Shown here: positions 1-64,000 of the stretch, in pieces
Numbering within the stretch: position 1 is the stretch's first letter
Layout of the letters: every line of letters begins with the position of its first letter
Source of the DNA: Patella caerulea
Lineage: Eukaryota
Length of the DNA stretch: 64,000 nucleotides
Assembly (NCBI GenBank): GCA_036850965.1
Contig: JAZGQO010000009.1
Span: 353,610-417,609, forward strand
Reading direction: 5' to 3'
Position numbers and translations under genes: made by a program
Notes under the pieces: generated by a model
The model's database searches: none
What the model was told of the DNA's origin: nothing
The model's input: only the letters and a program-made list of their open reading frames with translations

Positions 1-2125
1 ATGGACATTAACAAAATGTTTATCTGCGATAGATCAAATATGCAATAGCAAAAATTGATTAAAGAGAGATAGGACGTTGACCACACTTCATTTCCAAGCC
101 ATTGCTATGAATCTGAACATTAATTGTAAAACAATTGGTAAAGAATACACGGACTTTGAACCCCAATTCATTTCTAGGACAAAGCTGGACCAAAACAATC
201 CCGTACATTTTATTACCAATTAGGACGAAATCAAAGACAAAATTGACAAGTCCAGATGACAGAACAACAATTGGCGAAGACTAACACGATAAAACCACCT
301 GCAATGCCAGCTTATTAGATATATTCCCATGAACAATGGATTGAATAATGTATTATTTATAGCACTCTAAAATCTCTCATGCAGCTTTCATTTCTCAATA
401 ACTCACTTTCTTTCCTCGATAACTTATTCATAAAGAAAATATTTCTTCCTGCCAAGAGTGTTTTAGAATATAATTACCACAATAATTAGCCATATAATGA
501 ATCTAATTTAGTATTAATGGGATCTGTAGGATAAATGGCATATGTATATTTTATGAATGTCCTTGGGTGAAATTCTTTCAGCTTGAGCAGAGTTTTTTTG
601 GTCTGGAAATTAATAGAATTAGACGAAGTAGGCGAGAACAAACAGCAGATATCCTGGACATAATAACTGTCTAATTCACATGGATATTTGAACTTTCAAT
701 ATTTTATGCTGTTCAATTTTGATTCAAAGGGTTTTTTCTTCACATTTTTCAGTACTAGACCCTATACTTGACCCTTGTGGGCACCACGACACGTCTGTAT
801 ACGATTCTGGTACTTATACCGTAGAGGATATAATACGTCACAGTCTTGTTTTGTATAAATCAGAATTTTTTTGATTGTGAGATTAAGGTTGACAACAACA
901 AAACAAAACATTAGTTGACTTACATGTAGAACAGCATAACATTATACAGGTTGCCAGTACTCTTCTAATCTTCGTCACTGGTAGACCTTTCATTGACATC
1001 AATAGTATCATATTACATTTCCCAGAAGGCCTAATACTCTGTAATCGGGTTTTTAGCGACATAATCATCAGCCATTATAACAGTACATGAAGCAGTGTAA
1101 TAGCTCTCCCGGGAAATATCGTGTTTTACTTCGGCTACACAACTCTCTCAAAACATATCATTTAATAAAGAGCCTTGCAGTGTTTAACGTCAAGGCTACC
1201 ATTTTGTAACTTTAATTCGCCGTAATATAAGATCTCGCGTGTATTATTATGTATCGTTAAAGAACTAGGTCCGATCGAAATTACGCAATTTATCATAATA
1301 TATTTGTGACACGAAGCAACGTGTGTTTTATCATAGTTATTATCGACAAAAATTATAGGTTCAATGAAATTAATTGGTTCAACGTCTAAATTTTCTGAAC
1401 AAACTGGGCTAATGCCGCGCGCTGGTGAGGTAAACTAGTGGGGACGGACATGTTGCCCGCACATCGGCGCCACGGTCTACTCTTATATCGAATTCAATGA
1501 AATTAGGTTTCACGGCAGTATCATATTATATCTAACTTCGGCTTTATGACGTCATTGGAACTACTTTTAAGTTCCGGATTAAAAATGTTGGCGCCCATGA
1601 AGACGCCTTTGAAGAATGTTTAACTCAAGACACTGTATATTTATATGTACTTTCAAGTATGAAATGAAAACTCTCACACTCTTCAAGCGACGCCATTTTG
1701 AGCGGCAATTTCCTAATAAGTAAATCGGAAGCCACTATACAATTGTATGGGTTTAGCTACTGCCACACAGTCGATGCTATGTAGTCTACACGGCTAACCT
1801 TCTGAACAAGCTGTGCCAATGCAGCGTGATTTGGGGAAATTTTTCCACGGTCTACATTTTTTTTACAAAACGGTGGTTCACTCTTTTTTTAACGTTAAAT
1901 ACAGACATTATCTGAATTAATGCTTCTATCACCAAGCGAGCAATCTGTTTCAGAGAGAATTACTTACGAATTATATCTGTAACAGATGATTGTCCACCAC
2001 AACCCGTGCGTTAACTGCACGCGGCGGTAGTCATTGGCTCAACGGCTCGTGCAATGTTTACTTAACACCTAACTGCCTCGGGCAAAATGATGCATTTTAC
2101 TCATTTTAATACCCATTTACACTAA

Positions 2126-2572
2126 TGTGACAAAGTGATCTCTACATCATATTGAAATATAAATATACAGATAGAACTTTCTGACCTCTGCTGATTTTTG
2201 ATCATTAATGATATTGACGTGTTCAACTCGACACAACTTCTTCAAGGCACGGACTTAATAAAACATCTAATGTGTTCAATATGTTATTTACGGACTACAC
2301 ACGAATGGCCTCTGCTCGTTTTAACAAAAGGCACGATCTCATTAAATATGCAGTGCAGTTACAGATACTATAATCTCATAAATAAACAATGCCAAATATG
2401 TACATCGCTTGTGTATCACTTTTCTTAATTAATTGTATGCTTTATAAGCCAGAGTTAACTGTTAGTTTCAGAAGACTTGGAATGGCGCTCCTCCTGGAGT
2501 ATGCCTATTTCATGCTCTCAATAAAGGTCTATCAACTATGCTGATATTCTGTTATCTGTATATAGTGTTACA
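2126..2572 (+). repeat. 5' LTR (447 bp, TGTGACAAAG...GTGTTACA; AATAAA at 2523-2528 about 45 bp from the 3' end)
   Basis: Identical to 5110-5556. TG..CA termini with a short terminal inverted repeat (TGTGAC / GTTACA). Confidence 0.9.
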
Positions 2573-4750
2573 GATATCAGATTTGGATGCCGTGACCGTC
2601 CTGGGTCGTATCAGATTTGGCGCCGTGAATCAGTGAACCAGACAGAACGGGATCCAGTCCCATGAAGCCGCAGGCAATCTTGTTAGACAGAATTCTCCAG
2701 TTAATCTGCAAGTTGAAAAGATTTTGGTTCCATTAGTAATCAACCGGGATTGTTAATTACAATTAGTCAAGATATCAGATTTGGTTGCTGTGACCGTCCT
2801 GGGTGGTATCAGATTTGGATGCCGTGACTATATGAACCTGGGAGTGAATCGCCATACCAGCGGGAAGTCCTTAACGGTGATCATGGGCCAATAATTACAG
2901 CCACAGCCAGCAGTCATGGAATCACTGACGTCCGGGTTCGATCCCGGGAGGAAACCCTTGGAAGAAGAAGTTTCCAGTCGTTTTAAGGTAGGTGCATATT
3001 TCCTTGTAACTGACAATGGAACGCCAAAAATGACCAAGGGATAATTTAAATTTTTTTTTAAAGATTAGGGATTTGATCAATATAAAGTTTTCAAAAAAAA
3101 TGGCAAACTAGTAAATAATTTAGTTAAGTAAATAAGAGTTAGGTTTACATATGGGTAAAAAATTTCTATAAACGTCGGAATAGATAAGAATTCTAAAATT
3201 GAAACGGTATAACGACGCAAAAAGAAATACAATGCAGCCTCCGTTTTATAAGGTTATAGATCGTAATAATGTAATGTAGTGTTATGTCCAAATAATGTAT
3301 ATATATGTGTTTAACCAGGTTTGGTTAACGTGTGGATCTGTGTAAAATCCGTTTTTAAGTTTAGGGAAAAGGAAAATGCCCAAGGAAAATTTAAAACTTA
3401 ATGGCCCTTTGTGTGGGTTGGTATTAAGTTTTAAAAAAATGTTTAAATTGAAACTGGGTGCATTGCAATATATAGCGAGTAGCTTATGCAATATAACTGT
3501 TTCTGAGTTATTCGTGTTGTTTTGTTAAAAAATTATAAAGGAGAATAAGTTTTAAGTAATATTCAAACCAAAAACAAAGTATAACGTGGTAAAATGGATA
3601 ATTTAAAGTTGAATTTGAATGTGCGATTAGCTGTCGAATACATTTTGAATTACCTGATATGCCATGAGTAGTGTTGCGTAAAACTATACTAATGTATTGG
3701 AAACGTCAAGAATTGTAAATTGTTATTTTGTTATATGTGATAAATGTCAGGAATGTCATAACTTATGGATTATGGTTATCTATTTTATTTTACAACCAGG
3801 AGTATAATACAATTAGGGTCTTGAAATAAATACTGAACCCTTGGATTCTAGAAGCTGTTTCTCGTTTGAATGCAGAACGAAATGTTAATAGGGAGTATCT
3901 ATATGGACATCTCACACAGGCACATGTCTGTCTTTTCTGTTCTCAGCGTGTAAGATAGCACCCCTTGGCTACAAGCTTGTGATATATACACGAAGCTCTA
4001 TATAGCACCAATGTTAAGACGGGTTATAATCTTAACCTGTCAATGTCAATTAGTAAAGCAGACTACTAATGAATTTCAATGTTATTAATGACTTTAGGTG
4101 ATAAGTACTAATTAATACTGCTTATTTTTACTTAGGGGCAGATTAAATTCTATTGTTAATAGTTTATTCACTTAAAAGTAAATACAATTTTGATTTTAAA
4201 TAAACTTAAGTGTAAGAATATGATTAAGTATTATGACATCCAATTGAAATCAATGCTATAAATTAAGGGTAATGTAATTGTAATTGGTCTAATTTAGCAA
4301 GTACATTGATCATTTATGGGATTTATTGTACCTTATCTTAACGTACCCCAACGTTGAACCAGACCAGGGCATTCCAGTATGTCAAAAGCTATGACCCTCA
4401 AGCCCAGTTTGCAGAAGTGCCTACGTGCATCAAATTAGCTGTGCAAGAAAAAGAACAATTCTAACATGACCTGAACTTATTCAGTGGTGGCAACAGTGAA
4501 ATTATTGACATTGAAAAAGTGTTTTTTGATTTTTTTTTTCGGTTGGAACGTATAACCGAGTATTTATATTGAACTTATATTATTGTAGCGAGTATTTATA
4601 TTGAACTTATATTATTGTAGCATGTTTATCAATGTAATTGTTTTTATAGAATTAGGACTTGACTTTGTGATGTCCATATAAAATGTTTTCAAGTGTTGAT
4701 ATTGATATTGTATTGTATTTAATGTATGTTAGATAACGATAATTAAGGGG

Positions 4751-4852
4751 ATGGTGTCGGCTGAGACCGAGGACGAGAATACGCTCCATGGAACAGATGT
4801 TTCCACACCAGCACCAAGAAATAAACAAGTGTCATTCACTTTGTCATAATTA
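4751..4852 (+). pseudogene. env: env 3'-terminal remnant (last 33 codons plus stop) retained in the deleted element
   Basis: Translation MVSAETEDENTLHGTDVSTPAPRNKQVSFTLS* aligns to the C-terminus of the 647-aa env (MVSAETEDGNTFAGTDDSTPALRHNPVTLTLS). Downstream 3' UTR (4930-5060) is homologous to 58130-58260 (reverse complement). Confidence 0.75.
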
Positions 4853-5095
4853 ATCAAGAGGAATGCCAGAATTTAATGGTATGTTATCGTCCTACAAAAG
4901 TCTAGGACCTAGTGTTCCGAAAATATCATATAACTATATAATCGCGTGTGTTTTCATTACTATTATTATATCGTGTGTGCTCTTCTTAATTCGTGTGTGA
5001 TTTAACTTAATTGTGTGTACCTTCAATTGATATGAAGACAGTGTCCCACCTGTGAGAATGGTATTAGTTATTTATTTTTAATAAATAACTTAAAT

Positions 5096-5109
5096 GGGTG
5101 GGGATGGAA
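5096..5109 (+). promoter_or_regulatory. polypurine tract (plus-strand primer) GGGTGGGGATGGAA abutting 3' LTR
   Basis: Purine run immediately 5' of the LTR TG; the equivalent GGTGATGAAGGAA is present in the large element. Confidence 0.6.
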
Positions 5110-5556
5110 TGTGACAAAGTGATCTCTACATCATATTGAAATATAAATATACAGATAGAACTTTCTGACCTCTGCTGATTTTTGATCATTAATGATATTG
5201 ACGTGTTCAACTCGACACAACTTCTTCAAGGCACGGACTTAATAAAACATCTAATGTGTTCAATATGTTATTTACGGACTACACACGAATGGCCTCTGCT
5301 CGTTTTAACAAAAGGCACGATCTCATTAAATATGCAGTGCAGTTACAGATACTATAATCTCATAAATAAACAATGCCAAATATGTACATCGCTTGTGTAT
5401 CACTTTTCTTAATTAATTGTATGCTTTATAAGCCAGAGTTAACTGTTAGTTTCAGAAGACTTGGAATGGCGCTCCTCCTGGAGTATGCCTATTTCATGCT
5501 CTCAATAAAGGTCTATCAACTATGCTGATATTCTGTTATCTGTATATAGTGTTACA
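5110..5556 (+). repeat. 3' LTR (447 bp), identical to 2126-2572
   Basis: Exact sequence repeat; directly preceded by a polypurine tract. Confidence 0.9.
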
Positions 5557-6509
5557 CTAAATAGGAAATATGTTTTAACTACAAATACTTCAAACGTCTT
5601 TATTTATTTTTCTTTTACCTCAAAAAAATGTTTGAGAATTTAATTTGTCGGAGTAAAAAAGATAATATGCCGTACTCGTTAAGGCTCGTCGATGTCATGC
5701 TTATCAGTGATTGTAGCGGCCAAGCGAACATTCACTGCGGGATCAGTTTGCCAAGCGTGGTTTAACTCAGAACTTGGTCAAAGGGCCTGGTATAAAAACA
5801 GTGCCTAGTCCTTCGGAATGCGCTCAAAAGAACCCGGGCACTTTGAATTCGATGATGAGTAGACGGAAACATTGCTGTCCTGAAAAAATATTTCTTTCAT
5901 TACATACTGCATTACAAATTAATATGCCCATCTGCAGTTAGTCCTGAAAAATATTTCATTCATTGCATATTGCAATACATATTAATATGCCCATCTGCAG
6001 TACGTCCAGTAGGTGTTGAAACGTAAAGGTCAGATATTGTGGTGGTCAAGGATGATCAGTAATATGAATGAATAACAGGATTTATATGACTTGAATAATA
6101 CATATCTCATTTACACAGAACATATCAATTTTCACCTTAACGCTTATTATCTTACCGTTGAGTTCTCCCTAAACACCATTATTTTCCCTGATTTCAGCCA
6201 TCTTTATGATATTAGAGATTAATTATTGATAAGTTACTCTATAGCATCCTGTCCTTGACAATATTCCACTGTGAAATAATTTATAACAGTCTTACAATAA
6301 AAACTATGTGCTTAGTAATTATGTTTTCTGACTTTTATGTACCGAACAAAACCTCGTAATTATACGTACTGTTCTTTCTTGTAATAATATCACCCAACCC
6401 TCTCCCTCATCAAGATATTATGTCATTAAAACACAACGACAAATTATGTTATTGTTCTAAAAACAACATTACATATTTTGGTAGATATTGTTTTCCGTAC
6501 AACTATATC

Positions 6510-6690
6510 CGGGGGTGCTTAGCCCCTGTGACATGGTTGATTTTCATTTGCGTTTGCTTTGTTACTGATATAGTTCACATATCTGCTCTTTAATAGATGA
6601 TATAAACATCCAAGGTTGCAACGTGTTACCCTTTGTTCCAATGTATGCCCCACCCCCTCGACAAAATCCTGGATAGGGGCCTGCTATTGC
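6510..6690 (+). repeat. dispersed repeat (family D); inverted partner at 53710-53885
   Basis: GTTTGCTTTGTTACTG.T.TAGTTCACATATCTGCTCTTTAATAGATGATA.AAAC ... GGTTGCAACGT.TTAC..TTTGTTCCAATGT.TGCCCC.CCCC in both, opposite strands. Confidence 0.6.
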
Positions 6691-6721
6691 ATGTGGTGAG
6701 CGACTTCGAACATCGTCAATA

Positions 6722-6890
6722 ACATAGAATGGTTCGATAATTTTTAGACGGATATATGGTAATTTTTAGACAGATATATGGTAATGGTTAGACAAATATG
6801 TCGCAATTTGTTTAGACAAATCTGTCGAAATTTTATTTAGACAAATTTGTAGCAGTATGTAGACAAATATACTGTAATTCTTATTCAATG
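6722..6890. repeat. minisatellite, about 22-24-bp unit (TTTAGACAAATATGTCGCAATT), about 7 copies
   Basis: TTAGAC(A/G)(A/G)ATAT.TGG/TCG repeated head to tail. Confidence 0.7.
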
Positions 6891-7779
6891 TTAAAGGGTA
6901 CAACAAAGTGTGATATAATTTTCCCTGAGCAGTAGTATTTCTGCCCCCATACGTACCAGTTAAAATGACCGTATATCACAGGATCCACGGTGGTTAATTG
7001 GGTAAGACACTGGCTCGCCTGCCCAACGGCCATGAAGGATCCACTAGCTGTTGGAATTAGATATCAGAGAAGGCCTTAGCGTCGCTGTCCGAGCAAAATT
7101 TCCCAGTAGCACACTGTATGGTGTATGCCCGTCTTCTTTAGCGTAGCCAGAGCAGTAGGCTGTTTAAAAACTCAATTTCATTTCATTTTGGTATATGACC
7201 GACTAAAAGACCCAATAAAATATCGACAATGACAGGAAGAATATTGTGCTTTTCTTCAAAAGTTACCGTGACTTTGTTAATACGGTGTACAAACTTGTAC
7301 AAGTGCATATTGTAGAGTTGTAACTGATAGAACTGGGCTGAAATACGATGGAAACATTGTAAATAACCACCTTTGTGGTTATAAATGTTCGTTTCATATA
7401 ATTATTTGTCTAGAATTTGGGTTGTCTAAAGCCATTAATCCCAAGCTTTCTGTATTAGGTCTTATTATTTATTATACGTGGTCTGGGCATAATTTCTTGG
7501 TTGAAGACACGCAATGGAATTGTCGCACATCCTAAATAACGTCATGCTTTAATACATCAACCGAGATCATGAGGACATGCCCTTGTCATACGCTGTGGTA
7601 TCTGGGGGTGGTGGTGGGGTGCAGACAACTTTCATTCATTCCAACTGCCAAGGATTCTCTTACATTGGAAAATTTCAACAGCTCATTCAAAGTGTAATTT
7701 GATATTTTTTAAATATTATAATAGTTTTCATTATTATAATAGTAGCATCTCTATTAGATGAACGCCAATATAGGGACTC

Positions 7780-7960
7780 GACCAGGCGATATTCATTGCC
7801 TTGCCGTCCGCCCTGCACCATTTTACAGGGAAGCCATATTGAAAATTTCCGATGAATTCTCGTGGCCAACGCCGGGATCGAATCCGGAACGTTTGGGACA
7901 TTGAGCGTCACAACAACGACCAACACGTAAGGAAACATGGATCTGACAACCTGAGAATCT
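7780..7960 (-). repeat. possible tRNA-derived SINE head (B-box GGATTCGATCCCGGCG) on minus strand
   Basis: Reverse complement reads ...GTGTTGGTCGTTGTTGTGACGCTCAATGTCCCAAACGTTCCGGATTCGATCCCGGCGTTGGCCACG. Confidence 0.3.
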
Positions 7961-8954
7961 TTTGCGAGCAAGCCGGTTGTTTCACATCCAATCAGAAAGT
8001 ATTGTACCACTTCAGATGGGAATTCAGGCTAGAAATGTCGAAGTTAATCAACTACTAAAAAGGTCACGTGTTCTTGTCGAATTTCGTTATAATTCAACTA
8101 TTTTAATAATGAAAGAATGGTCTGAACGATCTGCCATGCAGCCCCCGAGATCTGACCAAAAGGTAATAAATAAAGCAGACGAAGAAGAATCTCAACAAGA
8201 TCAATAGCGTTTCACATCGAAACGGTGTGTAACCCTAAAAACATCACTGTTATTGCAATTGTTCAGCATCTATGGATCGACATTGATTTCCTAAAAGAAT
8301 CTGAGTAATAGAATAACCGAGCTATGATGGTAAAAATTACAAATTCATAGATTTATATCAAGATATATATATTTAATGATTAATATCAGACGACCGACAT
8401 TGAAACAATATCCGATGTAAGCGTTGCGTCACGGAGCAGACGAGATTCGAGCCATAAAGGAAATCATATCAAAAGAAAATGTCAAAGATATTAAGATTAA
8501 TTTGACCCTATTTAGTGGGGAATCAAGTAGTATTATCCCGTACATGAATCAAGCGCTTGTCTTTTAGAAATGTTGAGAGAGTAGGTCCAACGATGTCCAT
8601 TTTAATACCAGATTGATGCACGACTCACATAATAATAAACACAAAGGAGGACTAGTTTCTTTCAATAGTCTCTCTGGTCCTATACATAAAAACAAATATG
8701 TTTGCTTTAGGCTCAGATGGTAAGTTCTGGAAATGATCATTTTGGAGAGTATTGACAGAAAACCACATGGTAAATTATAAAGTAATGGTCTTTTGGGACT
8801 GGATTCCGTCTGTTAAGGGATTCTGGATGAACTTTGGCGTCTTCCAAAACACACATACAGACACAAATTGAGAGAAAAATAAAATAATTATTTCCCAATT
8901 TAAATCAGACGGAGACCAATTTGATGAAAAATTCAGTAATTGTTAAATTAATTA

Positions 8955-9395
8955 TTAATCATTTTAGTATGCAACGGAGTCGTGAAGTCTCCTGACTGCC
9001 CACACTTTTTTAAAAAATGTTTTAAAGGGAACCTGTAATATCTTTGTTATTTGGTTTAGTTGGTTGCTTAGCCGCTAAGTCTCCTGGTTGTCAACACATT
9101 TTTGTGTTTATTTTTTTTTTCATTGTTAAAACAAAGCTTAAAGGGACACGGCGGTGTCATCTATTCTATTTTGTTCAGGTCGCTGTCAACACAATTTTTA
9201 ATAATTTATATTTATTAAGACAGTGCTTAAAGGGAAATTGTGGAATCAGCTATTTTTTAGCCGTCAAGTCTCTTGGCTGTCACCGCATTTTGTTTAAATT
9301 AAAATGTTTAGTTCGCTATCGAGTCGTAATGTCTTGTTGCTGTCAACACATTTTGTAATCATACCAGAGCTTAAAGGGACACAATAATCTCTTCG
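8955..9395. repeat. tandem repeat, about 80-90-bp unit, about 5 copies (GTCGCTGTCAACACAATTTT...CTTAAAGGGACAC)
   Basis: Recurrent AAGTCTCCTG.(C/T)TG(T/C)CAACACATTTT and GCTTAAAGGGA(C/A)A motifs at about 8985, 9070, 9180, 9255 and 9330. Confidence 0.6.
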
Positions 9396-9409
9396 TTGTG
9401 AACATAACA

Positions 9410-10415
9410 TAAATATTTGTCGTTTTAGAGTGAATAACATATTTTATTTCATCGAGAAGCAAGAAAACTTATATACTCTTCAAAAAAAGAAACGCACAAC
9501 TCATTTTTCATCAATGTTTTGTTTGAACGAGGTCGTTGTTTCGGTAAATCTTACTTGTTTTCAATGCCATTATGTAAGGATAAAAGAAATTCATTATTGA
9601 TTTTAAAGGTCGGGTCACTAATTGTGACTGGTCATCCTTTTTGTCGAAATTTGTTATCGCTTGATTACACCAAGAAACATGAATTTAACTACTTCGCGAG
9701 TTTTTCGCATGGAACCTATATCTAACGTCTTTAAAATCCCGGGGTTCTCGGTTTCCAAATCAGTTGCACATGTAAACATTCGACGAACCAAATGATGTCA
9801 CATCTGAACGAAGACCAACACAACAACGCTATTGGGCGATTACAAGCAGGTGAACCCAAGATAGATGTAGCCAGGCTGCTGAATGTTTCTCTTGGTTCCA
9901 TTTCTCGCCTTTGGGATGGGTACCCACAACAAAGTTCAACACGTTACCGCCCTAGCTCAGGCCAAACAAGAGTGACCCCACCTGCCCTGGATCGTCACTT
10001 CCGGTTACGTCATTGGCGTAAATGGTTTTCTCAACAGCGACCTCTACTGCAGCAGCAATTCCCGGACAACGTAGAACCTCGTACTAGACAGTAGGTAAAC
10101 GCCTACGTGAAACCGAATAACGAGGCAGACGTCCCCGTTAGAGCTTCTGTTTTGAAATACGCCAACACCTTGAGATCCAACTTTAATGGATCAGGCACTG
10201 ACGGTATGGACATAGCAACACTGGAGAGAAGTTTGGTTCAGCGACGTGTCGCGGTTCTTGTTGCAACAAGGATATACCGACGACGAAATGTAACTTTGCG
10301 TTTCTTTTTAGGGAGAGTATATTTTCACGAATGCGCAGCATGAGTGAAAATATAAACGTTTTCTTGCTTAGAGATGAAATAAAATATGTTATTCACGACA
10401 AAACGACAAATGTTC
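9410..10415 (+). mobile_element. internally deleted Tc1/mariner-like element with approximately 62-bp terminal inverted repeats
   Basis: Left TIR 9413-9476 AAATATTTGTCGTTTTAGAGTGAATAACATATTTTATTTCATCGAGAAGCAAGAAAAC. Reverse complement of 10349-10413 gives AACATTTGTCGTTTTGTCGTGAATAACATATTTTATTTCATCTCTAAGCAAGAAAAC. Confidence 0.7.
9792..10094 (+). pseudogene. Tc1-like transposase N-terminal HTH/paired-like DNA-binding region only (catalytic DDE domain deleted)
   Basis: The 100-aa ORF shares the pattern L.......A.G.LQ.G......AR..NVS...ISRLW..Y......RP.SG..R.T....DR with the N-terminus of the Tc1-like transposase at 56283-56591(-). Confidence 0.6.
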
Positions 10416-10860
10416 TATTTATTTTATGATTTTACAATCATTTTAGGTAAAACATGGACAACTTTGCTAGCCAGTGGAATAACACTTTTATTTCACTGAT
10501 AAAACGCGGTATTCCACTACTGATCATAAAATAAAAGGAAATATTGGAATCTACAATCATGGTTTATTTAGTATCATTTACAGGAAATAAATTGGTTCAG
10601 TGCCCCACTCGTCAGCACAATACTTCGAACATCTTGAGTTTATTTCGTTCTATGGTCACGTGTGCCCGAACAGGTGCCTTTCCGCCCCTCTCCTGTTTAT
10701 CGAATTCAAACTCTCATGGGCGCCCGCACCCACTTGGATAATCCGCCTGTGACCAGCATCATGAAATGTTTGTTAACCAATCATAAAGAAATTGTGGCTT
10801 CAATATTAACATAGATTGGAATAGGGAAAAACAACCGCCAAGGTCGACCAACCACCGTTC

Positions 10861-11120
10861 CAGTCAGGCGCGGATCTAGTGGGGGGGCGCATCCGGCGCA
10901 CGCCCCCTCTATTTTTTGAGGTGTCGAACAATTTTTAGCTCCATATATTCTCGCGAGAAAGGAGAGCGAAAATAGTTTAGGTTGGAAATCGTAATTTACA
11001 GTACTAGTACAAAATCAATCCTTGTGGGCATTTTTTTACACTCAAAACTCAAGGTTCCGGGGTTCGCACTCCCAAGCTGGTGCAGCACGCCCCCTCTTTC
11101 TGAAAATCCTGGATCCGCCC
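10861..11120. mobile_element. possible small MITE with imperfect TIRs GGCG(C)GGATC(T/C)AG and G/C homopolymer-rich subtermini
   Basis: 10861 GGCGCGGATCTAGTGGGGGGGCG versus reverse complement of 11085-11120 CACTGGCATGGGCGGATCCAGGATT. The GCACGCCCCCTCT motif is inverted at both ends. Confidence 0.3.
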
Positions 11121-14100
11121 ATGCCAGTGCCAATTCCAACTCTCTAAAATCTGTCAAATAGAAGGGCAAATTGTCCATACCTAGTGAGTTTTGAGTTTTT
11201 TTTATATAGAGTATCGATTTAGTAGAGAGCACAGTCGACAGTAAATTGTAGTTTACATAAAATAATAACAGGCAGAGAAAGGGCTCTTCTTGTCCTTTGT
11301 AAGTGAATCGATCGAGTGTCTGATACAATAAAGAAGTAATCTGCCAGAAAATGTGAACAGAATTTAAATATTCGATGTGTCTTACAAAACAACTATTGCC
11401 TATTCTTAGACGTCGATTTGACAGATTCTAACAGATTCAGTTAACAAAACGGTGTCTGAAACATTTCAATGCATTTTTACCCACTCATAATTTTTCTGTA
11501 GCCGAAATCGACCAGACGTACATCGCTTTTGATCCAAAACAGCACTCACTATTGAAATAATTTCCTGAAGTTGAAGGGTATTTTATTTATCAGATTAAAT
11601 GTATAGACTGGGGATTTTTTATATTTTATTATTTTCAGTTATTATTGTTAGCGATATAGGTCTGTATTGATATTAGGGTCGGCTGACTTAAAAAATTAAG
11701 AGCGTTTACTTTATTGGAATTCAAATGGATGGAGTTTAATGTTTTACTTTTCTGAGACGGGCATACAGGAGGAAATTTTGCAAGCAGAACGGGGTCACCG
11801 CCTACCCTCATTTCGACTTTAAACGTGCTATCAATGGTATACAGAACCGTGTTATTTCATCCCACCCGATGATTTCATGCTTTTTCCGTTCCCCCTCCCT
11901 ACTTCTTCCTGACAAAGAGAACCCACACTAATAAATTCCATGACTTCCTCGTTAGCGCCCACTCCAAACGCACTTTGATATTTGAATATAATTTAAACAT
12001 ACATTACGCAAGAGTTAAATCTGCCTATTGCAAGTCTTTCTTTAGGCCTGAAATTATTAATTAGACATTAATTAACTTATCCTGGTCATAATCAACTTTC
12101 GATAGCATCAGATTTCTCCGATATTAAATAGATTGGAACATCTCAGCCGTATTTTGATTTAAGCTAAAAGTGGAAGGGCCAGATTTAGCTTCGAACAACC
12201 AGTACCGTGGTTGAAATTATTGCACACGCCATGTCAAACCTTCAACGACTAATATTTTGAGTAATTTGAATGAAATTTTCAAATCATTCATTTTTCATTA
12301 TCTTGTTTTCGAACTATTATAACAAGAATGGCTAGCTCTTTATCTAAATCTTACATAATGGATCTTTAAGTTGTAATCTTTAAACAATATTGTACAGCTA
12401 TAATCATTGTATTCATTGAGGAGCTAACCGGTAAAAAATTACAGCAAGTCAATTAATAACACCTACATGTTATAGTTCTTAATGCATTTTCTGTGTTTTT
12501 AGTAAATATAATGAATGTAAGGAAACTATCCATCAGACTGTTACTACAAATAGCCTAATGCTCGCACATATATACATACAGACACACGTACATTTGTGGA
12601 CAATGACAGTCAGTCAAAAGGCTTCCTGTTTCCTTTCAATTGTCTCTGGAAATAATTTAATGACCTTCACATAACCCCAGTGTTTCTCCAATAGTTTGGA
12701 AAACGGTCGCTGTACGTTTTCAATAATAATTATCGTATGGCTTCTTAAAACAACGTGGACCGGAAGTAGAATCATTAGAAAAATGTCGGGTTAATCACAT
12801 ATTAATCACATATTAGAAGTAACATCTACCTGCTTTTGATTTATTGTTTACTGTTATTGTTTTTTAGGATACAAATTTTGCCAGAAAAATCCTAATGGCG
12901 AGAGCCTCCAACCGCGGCCATTTTGTTACTCACTACCCAATCTGTAAGTAAGTTTAACCGATCACCATTAGAAATGAAATGAAATAAAATGGGATTTAAC
13001 GTCCTACTGTTATGCTCCTTAACTGGGTTAATGAAGACGGATATACACCATACAGTGTGCTATGAAGGAAAGTTTGCATGGACAACAGCGCTACATTCTA
13101 CTCTCATATCGGATTTCAACTGCATATGATATAGTGGGACAGATAATGGGAACTGTGTAAGAATCTGTAATTGCATAGCAGGGCAAAACAGCCATCGAGA
13201 CTATATACGTGACTCTGGGCGCCAATAAATCGGTTCATGTATAATCTCACACTAATCCATTCATTTTAAGAGTCCTCTGAATTTTTTCAAAGATTGACTT
13301 AAAGATAACCTGGGTCTAATACAGGAGATTGTATTACTTCATAAATCAATCACAATAGGTCGATAACATCCATTTTCTATCATATTTAATTCCATGATAG
13401 GCAGTAATTTAGTTTCTAACAGTTGATTACTGGCATTTTTTTATTATTCTTCCTCATCCGTCTTCACCTCCAATCTGATGGCAGTCACATTAGGTCTATA
13501 CCAATATGAAAGATAATGTTATTGGGGGCGACCCATTCACTATGAAACGGCTATATTCTGTCATGTCAATGGCACAAAATCAATACATGCCTGTCACTTT
13601 CCTTCTTTATTCAGCTTACATGGTACCACTATATTACATTTATTATACATTCAGTATTCACGTATCTTTTTCTAAGACCTACTCTGTTGGTGAATGTGAC
13701 ACTATTGATCCGATGCATTTAAAATATTCTTATGAATCGTTTAACTTTCAAGCATTTTTAAATCTCACTGGTCTAATCTGGCATTGTTCCAGAATGGTGT
13801 CGAGTATAAGTCGTCAGCACAATATTTAGATCTTTAAAGACTACTAAGCGTTTATTTTATTCATTCATGGTGCAGTGTTGAGGGAGGGGGAAATTTAACT
13901 CATATAGCGGCTAAAAACTATAATAGGTTATTTTACGTGCGCAGAATTAGTAGGACGAGGTGGAATGAAAAAGCCAGAGATTTTCCCCAATCAACGCCGG
14001 TATTCGAGCCCGATATACTCTAGCCGGAAATTAAGATCCTTTGTGAAATGAAACGAAATGGGGTTTAACGTCATATTGTTCTGCTCCGAGCTGGGTTAAT

Positions 14101-14859
14101 AAGAAGGGCATACGCTATAGGGTATTTTGGTTCCACGAAAGGTGTTCAGTTTATTATAGAAATTCTTTACCTTCATGACGTGTGACGAAAACTAGAGTAA
14201 AGAGGTAGCTTGCATCATTCTACTACTATCTTGGCCTAACTCACAGACAGTTATGTCAGTATCCATTTCTGGAAAGTAGGGTACTATCATCCAGTCATCT
14301 CGTGCACGGATTAGTACAATTAAATAGAATAAGGATGATATAAAACGGCGCCTATATTAAATACTTACCCCAAAATTGGCCCGACCTAAATAGATGACGC
14401 AATGTACTTTTTATAGGAGAGAGCTGGGTTGATTTACCTCAGACATCATAGAGGGTCCGAGAGAGGAGCATCATAGCCTCCTGGGCTTAAGGGGCTAGAG
14501 TGAACGCATTATCCTAGCGCGGACATTATGTAGAACCATCAACATTAAACTCACACCATGGATATTTAAATAACGACTAAAGTAACTACCATATATATTG
14601 TAGTTTTCTGTATGTAACCTTGGTATTTGCTGTATTCGATTCATAAACACAGTAACAACATAAACGGTGTCCCAGAGTCAGTTACTTGAAGATTGGAATA
14701 ATTGATATCACAACGTGAAGTCGAAGAAAGGTCTAGACGTCACAGTCACGTCAGACACCGTAGTGTCATATGTGCTATGTGACAAAGTAATTTATACATA
14801 GAACTTTGCTAGATTTGACATTATATTATATTGGACGTTTTCAACTATATACAACTTCT

Positions 14860-17800
14860 GCTACTCGTTATTCGATAGTCAAACTTGAATATCAAAAAAG
14901 CAGATTTGATGGATGTTTATCTACAGAATGTTTCCATGACACATTTGATTAAATGTGTGATCTAAAACGAACTAAAGATATCATAATTCAGGATGCCTGA
15001 GCAGTGGATTCACATAAAAACTGCTTTTTCTCCTTGTTTTTTGATATTGGCGAATCTCAAAAAACGAGCCACTCGTTTTTCGATATTCAAACTCGAATAT
15101 CAAAAAAGCAGATTTGATGGATGTTTATCTACAGAATGTTTAAATTGACACATTTTATTAAATGAGGGTTCTAAAATGACACATTTGATTAAATGTGTGA
15201 TCTAAAACGAACTAAAGATATCATAATTCAGGATGCCTGAGCAGTGGATTCACATAAAAACTGCTCTTTCTCCTTGTTTTTTGATATTGGCGAATCTCAA
15301 AAAACGAGCCACTCGTTTTTCGATATTCAAACTCGAATATCAAAAAAGCAGATTTGATGGATGTTTATCTACAGAATGTTTAAATTGACACATTTTATTA
15401 AATGAGGGTTCTAAAACGAACTAAATACATCATAATTGGTGATTCACATAAAAACGGCTCTTTCTCCTTGTTTTTTGATATTGGCGAATCTCGAAAAACG
15501 AGCCAGTTGTTTTTCGATATTCAAACTTGAATATCAAAAAAAGCAGATTTGATGGATGTTTATCTACAGAATGTCTAAATTGACACATTTTATTAAATCA
15601 GTGATCTAAAACGAACTAAATACATCATAATTGGGGATGCCCGAGCAGTGGATTCAAATAAAAACTGCTCTTTCTCCTTGCTTTTTGATATTGGCGAATC
15701 TCGAAAAACGAGCCACTCGTTTTTCGATATTCAAACTTGAATATCAAAAAAGCAGATTTGATGGATGTTTATATACAGAATGTTTAAATCGACACAATTT
15801 ATTAAATGAGTGATATAAAACGAACTAAATACATCATAATTGGGGATGCCCGAGCAGTGGATTCACATAAAAACTGCTCTTTCTCCTTGTTATTTGATAT
15901 TGGCGAATCTCGAAAAACGACCTATATCAAAAAGGCAGATTTGAAGGATGTATATCTACAGAATTTCTCCAAAACACATTTTATTAAATCAATGATCTAA
16001 AACGAACTAAAAATATCATAAGTGAAGATGCCTGAACAGTGGATTCACATAAAAACTTTTCTTTCTCTTTGTTTTTTGATATTGGCGGATCTCAAAAAAC
16101 GAGCCACTCGTTTTTCGATATTCAAACTTGAATATAAAAAAAAAAACAGATTTGATGGATGTTTATATACAGAGTGTCTAAATTGACACATTTGATTAAA
16201 TGGGTTATCTAAAACGAACTAAATACATCATAATTGGGGATGCCCGAGCAGTGGATTCACATAAAAACTGCTCTTTCACCTTGTTTTTTTGATATTGGCG
16301 AATCTCGAAAAACGAGCTACTCGTTATTCGATATTCAAACTTGAATATCTAAAAAGCAGATTTGATGGATGTTTATCTACAGAATGTCTCCATGACACAT
16401 TTGATTAAATTAGTGATCTAAAACGTACTAAAGGCATCATAATTGAGGATGCCGGGGCAGTGGATTCACATAAAAACTTTCTTTCTCCTTGTTTTTTGAT
16501 ATTGGCGAATCTCGAAAAACGAGCTACTCGTTTTTCCATATTAAAACTTGAATATCAAAAAAGCAGATTTGATGGATGTATATCTTCAGAATGTCTCCAA
16601 AATACGTTTTCTAAAACGAACTAAAAATATCAATTGAGGATGCCTGCCTGAGCAGTGGATTCACATAAAAACTTTTCTTTCTCGTTGTATCTATTTCATT
16701 TTAGTTCACCGATTTAATCAGATGTGTTTTGGAGACTTTCTTTAGCTACACATCCATCAAATCTACTTTTTTGATATTCAAGTTTGAATATCGAAAAACG
16801 AGTGGCTCGTTTTGCGAGATTCCCCAATATCAAAAACAAGGAGAAAGAGAAGTTTTTATGTGAATCCACTGCTCAGGCATCCTCAATTATGATATTTTTA
16901 GTAAGTTGTAGATCACTAATTTAATCAAATATGTCATGGAGACATTCTGTAGATAAACATCCATCAAATCTGCTTTTTTGATATTCAAGTTTGAATATCG
17001 AATAACGAGTAGCTCGTTTTTCGAGATTCGCCAATATCAAAAAACAAGGAGAAAGAGCAGTTTTTATGTGAATCCACTGCTCGGGCATCCCCAATTATGA
17101 TGTATTTAGTTCGTTTTAGATCACTCATTTAATAAATTGTGCCACGGAGACATTCTGTATATAAACATCCATCAAATCTGCTTTTTTGATATTCAAGTTT
17201 GAGATTCGCTAATATCAAAAAAACAAGGAGAAAGAGCAGTTTTTATGTGAATCCACTGCTCGGGCATCCCCAATTATGATGTATTTAGTTCGTTTTAGAT
17301 CACTCATTTAATAAAATGTGTCAATTTAGACATTCTGTATATAAACATCCATCAAATCTGCTTTTTTGATATTCAAGTTTGAATATCGAAAAACGAGCCA
17401 CTCGTTCGTTTTAGATCACACATTTAATCAAATGTGTCATTTTAGAACCCTCATTTAATAAAATGTGTCAATTTAAACATTCTGTAGATAAACATCCATC
17501 AAATCTGCTTTTTTGATATTCGAGTTTGAATATCGAAAAACGAGTGGCTCGTTTTTTGAGATTCGCCAATACAAAAACACAAGGAGAAAGAGCAGCTTTC
17601 ATATATGAATCCACTGCTCGGGCATCCCCAATTATGATTTATTTAGTTCGTTTTAGATCACTCATTTAATAAATTGGGTCATGGAGACATTCTACAGATA
17701 TACCTCCATCAAATCTACTTTTTTGAGATTCAAGTTTGAATGTCGAAAAACAAGTAGCTCGTTTTTCAACATTCGCCAATATCGAATAACGAGCTAGTTG

Positions 17801-17880
17801 TTTTTCGTTATTCGCCAATATCGAAAAACGAGTAGCTCGTTTTTCGATATTCACCAATATTGAAAAACGAAAAACGAAAA
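14860..17880. repeat. satellite array, about 200-210-bp monomer: roughly 9 copies in + orientation (14860-16688), then roughly 6 copies in inverted orientation (16688-17880), forming a head-to-head palindrome
   Basis: The GATGCC(T/C)GAGCAGTGGATTCACATAAAAACTGC unit recurs at 14991, 15231, 15643, 15844, 16030, 16243, 16450 and 16650. From about 16690 the reverse-complement monomer (GTGAATCCACTGCTC...) recurs. Each monomer carries two adjacent short palindromes (CGAAAAACGAGCCACTCGTTTTTCG; GATATTCAAACTTGAATATC). Confidence 0.9.
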
Positions 17881-18141
17881 TCGAGCTAACTTCACACTGC
17901 CTACAATGGAAAGGACAAAATTAATGTTTTTACCAAATTATCACTGTTTTCGTATTTAACCACGCATCATTCGATTTCATTTGTGTGCGTGAGATAAGTA
18001 CGAATCTAATCATCAGTTAAAGAAAGAATATGGTCGCAAAGACCATAATACTACATAATACCATTTGCGATGTAGGAAATCAGACATTAAAAAAAACAAT
18101 TCTGAAAATACCCGAAACAAGTAGGTACATATTAATCTAAT

Positions 18142-18568
18142 ACCCCGTTCAGACGCGCAAGTTAAACTAGTTTAACTTATCCGGCGATAGTTAATTCAGC
18201 AATTTTCGTAGTCTGAACGCATATGTGGAGATTTTAAACTAGTTTAAAATATCCACCTCCGTAGGTGAATTGAATTCAGCTTTTTTTTTTATCTGGTTTA
18301 ACTTTCGGCGTCTGAACGGGTAGGATTAAAATATCCGGATATTTTCACTCTGGGCATGCGCAGTGCGTAGTAAATAACAATCTTAGAAAAATGGCGGCTT
18401 CTTGTTCTTTTCAGTGCTCATGCGCGTCTACCTCTGACCCTTGACCGACGAGGTCAAGAACATGGTCAGGAATGTTAATCCAGTATAGTGCCAGTATCTT
18501 AAAACACGTATGAACGCAAAAATCGCCGGATAAGTTAAACCAGTTGAGTTATAAGCGTCTGAACGGGG
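18142..18568. mobile_element. MITE (about 427 bp) with 14-16-bp TIRs CCCCGTTCAGACGC, flanked by TA on both sides; internal subterminal copies of the TIR motif
   Basis: TACCCCGTTCAGACGCGCAAGTTAAACTAGTTTAACTTATCCGGCGAT at the left end. Reverse complement of the right end is TACCCCGTTCAGACGCTTATAACTCAACTGGTTTAACTTATCCGGCGAT. Internal GTCTGAACG at about 18213 and 18305. TA at 18140-18141 and 18569-18570. No ORF. Confidence 0.65.
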
Positions 18569-21500
18569 TAAAAGTCTGCGAGAAATAATTCCTTAAAGTA
18601 ATCAGCTTTAAGAGCAAGCTCATTTTGTTTACCTTTTTAAGTAATAAGGGATTAACCAACACATGGGTCGTGTTTATATGTGTCTGGGGCATCCAATAAA
18701 TTGCAAAACCGACTCAACAATAAACTGGCTTAAATCATACGATTTTAAAAAAACCACACATTTTACGTTGAAGAATTAAACTAAAGTCTTAAATGTTTAT
18801 GGGCACTTTATTACAGCTGTTAAAATTTGAGGAATTATAAAAATGGTATTGGGGTTTTTATGTCAGGATCAGAAAGTAATCACGATTCCCGAGACGGTCC
18901 TTCACGTGATAATGTAATACGTTATTTTATAGTGAGGCATTTTGAAAGTGATTTAGATAGATATAACTTTTTAACAGCAACATGAGTGATTAATATAAAA
19001 TATGATATACTGCCAGTTGTAACAATAGTTCTCATGGGTCATTCTGATCCAGACGAAATGATCTTTTCTATTTTTATTTGTAAGTGTCAAATGACACAAA
19101 AGCCCATTAAAAAATGTATTTACGTCTGATACTGATACATAGTGAACTGACATGAAATGGGGATTAACGTCTTACCTTTCTGCACCCATCAGGGATAACA
19201 AAACAGAAACGTCCATCTGTGTGTTACGAGGAATTTTTTCCCCAGGCAGCGGCACTTTTGTCTACTCTTATATCCCATTCCACCTGTCAAAGGATCTTTA
19301 ACGTGAACGCTAATGTCCACACGGGACCTCGGGGTTTTCGCCCCCCCCCCACGTCCTGCACCACTGACAAGGTGAAATCGCGCCTGAAAATCCCAATGGA
19401 TTTTCTCAGCTAATGCAGGGATCCACATAGCCACCTCGGAACCTAGCCCGGATAACAAAGACGGACATATGCTACGCAGTGTGGAATCAGAAAATGTTTG
19501 CCTAGACAGGTTTTTGTTTACATATACACCATCCTGTACATGGCGCTCGATTCTTAGTCTAATCCAAACGACATTTCCACCATACATTCTCGACCAGAGA
19601 GACCTGGTTTTCGAGATATTACTTACTCATCGAGTCACCACGACTCCCCTGGTGCGTTGTGTAACCACTATAATAAACATGTCTGTGTTTGCGTGTGTGG
19701 GAGAGACACAATAACTACATTTAAGAGCGCACTTACCAACCCGGAAGCAATAACAGACAACGAAGTAAGGTATCCAGGCATAAAATAATGGGTTCATTTC
19801 GTGCAGAAGTATCAAATATTGTGGGTGGGGGGGGGTAACTAAAGATTGGTTAAAAATGAAATTGGGTTTAACGTCCTATATTTCTGCTAATGAATGCAAT
19901 GTGCTGTCGGGGAACTCGTACCCGGGTAGCCACGTTCCTGTCCACTCTTCGCCTAGTTCCAGCTCTCACGTCAAAACTGAGCTACCCTTTCCTCTAAAGT
20001 TATTCAAATGGATGATACAAATGTCACACTGGGCGATTGGCAGTAGAATGTTTAAAATTCTGTGGACACCAACCTATTTTCAGAAATTCCAAAACAGAAA
20101 AGGATGATTCTGTATTGAATTTGCTCCTTAGCTACTGCTACTACCTGGTGTTTATCGTCTGCTTCCACAGAAGTGATATCGCATTTATCGTAACGATGTT
20201 CTTATGCTCTAATGTCATTATAGACAGACCATACTTTTCCAGTTAGAGTGGTTGTCCCTGTCTTATCCCTAGACGGTTGTCATATTAAATTGATTCTATT
20301 AAACAGGAGTCCGGTAATTTAATTGTTGATAACAAAGTGTTCAGTACTTTATTTGAAGTGAGATATTCTACATGTACACCTCAACAAATTATTGGATGTC
20401 ACTGGCCTACGTCATCTGAGAAAACTGATAATTGAATTAGATTAGCCAACAGTAGCATCTAATGGACTAACAGCCCTTGTTGAGTTCTTAATAGATACTC
20501 GGTCTCACTAATCACCATTCAGAACAGACAAGAGCAATGTTTTGTTTAGCCAGTATTGCTAGACCGAAAAGAAACGAAACATATTTATTTCAGATAAGTC
20601 AAACATCTTAAAGATTCCATAAATGTGACCAAAGACAGTCAAGGAACTATATGGCATAGATATGCATATTCTACACATCATATCCAATTTATAAATGACT
20701 TCATAAGAAAAATCTGATACAATTAGGGATACCTCAAATCTTGCAAAATTTGACCGATAAGGAAATATGATATATCATGTATACATATCGTATATAAAAT
20801 TATTTGTACTTCAAGTTGTGAACTAAGCAACATGAAGGAATCGTAACTTACACTGGATAAACCTAGAGACAATAATAAATGTGTGAAAGATAGATAAGCT
20901 TATTTAACTCATGCTATGTAATTCACGCCATTAAACATTATGGAATACAACAATGTACACTGGAAGAACTATTACATGACTGTACAGACAATCATGTGGT
21001 GCAAAAAAATCGGTCAGACGAATAGAATATTTGTAACATATTTTTCCTTCTCGGTCCCATTTTTTCGGTGGTTAGTGTATATAATAATATACAGAATATC
21101 CTACGAGTTTTGGGGGTTTTATTTGATATCAAAAAAATTGAGTTGGAGATTTTATTTATCGCCCAACCCTTTCTTACATGCAGGAATAAATAAATATAAT
21201 TCTTTGGTATAGATTTCACTTTTACTGAACTGATTACATTACAGTGTAGTGACACATCATTTTTTCGACATCAGTTTACCTATTGCAAAATCCTACATAT
21301 TGACCCAGTACTGTATTTCCTTCATGGGCAATTAACAGTTTCTTTTTAACAAGAAAAGAAGTTACTTTTTATTTAAAATAAGTGATTTCTTTAAACTAAA
21401 AGAAAGTAGTTCCTTTTTGATTGACCAATCACATTCAGGTAAATTAGATTATGTAATTTATCACACAAGGGATATCTACTATCAAATGTGTTATTGGGTG

Positions 21501-23109
21501 ATAAATAGCTTTAGTTAGCCTATGTATTCTTTGAGTAAATAAAACAAATTAAATTCATGTCGTTTGAATTTATGAATTAGACATGAATTATTTTCCCCTG
21601 TTAGTGACCAAACTTGACAGGTGGTGACGCTGTTTGAATGTTGGGGGTGTGCCTGTTGAATTGATCATTCGGCGCTACAGACTTTGTCTTGAATGCTTAG
21701 AATTTAAAAATGTAATACTAATTATAAGTTTATATTCCAGATATTTAGGTAATATATAGGTAATCCAAGACATGGTATTAAGAGGGAATTATGGTAGCTA
21801 TATATAAAACAGATTATCGTTACGAATTATTGTCACGGGTTGTTTTATGTCAATGATGTGTTTGTGGATTATATTAAAACAAGGCGATATGGTGTACGTG
21901 CTCCAATGCATGTGGTGTTCGGGGAGAACTTTATTTCGGGCACTTATGAAACCAAAACAAAAACATTGCTGCACTCCATGAATCACAATCGTTTAACAAC
22001 TGGATAAAACAATAAAATATAAAACCGACTTATAGTAGAACAATTAGCAAAAGGGTTTGAATGTTTATTTTTGGAAAATTTGTGAAAAAGGTTAGAGCCA
22101 GTCAAAGAGATGACAATTAACATTAGAGTCAATGTGGAAATTAATGGTGCACTGTGGCGGCATGCGAGTCATCCGATTCGCGGCCAACGTTTTAAAAAGG
22201 TAACGCATTTGTCACTTAAAAACATCCTAAAAACTAGGTCTAAGCTTATTAGAACAGATCGTTTTGTCTATTGATAAGTACAGCCAATCTATTTCCCTAT
22301 ACCGGTGATCCAATCATGTCTTCTTCTGAAAGATCACCTACTCCGGTGATGTATTATTTTGTCTTAACATCTGAAGTTAATTTACCAGCCTCAGAGCTAC
22401 CTTTCTAAAAAAAAGAATCAAGCCATTAAAACGCTGGTGGGCTTTGATTATGTGTGATTCCTCGTTGGGAAGATCCATGACAAAATGATTATGTAATTCC
22501 CATGTGAATGATAAGCCTGAGCGTTGAACCTTAAAACAACATGTCGTGAATAGATGAATGTGTTAGCCGGTCTTAATCCCCAGACGGTATCAAATCAACC
22601 CACTGAATTCACCATTACAATATAGATATCAGGAAATGAACCGAAACGGAAGTAGGCTATACAGCCCCACTTCTCTGCACCGATCGGAATAATAAAGATG
22701 TTGTTACGAGTACATGGTTGAAACGCCTTATTGTGTGCCCTCCTAATGCTACGCTAGATTCCCACTTTCGACCGATTGCCATTATTGCGTTCACGGTCTG
22801 GTATACTTGGATACGTCTCGAACACCATTACCACGACTGACTTCAATATAATATTATAGGACCACATTGATTCGTGCTACGAATCATGATAATGGCCACC
22901 TATAGCATTATACCAGACCCTGTGTCACGTGAGAAAGTAGATAACAGACACCATAAAAGTAAGTTTGTGATTAACCTTTGGAGACATACGAAGGATTAAG
23001 TTTTATGTTGTTGTTTTTTAATTTACAAAATGGCTATTTGAATAATATATGGTTTTTTAAAGCTTGTCAGGGTGTGGTCGTCGTGTTTATCAGATAACTC
23101 ATACATAAC

Positions 23110-23590
23110 CGATCGGCCAATAGTTTCAGTTGAATAAAATGTAATGGAGTTTTACGTCATACCCTTCATATGTTTTTATTTGTGGGGTTTTCGTCTGCTC
23201 TGAAAAGTAAAGGACTGGTCCTAGCCAGAGCTTTAAAAGGAAACCTAAAAGGGAAAAACACGAGATTGTCCATAAGAATTTTCCAGGAACCGGGCCCCCT
23301 GGATAATGAGCTGGCGGCCTAGTCGTTGGGTCATCGTGGTTTCCAGAAATTTCCAATATCATTAAATGGACGATCTCTTTAGGTTTCTGAATTGTATAAT
23401 TAAAACTCACTTGCAATCAACAGATACTCTTAGATTTCTCCTTTGATTCCACTATAACAGACTCTTTGGATATACCATTTATTGAACGAGAAAAAACATT
23501 TATTTTAGAAATTGGCAATAAAGCTCTATTGTATTTTTATTTTATTCAAAGTGATTCAAACTTGTCTATTCCAGAAAGATTAGAGATTTT
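23110..23590 (-). repeat. about 480-bp SINE-like dispersed repeat (family C) ending ...ATGAAGGGTATGACGTAAAACTCCATTACATTTT; inverted copy at 38930-39400
   Basis: ORFs 23126-23416(-) and 39167-39430(+) translate to near-identical peptides (ISGNHDDPTTRPPAHYPG versus IPGNHENPTSRPPAHYPG). Aligned at DNA level in opposite orientation. Confidence 0.55.
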
Positions 23591-24699
23591 TTTTTTTGGA
23601 GTTAATATTACATTTTATGTGATTAATTAAGATCTAACGTCTATAAATGGGAAAGGTTTATAATAACGTCAAATAACTCACAAAATTTAATAAAAACTCA
23701 AAGACTTGCGATCTAATAAATCACCACGTTCCAATATTTGCTTGGTTTTATATTTCTGTTATATAATAAAAATCTAATCTTTACCAACAGTTTATCGTGA
23801 AATAGCCACCATAAACTGAAATAAAGACACCCGATAAAAAATATTCTCTTTACAAATGATGTCTGTCGACGAGAAACAGTTTGGGGTTCATATTGACATT
23901 TTGTCGGTTTCCACTGGTATTTCGTCAGATGGTTCTACTTTTATTTTTGACGACATATTCATGTTGTTGTTTTTAGTTCTACAGTGCATATTATGTTCTT
24001 TGGGTGGGGGTAGCGATCTGGGGAACTGGGCTATAGATTAGAATGTTTTGGTTCGAGGAGAATTGCCGGGATTTGTCAAGTCAGGTCTGGACTTCACATG
24101 GATTGCGCCACGTCTGTGAGACTGGCGATATAATGTACCTAATCGTTCGTATGGGACAAAATTACGAGGCGCATCTGTGTATACATATTCCACGTAAACA
24201 AAGAAATGAAATAACCACATGTTAGTCCAAAACGACAGATACTCGGTGTTCACGAGACATATAAAACTTCATTCGATTCCACCCTATGGTCTGGTATAAA
24301 CTAATATAAGCTTTTATGTAACCAGTGGATACATTTTAATACAGGTAAAAAGGTAACTATAAAATCAGCTTTTTTTATCTTACATTATCACGATGTCATT
24401 CACACACCCTAGGTATTGACCGAGTTCCAGTCAGATAATTGTTAACTGTCATCATCAGTCATCAATGATTAATGGGAGCAACCTTCAGATCAGATCAAAG
24501 AAAGTCTGATTATGTTAAAGATCTAGGACCATGTATTATATAATAATAACTAGAGTAGCAAAGAGGCTTTGCAGCTATGACGGTAGCTTGCGAGTAGATC
24601 GGTGTGATAACTTTCCCGTTTTTCACACGTATTTCCTATTCCACTAACCGGTAACTGGTTTAATTGGGACCAGTTTCATTTTCCACATCTCTCATCTTA

Positions 24700-25630
24700 A
24701 AATGAACATAGCCTTTAATTAGCAGCAACCACATCTCTCAATGAACTTTTAACAATATTTAGCAGCAACCACATCTCTCAATGTCCATTGACTTTATGTG
24801 GCAGGCATTACATCTCTCAACGAAAATATACTTTATGTAGCAGCAACCACATCTGTCATTGAACATAAAATTTATACTTTATGAAGCAGCCACCACATCT
24901 ACCAATGAACGTATACTCTATGTAGCAGCCACCACATCTATCAATGAACATATACTTTATGTAGCAGCAATCACATCTTTCATCCCCACGTGAACTTCAA
25001 ACGTTAGGCTATTTAGCAGTGACAGTATCTCCTAATGAATATAGACTGTTGCACAAACCACACTTCCATAACCATAACCGCATCTAACAGTGGACATCCA
25101 TTTAAAATCTGTAATACTACATGTCTATAGGGTTTAACCCCATTTCAATTCCAGTATACAATCTTTGTAGTATGGGTGTAATAAAGATGTATAAACATAA
25201 GTTTAACCACACAGTGTTCCAGGGTTAATTGATCTATTTGCACAAAGTACACAACGATGGAAGTCCTCGTTGGGTAAGTGTCGCCATCGTGTCACAATAT
25301 GTATATATGCACAGCAGCCACATCACAGATGTTATTTAGCAGCAACCACATTTTCAAATCTAGAAAAGCCCCCAAATCAAGACAAGGCTTTATTTATTAG
25401 TAATCGCATCCCCCAGACAATTTTCCAAAGGAGGATAAAGCTTTATTTAGTAGCAACTGCATCTCACAGTCACATTTGGGAACGTACACTTTATGTATAG
25501 CACCAACCACGTCTCTCATAGAACATAGAAGGTAAGAACTTAATTAGCAGTAGCCGCATCTCCCAGCCATATTTGCGAGCATAAGACTTTATGTAGCATC
25601 AATCAAACTGGCCAATGAACATAAAACTTA
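24700..25630. repeat. minisatellite, about 38-45-bp unit (TATACTTTATGTAGCAGCAACCACATCTCTCAATGAACA), about 20 increasingly degenerate copies
   Basis: Direct tandem recurrence of AGCAGC(A/C)ACCACATCT.TCAATGAAC with variable spacers. Confidence 0.8.
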
Positions 25631-26159
25631 TTTCAGAAAAATAACCAAGAATATCAAAGTTCTATATTTGAATTTAAAAAAAGGAGTTAATAAACTAATG
25701 TGCTGAATATAGCCGAGTGGGGTGATTCTAGATTTCATTTGATCTCATTTTTAAGAATTTATATCGTATTTGGACGCATCAAACACCCTAAGAAAATAAC
25801 ACTACTATAGCGTATTATACACTTAGAGATGCCAAAAAATTTCAATATATTCGTCACTGGTATTCAATCTGTTTTCATAGCGATGTTGTTATATGTACTG
25901 TAAATGGAATTAAAAAGTTGCACTATCAGTTCAAAACGGACATAATCAAAGAAAACTGAACACAGGGGAAATCAAAAGGTTTTTTTTTAGAAGAAAGATT
26001 CCATGTTTTCAGGAAGTATATTATCAAGACAAAAGGCTATAACCTTTGATTGATGGTTCTGTAGCTGATTGAAACCTCCCAAGAGGTTAAAGAATTTCAG
26101 AACTTGCTTTAAAATTCACGTTTTTGTTTTGTTTTTTTCTTGTTTTGCAGTTGCATGAA

Positions 26160-26795
26160 CTGGGGGCTTAACGTCCTACTTTGCGGCACCAATTTGGAAG
26201 CGGGTGCGCGAATAGAGTTTAACGTCCTTTAAGCACACACCAGGTCATTTCGAGGAGAAAACCGGTGGACCAAGGGGAACCCAGGGGGCTGGACAGGTGA
26301 CCATATGTACAAGGTGGTAATCTAAACCAGGCCACTTGACCTCAAGAGCAGACATGACGATCTTCAGTGCACGTGGTAAGCCATTCAGCCACCTAAGCCC
26401 CTAAGGCCATTTGGGTAATGAAGACTGCGGGCATACGTCATGATATGAATTGAATTTTGCCTACTTTACGTGTGGACCCCCAACAACTTATATTCTAGAT
26501 TCCGTTTGGCTAGTGGTCTAGAGTGCCGCGCTTCGACCTCTAGCTGGCCGGTCACCTCTGGCTTGCGGCTGTGGTTTCGAGCCCTGGTGTGAGCGTATGT
26601 GGCATGGAGATAGGGGCGCCTTCTCAACCTAGTAGGTTTCCTCCGGGTACTCCGATTTCCTACCACTGCTAAAGACCCCTACGCGCAAGCGAATTACTGA
26701 AATAAAATTAAACCATATGTTAGTCCCGAAATGACTTAGTTTGTGTTGAGTGGACGTTAAACCCCATTTCTCTCTCTCTCTCTCCATTTGCCTTG
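26160..26795 (+). mobile_element. composite element: family B 5' terminus (GGGGCTTAACGTCCTAC..., 26160), internal insertions, then a family A SINE (26505-26795) providing the matching inverted terminus
   Basis: 26160 GGGGGCTTAACGTCCTAC versus 26750 GTGGACGTTAAACCCC. Also shares GGTAATGAAGAC.GCGGGCATACGTCATGA with the 50887 element. Confidence 0.45.
26505..26795 (+). repeat. tRNA-derived SINE (family A): tRNA-like head with A and B boxes, then a body ending GAGTGGACGTTAAACCCCATTTC + (TC)n
   Basis: Head GGCTAGTGGTCTAGAGTGCCGCGCTTCGACCTCTAGCTGGCCGGTCACCTCTGGCTTGCGGCTGTGGTTTCGAGCCC (B-box GGTTTCGAGCC). Other copies at 32553-32830, 34043-34285(-), 46005-46265, 44693-44930, 43690-43865 and 40425-40700. 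Confidence 0.7.
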
Positions 26796-28039
26796 AATGT
26801 GTATTTTTGGAGTTTGGGACTCCAATGCCCTCTTTCGTGGCCCCTTGTCTTGTCCATTCCACAAAACACCATGGTCCTGACATTTTTAACACGTTTCGAA
26901 ATACTTATCTGCTTTGTCAACATATATGGAAGTTCAAACAATATCACCAATATAAAATAACGTAGACATCAAAGAGATCATGACCTTTTAGAATTGTAAG
27001 AAATTGTCAATTTTAATCAAATGATTTCGTCATCACGATTGATTAAAATGTCATTTTTTTTTATCGTTTTTATCTGACAAGATTTTAGCAAACCTATTTC
27101 CGTTCAATTTGAAATTACAAAAATCTTTTTGTTTCATTAATTCTTTTACAATCGTGTTTGGTTAATTCATGCATCAAAATTAAATGAAACGGCATTTGTT
27201 TTATAATGACTCTCATAATGACTGCAAAACATTAACAGTTACCTAATTGATTTTTGGTGTTTTTGTTTCCTCAAGTCGTTAAAGCGGAAAAATCTTTTAT
27301 GCATTGGACTTTGTTATTTATCGAAAAGTTTGTGTCTGATAGAAAATTAATCGAACGTAATTTTCTTTGGTTGTTCACGTTCTAGAATAATGATCAAAAG
27401 GACGGGAAGCTTTAAAGTTTTTTGTTCCGATATTTCACATGTGTTTGATAAAAACCAGACAAATTTGTTTATATTGAACAACTATAATCGAATAAAATTC
27501 GTATTGACATCGTTGTTTCGGAACATGATAAAGACATAGTCTGTTAGATGTCGTTCTTTTCTTGGTGCTTATTAACTTTTTGGTCCTGAAGGAGCTTAAA
27601 CTATTCTGTATTGATCAAAATACATTTTATGTAGGTTGAATTAAAGTGTAGTGGCGGAGGAACGGAAAAATGGGGCTGTGTGGGAGAGGGGGTGGGGGGG
27701 GTGCATGCTGACCCTGGCGGAATGGTTCGGGATTCATTGTATCTGAATGACACGGAGCGTGGCTTTCCATTACCATTTCCAGTTCGGGGCTTTACCCGTA
27801 CAATGTTGGGAAAACAGCTATTTACCGGAATTAAGGCACCCTTCGTAAATAGGTGCCACCCACGAGGGACTGTCCCTGTATCGATTGACAACATACCGAC
27901 AATTTGGAAGCGGGCAAACCAGCATTCTACAAACATGGTATTTCTATATATTGGGGAGTGAATGGCCAAGAAGAGGACTAATATTACCATCAGCAAGGTG
28001 AAGATGTATGTTGAGAATTTATAATAACATATAGTACAT

Positions 28040-28490
28040 CAGTTAAAACAGTGTTTATGTCCATGAAACGGTTTACGATTATCACTGTTAGGGTTATGGC
28101 CCTTGGTTTTGCCAGGGTTATGACCCTTGCTCACATTGAAACATCTTGTGCACACTCGTAAGAGACGCAAAGTGGTCAGTCGATTGTCTTTAAGATTATA
28201 TACAGTGTTTAAGCTCATGCAACAAAGAATTTTATTGATATTCAACCAATTAAGATACATGTACTGACATTGATTTAATTGTGGCCCTTGATCCCTTTGA
28301 AAAATCTTGTGAATGGTCTTAAGAGACCAAACTGATCATCAGATTTATACAGCAGTTTAAGTCATGAAACGGAGAATTCTATTAATTTTGAAATTTGTAG
28401 CCCTTGTAGTTCTGGAAAATCCCGTGGACTCCCTAACGACCACAGTTATTGTCCGCATAACTTTACATTTATATACCGTGTTTATGTTCT
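28040..28490. repeat. degenerate tandem repeat, about 140-bp unit, about 3 copies
   Basis: Recurrent GTTTAAG.CATG.AAC and GGCCCTTG...CTTGTG...GTCTTAAGAGAC motifs. Confidence 0.45.
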
Positions 28491-31400
28491 TGAGACGAAA
28501 ATGCAGCTTGATTTTCAGCGAGTCGTGATTGCTTTAGATCAGTTAAATTCATGATATTACATGTTTTGTATACTAAACCTTAGCATCAGGTCAGACGAGT
28601 TCTAATGATTTATGATAATTACTTAATGGGCATTATATACTCTTAATCAGATTTTAGTGTCTAGTACCAAATGCTTTAATTATAGTCAAAGATATTCGAC
28701 AACCCGTATGTTGTGTGTGTATGTTTAGTTGTTTGGCAACCTACCTTGATACTGGCAACCAATATACGCACGCTGAATTTTGTACCAAATTAAATCAAAT
28801 ATCAACCTTGTACACGCTAATATAACACACGATTCTAATATTACCATGCTGAAATGTCGCCGTGGACAGTGCCAGCAAAATATACTAAACAAACGAAACA
28901 AAACACGTATTAAGAATCTATCGATGAAGACTGTAAAAGTGGTTTTCTTGTGATTTTAGGGAACTAGCCACTAAAGATATAAACAAAATAACACCATCGT
29001 CAAATATCCCCCGGATCTGCACCTGAGCTCTTTCACATCCCAGTAAGTCGACCTTGTCTGGCTATTTTATCACAAAGATTCCAATATCACAGAAGACTGG
29101 TTTCTGCAAATTAGCCAGAAGTCCTTTAAATTACTAGCAGACGACATCGTTTATCTTAATTTAAAATGAACTTGTGACCATTATACAGCTGGCATCATGG
29201 CGGGTAATTTCCAACCTAATGTCGATCAGGAAAGAAATGGTGACTTTGTATACGGCTGCCTATTATAAAACTCTAATAGTCAATCCTCCGCTCTGATGAA
29301 ATGTTCAGCAATGAAAAGAAATGGGGTTTAACATCCTACTTTTTCACACCCACGTGATATCGTCCAGCCTGTACAATTGACAAAATAAAACCATCCCGAG
29401 GGATGTCCTCGGTCTGCGCCATACTGAATATTATCTCGTATGTAAGCCCAGATTTTCAAGTTCAAATTCAAAACAGTTACTCTATTTAGCTTCCAATATA
29501 GTGACATAGTTAAAGTTCCAATAGCATATTTTTAAGTTATATTTTTTAAATGTATTAAAATAAAGCCTTAAAATAGATTGTATCTATAAACAGTCCTACC
29601 TTGTTAAAGAATAATCCTATAATTCACTATTGCCAGTTTAGAAATTGGCAAAAATATCATTTTCAACTTCAAATTCAAACGTTTGAAGATGGCCGTCCAT
29701 TGAGAGGAATGGGAAAACAAGGGAGGTAATTGAGATACTATTTCCTCAATCAGTCTGTGTCAGCCATTTTAACGCCTATGAAATTTTGCCCATGATCGTA
29801 TAATAGGGAGTTGACAACCTTTTGAGCAAAAGACATAGAAATAATTATGTTTTGACTTTCTTAGAAAATATGAAATTGGAACTTTAATGCTTTTTCTTTC
29901 CAGAACAGATGATACTGGATTGTTATGGCGAACATTTCTGCTTGGTCTATTTTTTAATTTCTAATGAAACATACGTTTATTAAACATGCATTATGCAAGA
30001 GCAATATCTACCAATTACGGGTCTTTCTTGAGGCTTGAAATGTTATCTAAATTAACAATTAACTTATCCAGACCACAATGAACTCCCGATGTCAAAGCTA
30101 GCCTTCGATGTTAGCTGGATTGGATTCATATATGCCGCTGAACGGTAATTGAAATTAAATTAAAAAAAAATGAATAATCGAGATTATGCTGTTTATATTA
30201 ATGATTTTAGTAATGATGACCGAGAATAGGCAGAAATTTAACCCGCTTTGTTCTCGGCTCATAGTGGATTAATTTGACTGAAATTTTCAGCAAATTACCA
30301 TTACATTATCTAGTTTTTAACTTTTATAACGAGAACTGCCAACTCTTTATCTTATCTCCCATAATGTATCTTTAAATGTTACACACAGTTTGATGTGGGG
30401 ACCGGATGCGGCCCAGTGGGTTTGACAATATGTCGCAAGGTCACTAACCAGGCGGTTCAACATTCAAATTTTTTAAAATTTGCCAGCATTGTTTCTTCTT
30501 GTCTAGCAATGTGGTAAAAAGCGACGTACCAGTTATACCTACTCGAAATAAAAAAAAATAGGTGGTAGTGAAATATGGAAGGGTATCGCTGCCAATATTA
30601 AATGCTATGCTAAAATGTCTTTTCCGTTGATTATATGTAAAAAGTACAATGTACAAAGTCACTAACCCCGTAATGATAAAGTCAAAATACCTCTAAAGCC
30701 AAAGTTAAATGTGAAACGACAAAATGTAATGTGTCAAATGACAAATGTTTTAATGCAAAATGCTGTTCTTAGACATTTCTACATTTTACATTTTTCTCAT
30801 TACAAATCACATTTGCGCTCTGCCACATCTCATTTGTCATTCACGCTTTCTTTTTATCAACTTGCGCATAGCATCTTCTTAAATATCCAAATATAGTATG
30901 CCACGTGACTTATTAACATAAATACGGAAAAGACCGATCTTTCTTTAAATAAAAATATGAATAATTGTTCCAAAGGAAAGATATCTCAGTTAACGCGCCA
31001 TTAGTTGTTTTTCTTTTTAAATTATTTATATATGTTTGTGCTGGTAAAAGGAAAATATAACTTTTTGTTGAATCTAAAAATATGAGCATCCTGACCAATT
31101 TCCTCCCCGAATTAGTAAACATTTATTGATGTTTGTGAAAGGTTTAAAGTAGCTAAGTCTCTAACTCAATGTCATCCAAAATCTTCAACATCGAAAACAC
31201 GAATTATTTGTCAATTTAAATCAACAATTCATGGCCGTGATCTTACCGGAAAAAGATGGACTTCTGATATCCAATATTTAAGACACAATACAAATTTTAC
31301 CATTGGTACACGAATCGTATACAATAAAGCGTTTCAAACCAAGTTCGAGGAAAGAGGCTAGAAACAAATCAAACGGCGTGTGTAGACTGGAATAACCAGA

Positions 31401-32552
31401 CGCTAGAAATTTGCATTCGATTGAGACTACTGACTTATTTCGCTGAACATAACTTTGAAATAAGAGTAAAAACGGAAACCATTGAATTTAAATCAGTTTA
31501 TATACATTCATGTTACATTATTATATGCGTTGCGACTCTCTTATGTCAATTTGTAGGTCCCAAATCAAATGTTAGCGATTTAGCTCCTTTAAACTAATCG
31601 CAATTTTGAAAAATAATTAATGACACTTAACAGGAACAGGATAATGAAAGGACGGAGAAGCCAGGGAATTTTTTTATCCGTTGTGATTGTCATAATATAG
31701 ACCTCGACAATATTTACTTATTAGGCCTATACATGTATTAATTTTTCACTTACCTGTGTTATGTATAATACGGTATCAATAATTATATTATAAATGTGTG
31801 AGAGAGAGAAATGGGGTTTAACGTCCACTCGACACAAACTAGGTCATTTCGTATGGAAGGGTATCGCTGCCAATATTAAATGCTCTGCTAAAATGTCTTT
31901 TCCATTGATTATATGTAAAAAGTACAATGTACAAAGTCACAATACCGGTAATGATAAAGTCAAAATACCTCTAAGGACAAAGTTAAATGTAAAACGACAA
32001 AGTAATGTGTCAAATGACAAATGTTTTAATGCAGAATGCTGTTCTTTGACATTTCTACATTTTACATTTCTCTCATAACAAATCACATTTGCGCTCTGCA
32101 ACATCTCATTTGTCATTCACGCTTTCTTTTCATCAACTTGCGCATAGCATCTTCTTAAATATCCAAATATAGTATGCCACGTGACTTATTAACATATATA
32201 CGGAAACATCCGATCTTTCTTGAAATAAGAATATGAATTATTTCTCCCAGTTAACGTGCTGCCATTCTTCAGTTGACTTCATGCCATTCATGGGTTCTTT
32301 AGCTAACAATTGAGTTGACCTCAGTTGTTTGTCCCGTACTAGGAGAAACCTTCTCGGCCAATACAGGTCGAGCCGTAAGCCCAAATGGTTTCATGCGTGT
32401 AGAATCTCTTATCATTATTCCACTTTCTAATATTTTGTTTTCGTAAGATTATATAAAATGAAGGAGGTCAAAGACAAAATATAGTACTGCGGCTGTGCCA
32501 CTATGGACATACAGATCATATATATTCATACATTTATAATGGGGGGGGGGGT

Positions 32553-32830
32553 GGAATGGCCTAGTGGTCTAGAGTGCCGCGCTTCGACCTCTAGCTTGCC
32601 GGTCACCTATGGCTTGCGGCTGTGGTTTCGATCCCTGGTGTGAGCGTATGTGGCATGGAGATAGGGCGCCTTCTCAACCTCGTGGGTTTCCTCCGGGCAC
32701 TCCGGTTTCCTTCCACTGCTAAAGACCCCTACGCGCATGCGAATTATTGAAATAAAAATAAAACATGTTAGTCCCGAAATGACCTAGTTTGTGTCGAGTG
32801 GACGTTAAACCCCATTTCTCTCTCTCACAC
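32553..32830 (+). repeat. SINE family A copy (complete), at the centre of the 30574-34990 duplication block
   Basis: Same head, body and tail as 26505-26795; preceded by a G11 tract. Confidence 0.7.
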
Positions 32831-34042
32831 ATTTATAATATAATTATTGATACCGTATTATACATAACACAGGTAAGTGAAAAATTAATACATGTATAGG
32901 CCTAATAAGTAAATATTGTCGAGGTCTATATTATGACAATCACAACGGATAAAAAAATTCCCTGGCTTCTCCGTCCTTTCATTATCCTGTTCCTGTTAAG
33001 TGTCATTAATTATTTTTCAAAATTGCGATTAGTTTAAAGGAGCTAAATCGCTAACATTTGATTTGGGACCTACAAATTGACATAAGAGAGTCGCAACGCA
33101 TATAATAATGTAACATGAATGTATATAAACTGATTTAAATTCAATGGTTTCCGTTTTTACTCTTATTTCAAAGTTATGTTCAGCGAAATAAGTCAGTAGT
33201 CTCAATCGAATGCAAATTTCTAGCGTCTGGTTATTCCAGTCTACACACGCCGTTTGATTTGTTTCTAGCCTCTTTCCTCGAACTTGGTTTGAAACGCTTT
33301 ATTGTATACGATTCGTGTACCAATGGTAAAATTTGTATTGTGTCTTAAATATTGGATATCAGAAGTCCATCTTTTTCCGGTAAGATCACGGCCATGAATT
33401 GTTGATTTAAATTGACAAATAATTCGTGTTTTCGATGTTGAAGATTTTGGATGACATTGAGTTAGAGACTTAGCTACTTTAAACCTTTCACAAACATCAA
33501 TAAATGTTTACTAATTCGGGGAGGAAATTGGTCAGGATGCTCATATTTTTAGATTCAACAAAAAGTTATATTTTCCTTTTACCAGCACAAACATATATAA
33601 ATAATTTAAAAAGAAAAACAACTAATGGCGCGTTAACTGAGATATCTTTCCTTTGGAACAATTATTCATATTTTTATTTAAAGAAAGATCGGTCTTTTCC
33701 GTATTTATGTTAATAAGTCACGTGGCATACTATATTTGGATATTTAAGAAGATGCTATGCGCAAGTTGATAAAAAGAAAGCGTGAATGACAAATGAGATG
33801 TGGCAGAGCGCAAATGTGATTTGTAATGAGAAAAATGTAAAATGTAGAAATGTCTAAGAACAGCATTTTGCATTAAAACATTTGTCATTTGACACATTAC
33901 ATTTTGTCGTTTCACATTTAACTTTGGCTTTAGAGGTATTTTGACTTTATCATTACGGGGTTAGTGACTTTGTACATTGTACTTTTTACATATAATCAAC
34001 GGAAAAGACATTTTAGCATAGCATTTAATATTGGCAGCGATA

Positions 34043-34285
34043 CCCTTCCATAATTTCGGGACTAACATGTTTTATTTTTATTTCAATAATTCGCATGCGC
34101 GTAGGGGTCTTTAGCAGTGGAAGGAAACCGGAGTGCCCGGAGGAAACCCACGAGGTTGAGAAGGCGCCCTATCTCCATGCCACATACGCTCACACCAGGG
34201 ATCGAAACCACAGCCGCAAGCCATAGGTGACCGGCAAGCTAGAGGTCGAAGCGCGGCACTCTAGACCACTAGGCCATTCCACCCC
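34043..34285 (-). repeat. SINE family A copy, tail-truncated at the duplication junction
   Basis: Reverse complement of 32553-32775; followed by a C11 tract. Confidence 0.65.
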
Positions 34286-37084
34286 CCCCCCCATTATAAA
34301 TGTATGAATATATATGATCTGTATGTCCATAGTGGCACAGCCGCAGTACTATATTTTGTCTTTGACCTCCTTCATTTTATATAATCTTACGAAAACAAAA
34401 TATTAGAAAGTGGAATAATGATAAGAGATTCTACACGCATGAAACCATTTGGGCTTACGGCTCGACCTGTATTGGCCGAGAAGGTTTCTCCTAGTACGGG
34501 ACAAACAACTGAGGTCAACTCAATTGTTAGCTAAAGAACCCATGAATGGCATGAAGTCAACTGAAGAATGGCAGCACGTTAACTGGGAGAAATAATTCAT
34601 ATTCTTATTTCAAGAAAGATCGGATGTTTCCGTATATATGTTAATAAGTCACGTGGCATACTATATTTGGATATTTAAGAAGATGCTATGCGCAAGTTGA
34701 TGAAAAGAAAGCGTGAATGACAAATGAGATGTTGCAGAGCGCAAATGTGATTTGTTATGAGAGAAATGTAAAATGTAGAAATGTCAAAGAACAGCATTCT
34801 GCATTAAAACATTTGTCATTTGACACATTACTTTGTCGTTTTACATTTAACTTTGTCCTTAGAGGTATTTTGACTTTATCATTACCGGTATTGTGACTTT
34901 GTACATTGTACTTTTTACATATAATCAATGGAAAAGACATTTTAGCAGAGCATTTAATATTGGCAGCGATACCCTTCCATAGTGAAAAGCTGTCCAACAT
35001 TTGACTCATAGCACAATGTATGGCGTAGCCTATGGGCGTCTTCATTTGCCCTGTTTGATATACAGCTTATCCAAACAACAACATTATAAAACAAATTAAT
35101 TGGAGGTCTTATTTCAAGCGCTGGCGATCTAACGATCATATTACCCAGCATCAGAAGAAACAAATTCAAAACACTGTCTTTAAACCTGTTCCGCAACGGT
35201 GAGAAGAAGACGAAAATTCGTTTAATTACAGATTTTCTCAACACGAAATTATCTGATCCTTTTTTCACATCAAAAGCTTGTGAAATCTCTGACAAAAAAA
35301 GGTTAAAAGCCTGATCATTATTCCAGAAAGTGAATACTAGAGAAAATTACTCAAGTTAAGTTCGATTCTTCCTCTAATCAGACTCAACTTTCACGATACA
35401 CAAAAACGCTTGGAGCATAAAAGATGCTTCGTTCCACTTCACGATTAGCATAACACCCACTTTCAATTAAATACCGGGTTTTTTTTTTGCAACTCCGACA
35501 CAAAATAACAATTTTTAATTACTTTTGTTGCATGGATTAACAAAACACTTTAAATATTTTGCAGAAACGAACAGAGACAAAAGATAAAATGTTCTCTTGA
35601 TTTATCTAAAGTCAAACGGTATTGAATTCGCTAGATCTTGCCAGACCAAAAGACAAAAAGTTGACGTTAAAACAGAGTCGAAGAAAAAATCTGTTTTAAA
35701 ACAAAGTAAAGCTTTGATGGACCATTTGAATAAAATCAATATGTTCTATTTGCTTTAACCTATAGCATGAAAGTCTAGTTGATTTGTGCTGATCTCAGTT
35801 TGTAACGTGTGCTCTATATGCATTACACCAGGCAAATCCACCCCATCCCAAGTATAGGACAGTTGAAGGGTTTTTTTTTTCATATACCTCCAACAAACAC
35901 CCGTAATCATGCCCATTTTCTCCAAATTGTACTCGTATGCTGTTGTTTGTGAAGACAAGCTTCATCCTCCCTTTGCACTTATTATTTGAAATATTAACCA
36001 CATAATTTCATGTCTGGCGTCATTATTTGTATTCAGACAGACAGAATCCAATTCCTAAATTTATTAATACTCTTTCGAAACACTGCATACCGCAAGCAAT
36101 TATTTCATTGAATGTCTTCGGAAGAATCAGAAATTCAATAGCAAATTTTTTAAATGACAAAACATGAAACATGAAATCAGCCTACTCGGCACCATCGAGC
36201 ATATCAATTTGATTTTTTTTTTCAGTTCAAAGATATAAAATCGATGTGTTTGGCAACTTATATACAGGCAACAATCTGGATGTTGAAAATGAAGTCTGCG
36301 TCATGTTCATTTGAAGGTAAACATGTTCTGATGTTTAATAAAGGTCAAAGAATAAAATTGGCCGGATATTGCAATACCGGAGTCTCTACTCAGATAAAGA
36401 GCTATTTGTCTGAAAGTCTAACATCACGATATAACATAAAACCAAACTGATTTAAGTGAAGGCTTTGCATTAAGAATAAAAAAAGCTATCCGCTGCATCC
36501 ATAGAGGTTTTATATTCCACCACTTAAAACTTCTTATACTGACTTTAAGTCATTCCTAAAATCTTTAACATATCTCAATTATATCTTAATTGTGACATTT
36601 ATTGAATAACAAATACTGGTTTATGAACATGCAACGTTTCAACAATGGTACTCGCATTTGCTTGATACAGGCGAAAGTACCATCGTCGACACTTTGCATG
36701 TTAATAAATCAATATTTGTTACTTGATAAATGTTTTTAGTGTGGACTCTCAGTCATATTTTATTTTAGCATTTGGTCCGCTACTTGGTAAAAAATTATTC
36801 AATAAAGTTTCAAACACTTGAACGTGTCCATTTCACAAATAATTATATTTGGTTCGACAGCATCGGCTCTATTGTAAAGTGGTAGGCAGACATCATTGGT
36901 ATACAAAAAAGTGTTTTTATTTCAGTTTATGGATACTATTTCACGATAAACTGTAGTAAAGATTAGATTTTTATTATGTAACAGAAATATAAAACCAAGT
37001 AAATGTTGGAAAGTGGTGATTTATTAGATCGCTAGACTTTGAGTTTTTATACGTCCACATTCATAATGTGAACGTATTATGCCG

Positions 37085-38760
37085 TCGCCCCTGTCTGTGT
37101 GTGAGTGTGTGTGTGTATGTATGTATGTGTGTGTGTGTGTGTGTCTGTGGTTCGCCTACAGGGCGCAATTCTTCATGGATTTTCTTCAAACTTGGTATAC
37201 TTATTCCTTATACCCCAAGGAAGATCCCTATTGTTTTTGGGGCATGCCCGACCCCCAGGGGCCGAGCCACGCCCATTTCTAGTATTTGTTTGTTTGTCGT
37301 CTACAGGCCACATTTCTTAACTTATAATCTTGAAACTTTGCATACACATTCTTTGTACCCTAAGGAACATCCCTATCGTTTGGGGTGTATGCCCCACCCC
37401 CAGGGGCAGAGCCACGCCCATTTTCTTTTCGTGTGTCTTTGTGTCGCCTACAGGGCGCAATTCTTACTGGATTTTCTTCAAACTTGGTATACGTATTCTT
37501 TATACCCTAAGGAAGATCTCTATTGTTTTTGGTGCATGCCCGACCCCCAGGGACAGAGCCACGCCCATTTCTAGTATGTATTTGTTTGTCGTCTACAGGC
37601 CACATTTCTTAACTTATAATTTTGAAACTTAGCATACACATTCTTTGTACCCTAAGGAATATCCCTATCATTTGGGGTGCATGCCCAACCCCCTGGGGCA
37701 GAGCAACACCCATTTTCTTATCGTGTGTCTTTGTGTCGCCTACAGGCCACAATTCTTATTGGATTTTCTTTAAAACTTTGTATACTTACTCTTTATACTC
37801 TAAGGATGATCCCTATCGTTTGGGGTGCATGCCCAACCCCCCAGGGGCAGAGCCACGCCCATTTTCTTTTTGTGTGTCTCTGTGTCGCCTAGAAGCCGCA
37901 ATTCTAACTGTATTTTCTTAAAACTTTGTATACTTACCCTAAGGATGATCCGTATTGTTTTTTGGTGCATGCCCGACCCCCAATGGCAGAGCCACGCCCA
38001 TTCCTTGTATTTATTTGTTTGTCGTCTACAAGCCACATTTCTTAACGTATCATCTTGAAACTTTGAATGATTATTCTTTGTACCCTAAGGAACATTTCTA
38101 TCATTTGGGGTGCATGCCCAACCCCCAGGGGCAGAGTCACGCCCATTTTCTTTTTGTGTGTCGCCTACAGGCCATAATTCTTAATCGGTCATCTTGAAAC
38201 TTAAAATACTTATTCCTTATACCCTAAGGATGACCCCTTTTGTTTTGGGTGCATGCCCGACCCCCATGGGACAGCAACACCCATTTCGTGTATTTGTTTG
38301 TCTGTCGTCTACAGGCTGCATAAAGATGACCCCTATTGTTTTTGGTGATTTCCTAACCCCCAGGGGCAGAGTCATGCCCATTTTTACTTCGTGTCTATGT
38401 GTGTTGTCTACAGGCCACGATTCTTAATGGATCGTCTTTAAACTTGGGATATGTATTCCATATAGCCTAAGGACGTCAACTGCATGTCCCGACTCACACA
38501 GGCAAGACACGACCAATTTTTATGTTTGTCGTTTACAGGCCGCAATTCTGAATGAATCAGCTTGGTACTTTGTTTATGTATTCCTTATAGCCTGAGGGCG
38601 TCCACTATTGATTTTGATGAATGTCCCGACCCCCAGGGACAGAGCCACGCCCACTTTTTGCCTTTAGTATTAGGAAGGCACAATTCTGAATGGATTATCT
38701 TGGTATAGTTATTCCTTATACTCTAAGGACGGCAACTATTAATGTTGGTGCACGACCCTC
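37085..38760. repeat. satellite, about 146-bp monomer in two alternating subvariants (about 292-bp higher-order unit), about 11 monomers, with a (GT)n microsatellite at 37090-37150 at its 5' edge
   Basis: Recurrent ...GTCGCCTACAGGGCGCAATTCTTA.TGGATTTTCTTCAAACTTGGTATAC.TATTC.TTATACCC.AAGGAAGATC.CTATTGTTTTTGG.GCATGCCCGACCCCCAGGG.CAGAGCCACGCCCATTT. ORFs in all frames here (37068-38427) are repeat artefacts. Confidence 0.9.
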
Positions 38761-38929
38761 AACGCTAAACAAACCAAACGCCTAGCCTTCTTGACAAAGT
38801 ACCATATCAGTCAAAGCAGGAATGTGGACGTATATTGTAGCGTTAGCGTTATGTTTATTAAATTTTGTGAGTTATTTGACGTTATTATAAACCTCTACCA
38901 TTTATAGACGCTAGATCTTAATTAATCAC

Positions 38930-39400
38930 ATAAAATGTAATATTTACTCTCTAATCTTTCTGGAATAGACAAGTTTGAATCGTTTGAAAAAAATAAAAAT
39001 ACAATAGAGCTTATTGCCAATTTCTAAAATAAATGTTACAGATTTTCTTTTCTCGTTCAATAAATGGTATAGTGGAATCAAAAAAGTAATCTAAGAGTAT
39101 CTGTTGATGCAAGTAAGTTTTAATTATACTATTTAGAAACGTAAAGAGATCGTCTATTTAAAAAGATTGGAAATTCCTGGAAACCACGAGAACCCAACGA
39201 GTAGGCCGCCTGCTCATTATCCAGGGTCCAGTTTCTGGAAAATTCTTAAGCACGTTCTCGGTTATTTTCTTTTAAAGCTCTGGCTAGAGCCAGTGCGTTA
39301 TTGTTCAGAACTGACGAGAGCCCCACAAATAAAAACAGATGAAGGGTATGACGTAAAACTCCATTTCATTTTATTCAACTCAAACTTTTGGCCGATGAGT
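38930..39400 (+). repeat. family C SINE-like repeat, + orientation copy
   Basis: Reverse-complement match to 23110-23590. A related 5' portion is duplicated at 39600-39700. Confidence 0.55.
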
Positions 39401-39659
39401 TATTTGATGAACATGACAACCATACCCTGACAAGCTTATAAAGCCATAATTTATTCTCGTGGCCAGTTTGTAAATTAAAAAAACAACAACCAAAAAAAAA
39501 ACAACAAGAATCTTAATCCTTCGTATTTCTCCGAATATTAATCCCGAATTTACTTTTATGGTGTCCGTAACCCACTTCCCCGCGTGACTCATGGCCTGGT
39601 ATAATGCTAGGTTGCCATTATCATTTCTAAAATAAATGTTATCTTTTTTTTCCTATTTC

Positions 39660-40055
39660 TCTCGTTCAAATGGTATTAAACCCAAAGTTTCTGTTAGAAT
39701 TAGTGGAAATAAACGAGTAATCTGGGATTTTACAGGTTTTATATGTTGATAAAAGTGGGCTTTTAAATGAAAAACGTAAAGCCATTTCCTTACAATTCCC
39801 TCATGTTATTGAAATAGCTAGATCTTGCCAGACAAAAAGTTGACGTTAAAACAGAGTCCAAGAAAAAGATTTGTTTTAAAACAAAGCAACGCTTTGCTGG
39901 GCCATCGAGGTTTCGTTCAAATGGTATTAAACCCAAAGTTTCTGTTAGAATCAGTGGAAATAAACGAGTAATCTGGGATTTTACAGGTTTTATATGTTGA
40001 TAAAAGTGGGCTTTTAAATGAAAAACGTAAAGCCATTTCCTTATAATTCCCTCCT
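39660..40055 (+). repeat. about 145-bp direct repeat x2 separated by a dispersed about 100-bp segment also present at 35620-35730
   Basis: CGTTCAAATGGTATTAAACCCAAAGTTTCTGTTAGAAT.AGTGGAAATAAACGAGTAATCTGGGATTTTACAGGTTTTATATGTTGATAAAAGTGGGCTTTTAAATGAAAAACGTAAAGCCATTTCCTTA at 39660 and 39910. Confidence 0.7.
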
Positions 40056-41904
40056 GGTATTTGGCGGTTTTTTTTCACCAAGTCAGAACATTTTCGGTGT
40101 TACTAGTTTCAGACCGCGGACTTTCGTCTCATGTATTCGAATTACAAAGGAAATTTGGTCCAAATTTCTTTAGGAATTCATGCGTGCGATATTTTTGCAA
40201 TATTTGTGCGACATTCGAAAATTTGTCGTAAATACCAATTCAGTGTGATTCCAAGTGAAAACTTGTCGCTAATTTGCGTATTGACTAGCCTGGGAATAAT
40301 GTTATTATAGGGACTTCGCTCGGTGAAAAGAAATGAAAATAATGGAAAGAAGACCCATATGAAATGATTAGAAAATCACATTCGAATGTACTGTGAAAGC
40401 GGACAGAACAGTTTAACGGCCTAAGGGGGCGTGGGGTTAGCGCGTGCGCGTTGTATCATAAGGCCTGTCATTGAGTCATCTGTCGTGGCTTAGATTCCCC
40501 AGTTATACGTGACAAGGTTTCACCCCCTGGGCTTTCTATGGGTCCTCCGGTTTCCTCCCACTCCTTCAGCAAGCGATTTATTCAAATAAAATTTCACGCA
40601 TATCTGTATTGGTTCCTCCAGTCCCTACCACGCTAAGCGAATTATTGAAATAAAATTGAACCACGTGCTAGACTCGAAATGACATAGTCTTAGATCAGGT
40701 TGATCTTAACATCATAATACAGTTCGTATGCGCTGAAAGTACCAATTTCAGGCATGCCTGTATTGTTTATTGGGGTAATTAGAGAGTTTCTGGGATTTTA
40801 ATACAATTTTCGGTGATGCTAAGTCTCTGACTGAGTGATAAATGTACCATCTATTGAGTGGGTTGATTTGATAGATTCTGAAACCTTCCGGGGATTAAGA
40901 CCGGCTAACACATTTATTTATTTGCCACATGTTGTTTTAGGGTTCAACGCTCTGACTTTTATCATTCACGTGGGAATTACATAATCATTTTGTCATGGAA
41001 CTTCCCAACAAGGAAGCACACACTATCAAAGCCTCCAGCGTTTTAATGGCTTGATTCTTTTCAGCAATTATAACAGTGAGGAAGGTGGATTAATTTCAGA
41101 TGTTTACACAAAATAATATATCACTGGAGTAGGTAATCTCTCTGAAGACGACATGGTGGAATCATAGGTAGGGAAACAGACTAAATGTTGGTCTCACGGC
41201 GAATGGGCTTACGAATGCTGGTTCGTGAGTGTTTGCTTTGCTTCATGAGGTGTTGCGAATAACAAGAACATGTCCGAAAGCATGTTCGCATTACTTTCGC
41301 TATAGTTTCGTAAGCAATCGCAAACCATTGCTTTTGATGGCAAGACAAGGCATAGATCGTAAGACATTTATAAGGATTTGCTAGCATCCATCTTGACGTT
41401 TCCATAAGAATACCATTGGTAAACGTTTGTAAGTTCACGATTCTTTTAGTATTTCCTCAGGTCAATCTGATCACGTTCAGCCAATTTTTCGCGATTTTAT
41501 TTTTTCATATTCTCAGGGATATTATTCACTGTGAGAGCAACATAACAAAATAGTTGAAGGGTGGGTTTGGGTGGCAAATTGTGTGGAATATTAAAACTTA
41601 GCACGACTTTTAAAGTTGAATTTTATCTGGGACCCAAAACGAAATTGGTGGCTGTTTTGTAGGGGTTTATTTTAAAAATATAAATAAACGTCGCCTGCTA
41701 ATAAACTTGGTAGGATTTGACCCGGTCCTACAGTGTCTGACAACCGCGTAAGTAAAGTATTGGAATAAAACTGTTAGTCCCTTAAATGTAGCTGAGTGGA
41801 CATAAATCACATTTCTCGTTCTTAAAATCATCATGCGAGGGCTATGCCGAACCTTTCTGGGACTACAAAATGACCTTGTTGTTAGATTATATGAACCCGA
41901 CCGA

Positions 41905-42115
41905 CCTCAATATCCTGTGTATACAAGATATCATGATAAAAGACCATATCTTGAGTATACAAGATTCTATGGTACAAGACCATGTCCCGAGTATACAAGA
42001 CCATGCAGTTATCTGCAAGATTATATGGGCACAATACCATGTCCTGTGTTCGTAAGATTCAATGGTACAAGACCATGTCCTGCGTATACAAGATTCTATG
42101 AGTACAAGACGAAGA
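41905..42115. repeat. minisatellite, about 33-bp unit (GTATACAAGATTCTATGGTACAAGACCATGTCC), about 6 copies; generates the spurious repetitive ORF 41833-42123
   Basis: Periodic YTR...RP motif in the translation; direct DNA periodicity. Confidence 0.7.
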
Positions 42116-44692
42116 TGCTTTAATTTATACAGCTGGTTTCTATCATTTCAGCAAGGAACGATCAAAGTTTACCAGAGTTTATGCCCCACCTTTGTCCCAA
42201 CCTTTTACTCATGACAAACTTAACCCGATAAACCTTTATTCCCCAGTATTAACTATGTTCCATGTCATGGAGGAATTCTTTTGAAACCTTTGTAAATTAC
42301 AATATGAAAAGAATAAATGTCGCAAAAATAGTTCAGATCCCTTTTACTACTCATAAAATCACTGAGCTGAATTGAAAATTGTACACCCTTAGACATGGGT
42401 AAAACCTCTTTTAATCCTAGTAAATCCGAACAGAGATATCATTATCGTTGATATTTAGGTTTTGTTTTCTTTAATAAATGTTGGCATAAGTAATCTGGGT
42501 TCAATTTATCGTTCATTTATTTTGAACAATATGTGGACGGAAATTCAACTTTTACAATATTGTACTGTGCAAGTCATTTCTATATCGCCCAAAATCAAAC
42601 CAATGACTAGGGCCCTGTTTCTAGAAATCTTAACTGGAGATAAAATCCACATAATTTAAATAGATGCTTCAATTTTGATTGGCGAAGCAGTAAAATCAAT
42701 CAAACATTATCCAATCAAATAACTATAATATTTGGATTTTACCTTAGTTTAAAACAGGCCTCTGGGACTATAAACGTTAAATAGTCAATCTGAGTACATT
42801 TTAGTGTGGATTAAGTCGTAAAACATTAGATATTGTTTCAAAAATGCCAATGACCATCAGTAGCTTTAACTCATGGACAGAGGGCCAACATTTAATTAAC
42901 CTTATTTTGTCAATGGCTGACCGAAATGTTCTGCAAATCAGTGAAAACACTGTGTTCGAACTAACGAGATGTTTTGTCTCATGTTGTTTAAGAAGCTGAC
43001 AGATTACCCGTTACCGTGTGACTGAAATGAATATGGCTCTAAAATCATTGTTCACGATCACTCTAAAATCTTTAAGCTTAATCACCGTGCGATGTATCCA
43101 GTAAACATCACTAAATACAGTTTAATTAATTTGTGGCTGTCGTTTTTACAATTAACTACATATTTACGGCTTGGCATCCTCAATAGCTACTTGAATTTAT
43201 ATTTTATGGCATGTCACTACTGGCACGATATACATTCTCGTGGGACAGGTTACTGTAGTATCTACAATGTCTACGGGAAAAATGACGATATAACGTGCTG
43301 CTCACGTCCACGTCTATGCTTATCTTGATAATATAAGGTTAAAAATATCTTAGAATGGTAACACATCTCGGGAGAATACTATATCGTTATCCCATTTCTT
43401 GAATAGCTCAGACCACACTGATCGGCAGTAAATATTGGCTAGGCCTCTACAATTACTGATAAGGATAACTTACTTAGGCCCAAATATTATCTTTTTCCCT
43501 TCGAAAAACAAAATTAAATTCTAAAACATTATGTATTAGAAAAATAAATAAAGTGCAACAGATTGTACACAGACTGGCATCAGAGAACAAAATACCAAAC
43601 CATTTGAGTTTGTTGTGTCATGCAAGATCGGTGTCGTGATGTTTAATGCAGTAAGGGATATGAATCGGGTGTCTGTGACAGATCGACGTGATAGGCCCCG
43701 GTTTCTAAGAGAAGCAGGTCATTGAATCATAAGGTTTTTCATCGATTCAAATGGTGTGGTTTCGATTCCTCACTTGCGCGTGACAAGAAGTAGAGTCGCT
43801 TGTCCAATTTTAACTTAGTCTGCGTCGAGTGGACGTTAAAGCCCATTTCTCTCTCTCTCCACCAAAACATTCCTAAAACCGGCAATATAACTTAATAGCG
43901 TTAAAACTGTTTCCCATAGACGAACAATCAAAAGATCTCGGAGCCGGGGTAATTAAGTCGGTGAACTACCGTTACGTAAGAAATCGTCACCCATTTCTTC
44001 ATTTAATATTAAAATTATGTCAAGCTCTACAATATTTAGGAAACTATTAACGAACGCGTGTCGCTACAATTGTTCTTAAGGTTGACGCTACGGCTGTTGT
44101 CGCGTGTGCGCCAACATTCTTTAAGTATAGGAAGAGAAGCTATCGATCTGTCATCGTAGTGGAAATGAAACGAAATGAAACTTTCGTCGCTAGTTATATG
44201 CTTGTGTATGCTTGGTAATAACCAGACTGTTGTGTGTGCTATCTAATTTACTGCCGACATGGTTTTGTCAGCTCCATGGCTAGAATAGTTAAATTAACTA
44301 GTGGACAGAATATTCCTTATTTTCCTGTTGTGTATGTATCGGAATTTCAGCTTAAATGAAAGATGACCAAGTTATGTAATCTTTGTTTTAAAAATCTTTA
44401 ATCTACGCCATTGACCGACAACCGTGACTGACGGAAGATCTTTTCGTGCTAAACAGCAATTTCTTTCCACTCTGTCACGATTATAAAAAGAATTACGTAC
44501 TGTGCAAAGAAATGATTAAAGGTAAGTTGTTAAATTTTTCATCTAAAGAAAAATCCACGAATTGTTTGTTAGTATGCCATAAAATAAACTAAGGTCTAAC
44601 CATCAGTCACCGCGTCACACGCATTTTACTTACGATATATTTTATTTATACTATTCTTTAAATGAATTGGAGATCGAGGAACAAGCAAGTCT

Positions 44693-44930
44693 GATGGCCG
44701 AATGGTATGGCATTGAGCCAACTGGCGTGGTTTCTTATCCCCGGTGACAAGGAGTAGGATCGCCTGTTCAACCCCTTGGGGTCTTCCGGTTTTTCCACTG
44801 CTAACGACCCCTGCGCGCAACCGAATTATTGAAATAAAAATTCAACCATGTTTTGGTCACGAAATTACCTAGTTTGTGTCGAACGGACGTTAAACTCCAT
44901 TTCCCTCCTTCTCTTTCACACACAATTATA
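44693..44930 (+). repeat. SINE family A-related copy (different head, same body and tail ...GAACGGACGTTAAACTCCATTTCC)
   Basis: Shares CCGGTTT.TCCACTGCTAA.GACCCCTGCGCGCAA.CGAATTATTGAAATAAAAATT.AACCATGTT...GAAAT.ACCTAGTTTGTGTCGA. Confidence 0.55.
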
Positions 44931-45039
44931 ATATAATGTGTGATAATATTGAAAATGGTATTTAACAATTAAATAAACATACGCGTGTAGTTAGGTACCA
45001 TGTCAGGATATAAAGTATGGCCGTATGGTTGATGTCAAT

Positions 45040-45490
45040 CCGCTGTCACTGGGTTTCGCTTCGCAAATGACTTCTGGCGTTTCTTCTTTTTGTGTACGTT
45101 TTGTTTCTGACCACAATAGGACTTTGGGTAGACCGCTACCATGACTTCTGTGGGTTATACTAGTTATTTCCTAATTATTGTCGATGACAATAATTGCAGT
45201 TTGGGCTGTCCGAGTAGTCCACTGTTATTGAGTTTCGCAAATGACTTCTGGTGGTTTTACTTATTTTGTAGGCTTTGTAGATGACGATAATTGCGTTTTG
45301 TGTTGTCATGTTAGTCGGCCCTCATGGGGTTTCCCTTGTGACTTCGCGGGGTTATTCTAATATTCTAATCTTTGTTGATGACACTAATTTTGGTTGTGTA
45401 GTTTAGTCCACTGGCATTGAGTTTCGCTGATAACTTCTGGAGTTTCTTTGTTGGTAGCGCTATTTGAGGTTTGGGTAGTCCGGAATAGAC
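45040..45490. repeat. tandem repeat, about 115-bp unit, 4 copies
   Basis: Recurrent TTGAGTTTCGC.AATGACTTCTGG.G.TTTC and GATGAC.ATAATTGC.TTT.G. Confidence 0.7.
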
Positions 45491-46004
45491 AGACTCTTTA
45501 GGCCGTGTGCTGGATGAGATTTTGTTTGAAGCTACATTGTATGCAAAAGCCAGCCAGATTGATTGCCTGAAAATCGAAATGCATTTTTAAGTTTTTAAAA
45601 TAATTATTCTTAATACATTTAGTGAAATGAGTTGTACATAGGCTAAGCCAGTTTCTCAAGCCCGGGAGCTTAATAAACTACTCTACCATAAAAATGTTGT
45701 TTACGTCAAATATCTTGCTTTTTATTTGAATGGAGATTTCAAGGCTAAATGGGTGCAATGGGAGATTATCCCCTGTTTGAATTACAACCAGTGTTGGGAT
45801 TGTAATCAGGTACAATGATAGACATAAGAGGATACTTGTTTCCCATAAAAATAATTTTGACAGATTTTCTTGCGTGAACAGAACGTGTAAAATATATTTG
45901 TTTTCGAGGAACAGTGTCTAGTTCGGATGGAACGAGAAATCTGGGTGTCGTGTACAATTGAATTGTATATCGGTGAAAGAACCAGGCGGGATTCAATGGG
46001 GTTG

Positions 46005-46265
46005 GGATGGCCTAGTGGTCTAGAGTGCCGCGCTTCGACCTCTAGCTGGCCGGTCATCTCTGGCTTGCGGCTATGGTTTCGAGCCCAGGTGTGAGCGTAT
46101 GTGGCATGGAGATAGGGGCTCCCTCTCAACCTCGTGGGTTTCCTCCAGGCACTCCGGTTTCCTCCACAGCAAAGACCCCTGCGCGTGCGCTAAGATAATG
46201 GAAATAGAAAAAATAAGACTTGTCTGCGATATCACCTTCGGTGGAAGCGGACGTTAAACACCAAG
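46005..46265 (+). repeat. SINE family A copy with variant 3' region (GCGGACGTTAAACACC + (CAA)n)
   Basis: Head GGATGGCCTAGTGGTCTAGAGTGCCGCGCTTCGACCTCTAGCTGGCCGGTCATCTCTGGCTTGCGGCTATGGTTTCGAGCCC. Confidence 0.65.
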
Positions 46266-49200
46266 AACAACAACAACGGGTAAAACAGAAAGGCCCGTAC
46301 ATCCCCTTGTTTTTATTTTTACTTATGCCTAGGCCCCACTCGGGAAAATCATCGGCGATTTGGAAATAAATTATTTTCTCCCGATGGACTCCAATGTTTT
46401 TACCCTCAAAAACGAAGTTGTCCCAAGAGAAATGGCACTTATTAGGCTTCGGGGATAGTCCAATGAAAGTTCACTGGTGCTTCGGCCATGGCCACAAAGC
46501 TTCTGGGAATGGCTTCCAATAATCCGGGGAACAACTCGTGTTTTAAATTTTTGCGTCACTTCCCGTTTCTTCAAATCTTCTTTACGTATCTATCTTAGCA
46601 ATGATCTCAGCGTTAAAATTATATTTGGCATGTGTTTAACCACTTCTATCACATATTGTGATAATGGTTCACACATACAATGTCCTTTAATATATAAATG
46701 CACGTACCAATGATCTAATCTTCTAGAAGCGAACACTAATGCGTATCGGTGGCACTCATGCCTTGGCTCCACTGTTTTTTTCTTTACCTCGGCGATGTAC
46801 TACCGATGGAAGTTAATGAGCCCCGGGAATAGCTTAGAGGCCATCCCGACCCATGTGTAACCACCGGGATGAGTCGCGAGAACTGCACAAAATATCAATG
46901 CTTGTATTGATTTTTTTCCCATGAGTTCCCGACGGTTTGTCCAGAAAACCGCATAGGGAGGTAATCACCGGGGTTTCCAGATCCACGGGAATGCTTCCTT
47001 GTAGCTTCTTCGAAGTATTGTTCCCCGAGGCATCCCCGAAGCATCAGTGATGTCTCTCCGAATTGTAAGGAATCGAGGATGCCTAAGGAAATAACGCGTC
47101 AGTTGATAATTGCAGGGGGGGGGGATTTCAAATGGGTCCATTATTCAGCTTCCTCAATACGAATAATAGAAAGGCAAATTCTTTTGTGGAAGGGACCGAT
47201 AGAATAAGGTTTCAAAAGCAAGATAGATCATAAACATGCAGTCATGGCACCATTAATTGCGGTACACGTGGTGAGCACCCCAGAGAACTCTTAGACGTTG
47301 ATTCGATTACAAAAATTAAGTGGCGACACCAGGACTTTCCAGTGGGGTTGTCCCATGAATAGCTTCGAATGAAAAGTACATTCAGTAATGTTTAGGTAAA
47401 TTCGATAGATGAGGTGATGGGCGACCACTAGTGCCATCGCATACCAAAGCACAAGAAAGAATAAAATTATGGTGACCAATTCTTATGTTTTGTTTCCGAA
47501 GACATTTGTGAGTAGCAGTTTTCTACAAATCTTTAAAGATACAGTAGAATCGTCGCCGTCTGCTAAGATAGCCAGAAACTATTCTAATTACTATATTTCG
47601 GAATTCCTACGTGGGCGGGAACATCACCTCTGGACATTGTAACTCACAAAGGGAATGATTGTGCCTTTAACTAAGAAAATAGAAGCGGTAAAATTTCTTA
47701 TTTGCTCAGGCATCTTCAACAGGAAATTTCCATGGAAACACTGGGATACGATATCACCCTAGATGGAAGCGGGCGTTGAACTGTTTTGTGTTGCTCGAGT
47801 GGGCATTAAACCCATTGCCTTTAGAGCTAAAATAAAACCAACTGTCAAGACACCTACCTACAGATCCGTGTGTGCCTCAAGAAACGATTCGTCGCAAATC
47901 CGGAGATGCTGTTCTCCTATCAGACTTCCTGCTCTTTAATTACGGATATGTTTGTGAGGTAATCTCTGGCCCGATCAGATTCACGAGCCATGGGCGTTAA
48001 ACTAATGTATGTATCTATTCATTAAATCACAATATTCAATTTAATGATACGCTGTGTTATCTTTTTTGAAAACATAGGACCTATTTTTCAGCTTCATCAC
48101 GCGAAACCATTCATTATCAGCATTCTGTCTACCGTGTCTCTCGTCGTGTTATGATTATCGTGCTTCCGTCGTGCTATGATTATCGTGCTCCCGTCCAGCC
48201 CGTCGTGTGAGAATTCTGGAAGAGAGTACTAAATAGAATCATACACGCATATAAATTCCTAAAGAGCAAAACATGTTATTTTCAACGGGAAATTCGCCAT
48301 TCACTTAACCTTGTATTAATAGTATGTAATATATTGTTAAGGGAGAGGGGTTTAACATTGGCTAAGCCTTTTCCCCAATTCCACTGAGACATTCTAACAA
48401 AAAATATTATTTAATGGTTAATTTGGAATAGGGCTACTAATTATGTATTCATAAACTCTGATGTGTTTATCTTGGTCTGTAACGTTTTTTGGGGTTGGGT
48501 GGGGTTAAGTGTGTCTTAAGTTTATTGCGACAATGACAGTAAAATAGGCCTCATTTATCTGACCAACAACCTATAGGATATTAGTTGTAATAAGCAAATG
48601 GGTTTTTATTGGGAAATCCCGGATTCCTCTTCTTCAAAACACTAATCACCAAAACCTGGCACAAAATCAAAATATAACCCATTGTTGTCAATTTTATATC
48701 AAAGCCTAAAATAAACACGGACATGCAAGTCGTGGTGTAAAAGCAAGAGAAATGATTGAATGAATATAACACGCATTACTTCTCAGACAAAATTAGCGGT
48801 GTGACTCCAAATTTTACACAAAAAACAATGACAAGAACAGATATTTTTTTTGCCAGCCCGTAACATCAGATTATTTTGTGCAGACATCCCCGGAGACGGT
48901 ATTTTGTAAATTTCTTACGAACTGATGATTTTTCAGCAGTTTGACCTGACATCCCTGCCATTACACAGTAGCAAGATTTCGCTGAGGTGGTGTGAGTCCA
49001 ATTGAGCCATTAATTCATCAGAGTTTGAAGATCCATTATGAAATGTAATGGGCCTTATTAAGGTGGACGTACGCCAAACATGGTGTTACGAAGGAGTTTA
49101 TTTAATAATGTAATTAAGAAGACACACAGCATTCAATATTCTACCAAAAGATTGTACTATATAGGTAAATTCTATATAATCATTCGGTTGTATAATCTTG

Positions 49201-50886
49201 ACAAACCGTCCTTATTTAGTAAATAAAGAATTACTGAAAATCTAACCTGGCATAACATATTATTATATTTACTATATCGACATGTCTCAACAGTGAAAAT
49301 ACCCCACGGTGCGTCCTGTAGGTGAGCTGGAAGTCCGGGATACTAATATAATTCTTGGGTTGAAATCTATACAAAACCTATGTTGTTGACGTTTAAAGGG
49401 TATGACTCTAGTTTGATTAGATATTACAAATTGAACGACATTCGTTTACGACTGCTTATATAGTATAGTCCATTCTGCATTTTGTCGTTTATGAATCAGC
49501 CATTACTTATTACTTCCGCGTTTTCGTGTAGGGTGTGTTTGTCTTTGTGAAATACAAATGGCGCCCGAACCATAGAATGCACGACTCGTATACTGATTTT
49601 AGAGTATTTTTTGTGTTTTGAATAATTATTTTATATTGGGATCCATATTTTCATGGCAAGATAACGGCGTCAATATTGATTAAATGGACCAATACTGGAT
49701 AATAATTCGTGTTTTTAATTTGGAATAATTATGGAACAAAATCTAGTCAATTACAAATAGCTACAAATCGATTATTATACATTCATACAAGGGAGAAAAA
49801 CATTAATTTCATAAAACAACATAATACAACATGACACAATAGATACAAATTATTAAGAAGCTTACATTATGTTTTAAGTAGATTAGGTTTAGACGTACTA
49901 GACACTGAAAAAATTAATGGCCAAGAGTAATCTTTAATTAAGATATTGAGATAAGCTGAAACAATTTCTGGAAATCTGAAATAAAATATTATAAAATAAG
50001 TTTATCTAAAATATTTAAGTGAACAAAGAATATGTCATTTAGTAACCGTATCCAAAACTTAGAGTTTAACGTCCACTTGGACTAGGCTATTTTCGGGAAG
50101 AAGGTATGGTTTCATTCTATTTTAAAATTCGCCAGCACGTGTGGGTCATTTGCAGTTGGAGGAAAACGGGGGATGGACATTTTTCCATCCTACTCGTTGT
50201 CACATACATGGGGATAATCGAAACCAGACCTTATGATGTAAAGCGCTTGCGTTAAACCATCCGTCCTTACAGACCTATTCATCATGTCAAAATTCTCTTT
50301 ATATTAACAGCGCGATTGTTTCCACTAATGGTCGTAGCCAAGCTATCGAATTTAAACTATATTAATCACGCACGTTAAAGGGGGTTATATATATATGTTT
50401 TATGCCGTACATTACGGGCTCAGTATCCGCGCCTCTCTACTCTATATATCGGTATGATCGTACGTCAATAAACGTCCCATCAAACTGGAATGAACACGGT
50501 CTTTTACTTAAATATCACATCTTTAATGGACAGAAAACGATCAATGTAGACACTTGAATTAGGTATCTTAGTTTTCCTGAAAGTCCCATGTTCGACATCC
50601 TAATTACACAGAAGTGGAAGTCGATGCCAAGTGGAAGTCGTAATTTTGGTCACTCTGGTGTCTGGCTTCGATTTTTTAATTACTTAAATTGTTCTGTATA
50701 TTAGTTAATTACGTAGTACCAAGTTTAGGTATTTAGGTCAACCATTTCATTGAAAGTTCTTTGTCTGGACCGTTAGATGAGCTGCAGCTCATCTTATAGA
50801 TTTTGATGGTCATGTTTGAAAAATGCATTTCAATCGATAGATATGTATTAAGGATGTCAACCATCGATGAAATATAATTAATGGCA

Positions 50887-51315
50887 TGGGGTTCAACGTC
50901 CTATTTAACGACCTGGCTAATGAAGACGGGCATACGTCATGAAATTTGCTATGAGGGGAGAGCGACATTACCGCCTATTGTTCATCAAGTTGCAACTTTT
51001 AATGGTTCTCTTCGGAAAAGGGAATCACGGTGGAGGTCGGGCGTTCGATTCCTGCACTGGCCGAGAAATTTCATCCAGATTTTCCAGCGTGGTTCTCCCT
51101 TGTCAGTGATGCAGGACGGAGGGCCTTACAAGGACCCGTTTACACATTAGCATGCACGTAAAAGATCCCTTGAGTGTTGGAATTCGATATAAGAGTAGAC
51201 CGTAGTGCCGCTGTCCGGGCAAAATTTCCCTCATTTCCCCCTATGGCGTATGCCCGTCTGCACTAGCCCAGTTCGAAGCAAAACTGTAGGACGTTAATCC
51301 CCATTCCATTTCCAT
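50887..51315. mobile_element. TIR-bounded about 430-bp element (family B) with internal tRNA-like B-box; termini GGGGTT(C/T)AACGTCCTA...GCTAATGAAGACGGGCATACG and CGTATGCCCGTCTGC...GTAGGACGTTAATCCCC + (ATTTC)n
   Basis: About 55-bp imperfect TIRs at both ends. Interior has GAGGTCGGGCGTTCGATTCCTG (T-arm-like). The TIR core is the reverse complement of the family A SINE tail. Fragments of the same family at 12961-13110, 14041-14160, 19141-19230, 55085-55210, 7040-7150 and 1395-1490(-). Confidence 0.55.
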
Positions 51316-53709
51316 TTATTAGGTACAGGCCCTATTGTACCTATTTTTTTTGCCCAATCCGTAGAACTAGACAATGATTTTTGCCAAACCTTCCGTCCTA
51401 CACTACCGGAAAATCTTGACATACTTTCTCGCCTGACACATGAATCGAATTCTGGGATTTTTTTTGTTAATGAGATACGAAAGTACCCGCTGCGCCACCG
51501 TGACTCCCAGGGAAACATGCCTTTAAAGATATCTCACTACGTGTTTCCATCATTTACTGTTTTTATCATTTACTATCGTGACATAACGCTTAATATAGCC
51601 ATTTATATCCTTGTTCACCTACCTCGGGTGGCCATTACAATTTCCCCAATCCAATTTAACGAAAAACGAAAGCTGTACTTTTATTTAAATATGTAACATC
51701 GTTACTTAACACGAATAACGGCTGTGATGCTCTAGATTCTATGATTAAATACGTAATATAATTGTCTGGACATTCCCTGATAGCGCTAGTGAAGATAAGT
51801 AGTGTTAGATAATTCATATTATCATTCGGCTATATTGTATTGCATTTGTAATGAACATTATTAACAATATATAACTGAAAACCAGGTTAATGCCATGATA
51901 TATTTCTCCTTGGTTCCTGGTTCATGGATTATAATTAAATGATGAAGTTGGATTTTATATAATATACGCTGTTCTTTGCAGTTTCTTGTCCAACACCGAA
52001 TGAGTCGTATACATACCAGCGGTGTTTTCCTAAATTAAAAAGAAGGCACAGTTCCCTACTTTAGAGCGCCGTCCACGAGCGCCATGTGCGCTCACCACAG
52101 CCACAGGGTAAGAGGGGGATACGGACGGAATCCTCCCCCAGGCAATTTTGAAAAATCAATGCCATTTGGTGAATTCACACGTATTTATCTTTGGTAAAAA
52201 AAAAAGTTTATTATCTCAAAAAAAGCCATTTTCTTAGTGGTAGGCTTTCCGTTCATTGCAGTGGAATACGAGATCAAAATTAACTAGTCAACACCCGTCC
52301 ACCGATCGGAACAGATGACCAACCGCACAAACTGTGATAAAAAAAAAGACCTGACCATTTAAGAATGGTGAAGCATTATTAGTATACAAATTATAAATGA
52401 TATGAAAATACCGAGCATACTCGTAACTCGGCCCTACCCTCAAAAACAACCCCGAATCATACATATATTTTATGGTAATACCATCGTGGATTTGTTACCG
52501 CTTTTTCAGCAAATCAAAAACCTTATTTACCTTAGGTCATATCAGCCATATTGGAATAGTGACGGTTTTTATCCACTCGGCAAACCTCGTAAGATTTCGG
52601 AATCTAAACTCGGCTGTACGATGAATTCCGCCATATTGGAACTACTTTAAAGGTCCCGGATGAAACATGGCTGCGCCCATTCCAAACACAAGTTGGCGAC
52701 CTATTTGGCTAGCGACCTATTCGACCGATCCAGCTGTAAGATAATGACGAAATTACACTTCTATTCTGAGCTGAAGGAATGGATAAAAAATAATATATTC
52801 TACTTTCATTTGATAGACATAACGTTGGATTTTATTGGTTGATAAATAGAGACTGTTGTCTTTACTCTAAATAGGATAGGTTTCGAACGAACAGGTTGCA
52901 GCTCGATCGGTCGAATAGGTCGCTAGCCGAATAGGTTCCCAATTTGTGTAATAGCGTCAAGTTTTCCTGTTAAAGTAAACCGGTAGCCGCATCGCAAATG
53001 TATGGGCGTAGGTACATATCACTTACTGTCATACATCCGAGACTAGATGTAGTCTACGTAGTTTACGGAATCTGTCGAGATTAGCCGAGTGGGTTTTTAT
53101 CCTTTTGAAAGTCCTTCAATCGGTGTACATTTGTCAAAAGAATCACAATGTCAGGTCCCATGGCAACGGTACTCGAAGTAGCGGGGTCTTGGGTTTCGCC
53201 CCACGAAGAATAAAAGAGATTGACAAGAGTATGGAACCACTTCCTGATTTAAAAATTAACCTGTCTTTAAAGATCATCATGAAGAACTCATTACGGAGGG
53301 ATACAGATTTTGGTAGTAATTGTTCTTAGGTTTAACATTGAGTTGTAATGTTTCCTTAACGGACTTTGGTTTCTGGAGAAAATAGCTTTTGGTTAATCTA
53401 CACTTCAACATAATAAGTGTTGTCGGGATTACAAGAGAATGATAGAATCGGTAAATAGTAATAACCACTTACTAAGCACGACGAGCAAGAAGATTTCTTG
53501 AGTGTCAGATTATGGACATGTTTACGTGGACGAGTTTATTAGCGCAAATATGACAGTACGTATGTATGTTACACGTTGACGTTAACTATTTCCCTTGAAT
53601 CAAAAATGTTATTAAACAATTTGGAGTTTATATTATAATTTATAATCGGTGCCATCTCGTGCTTTTATTCCTTCTTATTCCAATTACACATCTTCTTGAT
53701 TTGTATTAT

Positions 53710-53885
53710 ATTCCTAGGATCCAGGATTTTTCTGTCGGGGGGGGGGGGCACACATTGGAACAAAATGTAATACGTTGCAACCTTGTATTGCTTGGGCGGA
53801 GACAATGCGAAAATCACGTTTCTATCATCTATTAAAGAGCAGATATGTGAACTACAACAGTAACAAAGCAAACCACCTATCCACC
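53710..53885 (-). repeat. dispersed repeat family D, minus-orientation copy (contains G12 tract)
   Basis: Reverse complement aligns to 6510-6690. Confidence 0.6.

Positions 53886-64000: not shown

Follow-up and report, generated by a model that had tools for sequence, protein, structure and literature searches.

Two classes of non-coding LTR elements, i.e., LARDs and TRIMs, have reportedly been delimited by published definitions and a later formal classification. LARDs, or large retrotransposon derivatives, as represented by the plant elements of the Triticeae, exceed 4 kb and possess very long LTRs and a conserved, multi-copy interior, while TRIMs are shorter than 1 kb. Mouse VL30 and defective retroviral genomes are non-coding LTR elements that retain packaging and priming signals and travel in the particles of env-bearing helpers, and their patchwork interiors arise by template switching of reverse transcriptase (RT). 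Env-carrying Ty3/gypsy elements of non-insect metazoans, the so-called ‘ancient errantiviruses’ with an F-type Env, have recently been described in a study that catalogues intact GAG-POL-ENV copies and whose main text mentions neither tRNA-His nor non-autonomous derivatives (Chary & Hayashi, eLife 2026, RP108449 / PMC13524379).

The locus described here is located in a 64-kb stretch of DNA, referred to as the window, and is composed of the following features:

2122-2125, + strand: left copy of the target-site duplication (TSD), CTAA, the same as at 5557-5560
2126-5556, + strand: whole LTR element, 3,431 bp, recognized by its LTRs, TSD and polypurine tract (PPT)
2126-2572, + strand: 5' LTR, 447 bp, TGTGACA...TGTTACA
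2573-2639, + strand: leader block A with two tRNA-His-like primer-binding site (PBS) motifs, from sequence comparison
2718-2759, + strand: isolated pol patch (protease/pre-RT region) encoding DFGSISNQPGLLIT, 90% identical to provirus positions 63882-63843
2770-2838, + strand: leader block B, which repeats block A in diverged form, 87% identical to 2572-2639
2839-2989, + strand: leader-like segment with a GC content of ~45-50%, GC-richer than the interior that follows
2990-4743, + strand: AT-rich (30% GC) non-coding interior with neither ORF nor domain, C-depleted on the sense strand
4745-4849, + strand: env cytoplasmic-tail remnant, within which the ORF 4751-4849 encodes 32 aa plus a stop
4850-5091, + strand: 3' UTR, homologous to that of the provirus (alignment, BLAST)
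5092-5109, + strand: PPT-like purine tract AAATGGGTGGGGATGGAA, adjoining the 3' LTR
5110-5556, + strand: 3' LTR, 447 bp
5557-5560, + strand: right copy of the TSD, CTAA

The element possesses the structural characters of an LTR retrotransposon, i.e., direct LTRs with TG...CA ends, a TSD, and a PPT before the 3' LTR, and its 5' LTR contains TATAA at 2443 and AATAAA at 2520. Identical 447-bp LTRs and a CTAA duplication had been reported in a first-pass annotation of this DNA, and both are borne out: a base-by-base comparison of the two LTRs returned 0 mismatches, with the identity ending exactly at 2572/5556; the 2 nt by which it extends further on the left are due solely to the AA with which TSD and PPT alike terminate. 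A 4-nt match such as that of the two CTAA copies has a chance of ~0.005 at the local base composition. The very recent insertion proposed in the same annotation is likewise supported, given two LTRs without a single difference and an unaltered TSD. An absence of differences in 447 bp cannot alone separate recency from gene conversion between the LTRs or from collapse during assembly or polishing, and the window does contain other perfect long repeats (arms of 1281 nt and 929 nt at 100%, 30571-34981). However, the LTRs have base-precise limits and are flanked by an intact TSD, and the unique sequence that separates them is assembled gap-free; conversion or collapse is considered highly improbable, and the identification as an LTR retrotransposon holds either way. 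A paralogous empty site, for which the expected junction is …CATTTACACTAAATAGGAAAT… with a single CTAA, was also sought within the 64-kb window, and no joined flanks were found across the junction.

Approximately 52 kb from the element lies an env-bearing Ty3/gypsy provirus, identified by Pfam domains and env homologues, whose 5' half reaches beyond the window and whose visible features are as follows:

57457-64000, − strand: provirus, its 3' two-thirds within the window
57457, − strand: terminus of the provirus 3' LTR
58407-60350, − strand: intact provirus env, identified by its homologues
60433-63996, − strand: provirus PR-RT-RH-IN region with one in-frame stop, at 61195-61197

The Pfam domains of the provirus follow the RT-RNaseH-IN order of Ty3/gypsy elements with env downstream, and for its env 73 homologues were recovered, most of them PF12259 (Baculo_F) proteins, in taxa that include Lottia, Argopecten, Mytilus and Haliotis. 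It is through these homologues that the PF12259 label is assigned, the provirus env itself giving no Pfam match at E<=0.001. The domain order, the downstream env and the molluscan PF12259 homologues are all features that the provirus shares with the ancient errantiviruses.

The last 813 bp of the element (4744-5556), comprising env tail, 3' UTR, PPT and LTR, are homologous to this provirus. The LTRs of the two are homologous in patches, with large indels: they agree fully over their first 14 nt and last 10 nt, at 94% over an 83-nt block and at 74% over the final ~230 nt. The provirus LTR shares the TATA-like and AATAAA motifs, the PPT before it is conserved as well, and a similar tract precedes the LTR of an Argopecten relative (L016). 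The LTRs are thus homologous yet diverged, as had been claimed, and the accompanying view that the element is related to the provirus but represents a different subfamily is supported. With its provirus-like LTR ends, PPT, 3' UTR and env tail, and a candidate tRNA-complementary PBS near the 5' LTR, the element groups with the Ty3/gypsy F-env ‘errantivirus-like’ clade, although, unlike the ancient errantiviruses, it possesses no gag, pol or env. Because the provirus matches the element at the LTR ends (14 nt and 10 nt) and resembles it in the PPT, integrase and RT of the provirus family should recognise the element. The earlier suggestion of this provirus as helper holds in so far as the element, which has no coding capacity, needs proteins supplied in trans, but the named provirus itself carries a stop in its integrase (PRRKY*GEEF).

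That the element has no gag, pol or env capacity had also been stated and is corroborated by several searches. The longest ORF within the element measures 69-76 aa, a six-frame Pfam scan of 2573-5109 on both strands returned 0 families at E<=1, and tblastn with the gag, pol and env of relatives returned no match in the element beyond two short remnants, i.e., the pol patch and the env tail. Furthermore, tblastn onto the interior gave no match with the 73 env or gag-env homologues, nor with gag, PR-RT, RH-IN, ORFx and env from the relatives L003 and L004, a gag remnant being absent. From this absence of coding capacity it follows that the element was probably mobilised in trans. We consider it quite probable that the element is a non-autonomous LTR derivative of the ‘ancient errantiviruses’ of molluscs, i.e., Ty3/gypsy elements with a baculovirus-F-type envelope gene, which inserted recently, was mobilised in trans and probably belongs to a propagating non-coding lineage. 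The element retains cis-acting parts only, namely LTRs that contain motifs resembling a promoter and a polyadenylation signal, a leader, and the 3' internal end (the last ~360 bp, i.e., env tail, 3' UTR and polypurine tract). Without Gag, protease, RT, RNase H, integrase or Env of its own, its RNA would be packaged, reverse-transcribed and integrated by an intact relative.

The earlier description of the element as a deletion derivative is correct in that the 3' 813 bp and the 42-nt pol patch match the provirus, but the interior is rearranged and ~1.9 kb is unmatched; the interior appears more scrambled than a simple deletion would yield. The pol patch is the only interior match above shuffle controls in a relaxed blastn search against the provirus (48 bits, control maximum 32.6 bits), both of its flanks are unrelated to the provirus, and it is out of order, between the two diverged leader copies. 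The resulting patchwork of leader, pol patch, leader, unmatched sequence and env tail would best be accounted for by several template switches or deletions in reverse transcription. This rearranged architecture probably predates the insertion, because divergence stands at 13% between the leader copies but at 0% between the LTRs, and a non-coding lineage of the LARD/VL30-like kind has probably propagated, as is also suggested by a strand-specific C depletion that resembles the non-coding 3' UTR of the provirus. The argument for a lineage is indirect, since the interior and the LTR subfamily are each present as a single copy in the window.

A one-off defective copy, rearranged during the very reverse-transcription cycle that yielded this insertion, for example from two co-packaged subfamily RNAs, and giving rise to no self-propagating lineage, would agree with the single copy in 64 kb and with the leader/pol patch/leader patchwork, which is typical of template switching, while heterologous parents could give the 87% leader identity without elapsed time. 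This scenario nevertheless appears distinctly unlikely, given that ~1.9 kb without provirus similarity or coding remnant could hardly arise from a coding element by a single event, and that the strand-specific C depletion suggests a long non-coding history.

The unmatched ~1.9 kb (2840-4743) returned no match to the visible ~6.5 kb of the provirus, to the 73 env or gag-env homologues, or to the gag of relatives. A DNA comparison of the element with relatives from Lottia, Haliotis, Argopecten and metagenomes likewise revealed no similarity; at 63-69% in pol, these relatives are too distant to substitute for the 5' part of the helper that is missing. The GC skew of the interior (+0.21) equals that of the provirus 3' UTR (+0.21), as compared to a background maximum of 0.13 over 204 windows, and a perfect 2 x 32-bp tandem repeat is located at 4557-4620. 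An interior of foreign origin, i.e., host sequence captured through read-through or template switching, as in retroviral-type transduction, or one or more nested unrelated repeats, would account for the lack of a match to the provirus, its relatives or any protein family, and would be consistent with a tRNA T-arm-like motif at 2931-2951 and with the sharp fall in GC content at ~2990. However, no tRNA was returned for the element by ARAGORN, and Rfam at E<=10 returned no tRNA, SINE or other RNA family, with snoRNA matches at noise level only. Furthermore, no poly(A) tail was seen, inverted repeats in the interior are only short, AT-rich and of low complexity, no internal TSD was seen on reading the boundaries by eye, and no interior segment has another copy in the 64-kb window. 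In composition and skew the interior resembles the provirus 3' UTR and not the surrounding genome, and it could still descend from the leader, gag and protease of an autonomous element (~2.5 kb, outside the window). On balance a foreign interior is unlikely. A nested tRNA-derived SINE, specifically, was rejected, as the T-arm-like 21-mer is its sole indication and both ARAGORN and Rfam were negative.

The leader-like segment upstream of the AT-rich interior contains, besides the T-arm-like motif, an ATG at 2916 and a splice-donor-like AAG/GTAGGT (2985-2993), while L003 and L004 possess AAAG/GTAAGT or AAAG/GTTAGT shortly 3' of the PBS; a leader role with a splice donor at 2839-2993 is a putative function. 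An origin of the element from spliced RNA (donor-like site at 2987/2988, acceptor-like TTAG at 4732) was dropped: the element was not copied from an RNA spliced at 2987/2988, because the donor is intact, and the in-frame junction that such splicing would give has a 1-in-3 chance.

Four copies of a motif after the 5' LTR had been noted, and these, of the form TATCAGATTTGG(N1-2)GC[CT]GTGA, are located at 2575, 2609, 2773 and 2807. They represent a 68-nt leader block that is present twice (2572-2639 and 2770-2838), with two sub-copies per block; block B starts at the position matching the first base after the LTR. The leader copies possibly derive from two parental subfamilies joined in a single recombination event, in which case their divergence would lose its value as an argument for age. 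Block A contains TGGaTGCCGTGACC, with its TGG at 2584, 11 nt from the LTR, and a 1-nt insertion relative to the tRNA-His complement, and TGGcGCCGTGAa, with its TGG at 2618, 45 nt from the LTR, and a 10/12 match to that complement; the PBS-like motifs of block B are TGGtTGCtGTGACC (TGG at 2782) and TGGaTGCCGTGACt (TGG at 2816). The 3' end of tRNA-His is printed as ...GTCACGGCACCA (PMC6675128). The motifs resemble this published end, but none of the four is a perfect complement, each bearing a 1-nt insertion or 2 mismatches, and TGGaTGCCGTGACC and TGGcGCCGTGAa are the best, while a perfect PBS, TGGTGCCGTGAC, is found in relatives. The repeated motif is therefore a candidate degenerate PBS of the tRNA-His type, an assignment that a host tRNA ending in ...GGCATCCA or ...GGCGCCA would alter. 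A possible tRNA-primer binding site, duplicated and displaced from the LTR edge, had previously been described; displacement, however, is normal for the clade rather than an outcome of the leader duplication, since seven relatives (L003, L004, L007, L009, L011, L015 and L016) possess a tRNA-His-type PBS 9-29 nt past the LTR, as compared to 11 nt here. Tf1-like self-priming by the spacer TATCAGATT was also considered and dropped, U5 containing only a 7-nt complement (CTGATAT, 2541-2547).

Annotation tools exist whose defaults restrict the PBS to a short offset from the LTR, and such tools could miss the PBS of this clade. The spacing also poses a small mechanistic question regarding the processing of cDNA ends. 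A bolder reading, which we hold to be rather improbable, is that of an active, long-lived VL30-like lineage that could pass from cell to cell, or from one individual to another, in the enveloped particles of its helper, within a clade that, like the element itself, primes with tRNA-His 9-29 nt past the LTR; if true, such a distance would imply either that integrase removes cDNA 3' tails of unusual length or that priming is non-standard.

That internal deletion derivatives occur in the clade is exemplified by L003, a pol-less gag+env relative on a TARA ocean metagenome scaffold. Its env is 38% identical to the provirus env, it has the same layout of LTR end and tRNA-His-like PBS with a 12-nt spacer, its PBS TGGTTGCCGTGACC also bears a 1-nt insertion, and it is internally deleted. 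In contrast to the element, L003 possesses intact gag and env ORFs with only pol missing, and its interior has no DNA similarity to that of the element. Further copies were also sought: within the 64-kb window neither the interior nor the LTR subfamily of the element recurs, exact-protein look-ups of the provirus env and an LTR ORF found no record, and a 21-mer common to both LTR subfamilies gave 0 matches in metagenome and viral contigs. A single LTR 21-mer match in a Verrucomicrobiota SAG (n=1) was discarded, BLAST showing a 23-nt chance match.

The element shares LTRs, a candidate PBS, a PPT, a non-coding internal domain and presumed mobilisation in trans by an autonomous partner with LARDs and TRIMs, but differs in being an animal element of 3.4 kb that retains fragments of its partner, i.e., the pol patch and the env tail. 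By analogy it appears to work like a LARD while falling outside the size definition, its total of 3,431 bp and 447-bp LTRs not reaching the dimensions of a LARD sensu stricto. It differs from VL30 and the defective retroviral genomes in that these belong to the Retroviridae and the element to the Metaviridae. The element is nonetheless of the LARD/VL30-like kind, which is already known, and as an ordinary genomic parasite it leaves the current understanding of retroelement biology unchanged. Its identical LTRs suggest that a family member recently supplied working Gag and Pol in a probably molluscan genome, and it points to the LTRs, a leader carrying a PBS of the His type and ~360 bp of the 3' end as a sufficient cis set. 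It may be of use for mollusc repeat annotation and for dating when the newly described errantivirus-like elements of non-insects were active.

The short env stub that had been reported is present as the ORF at 4751-4849, which aligns with the C-terminal 32 aa of the provirus env (58407-60350, − strand). The deletion breakpoint had been placed exactly at an internal Met of env; this is not the case, as homology to the provirus env begins at ~4745 (TAAGGgGATGG), ~6 nt upstream of the ATG. The stub differs from the provirus at 15 of 99 nt, and it exhibits no apparent sign of selection as a peptide, because the differences are distributed 5/5/5 over the codon positions and comprise 10 nonsynonymous and 2 synonymous codon changes. 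Within the adjoining 3' UTR the TCGTGTGTG motif recurs, and a block of 25 nt, at 5038-5062, is invariant.

The LTR retrotransposon derivative at window positions 2126-5556 (+ strand, 3,431 bp), henceforth the element, is delimited by the following features.

Boundary features of the element
2126-2572, + strand: 5' LTR, 447 bp, 0 mismatches versus the 3' LTR
5110-5556, + strand: 3' LTR, 447 bp, 0 mismatches versus the 5' LTR
2122-2125 and 5557-5560: CTAA target-site duplication, directly outside both LTRs

The identity of the two LTRs, claimed in the first-pass annotation, was upheld by the base-by-base comparison proposed there, alongside a reading of positions 1900-5800: it stops exactly at 2572/5556, and runs two bases further to the left because the CTAA flank and the purine-rich tract adjoining the 3' LTR (AAATGGGTGGGGATGGAA) share a final AA. 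The reported CTAA duplication is likewise present, the chance of such a 4-nt flank match being ~0.005 at the composition of the window (36.6% GC). Each LTR starts with TGTGACA, ends with TGTTACA and contains TATAA (2443) and AATAAA (2520), both of which are also kept in the LTR of the related env-bearing Ty3/gypsy provirus at 57457-64000. With no difference across 2 x 447 bp, the 95% upper bound on insertion age is t < 3/(2 x 447 x µ), i.e., roughly 0.3-3 million years if the rate µ is assumed to lie between 1e-8 and 1e-9 per site per year. The sameness of the LTRs could also stem from gene conversion or assembly collapse, but either would leave the element's identity unaltered.

The element carries cis-acting anatomy and no genes. 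Its lack of coding capacity, as previously proposed, is evident from its longest ORFs (69-76 aa), from the stops that crowd every frame of 2573-5109, and from a six-frame search of this region with stops masked, which returned no Pfam family at E<=1. A 32-aa ORF (4751-4849) aligns as the counterpart of the final 32 residues of the cytoplasmic tail of the provirus env; 15 of its 99 nt differ, distributed 5/5/5 by codon position, and the codon changes comprise ten nonsynonymous and two synonymous, so this stub does not appear to be conserved as a peptide.

The provirus cited in the first-pass annotation is present and lies on the minus strand, its 3' LTR ending at 57457.

Coding features of the provirus
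61195-63996, minus strand: pol with RVT_1, RT_RNaseH, Integrase_H2C2 and rve, in Ty3/gypsy order
61195-61197, minus strand: in-frame integrase stop (…LKPRRKY*GEEFHQ…), the frame then being open for 253 more codons
60433-61146, minus strand: integrase C-terminus, in the same frame as pol, beyond the single in-frame stop
58407-60350, minus strand: env, an intact 647-aa ORF

The provirus env has 73 homologues, with best identities of 39-52%, from Lottia, Argopecten, Mytilus, Haliotis, Mercenaria, Dreissena and marine metagenomes, and most bear the label PF12259 (Baculo_F) or ‘envelope fusion protein’; a mollusc, or something closely related to one, is therefore very probably the host. The provirus family is one of the env-carrying Ty3/gypsy elements whose presence across metazoans, Mollusca among them, was recently described (eLife RP108449). 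As a possible helper, the role suggested earlier, this copy cannot be called competent, given its integrase stop codon and the absence of its 5' half from the window. Its 3' end also contains a tandem duplication of ~110-117 bp (57848-58074, minus strand; 91% identical), and because this runs across the PPT (polypurine tract) and ~70 nt into the 3' LTR, two PPT+TGTGACAAAGT junctions are present, at 58023 and 57913.

BLAST and alignment indicate that element positions 4744-5556 are colinear with provirus positions 58512-57457, a stretch spanning env tail, 3' UTR, PPT and LTR. The 3' UTRs share TCGTGTGTG motifs and a 25-nt invariant block (5038-5062). Identity is complete over the first 14 and last 10 nt of the LTRs and 74% over the last ~230 nt, with several large indels; membership of one family but of different subfamilies, as had been suggested, is a fair reading of this alignment. 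Within otherwise indel-ridden U3 sequence, an 83-nt block (2267-2349 versus 57748-57830) is 94% identical between the subfamilies and may represent a conserved regulatory block. The env breakpoint had been placed exactly at an internal Met; homology starts at ~4745, six bases 5' of the ATG (TAAGGgGATGG versus TAAGGaGATGG), which puts the breakpoint close to the Met rather than exactly at it.

The interior, which had been interpreted as a deletion derivative, is not a simple deletion, because it contains a duplicated leader, an out-of-place pol patch and 1.9 kb without match. The 68 nt after the 5' LTR (leader block A, 2572-2639) recur at 2770-2838 (block B) with 87% identity, and the four ‘TATCAGATTTGG..GCCGTGA’ copies noted earlier are indeed present, as two sub-copies in each block. 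Between the blocks lies a 42-nt patch (2718-2759; DFGSISNQPGLLIT versus DFGFISNQPGLLIS) sharing 90% identity with pol of the provirus (63882-63843), the flanks on both sides being unrelated; at 48 bits versus a shuffle maximum of 32.6, it was the sole interior match above noise in a relaxed search with shuffle controls. Positions 2840-4743 matched nothing in the 6.5 kb of provirus inside the window, among the 73 env or gag-env homologues or in the gag, PR, RT, IN and env of the fetched relatives, nor any Pfam or Rfam family. Their first ~150 nt are GC-richer and include an ATG (2916), the remainder being 30% GC; a splice-donor-like AAG|GTAGGT (2985-2993) lies ~160 nt past the last motif resembling a primer-binding site (PBS). 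A tRNA T-arm (B-box)-like 21-mer, TCCGGGTTCGATCCCGGGAGG (2931-2951), occurs in sense orientation within this leader-like segment and nowhere else in the window; neither ARAGORN nor Rfam called a tRNA there.

Repeats that arose in one replication cycle with the LTRs are expected to match each other just as perfectly. Since the leader copies differ by 13% and the LTRs by 0%, the leader duplication is probably much older than this insertion, and the rearranged architecture would therefore have been copied before; alternatively, the leader copies could derive from different parental subfamilies joined in one recombination. Positions 2990-4743 are strongly depleted in C on the sense strand of the element (C 11.9%, G 18.1%, GC skew +0.21), a skew of 0.2 being reached in none of 204 same-size background windows (maximum 0.13). 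The non-coding 3' UTR of the provirus has a skew of +0.21, whereas its coding regions lack it. This match favours, without proving, a long non-coding history on the transcribed strand of a retroelement over recent capture of average host DNA. A foreign interior, acquired by transduction or as nested repeats, has some room in that the helper's leader, gag and protease lie outside the compared sequence, but is unlikely, as neither tRNA nor SINE was called, the boundaries as read by eye showed neither a poly(A) tail nor TIRs nor an internal TSD, and no second interior copy occurs in the window. With one copy as the sole material, a one-off defective product rather than a copied lineage might be entertained; we regard this as unlikely, 1.9 kb of unrecognisable, skewed non-coding sequence being hard to square with it.

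Relatives were fetched via their env and gag proteins, and the spacer was counted from where the LTR ends (…ACA) up to the PBS motif.

PBS of relatives
L004, full-length metagenome contig: spacer 12 nt, PBS TGGTGCCGTGAC, site 99-122
L009, metagenome contig: spacer 24 nt, PBS TGGTGCCGTGAC, upstream of gag
L011, metagenome contig: spacer 13 nt, PBS TGGTGCCGTGACCAGGAT, upstream of gag
L007, metagenome contig: spacer 9 nt, PBS with one mismatch to TGGTGCCGTGAC, upstream of gag
L003, TARA scaffold: spacer 12 nt, PBS TGGTTGCCGTGACC, site 3794-3820
L015, Haliotis rubra: LTR pair 97.7%, spacer 29 nt, PBS TGGTGCCGAGACCAGGAT, site 4663-4709
L016, Argopecten irradians: LTR pair 97.1%, spacer 12 nt, PBS TGGTGCATGTGACCAGGATCC, site 4796-4828

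LTR boundaries are fixed by a pair in three cases, i.e., the element, L015 (end TGTTACA) and L016 (end TGTAACA). Among animals, the tRNA-His acceptor stem is conserved. TGGTGCCGTGAC exactly complements the tRNA-His 3' end (…GAGTCACGGCACCA), as printed for human in PMC6675128. The repeated motif of the element is thus a candidate tRNA-His-type PBS. Its first copy (within 2573-2596) has a clade-typical 11-nt offset and a 1-nt insertion (TGGaTGCCGTGACC), while the copy singled out in the first-pass annotation (TGGcGCCGTGAa), which lies 45 nt past the LTR, is free of indels and agrees at 10 of 12 positions, neither being exact. The proposed tRNA primer site had been described as duplicated and displaced; an offset of 9-29 nt, rather than 0-5 nt, is usual in this clade of F-env Ty3/gypsy elements and not a consequence of duplication. 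Under the standard replication scheme, such a spacer should be carried to the right end of the linear cDNA, where it would need trimming; this displaced tRNA-His PBS is the only mildly unusual point. Splice-donor-like AAAG|GTAAGT or AAAG|GTTAGT sites occur in L003 (3838-3850) and L004 (144-156), 25-30 nt past the PBS and ahead of the gag ATG, which would fit a donor in the leader from which env mRNA is spliced.

By analogy with the established LTR-retroelement cycle, the element would be transcribed from its 5' LTR to the poly(A) signal of its 3' LTR and packaged in particles from an intact relative, with tRNA-His priming the minus strand at a leader motif and the PPT priming the plus strand; the family integrase would recognise the common LTR ends, integrate the cDNA and make the 4-bp CTAA duplication. 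In its way of working the element resembles LARDs, TRIMs and mouse VL30, which are non-coding passengers of autonomous LTR elements, but it is below the size that defines a LARD and well above that of a TRIM; the most fitting placement is within the mollusc F-env Ty3/gypsy group, as a non-autonomous member. It is real, was well described initially and is biologically ordinary. L003, a pol-less gag+env relative of the same clade, shows that internal-deletion derivatives arise elsewhere in it: TARA_SAMEA6041341 scaffold_2577 (427-10759) holds two 5,197-bp units of 99.98% identity, each with LTR, 272-aa Ty3_capsid gag, ~1.1 kb of unassigned sequence and 664-aa Baculo_F env, pol being absent. The arrangement of this gag+env-only derivative is either tandem or the result of assembler wrapping around its LTR.

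Further repeats were observed in the window. A truncated start of a provirus-type LTR (TGTGACAAAGTAATTT…; 14778-14866, + strand; 94% identical over 90 nt) adjoins a ~208-bp repeat array with partly inverted blocks (14829-17793). Just beyond the provirus 3' LTR, ORFs at 55799-56591 (minus strand) give weak PAX, HTH_32, HTH_38 and HTH_29 Pfam matches (paired-box/HTH) of the kind usual at the N-terminus of Tc1/mariner-like transposases. Two repeat pairs at 30571-34981, 100% reverse-complementary and ordered A-B-rc(A)-rc(B) (arms of 1281 nt for A and 929 nt for B), may represent a foldback-type element, have arisen by inverted duplication or be an artefact of assembly. A tandem array at 37139-38638 (~145/292-bp period, at least 9 copies, 61-92% identity) is overlapped, probably by chance, by a 168-aa ORF. 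Finally, a dispersed short repeat ending …GTGGACGTTAAACCCCATTTCTCTCTCTC (26510-26778, 32561-32826, 46012-46218, 43796-43857 and 44850-44911; 3-5 copies, 77-97% identity) may be a SINE or MITE.

What the first reader, a model, noticed from the sequence alone, without database searches (positions are those of the whole stretch)
50887..51315. TIR-bounded, tRNA-like elements whose termini are the reverse complement of a SINE family's conserved 3' tail
Family A SINEs (tRNA-like head) end in GAGTGGACGTTAAACCCCATTTC(TC)n. A second abundant family starts with (GAAAT)n GGGGTTTAACGTCCTAC..GCTAATGAAGACGGGCATACG and ends with the inverse, CGTATGCCCGTCT...GTAGGACGTTAA(A/T)CCCC(ATTTC)n. These are about 55-bp terminal inverted repeats enclosing a tRNA-like B-box. 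The composite at 26160-26795 combines a family B 5' terminus with a full family A SINE as its 3' end. The family C repeat (23110-23590 and 38930-39400) also ends in a diverged form of this tail, GACGTAAAACTCC. Several distinct non-autonomous families therefore share one terminal module in both orientations. This is unusual for pol III SINEs, which normally lack TIRs. It suggests either a MITE/SINE hybrid or a shared recognition module for an unidentified autonomous partner (a LINE tail or a transposase binding site).
Basis: seen in the sequence. Interest (0 to 1): 0.6.

Follow-up and report, generated by a model that had tools for sequence, protein, structure and literature searches.

The report
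Limpet SINEs sharing a LINE-type tail
The apparent terminal inverted repeats are two separate copies of ordinary short retroposons (SINEs) lying head-to-head in a limpet genome; many SINE families there share one 3' tail, which is the usual sign of a common LINE partner and not of a new transposon type.

Summary
The window comes from the limpet Patella caerulea: a Gypsy pol ORF is 100% identical to a P. caerulea protein. The motif GACGTTAAACCCC is real and strongly enriched, with 15 hits against 0.05 expected. It ends at least six different SINE-like families, followed by (ATTTC)n or (TC)n.

The inverted repeat at 50887-51315 also exists. It is not the terminus of a TIR-bounded family. The left arm (50880-50996, minus strand) is a complete copy of a ~140-nt 3' module that recurs alone elsewhere in the window. 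About 21 nt to its right, a separate ~295-bp SINE starts at 51020.

- The two arms are 69% identical, no closer to each other than to unrelated copies (66-78%).
- The other long copies lack an inverted arm. B7 has none, and B19 is preceded by a tail in direct orientation.
- Most "(GAAAT)nGGGG..." starts are simply minus-strand copies.
- Target-site duplications, where readable, vary in length as in retroposons (11, 8-9 and 7 bp).
- Copies of this tail family cluster: 5 abutting pairs against 0.43 expected, in all orientations. Only the head-to-head pairs look like TIRs.

Shared LINE-derived tails and mosaic SINEs are already documented in molluscs. Verdict: ordinary, low interest. The partner LINE was not found.

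The parts
50880..50996 (-). 'Left arm' (arm50). A separate copy of the ~140-nt B-type 3' module, GTTGGAATTCGATATAAGAG...GTAGGACGTTAAACCCC, with a decayed microsatellite at its left edge.
   Evidence: It aligns to the whole module, not just 55 bp. It is 69% identical to the B51 module, no closer than to unrelated copies. Candidate own TSD TTAATGG at 50878 and 50999 (p~0.1).
50997..51017 (.). Spacer of about 21 nt between the arm and the SINE head. It matches neither element.
   Evidence: Sequence reading. The SINE 5' end was placed by comparison with the heads of B7, E and the SINE at 19651.
51018..51315 (+). B51, a ~295-bp B-type SINE. It has a short tRNA-derived head (GGGAATCACGGTGG...CGTTCGATTCC) and a core shared with B19, B55 and E. 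Its 3' module is 51176-51303 and its tail repeat ATTCCATTTCCATTT.
   Evidence: (module 89.6% identical to the consensus).
51316..51508 (-). SINE 'E' on the opposite strand, abutting the tail of B51. Its head is GGGAGTCACGGTGGCGCAGCGG and it shares the core with B. Its 3' boundary is uncertain.
   Evidence: (I1).
26155..26503 (-). arm26, an old minus-strand B module interrupted by a nested SINE.
   Evidence: 53-64% identical to other copies.
26198..26406 (-). Nested SINE 'D' with tail GGACGTTAAACTC, flanked by the TSD CCAATTTGG / CCATTTGG.
26504..26785 (+). A26, a family A SINE with tail GAGTGGACGTTAAACCCCATTTC(TC)n. It lacks about 10-20 nt at its 5' end.
   Evidence: (93.7% identical to A32).
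32541..32828 (+). A32, a full family A SINE. It has an A box TGGCCTAGTGG and a B-box-like GGTTTCGAGCC. It is flanked by a perfect 11-bp TSD, ACATTTATAAT, at 32530-32540 and 32829-32839.
   Evidence: p<0.0002.
45998..46263 (+). A46, a family A SINE with a variant tail, GACGTTAAACACC.
19144..19446 (-). B19, the second long B-type SINE. It has no inverted arm.
19447..19651 (-). Another SINE, with head GGGGAGTCGTGGTG. Its B-type tail is cut off exactly where B19 begins, so the two elements lie in direct orientation.
   Evidence: module positions 36-95 at 19450-19509.
6978..7190 (+). B7, a B-type SINE with a different body. It has no inverted arm. Candidate 7-bp TSD ATGACCG.
   Evidence: p~0.06.
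12976..13120 (-). B12, a stand-alone ~140-nt B module with a (ATTTY)n tail.
1363..1495 (-). B1, a stand-alone module directly preceded by a tail-like remnant (1496-1514).
14045..14125 (-). B14, a 5'-truncated B tail.
55094..55350 (-). B55, another SINE subfamily with the shared core and tail.
19854..19990 (-). A short SINE of ~135 bp, with head GGGTAGCTCAGTT and the same tail.
23140..23340 (-). Family C SINE-like copy with the diverged tail GACGTAAAACTCC. Its partner copy lies at about 39160-39375 (+). Both sit inside a larger ~800-bp repeat.
50061..50290 (-). An A-related SINE with a different tRNA-like head and tail GGACGTTAAACTCT.

Best explanation
The region is a cluster of LINE-dependent, tRNA-derived SINEs in the Patella caerulea genome. 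Many SINE families with different heads and bodies have acquired the same 3' tail, ...GGACGTTAAACCCCATTTC plus a short tandem repeat. This tail is most likely copied from the 3' end of one still unidentified LINE. That LINE's reverse transcriptase would recognise the tail and insert the RNAs by target-primed reverse transcription.

The 'TIR-bounded element' at 50887-51315 is two such insertions in opposite orientation:
- an older ~115-nt copy of the 3' module on the minus strand;
- about 21 nt further on, a ~295-bp SINE on the plus strand.

Their tails therefore point outward and mimic terminal inverted repeats. The composite at 26155-26785 arose the same way: an old minus-strand module with a nested SINE, then a young family A SINE.

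Shown here: the anatomy, the lack of TIRs in other copies, variable TSDs, 5' truncation and non-random clustering.
Inferred: a LINE as the source of the tail, and a preference for inserting next to older copies.
For: - Tail enrichment and variety of bearers.
- The arm equals the whole 3' module, which also occurs alone with the same 5' boundary (B12, B1, arm50, arm26).
- The arms are 69% identical. B51 is closer to B12, B14, B7 and B1 (74-78%), and arm50 is equally close to B14 and B55 (70-71%).
- Other long copies lack the inverted arm. B19 has a direct upstream tail and B7 has none.
- No second copy of the interior or junction in that arrangement.
- Retroposon-type TSDs of different lengths: A32 11 bp (p<0.0002), D 8-9 bp, B7 7 bp.
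- The two parts of the 26155-26785 composite differ in age. A26 is 93.7% identical to A32, whereas arm26 is 53-64% identical to its relatives and carries a nested insertion.
- Abutting pairs occur in all orientations (2 direct, 2 head-to-head, 1 tail-to-tail). There are 5 against 0.43 expected, P~5e-5.
- A homologous tail occurs in an unrelated animal-derived metagenome contig, with a different terminal repeat (AATC)n.
- The literature documents shared LINE-derived tails across SINE superfamilies, and SINE arrays with truncated tails, in molluscs: PMC4758252, PMC11481361.
Against: - No LINE carrying this tail was found. The window has no LINE ORF of at least 110 aa. The ORFs of at least 55 aa listed were only scanned by eye and never run against Pfam, so shorter LINE remnants are not excluded. 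No further Patella sequence could be retrieved.
- TSDs for arm50, B51, arm26 and A26 are weak or unreadable (p 0.04-0.9). Independent insertion at these two loci is therefore inferred, not proven.
- Two head-to-head junctions within 0-21 nt in 64 kb is more than random placement predicts, so some coupling mechanism is not excluded.
- The tails show no significant RNA stem-loop (z-scores -0.2 to +1.1).
- The sample is small: one window with about 30 copies, whose boundaries I annotated by hand.
Confidence: 0.8

Rival explanations
1. Single-event head-to-head chimera. At one staggered break both DNA ends prime reverse transcription on the tails of two different RNAs, a two-template variant of twin priming. 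The two cDNAs are then joined in the middle, with both tails facing outward.
For: There are two head-to-head junctions only 0-21 nt apart. In both, the inner end of the inverted piece falls at the same module position. Weak similarity flanks the whole 26158-26785 composite (p~0.04).
Against: - The shared inner end is simply the normal 5' end of the stand-alone module, as in B12 and B1.
- A26 is young and arm26 is old and carries a nested SINE.
- arm50 has a candidate TSD of its own inside the composite.
- No convincing TSD flanks the 50863-51315 composite (p~0.4-0.6).
- Abutting pairs occur equally in direct and tail-to-tail orientation.
- Classical twin priming (Ostertag and Kazazian 2001, from my own knowledge) inverts the upstream part of the same RNA, not a second tail.
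Confidence: 0.1
2. A genuine TIR-bounded non-autonomous DNA transposon (a MITE/SINE hybrid), moved by a transposase that binds the GGGGTTTAACGTCC termini.
For: Inverted arms exist at 50887-51315. A Tc1/mariner remnant lies in the window at 55799-56461.
Against: - Only one locus has both arms, and its interior is not repeated in that arrangement.
- The arms are no more alike than random family members.
- All other bearers of the terminus carry it at one end only. They show 5' truncation, terminal microsatellites and TSDs of 7-11 bp of differing length.
- The Tc1 remnant is not associated with the motif.
Confidence: 0.04
3. A local inverted duplication. The left arm would be a copy of B51's own 3' end made by a DNA rearrangement, like the perfect inverted duplications at 30.5-35 kb.
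For: The window does contain large inverted duplications at 100% identity that include a family A tail.
Against: arm50 is only 69% identical to B51's module and is equally or more similar to other copies. It carries different indels. The 30.5-35 kb duplications are kilobase blocks that include flanking DNA, unlike this case.
Confidence: 0.03

Closest known systems
Mosaic ('jigsaw') tRNA-derived SINEs of molluscs with LINE-derived tails shared across families (Matetovici et al. 2016, PMC4758252; Mob DNA 2024, PMC11481361)
   Same: - A tRNA-related head with pol III box motifs, exchangeable body or core modules, and one tail shared by several families.
- A terminal microsatellite, variable TSDs and 5' truncation.
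- Arrays in which one SINE with a truncated tail is followed directly by another SINE, as at 19144-19651.
   Different: - These are Patella caerulea families. I found no description of them, and the motif is not in the searchable literature.
- The partner LINE and its clade are unknown.
- The core domain shared by B, E and B55 was not matched to a named domain (Nin-DC, Deu, V, Meta, MESC).
Stringent-type LINE/SINE pairs such as eel UnaL2/UnaSINE1 (Kajikawa and Okada 2002, from my own knowledge; also PMC4176376 for zebrafish L2)
   Same: A conserved 3' tail of about 20-60 nt followed by short tandem repeats, (ATTTC)n here and (TGTAA)n there. Several non-autonomous elements share it.
   Different: No LINE with this tail has been identified. 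No significant conserved stem-loop was detected in the tails.
MITEs and foldback DNA transposons
   Same: One locus shows inverted termini around a short non-coding interior.
   Different: The termini are not a feature of the family. There is no fixed TSD and no transposase partner. The termini behave as retroposon 3' ends everywhere else.
L1 twin-priming inversions (Ostertag and Kazazian 2001, from my own knowledge)
   Same: An inverted segment joined to the 5' side of a retroposed copy.
   Different: In twin priming the inverted segment is an upstream part of the same RNA. Here it is a second complete 3' module with its own tail, and the two parts appear to differ in age.

Membership tests
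LINE-dependent tRNA-derived SINE | Head related to a tRNA, with internal pol III A and B boxes | tested here: inconclusive
   Family A has TGGCCTAGTGG, an exact match to TRGCNNAGTGG, and GGTTTCGAGCC. B51 has CGTTCGATTCC but no clear A box, whereas E has TGGCGCAGCGG. ARAGORN and Rfam report no tRNA, even at E<=10.
LINE-dependent tRNA-derived SINE | Target-site duplications of variable length flanking individual copies | tested here: met
   A32 has a perfect 11-bp TSD (p<0.0002). D has 8-9 bp and B7 has 7 bp. Older copies are unreadable.
LINE-dependent tRNA-derived SINE | Copies with a complete 3' end and variable 5' truncation, ending in a simple repeat | tested here: met
   Tail-containing fragments of 32-145 nt occur beside copies of 270-300 bp. 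The ends are (ATTTC)n or (TC)n.
LINE-dependent tRNA-derived SINE | 3' tail homologous to the 3' end of an autonomous LINE in the same genome | not testable with these tools
   The window has no LINE ORF of at least 110 aa; shorter ORFs were only scanned by eye. No further Patella DNA could be retrieved. Collection scans gave only tails, not LINEs.
MITE / TIR DNA transposon | Terminal inverted repeats present at both ends of the family's copies | tested here: not met
   One of at least three long copies shows the arrangement. B19 and B7 lack it, and no minus-strand tail other than 50888 and 26163 has a plus-strand partner.
MITE / TIR DNA transposon | Fixed-length TSD flanking the whole element | tested here: inconclusive
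   No significant TSD flanks 50863-51315 (p 0.4-0.6). The elements are old, so absence of a TSD is weak evidence.
MITE / TIR DNA transposon | Termini shared with an autonomous transposase-encoding element | not tested
   This needs the whole genome. The only transposase remnant in the window (Tc1-type HTH) is not linked to the motif.
Twin-priming inversion | The inverted 5' segment and the direct 3' segment derive from adjacent parts of one RNA and share one TSD | tested here: not met
   The inverted part is a second 3' module, not an upstream segment. No convincing shared TSD was found.

The most novel reading that the evidence does not exclude
The head-to-head composites (50880-51315 and 26155-26785) could be products of a single integration event. 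In this reading the reverse transcriptase of a tail-specific LINE starts on two tail-bearing RNAs, one from each side of a staggered break. That would yield retroposon pairs with outward-facing tails that look like TIR elements. It would be a two-template form of twin priming not described for tail-specific LINEs.
Probability: 0.08. Interest if true: 0.5.

Novelty: new member of a known kind. Interest (0 to 1): 0.15.

Why it matters
It matters little beyond annotation. The result gives Patella caerulea a set of mosaic SINE families and a ~140-nt stand-alone 3' module, all using one conserved tail (GGACGTTAAACCCCATTTC plus a microsatellite). A related tail occurs in at least one other animal-derived contig, which is a handle for finding the partner LINE.

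It is also a caution for repeat annotation. Where retroposons with a shared tail cluster, opposite-strand neighbours can be mistaken for TIR transposons. The strong clustering of copies (5 abutting pairs against 0.43 expected) hints at an insertion preference for, or next to, older copies. That could be quantified genome-wide.

Tried and rejected
- **More Patella sequence.** The look-up of encoding contigs found nothing on record for the window's 647-aa ORF or for the two P. caerulea proteins P0011 and P0029. Three look-ups of the best Gypsy homologues (P0001, P0074, P0007) returned loci from other species that lack the tail.
- **Translated SINE core as a protein query**, to fish out spurious ORFs from other copies: no hits.
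- **Collection scans with the 19-mer tail.** Viral contigs gave none. Metagenomes gave 4 hits, of which only L002 and L004 are homologous tails. Prokaryotic genomes gave 2 chance hits.
- **Literature search for the motif** found nothing relevant. Neither mollusc SINE paper has supplements held as text.
- **RNA folding of six tails** showed no structure beyond shuffled controls. I therefore make no claim of a recognition stem-loop.
- **TSD tests, composite against separate elements**, were inconclusive for the old copies.
- **Pfam scan of all short ORFs for LINE remnants** was prepared but not run, because the input would have been very large. I only scanned the ORF list by eye, and no ORF of at least 110 aa looks LINE-like.
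- **Ancient inverted duplication of B51's own tail** is rejected, because the arms are not each other's nearest relatives.

Full report
**Source and setting.** The window is AT-rich (33-44% GC) and full of eukaryotic repeats. Its largest ORF (61195-63996, minus strand) is a Gypsy-type pol with RVT_1, RNase H and integrase domains. Part of it is 100% identical to a protein annotated in Patella caerulea, SNE40_017230. I therefore treat the window as limpet genomic DNA.

**Checking the observation.** GACGTTAAACCCC (up to 1 mismatch) occurs 15 times against 0.05 expected. A diverged form adds further copies, including the two family C copies and two more SINEs. Reading 90 nt upstream of each hit and comparing them all-against-all separates two groups.
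- Family A is ~270 bp with tail GAGTGGACGTTAAACCCCATTTC(TC)n. Full copies end at 26785, 32828 and 46263, and there are truncated copies at 31813, 43832 and 44886.
- A heterogeneous 'B' group ends in ...GGCGTATGCCCGTCTTCATTAGCC...GTAGGACGTTAAACCCC(ATTTC)n.

At 50887-51315 the inverted arms are real. They measure 24 and 26 nt at 88% complementarity, or 68 nt at 76%.

**What the arms are.** I aligned the 3' regions of all B-type copies with the reverse complement of the left arm. The arm matches a ~140-nt unit (GTTGGAATTCGATATAAGAG...GTAGGACGTTAAACCCC) over about 110 nt, not merely 55 nt. The same unit occurs on its own with the same 5' boundary at 12976-13120, at 1363-1495 and, interrupted, at 26155-26503. 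It also forms the 3' part of the long SINEs B51, B19 and B7. The left arm (50880-50996, minus strand) is therefore one more copy of this module.

The plus-strand SINE begins at about 51018-51020 with GGGAATCACGGTGG. That start is shared with the heads of B7, of SINE E and of the SINE at 19651. About 21 nt between arm and head belong to neither element.

**Tests of the TIR-family idea.**
1. Pairwise identities. arm50 against the B51 module is 69%. arm50 against B14, B55, B7 and B12 is 66-71%. B51 against B12, B14, B7 and B1 is 74-78%. The arms are ordinary family members, not partners.
2. Other long copies. B19 (19144-19446, minus) is preceded by the truncated tail of another SINE in direct orientation. 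B7 (6978-7190) has no upstream arm and has a candidate 7-bp TSD at its own ends.
3. The interior and junction of 50887-51315 are not repeated in that arrangement anywhere in the window.
4. Tail-family copies are strand-biased, 19 minus to 11 plus in my own manual annotation, which builds on the module search. That explains why a plus-strand reader saw many elements 'starting' with (GAAAT)nGGGGTTTAACGTCC.
5. A candidate TSD for the arm alone (TTAATGG at 50878 and 50999) lies inside the putative element. It is weak (p~0.1).

**The second composite.** 26155-26503 is a minus-strand module, 53-64% identical to its relatives. It is split by a nested SINE D (26198-26406) flanked by CCAATTTGG / CCATTTGG. 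The family A SINE that abuts it (26504-26785) is 93.7% identical to A32. An old, already disrupted module next to a young SINE argues for successive insertions.

**Mode of movement.**
- A32 has a perfect 11-bp TSD, ACATTTATAAT. The only two occurrences in the window are at 32530 and 32829 (p<0.0002).
- D has an 8-9-bp TSD and B7 a 7-bp one.
- Fragments always keep the 3' end and lose variable amounts of the 5' end.
- The ends are microsatellites.

These are retroposon signatures, not those of cut-and-paste elements. A homologous tail (47 nt, 85% identity, ending in CCCCATTTC followed by (AATC)n) is present in an unrelated metagenome contig, and a weaker one in another. This is consistent with a conserved LINE 3' end. 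The other exact 19-mer hits, in prokaryotic contigs, are chance matches.

I could not identify the LINE. The window has no LINE ORF of at least 110 aa, and I only scanned the shorter ORFs by eye, so short remnants are not excluded. No more Patella DNA was obtainable. The tails do not fold better than shuffled sequence.

**Why opposite-strand neighbours occur.** I annotated by hand about 30 tail-family pieces. Five neighbouring pairs lie within 30 nt of each other, against 0.43 expected under random placement (P~5e-5). Two pairs are direct (tail to head), two are head-to-head and one is tail-to-tail. Clustering is thus general and independent of orientation, and only the head-to-head pairs imitate TIRs.

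A preference for inserting into or beside earlier copies is an inference. It would fit priming on tail-like microsatellites or re-use of duplicated target motifs. SINE arrays in which the first member has a truncated tail are reported in bivalves (PMC11481361).

**Comparison with what is known.** Shared LINE-derived tails and reciprocal exchange of heads, bodies and tails between SINE families are described for gastropods and bivalves (PMC4758252; PMC11481361). The Patella families appear to be undescribed members of that kind, and the motif is absent from the searchable literature.

They fail the defining test of MITEs, which is TIRs as a family feature. They also fail that of twin-priming inversions, which require an inverted upstream segment of the same RNA. 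A single-event origin using two templates cannot be excluded for the two head-to-head pairs. It is disfavoured by the age difference, by the internal candidate TSD and by the lack of a convincing outer TSD.

**Verdict.** This is an ordinary feature of a SINE-rich mollusc genome, and interest is low.

Noticed in passing
window 30545-34981: There are interleaved, perfectly identical inverted duplications. Block 30571-31851 is the reverse complement of 32775-34055, and block 31852-32780 is the reverse complement of 34053-34981. The pattern is X Y X' Y' at 100% identity, with the intact A32 SINE spanning the Y/X' junction. This is either a very recent palindromic rearrangement or an assembly artefact. 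It explains the 'extra' family A tails at 31813 and 34053.
   Followed up: partly
window 2124-5556: A young non-autonomous LTR element of ~3.4 kb. Its two 449-bp LTRs (2124-2572 and 5108-5556) are 100% identical. It has TG...CA-type ends, a likely 4-bp TSD (CTAA) and a purine-rich tract before the right LTR. The LTRs and the 3' interior are related to the Gypsy element at 57.4-64 kb.
   Followed up: partly
window 57400-64000 (minus strand): A Gypsy-type retrotransposon. Downstream of pol it has a 647-aa ORF (58407-60350) with a signal-like N-terminus and a C-terminal membrane-like segment. This ORF has no Pfam hit. The ORFs at the same position in the homologous elements L005-L007 hit Baculo_F, so it may be a diverged env-like gene.
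   Followed up: partly
window 14860-17800: A satellite of ~208-240-bp units whose arrays switch orientation near 16690, so the two halves are inverted relative to each other. Each unit contains a near-perfect 39-bp palindrome, AATATCGAAAAACGAGTAGCTCGTTTTTCGATATT.
   Followed up: no
window 37136-38750: A tandem repeat with 145/292-bp periodicity and 70-80% identity between units, preceded by a (TG)n tract. It produces a spurious 168-aa ORF.
   Followed up: no
window 55799-56461 (minus strand): A degenerate Tc1/mariner transposase remnant (HTH_Tnp_Tc3_2, E=1e-13). It lies close to the B55 SINE but is not linked to the tail motif.
   Followed up: partly
window, whole: Tail-family copies are strand-biased, 19 minus to 11 plus in my manual annotation (the module search is). 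This would fit a location inside a transcribed region or intron with orientation selection.
   Followed up: no
L004 897-1700: This metagenome contig carries the homologous tail. It also encodes low-complexity ORFs (MAALCSRCRHYIFVLRFLSF...) that, from memory, resemble a repeat seen in many animal assemblies. The contig is probably animal DNA in a metagenome, host unknown.
   Followed up: no
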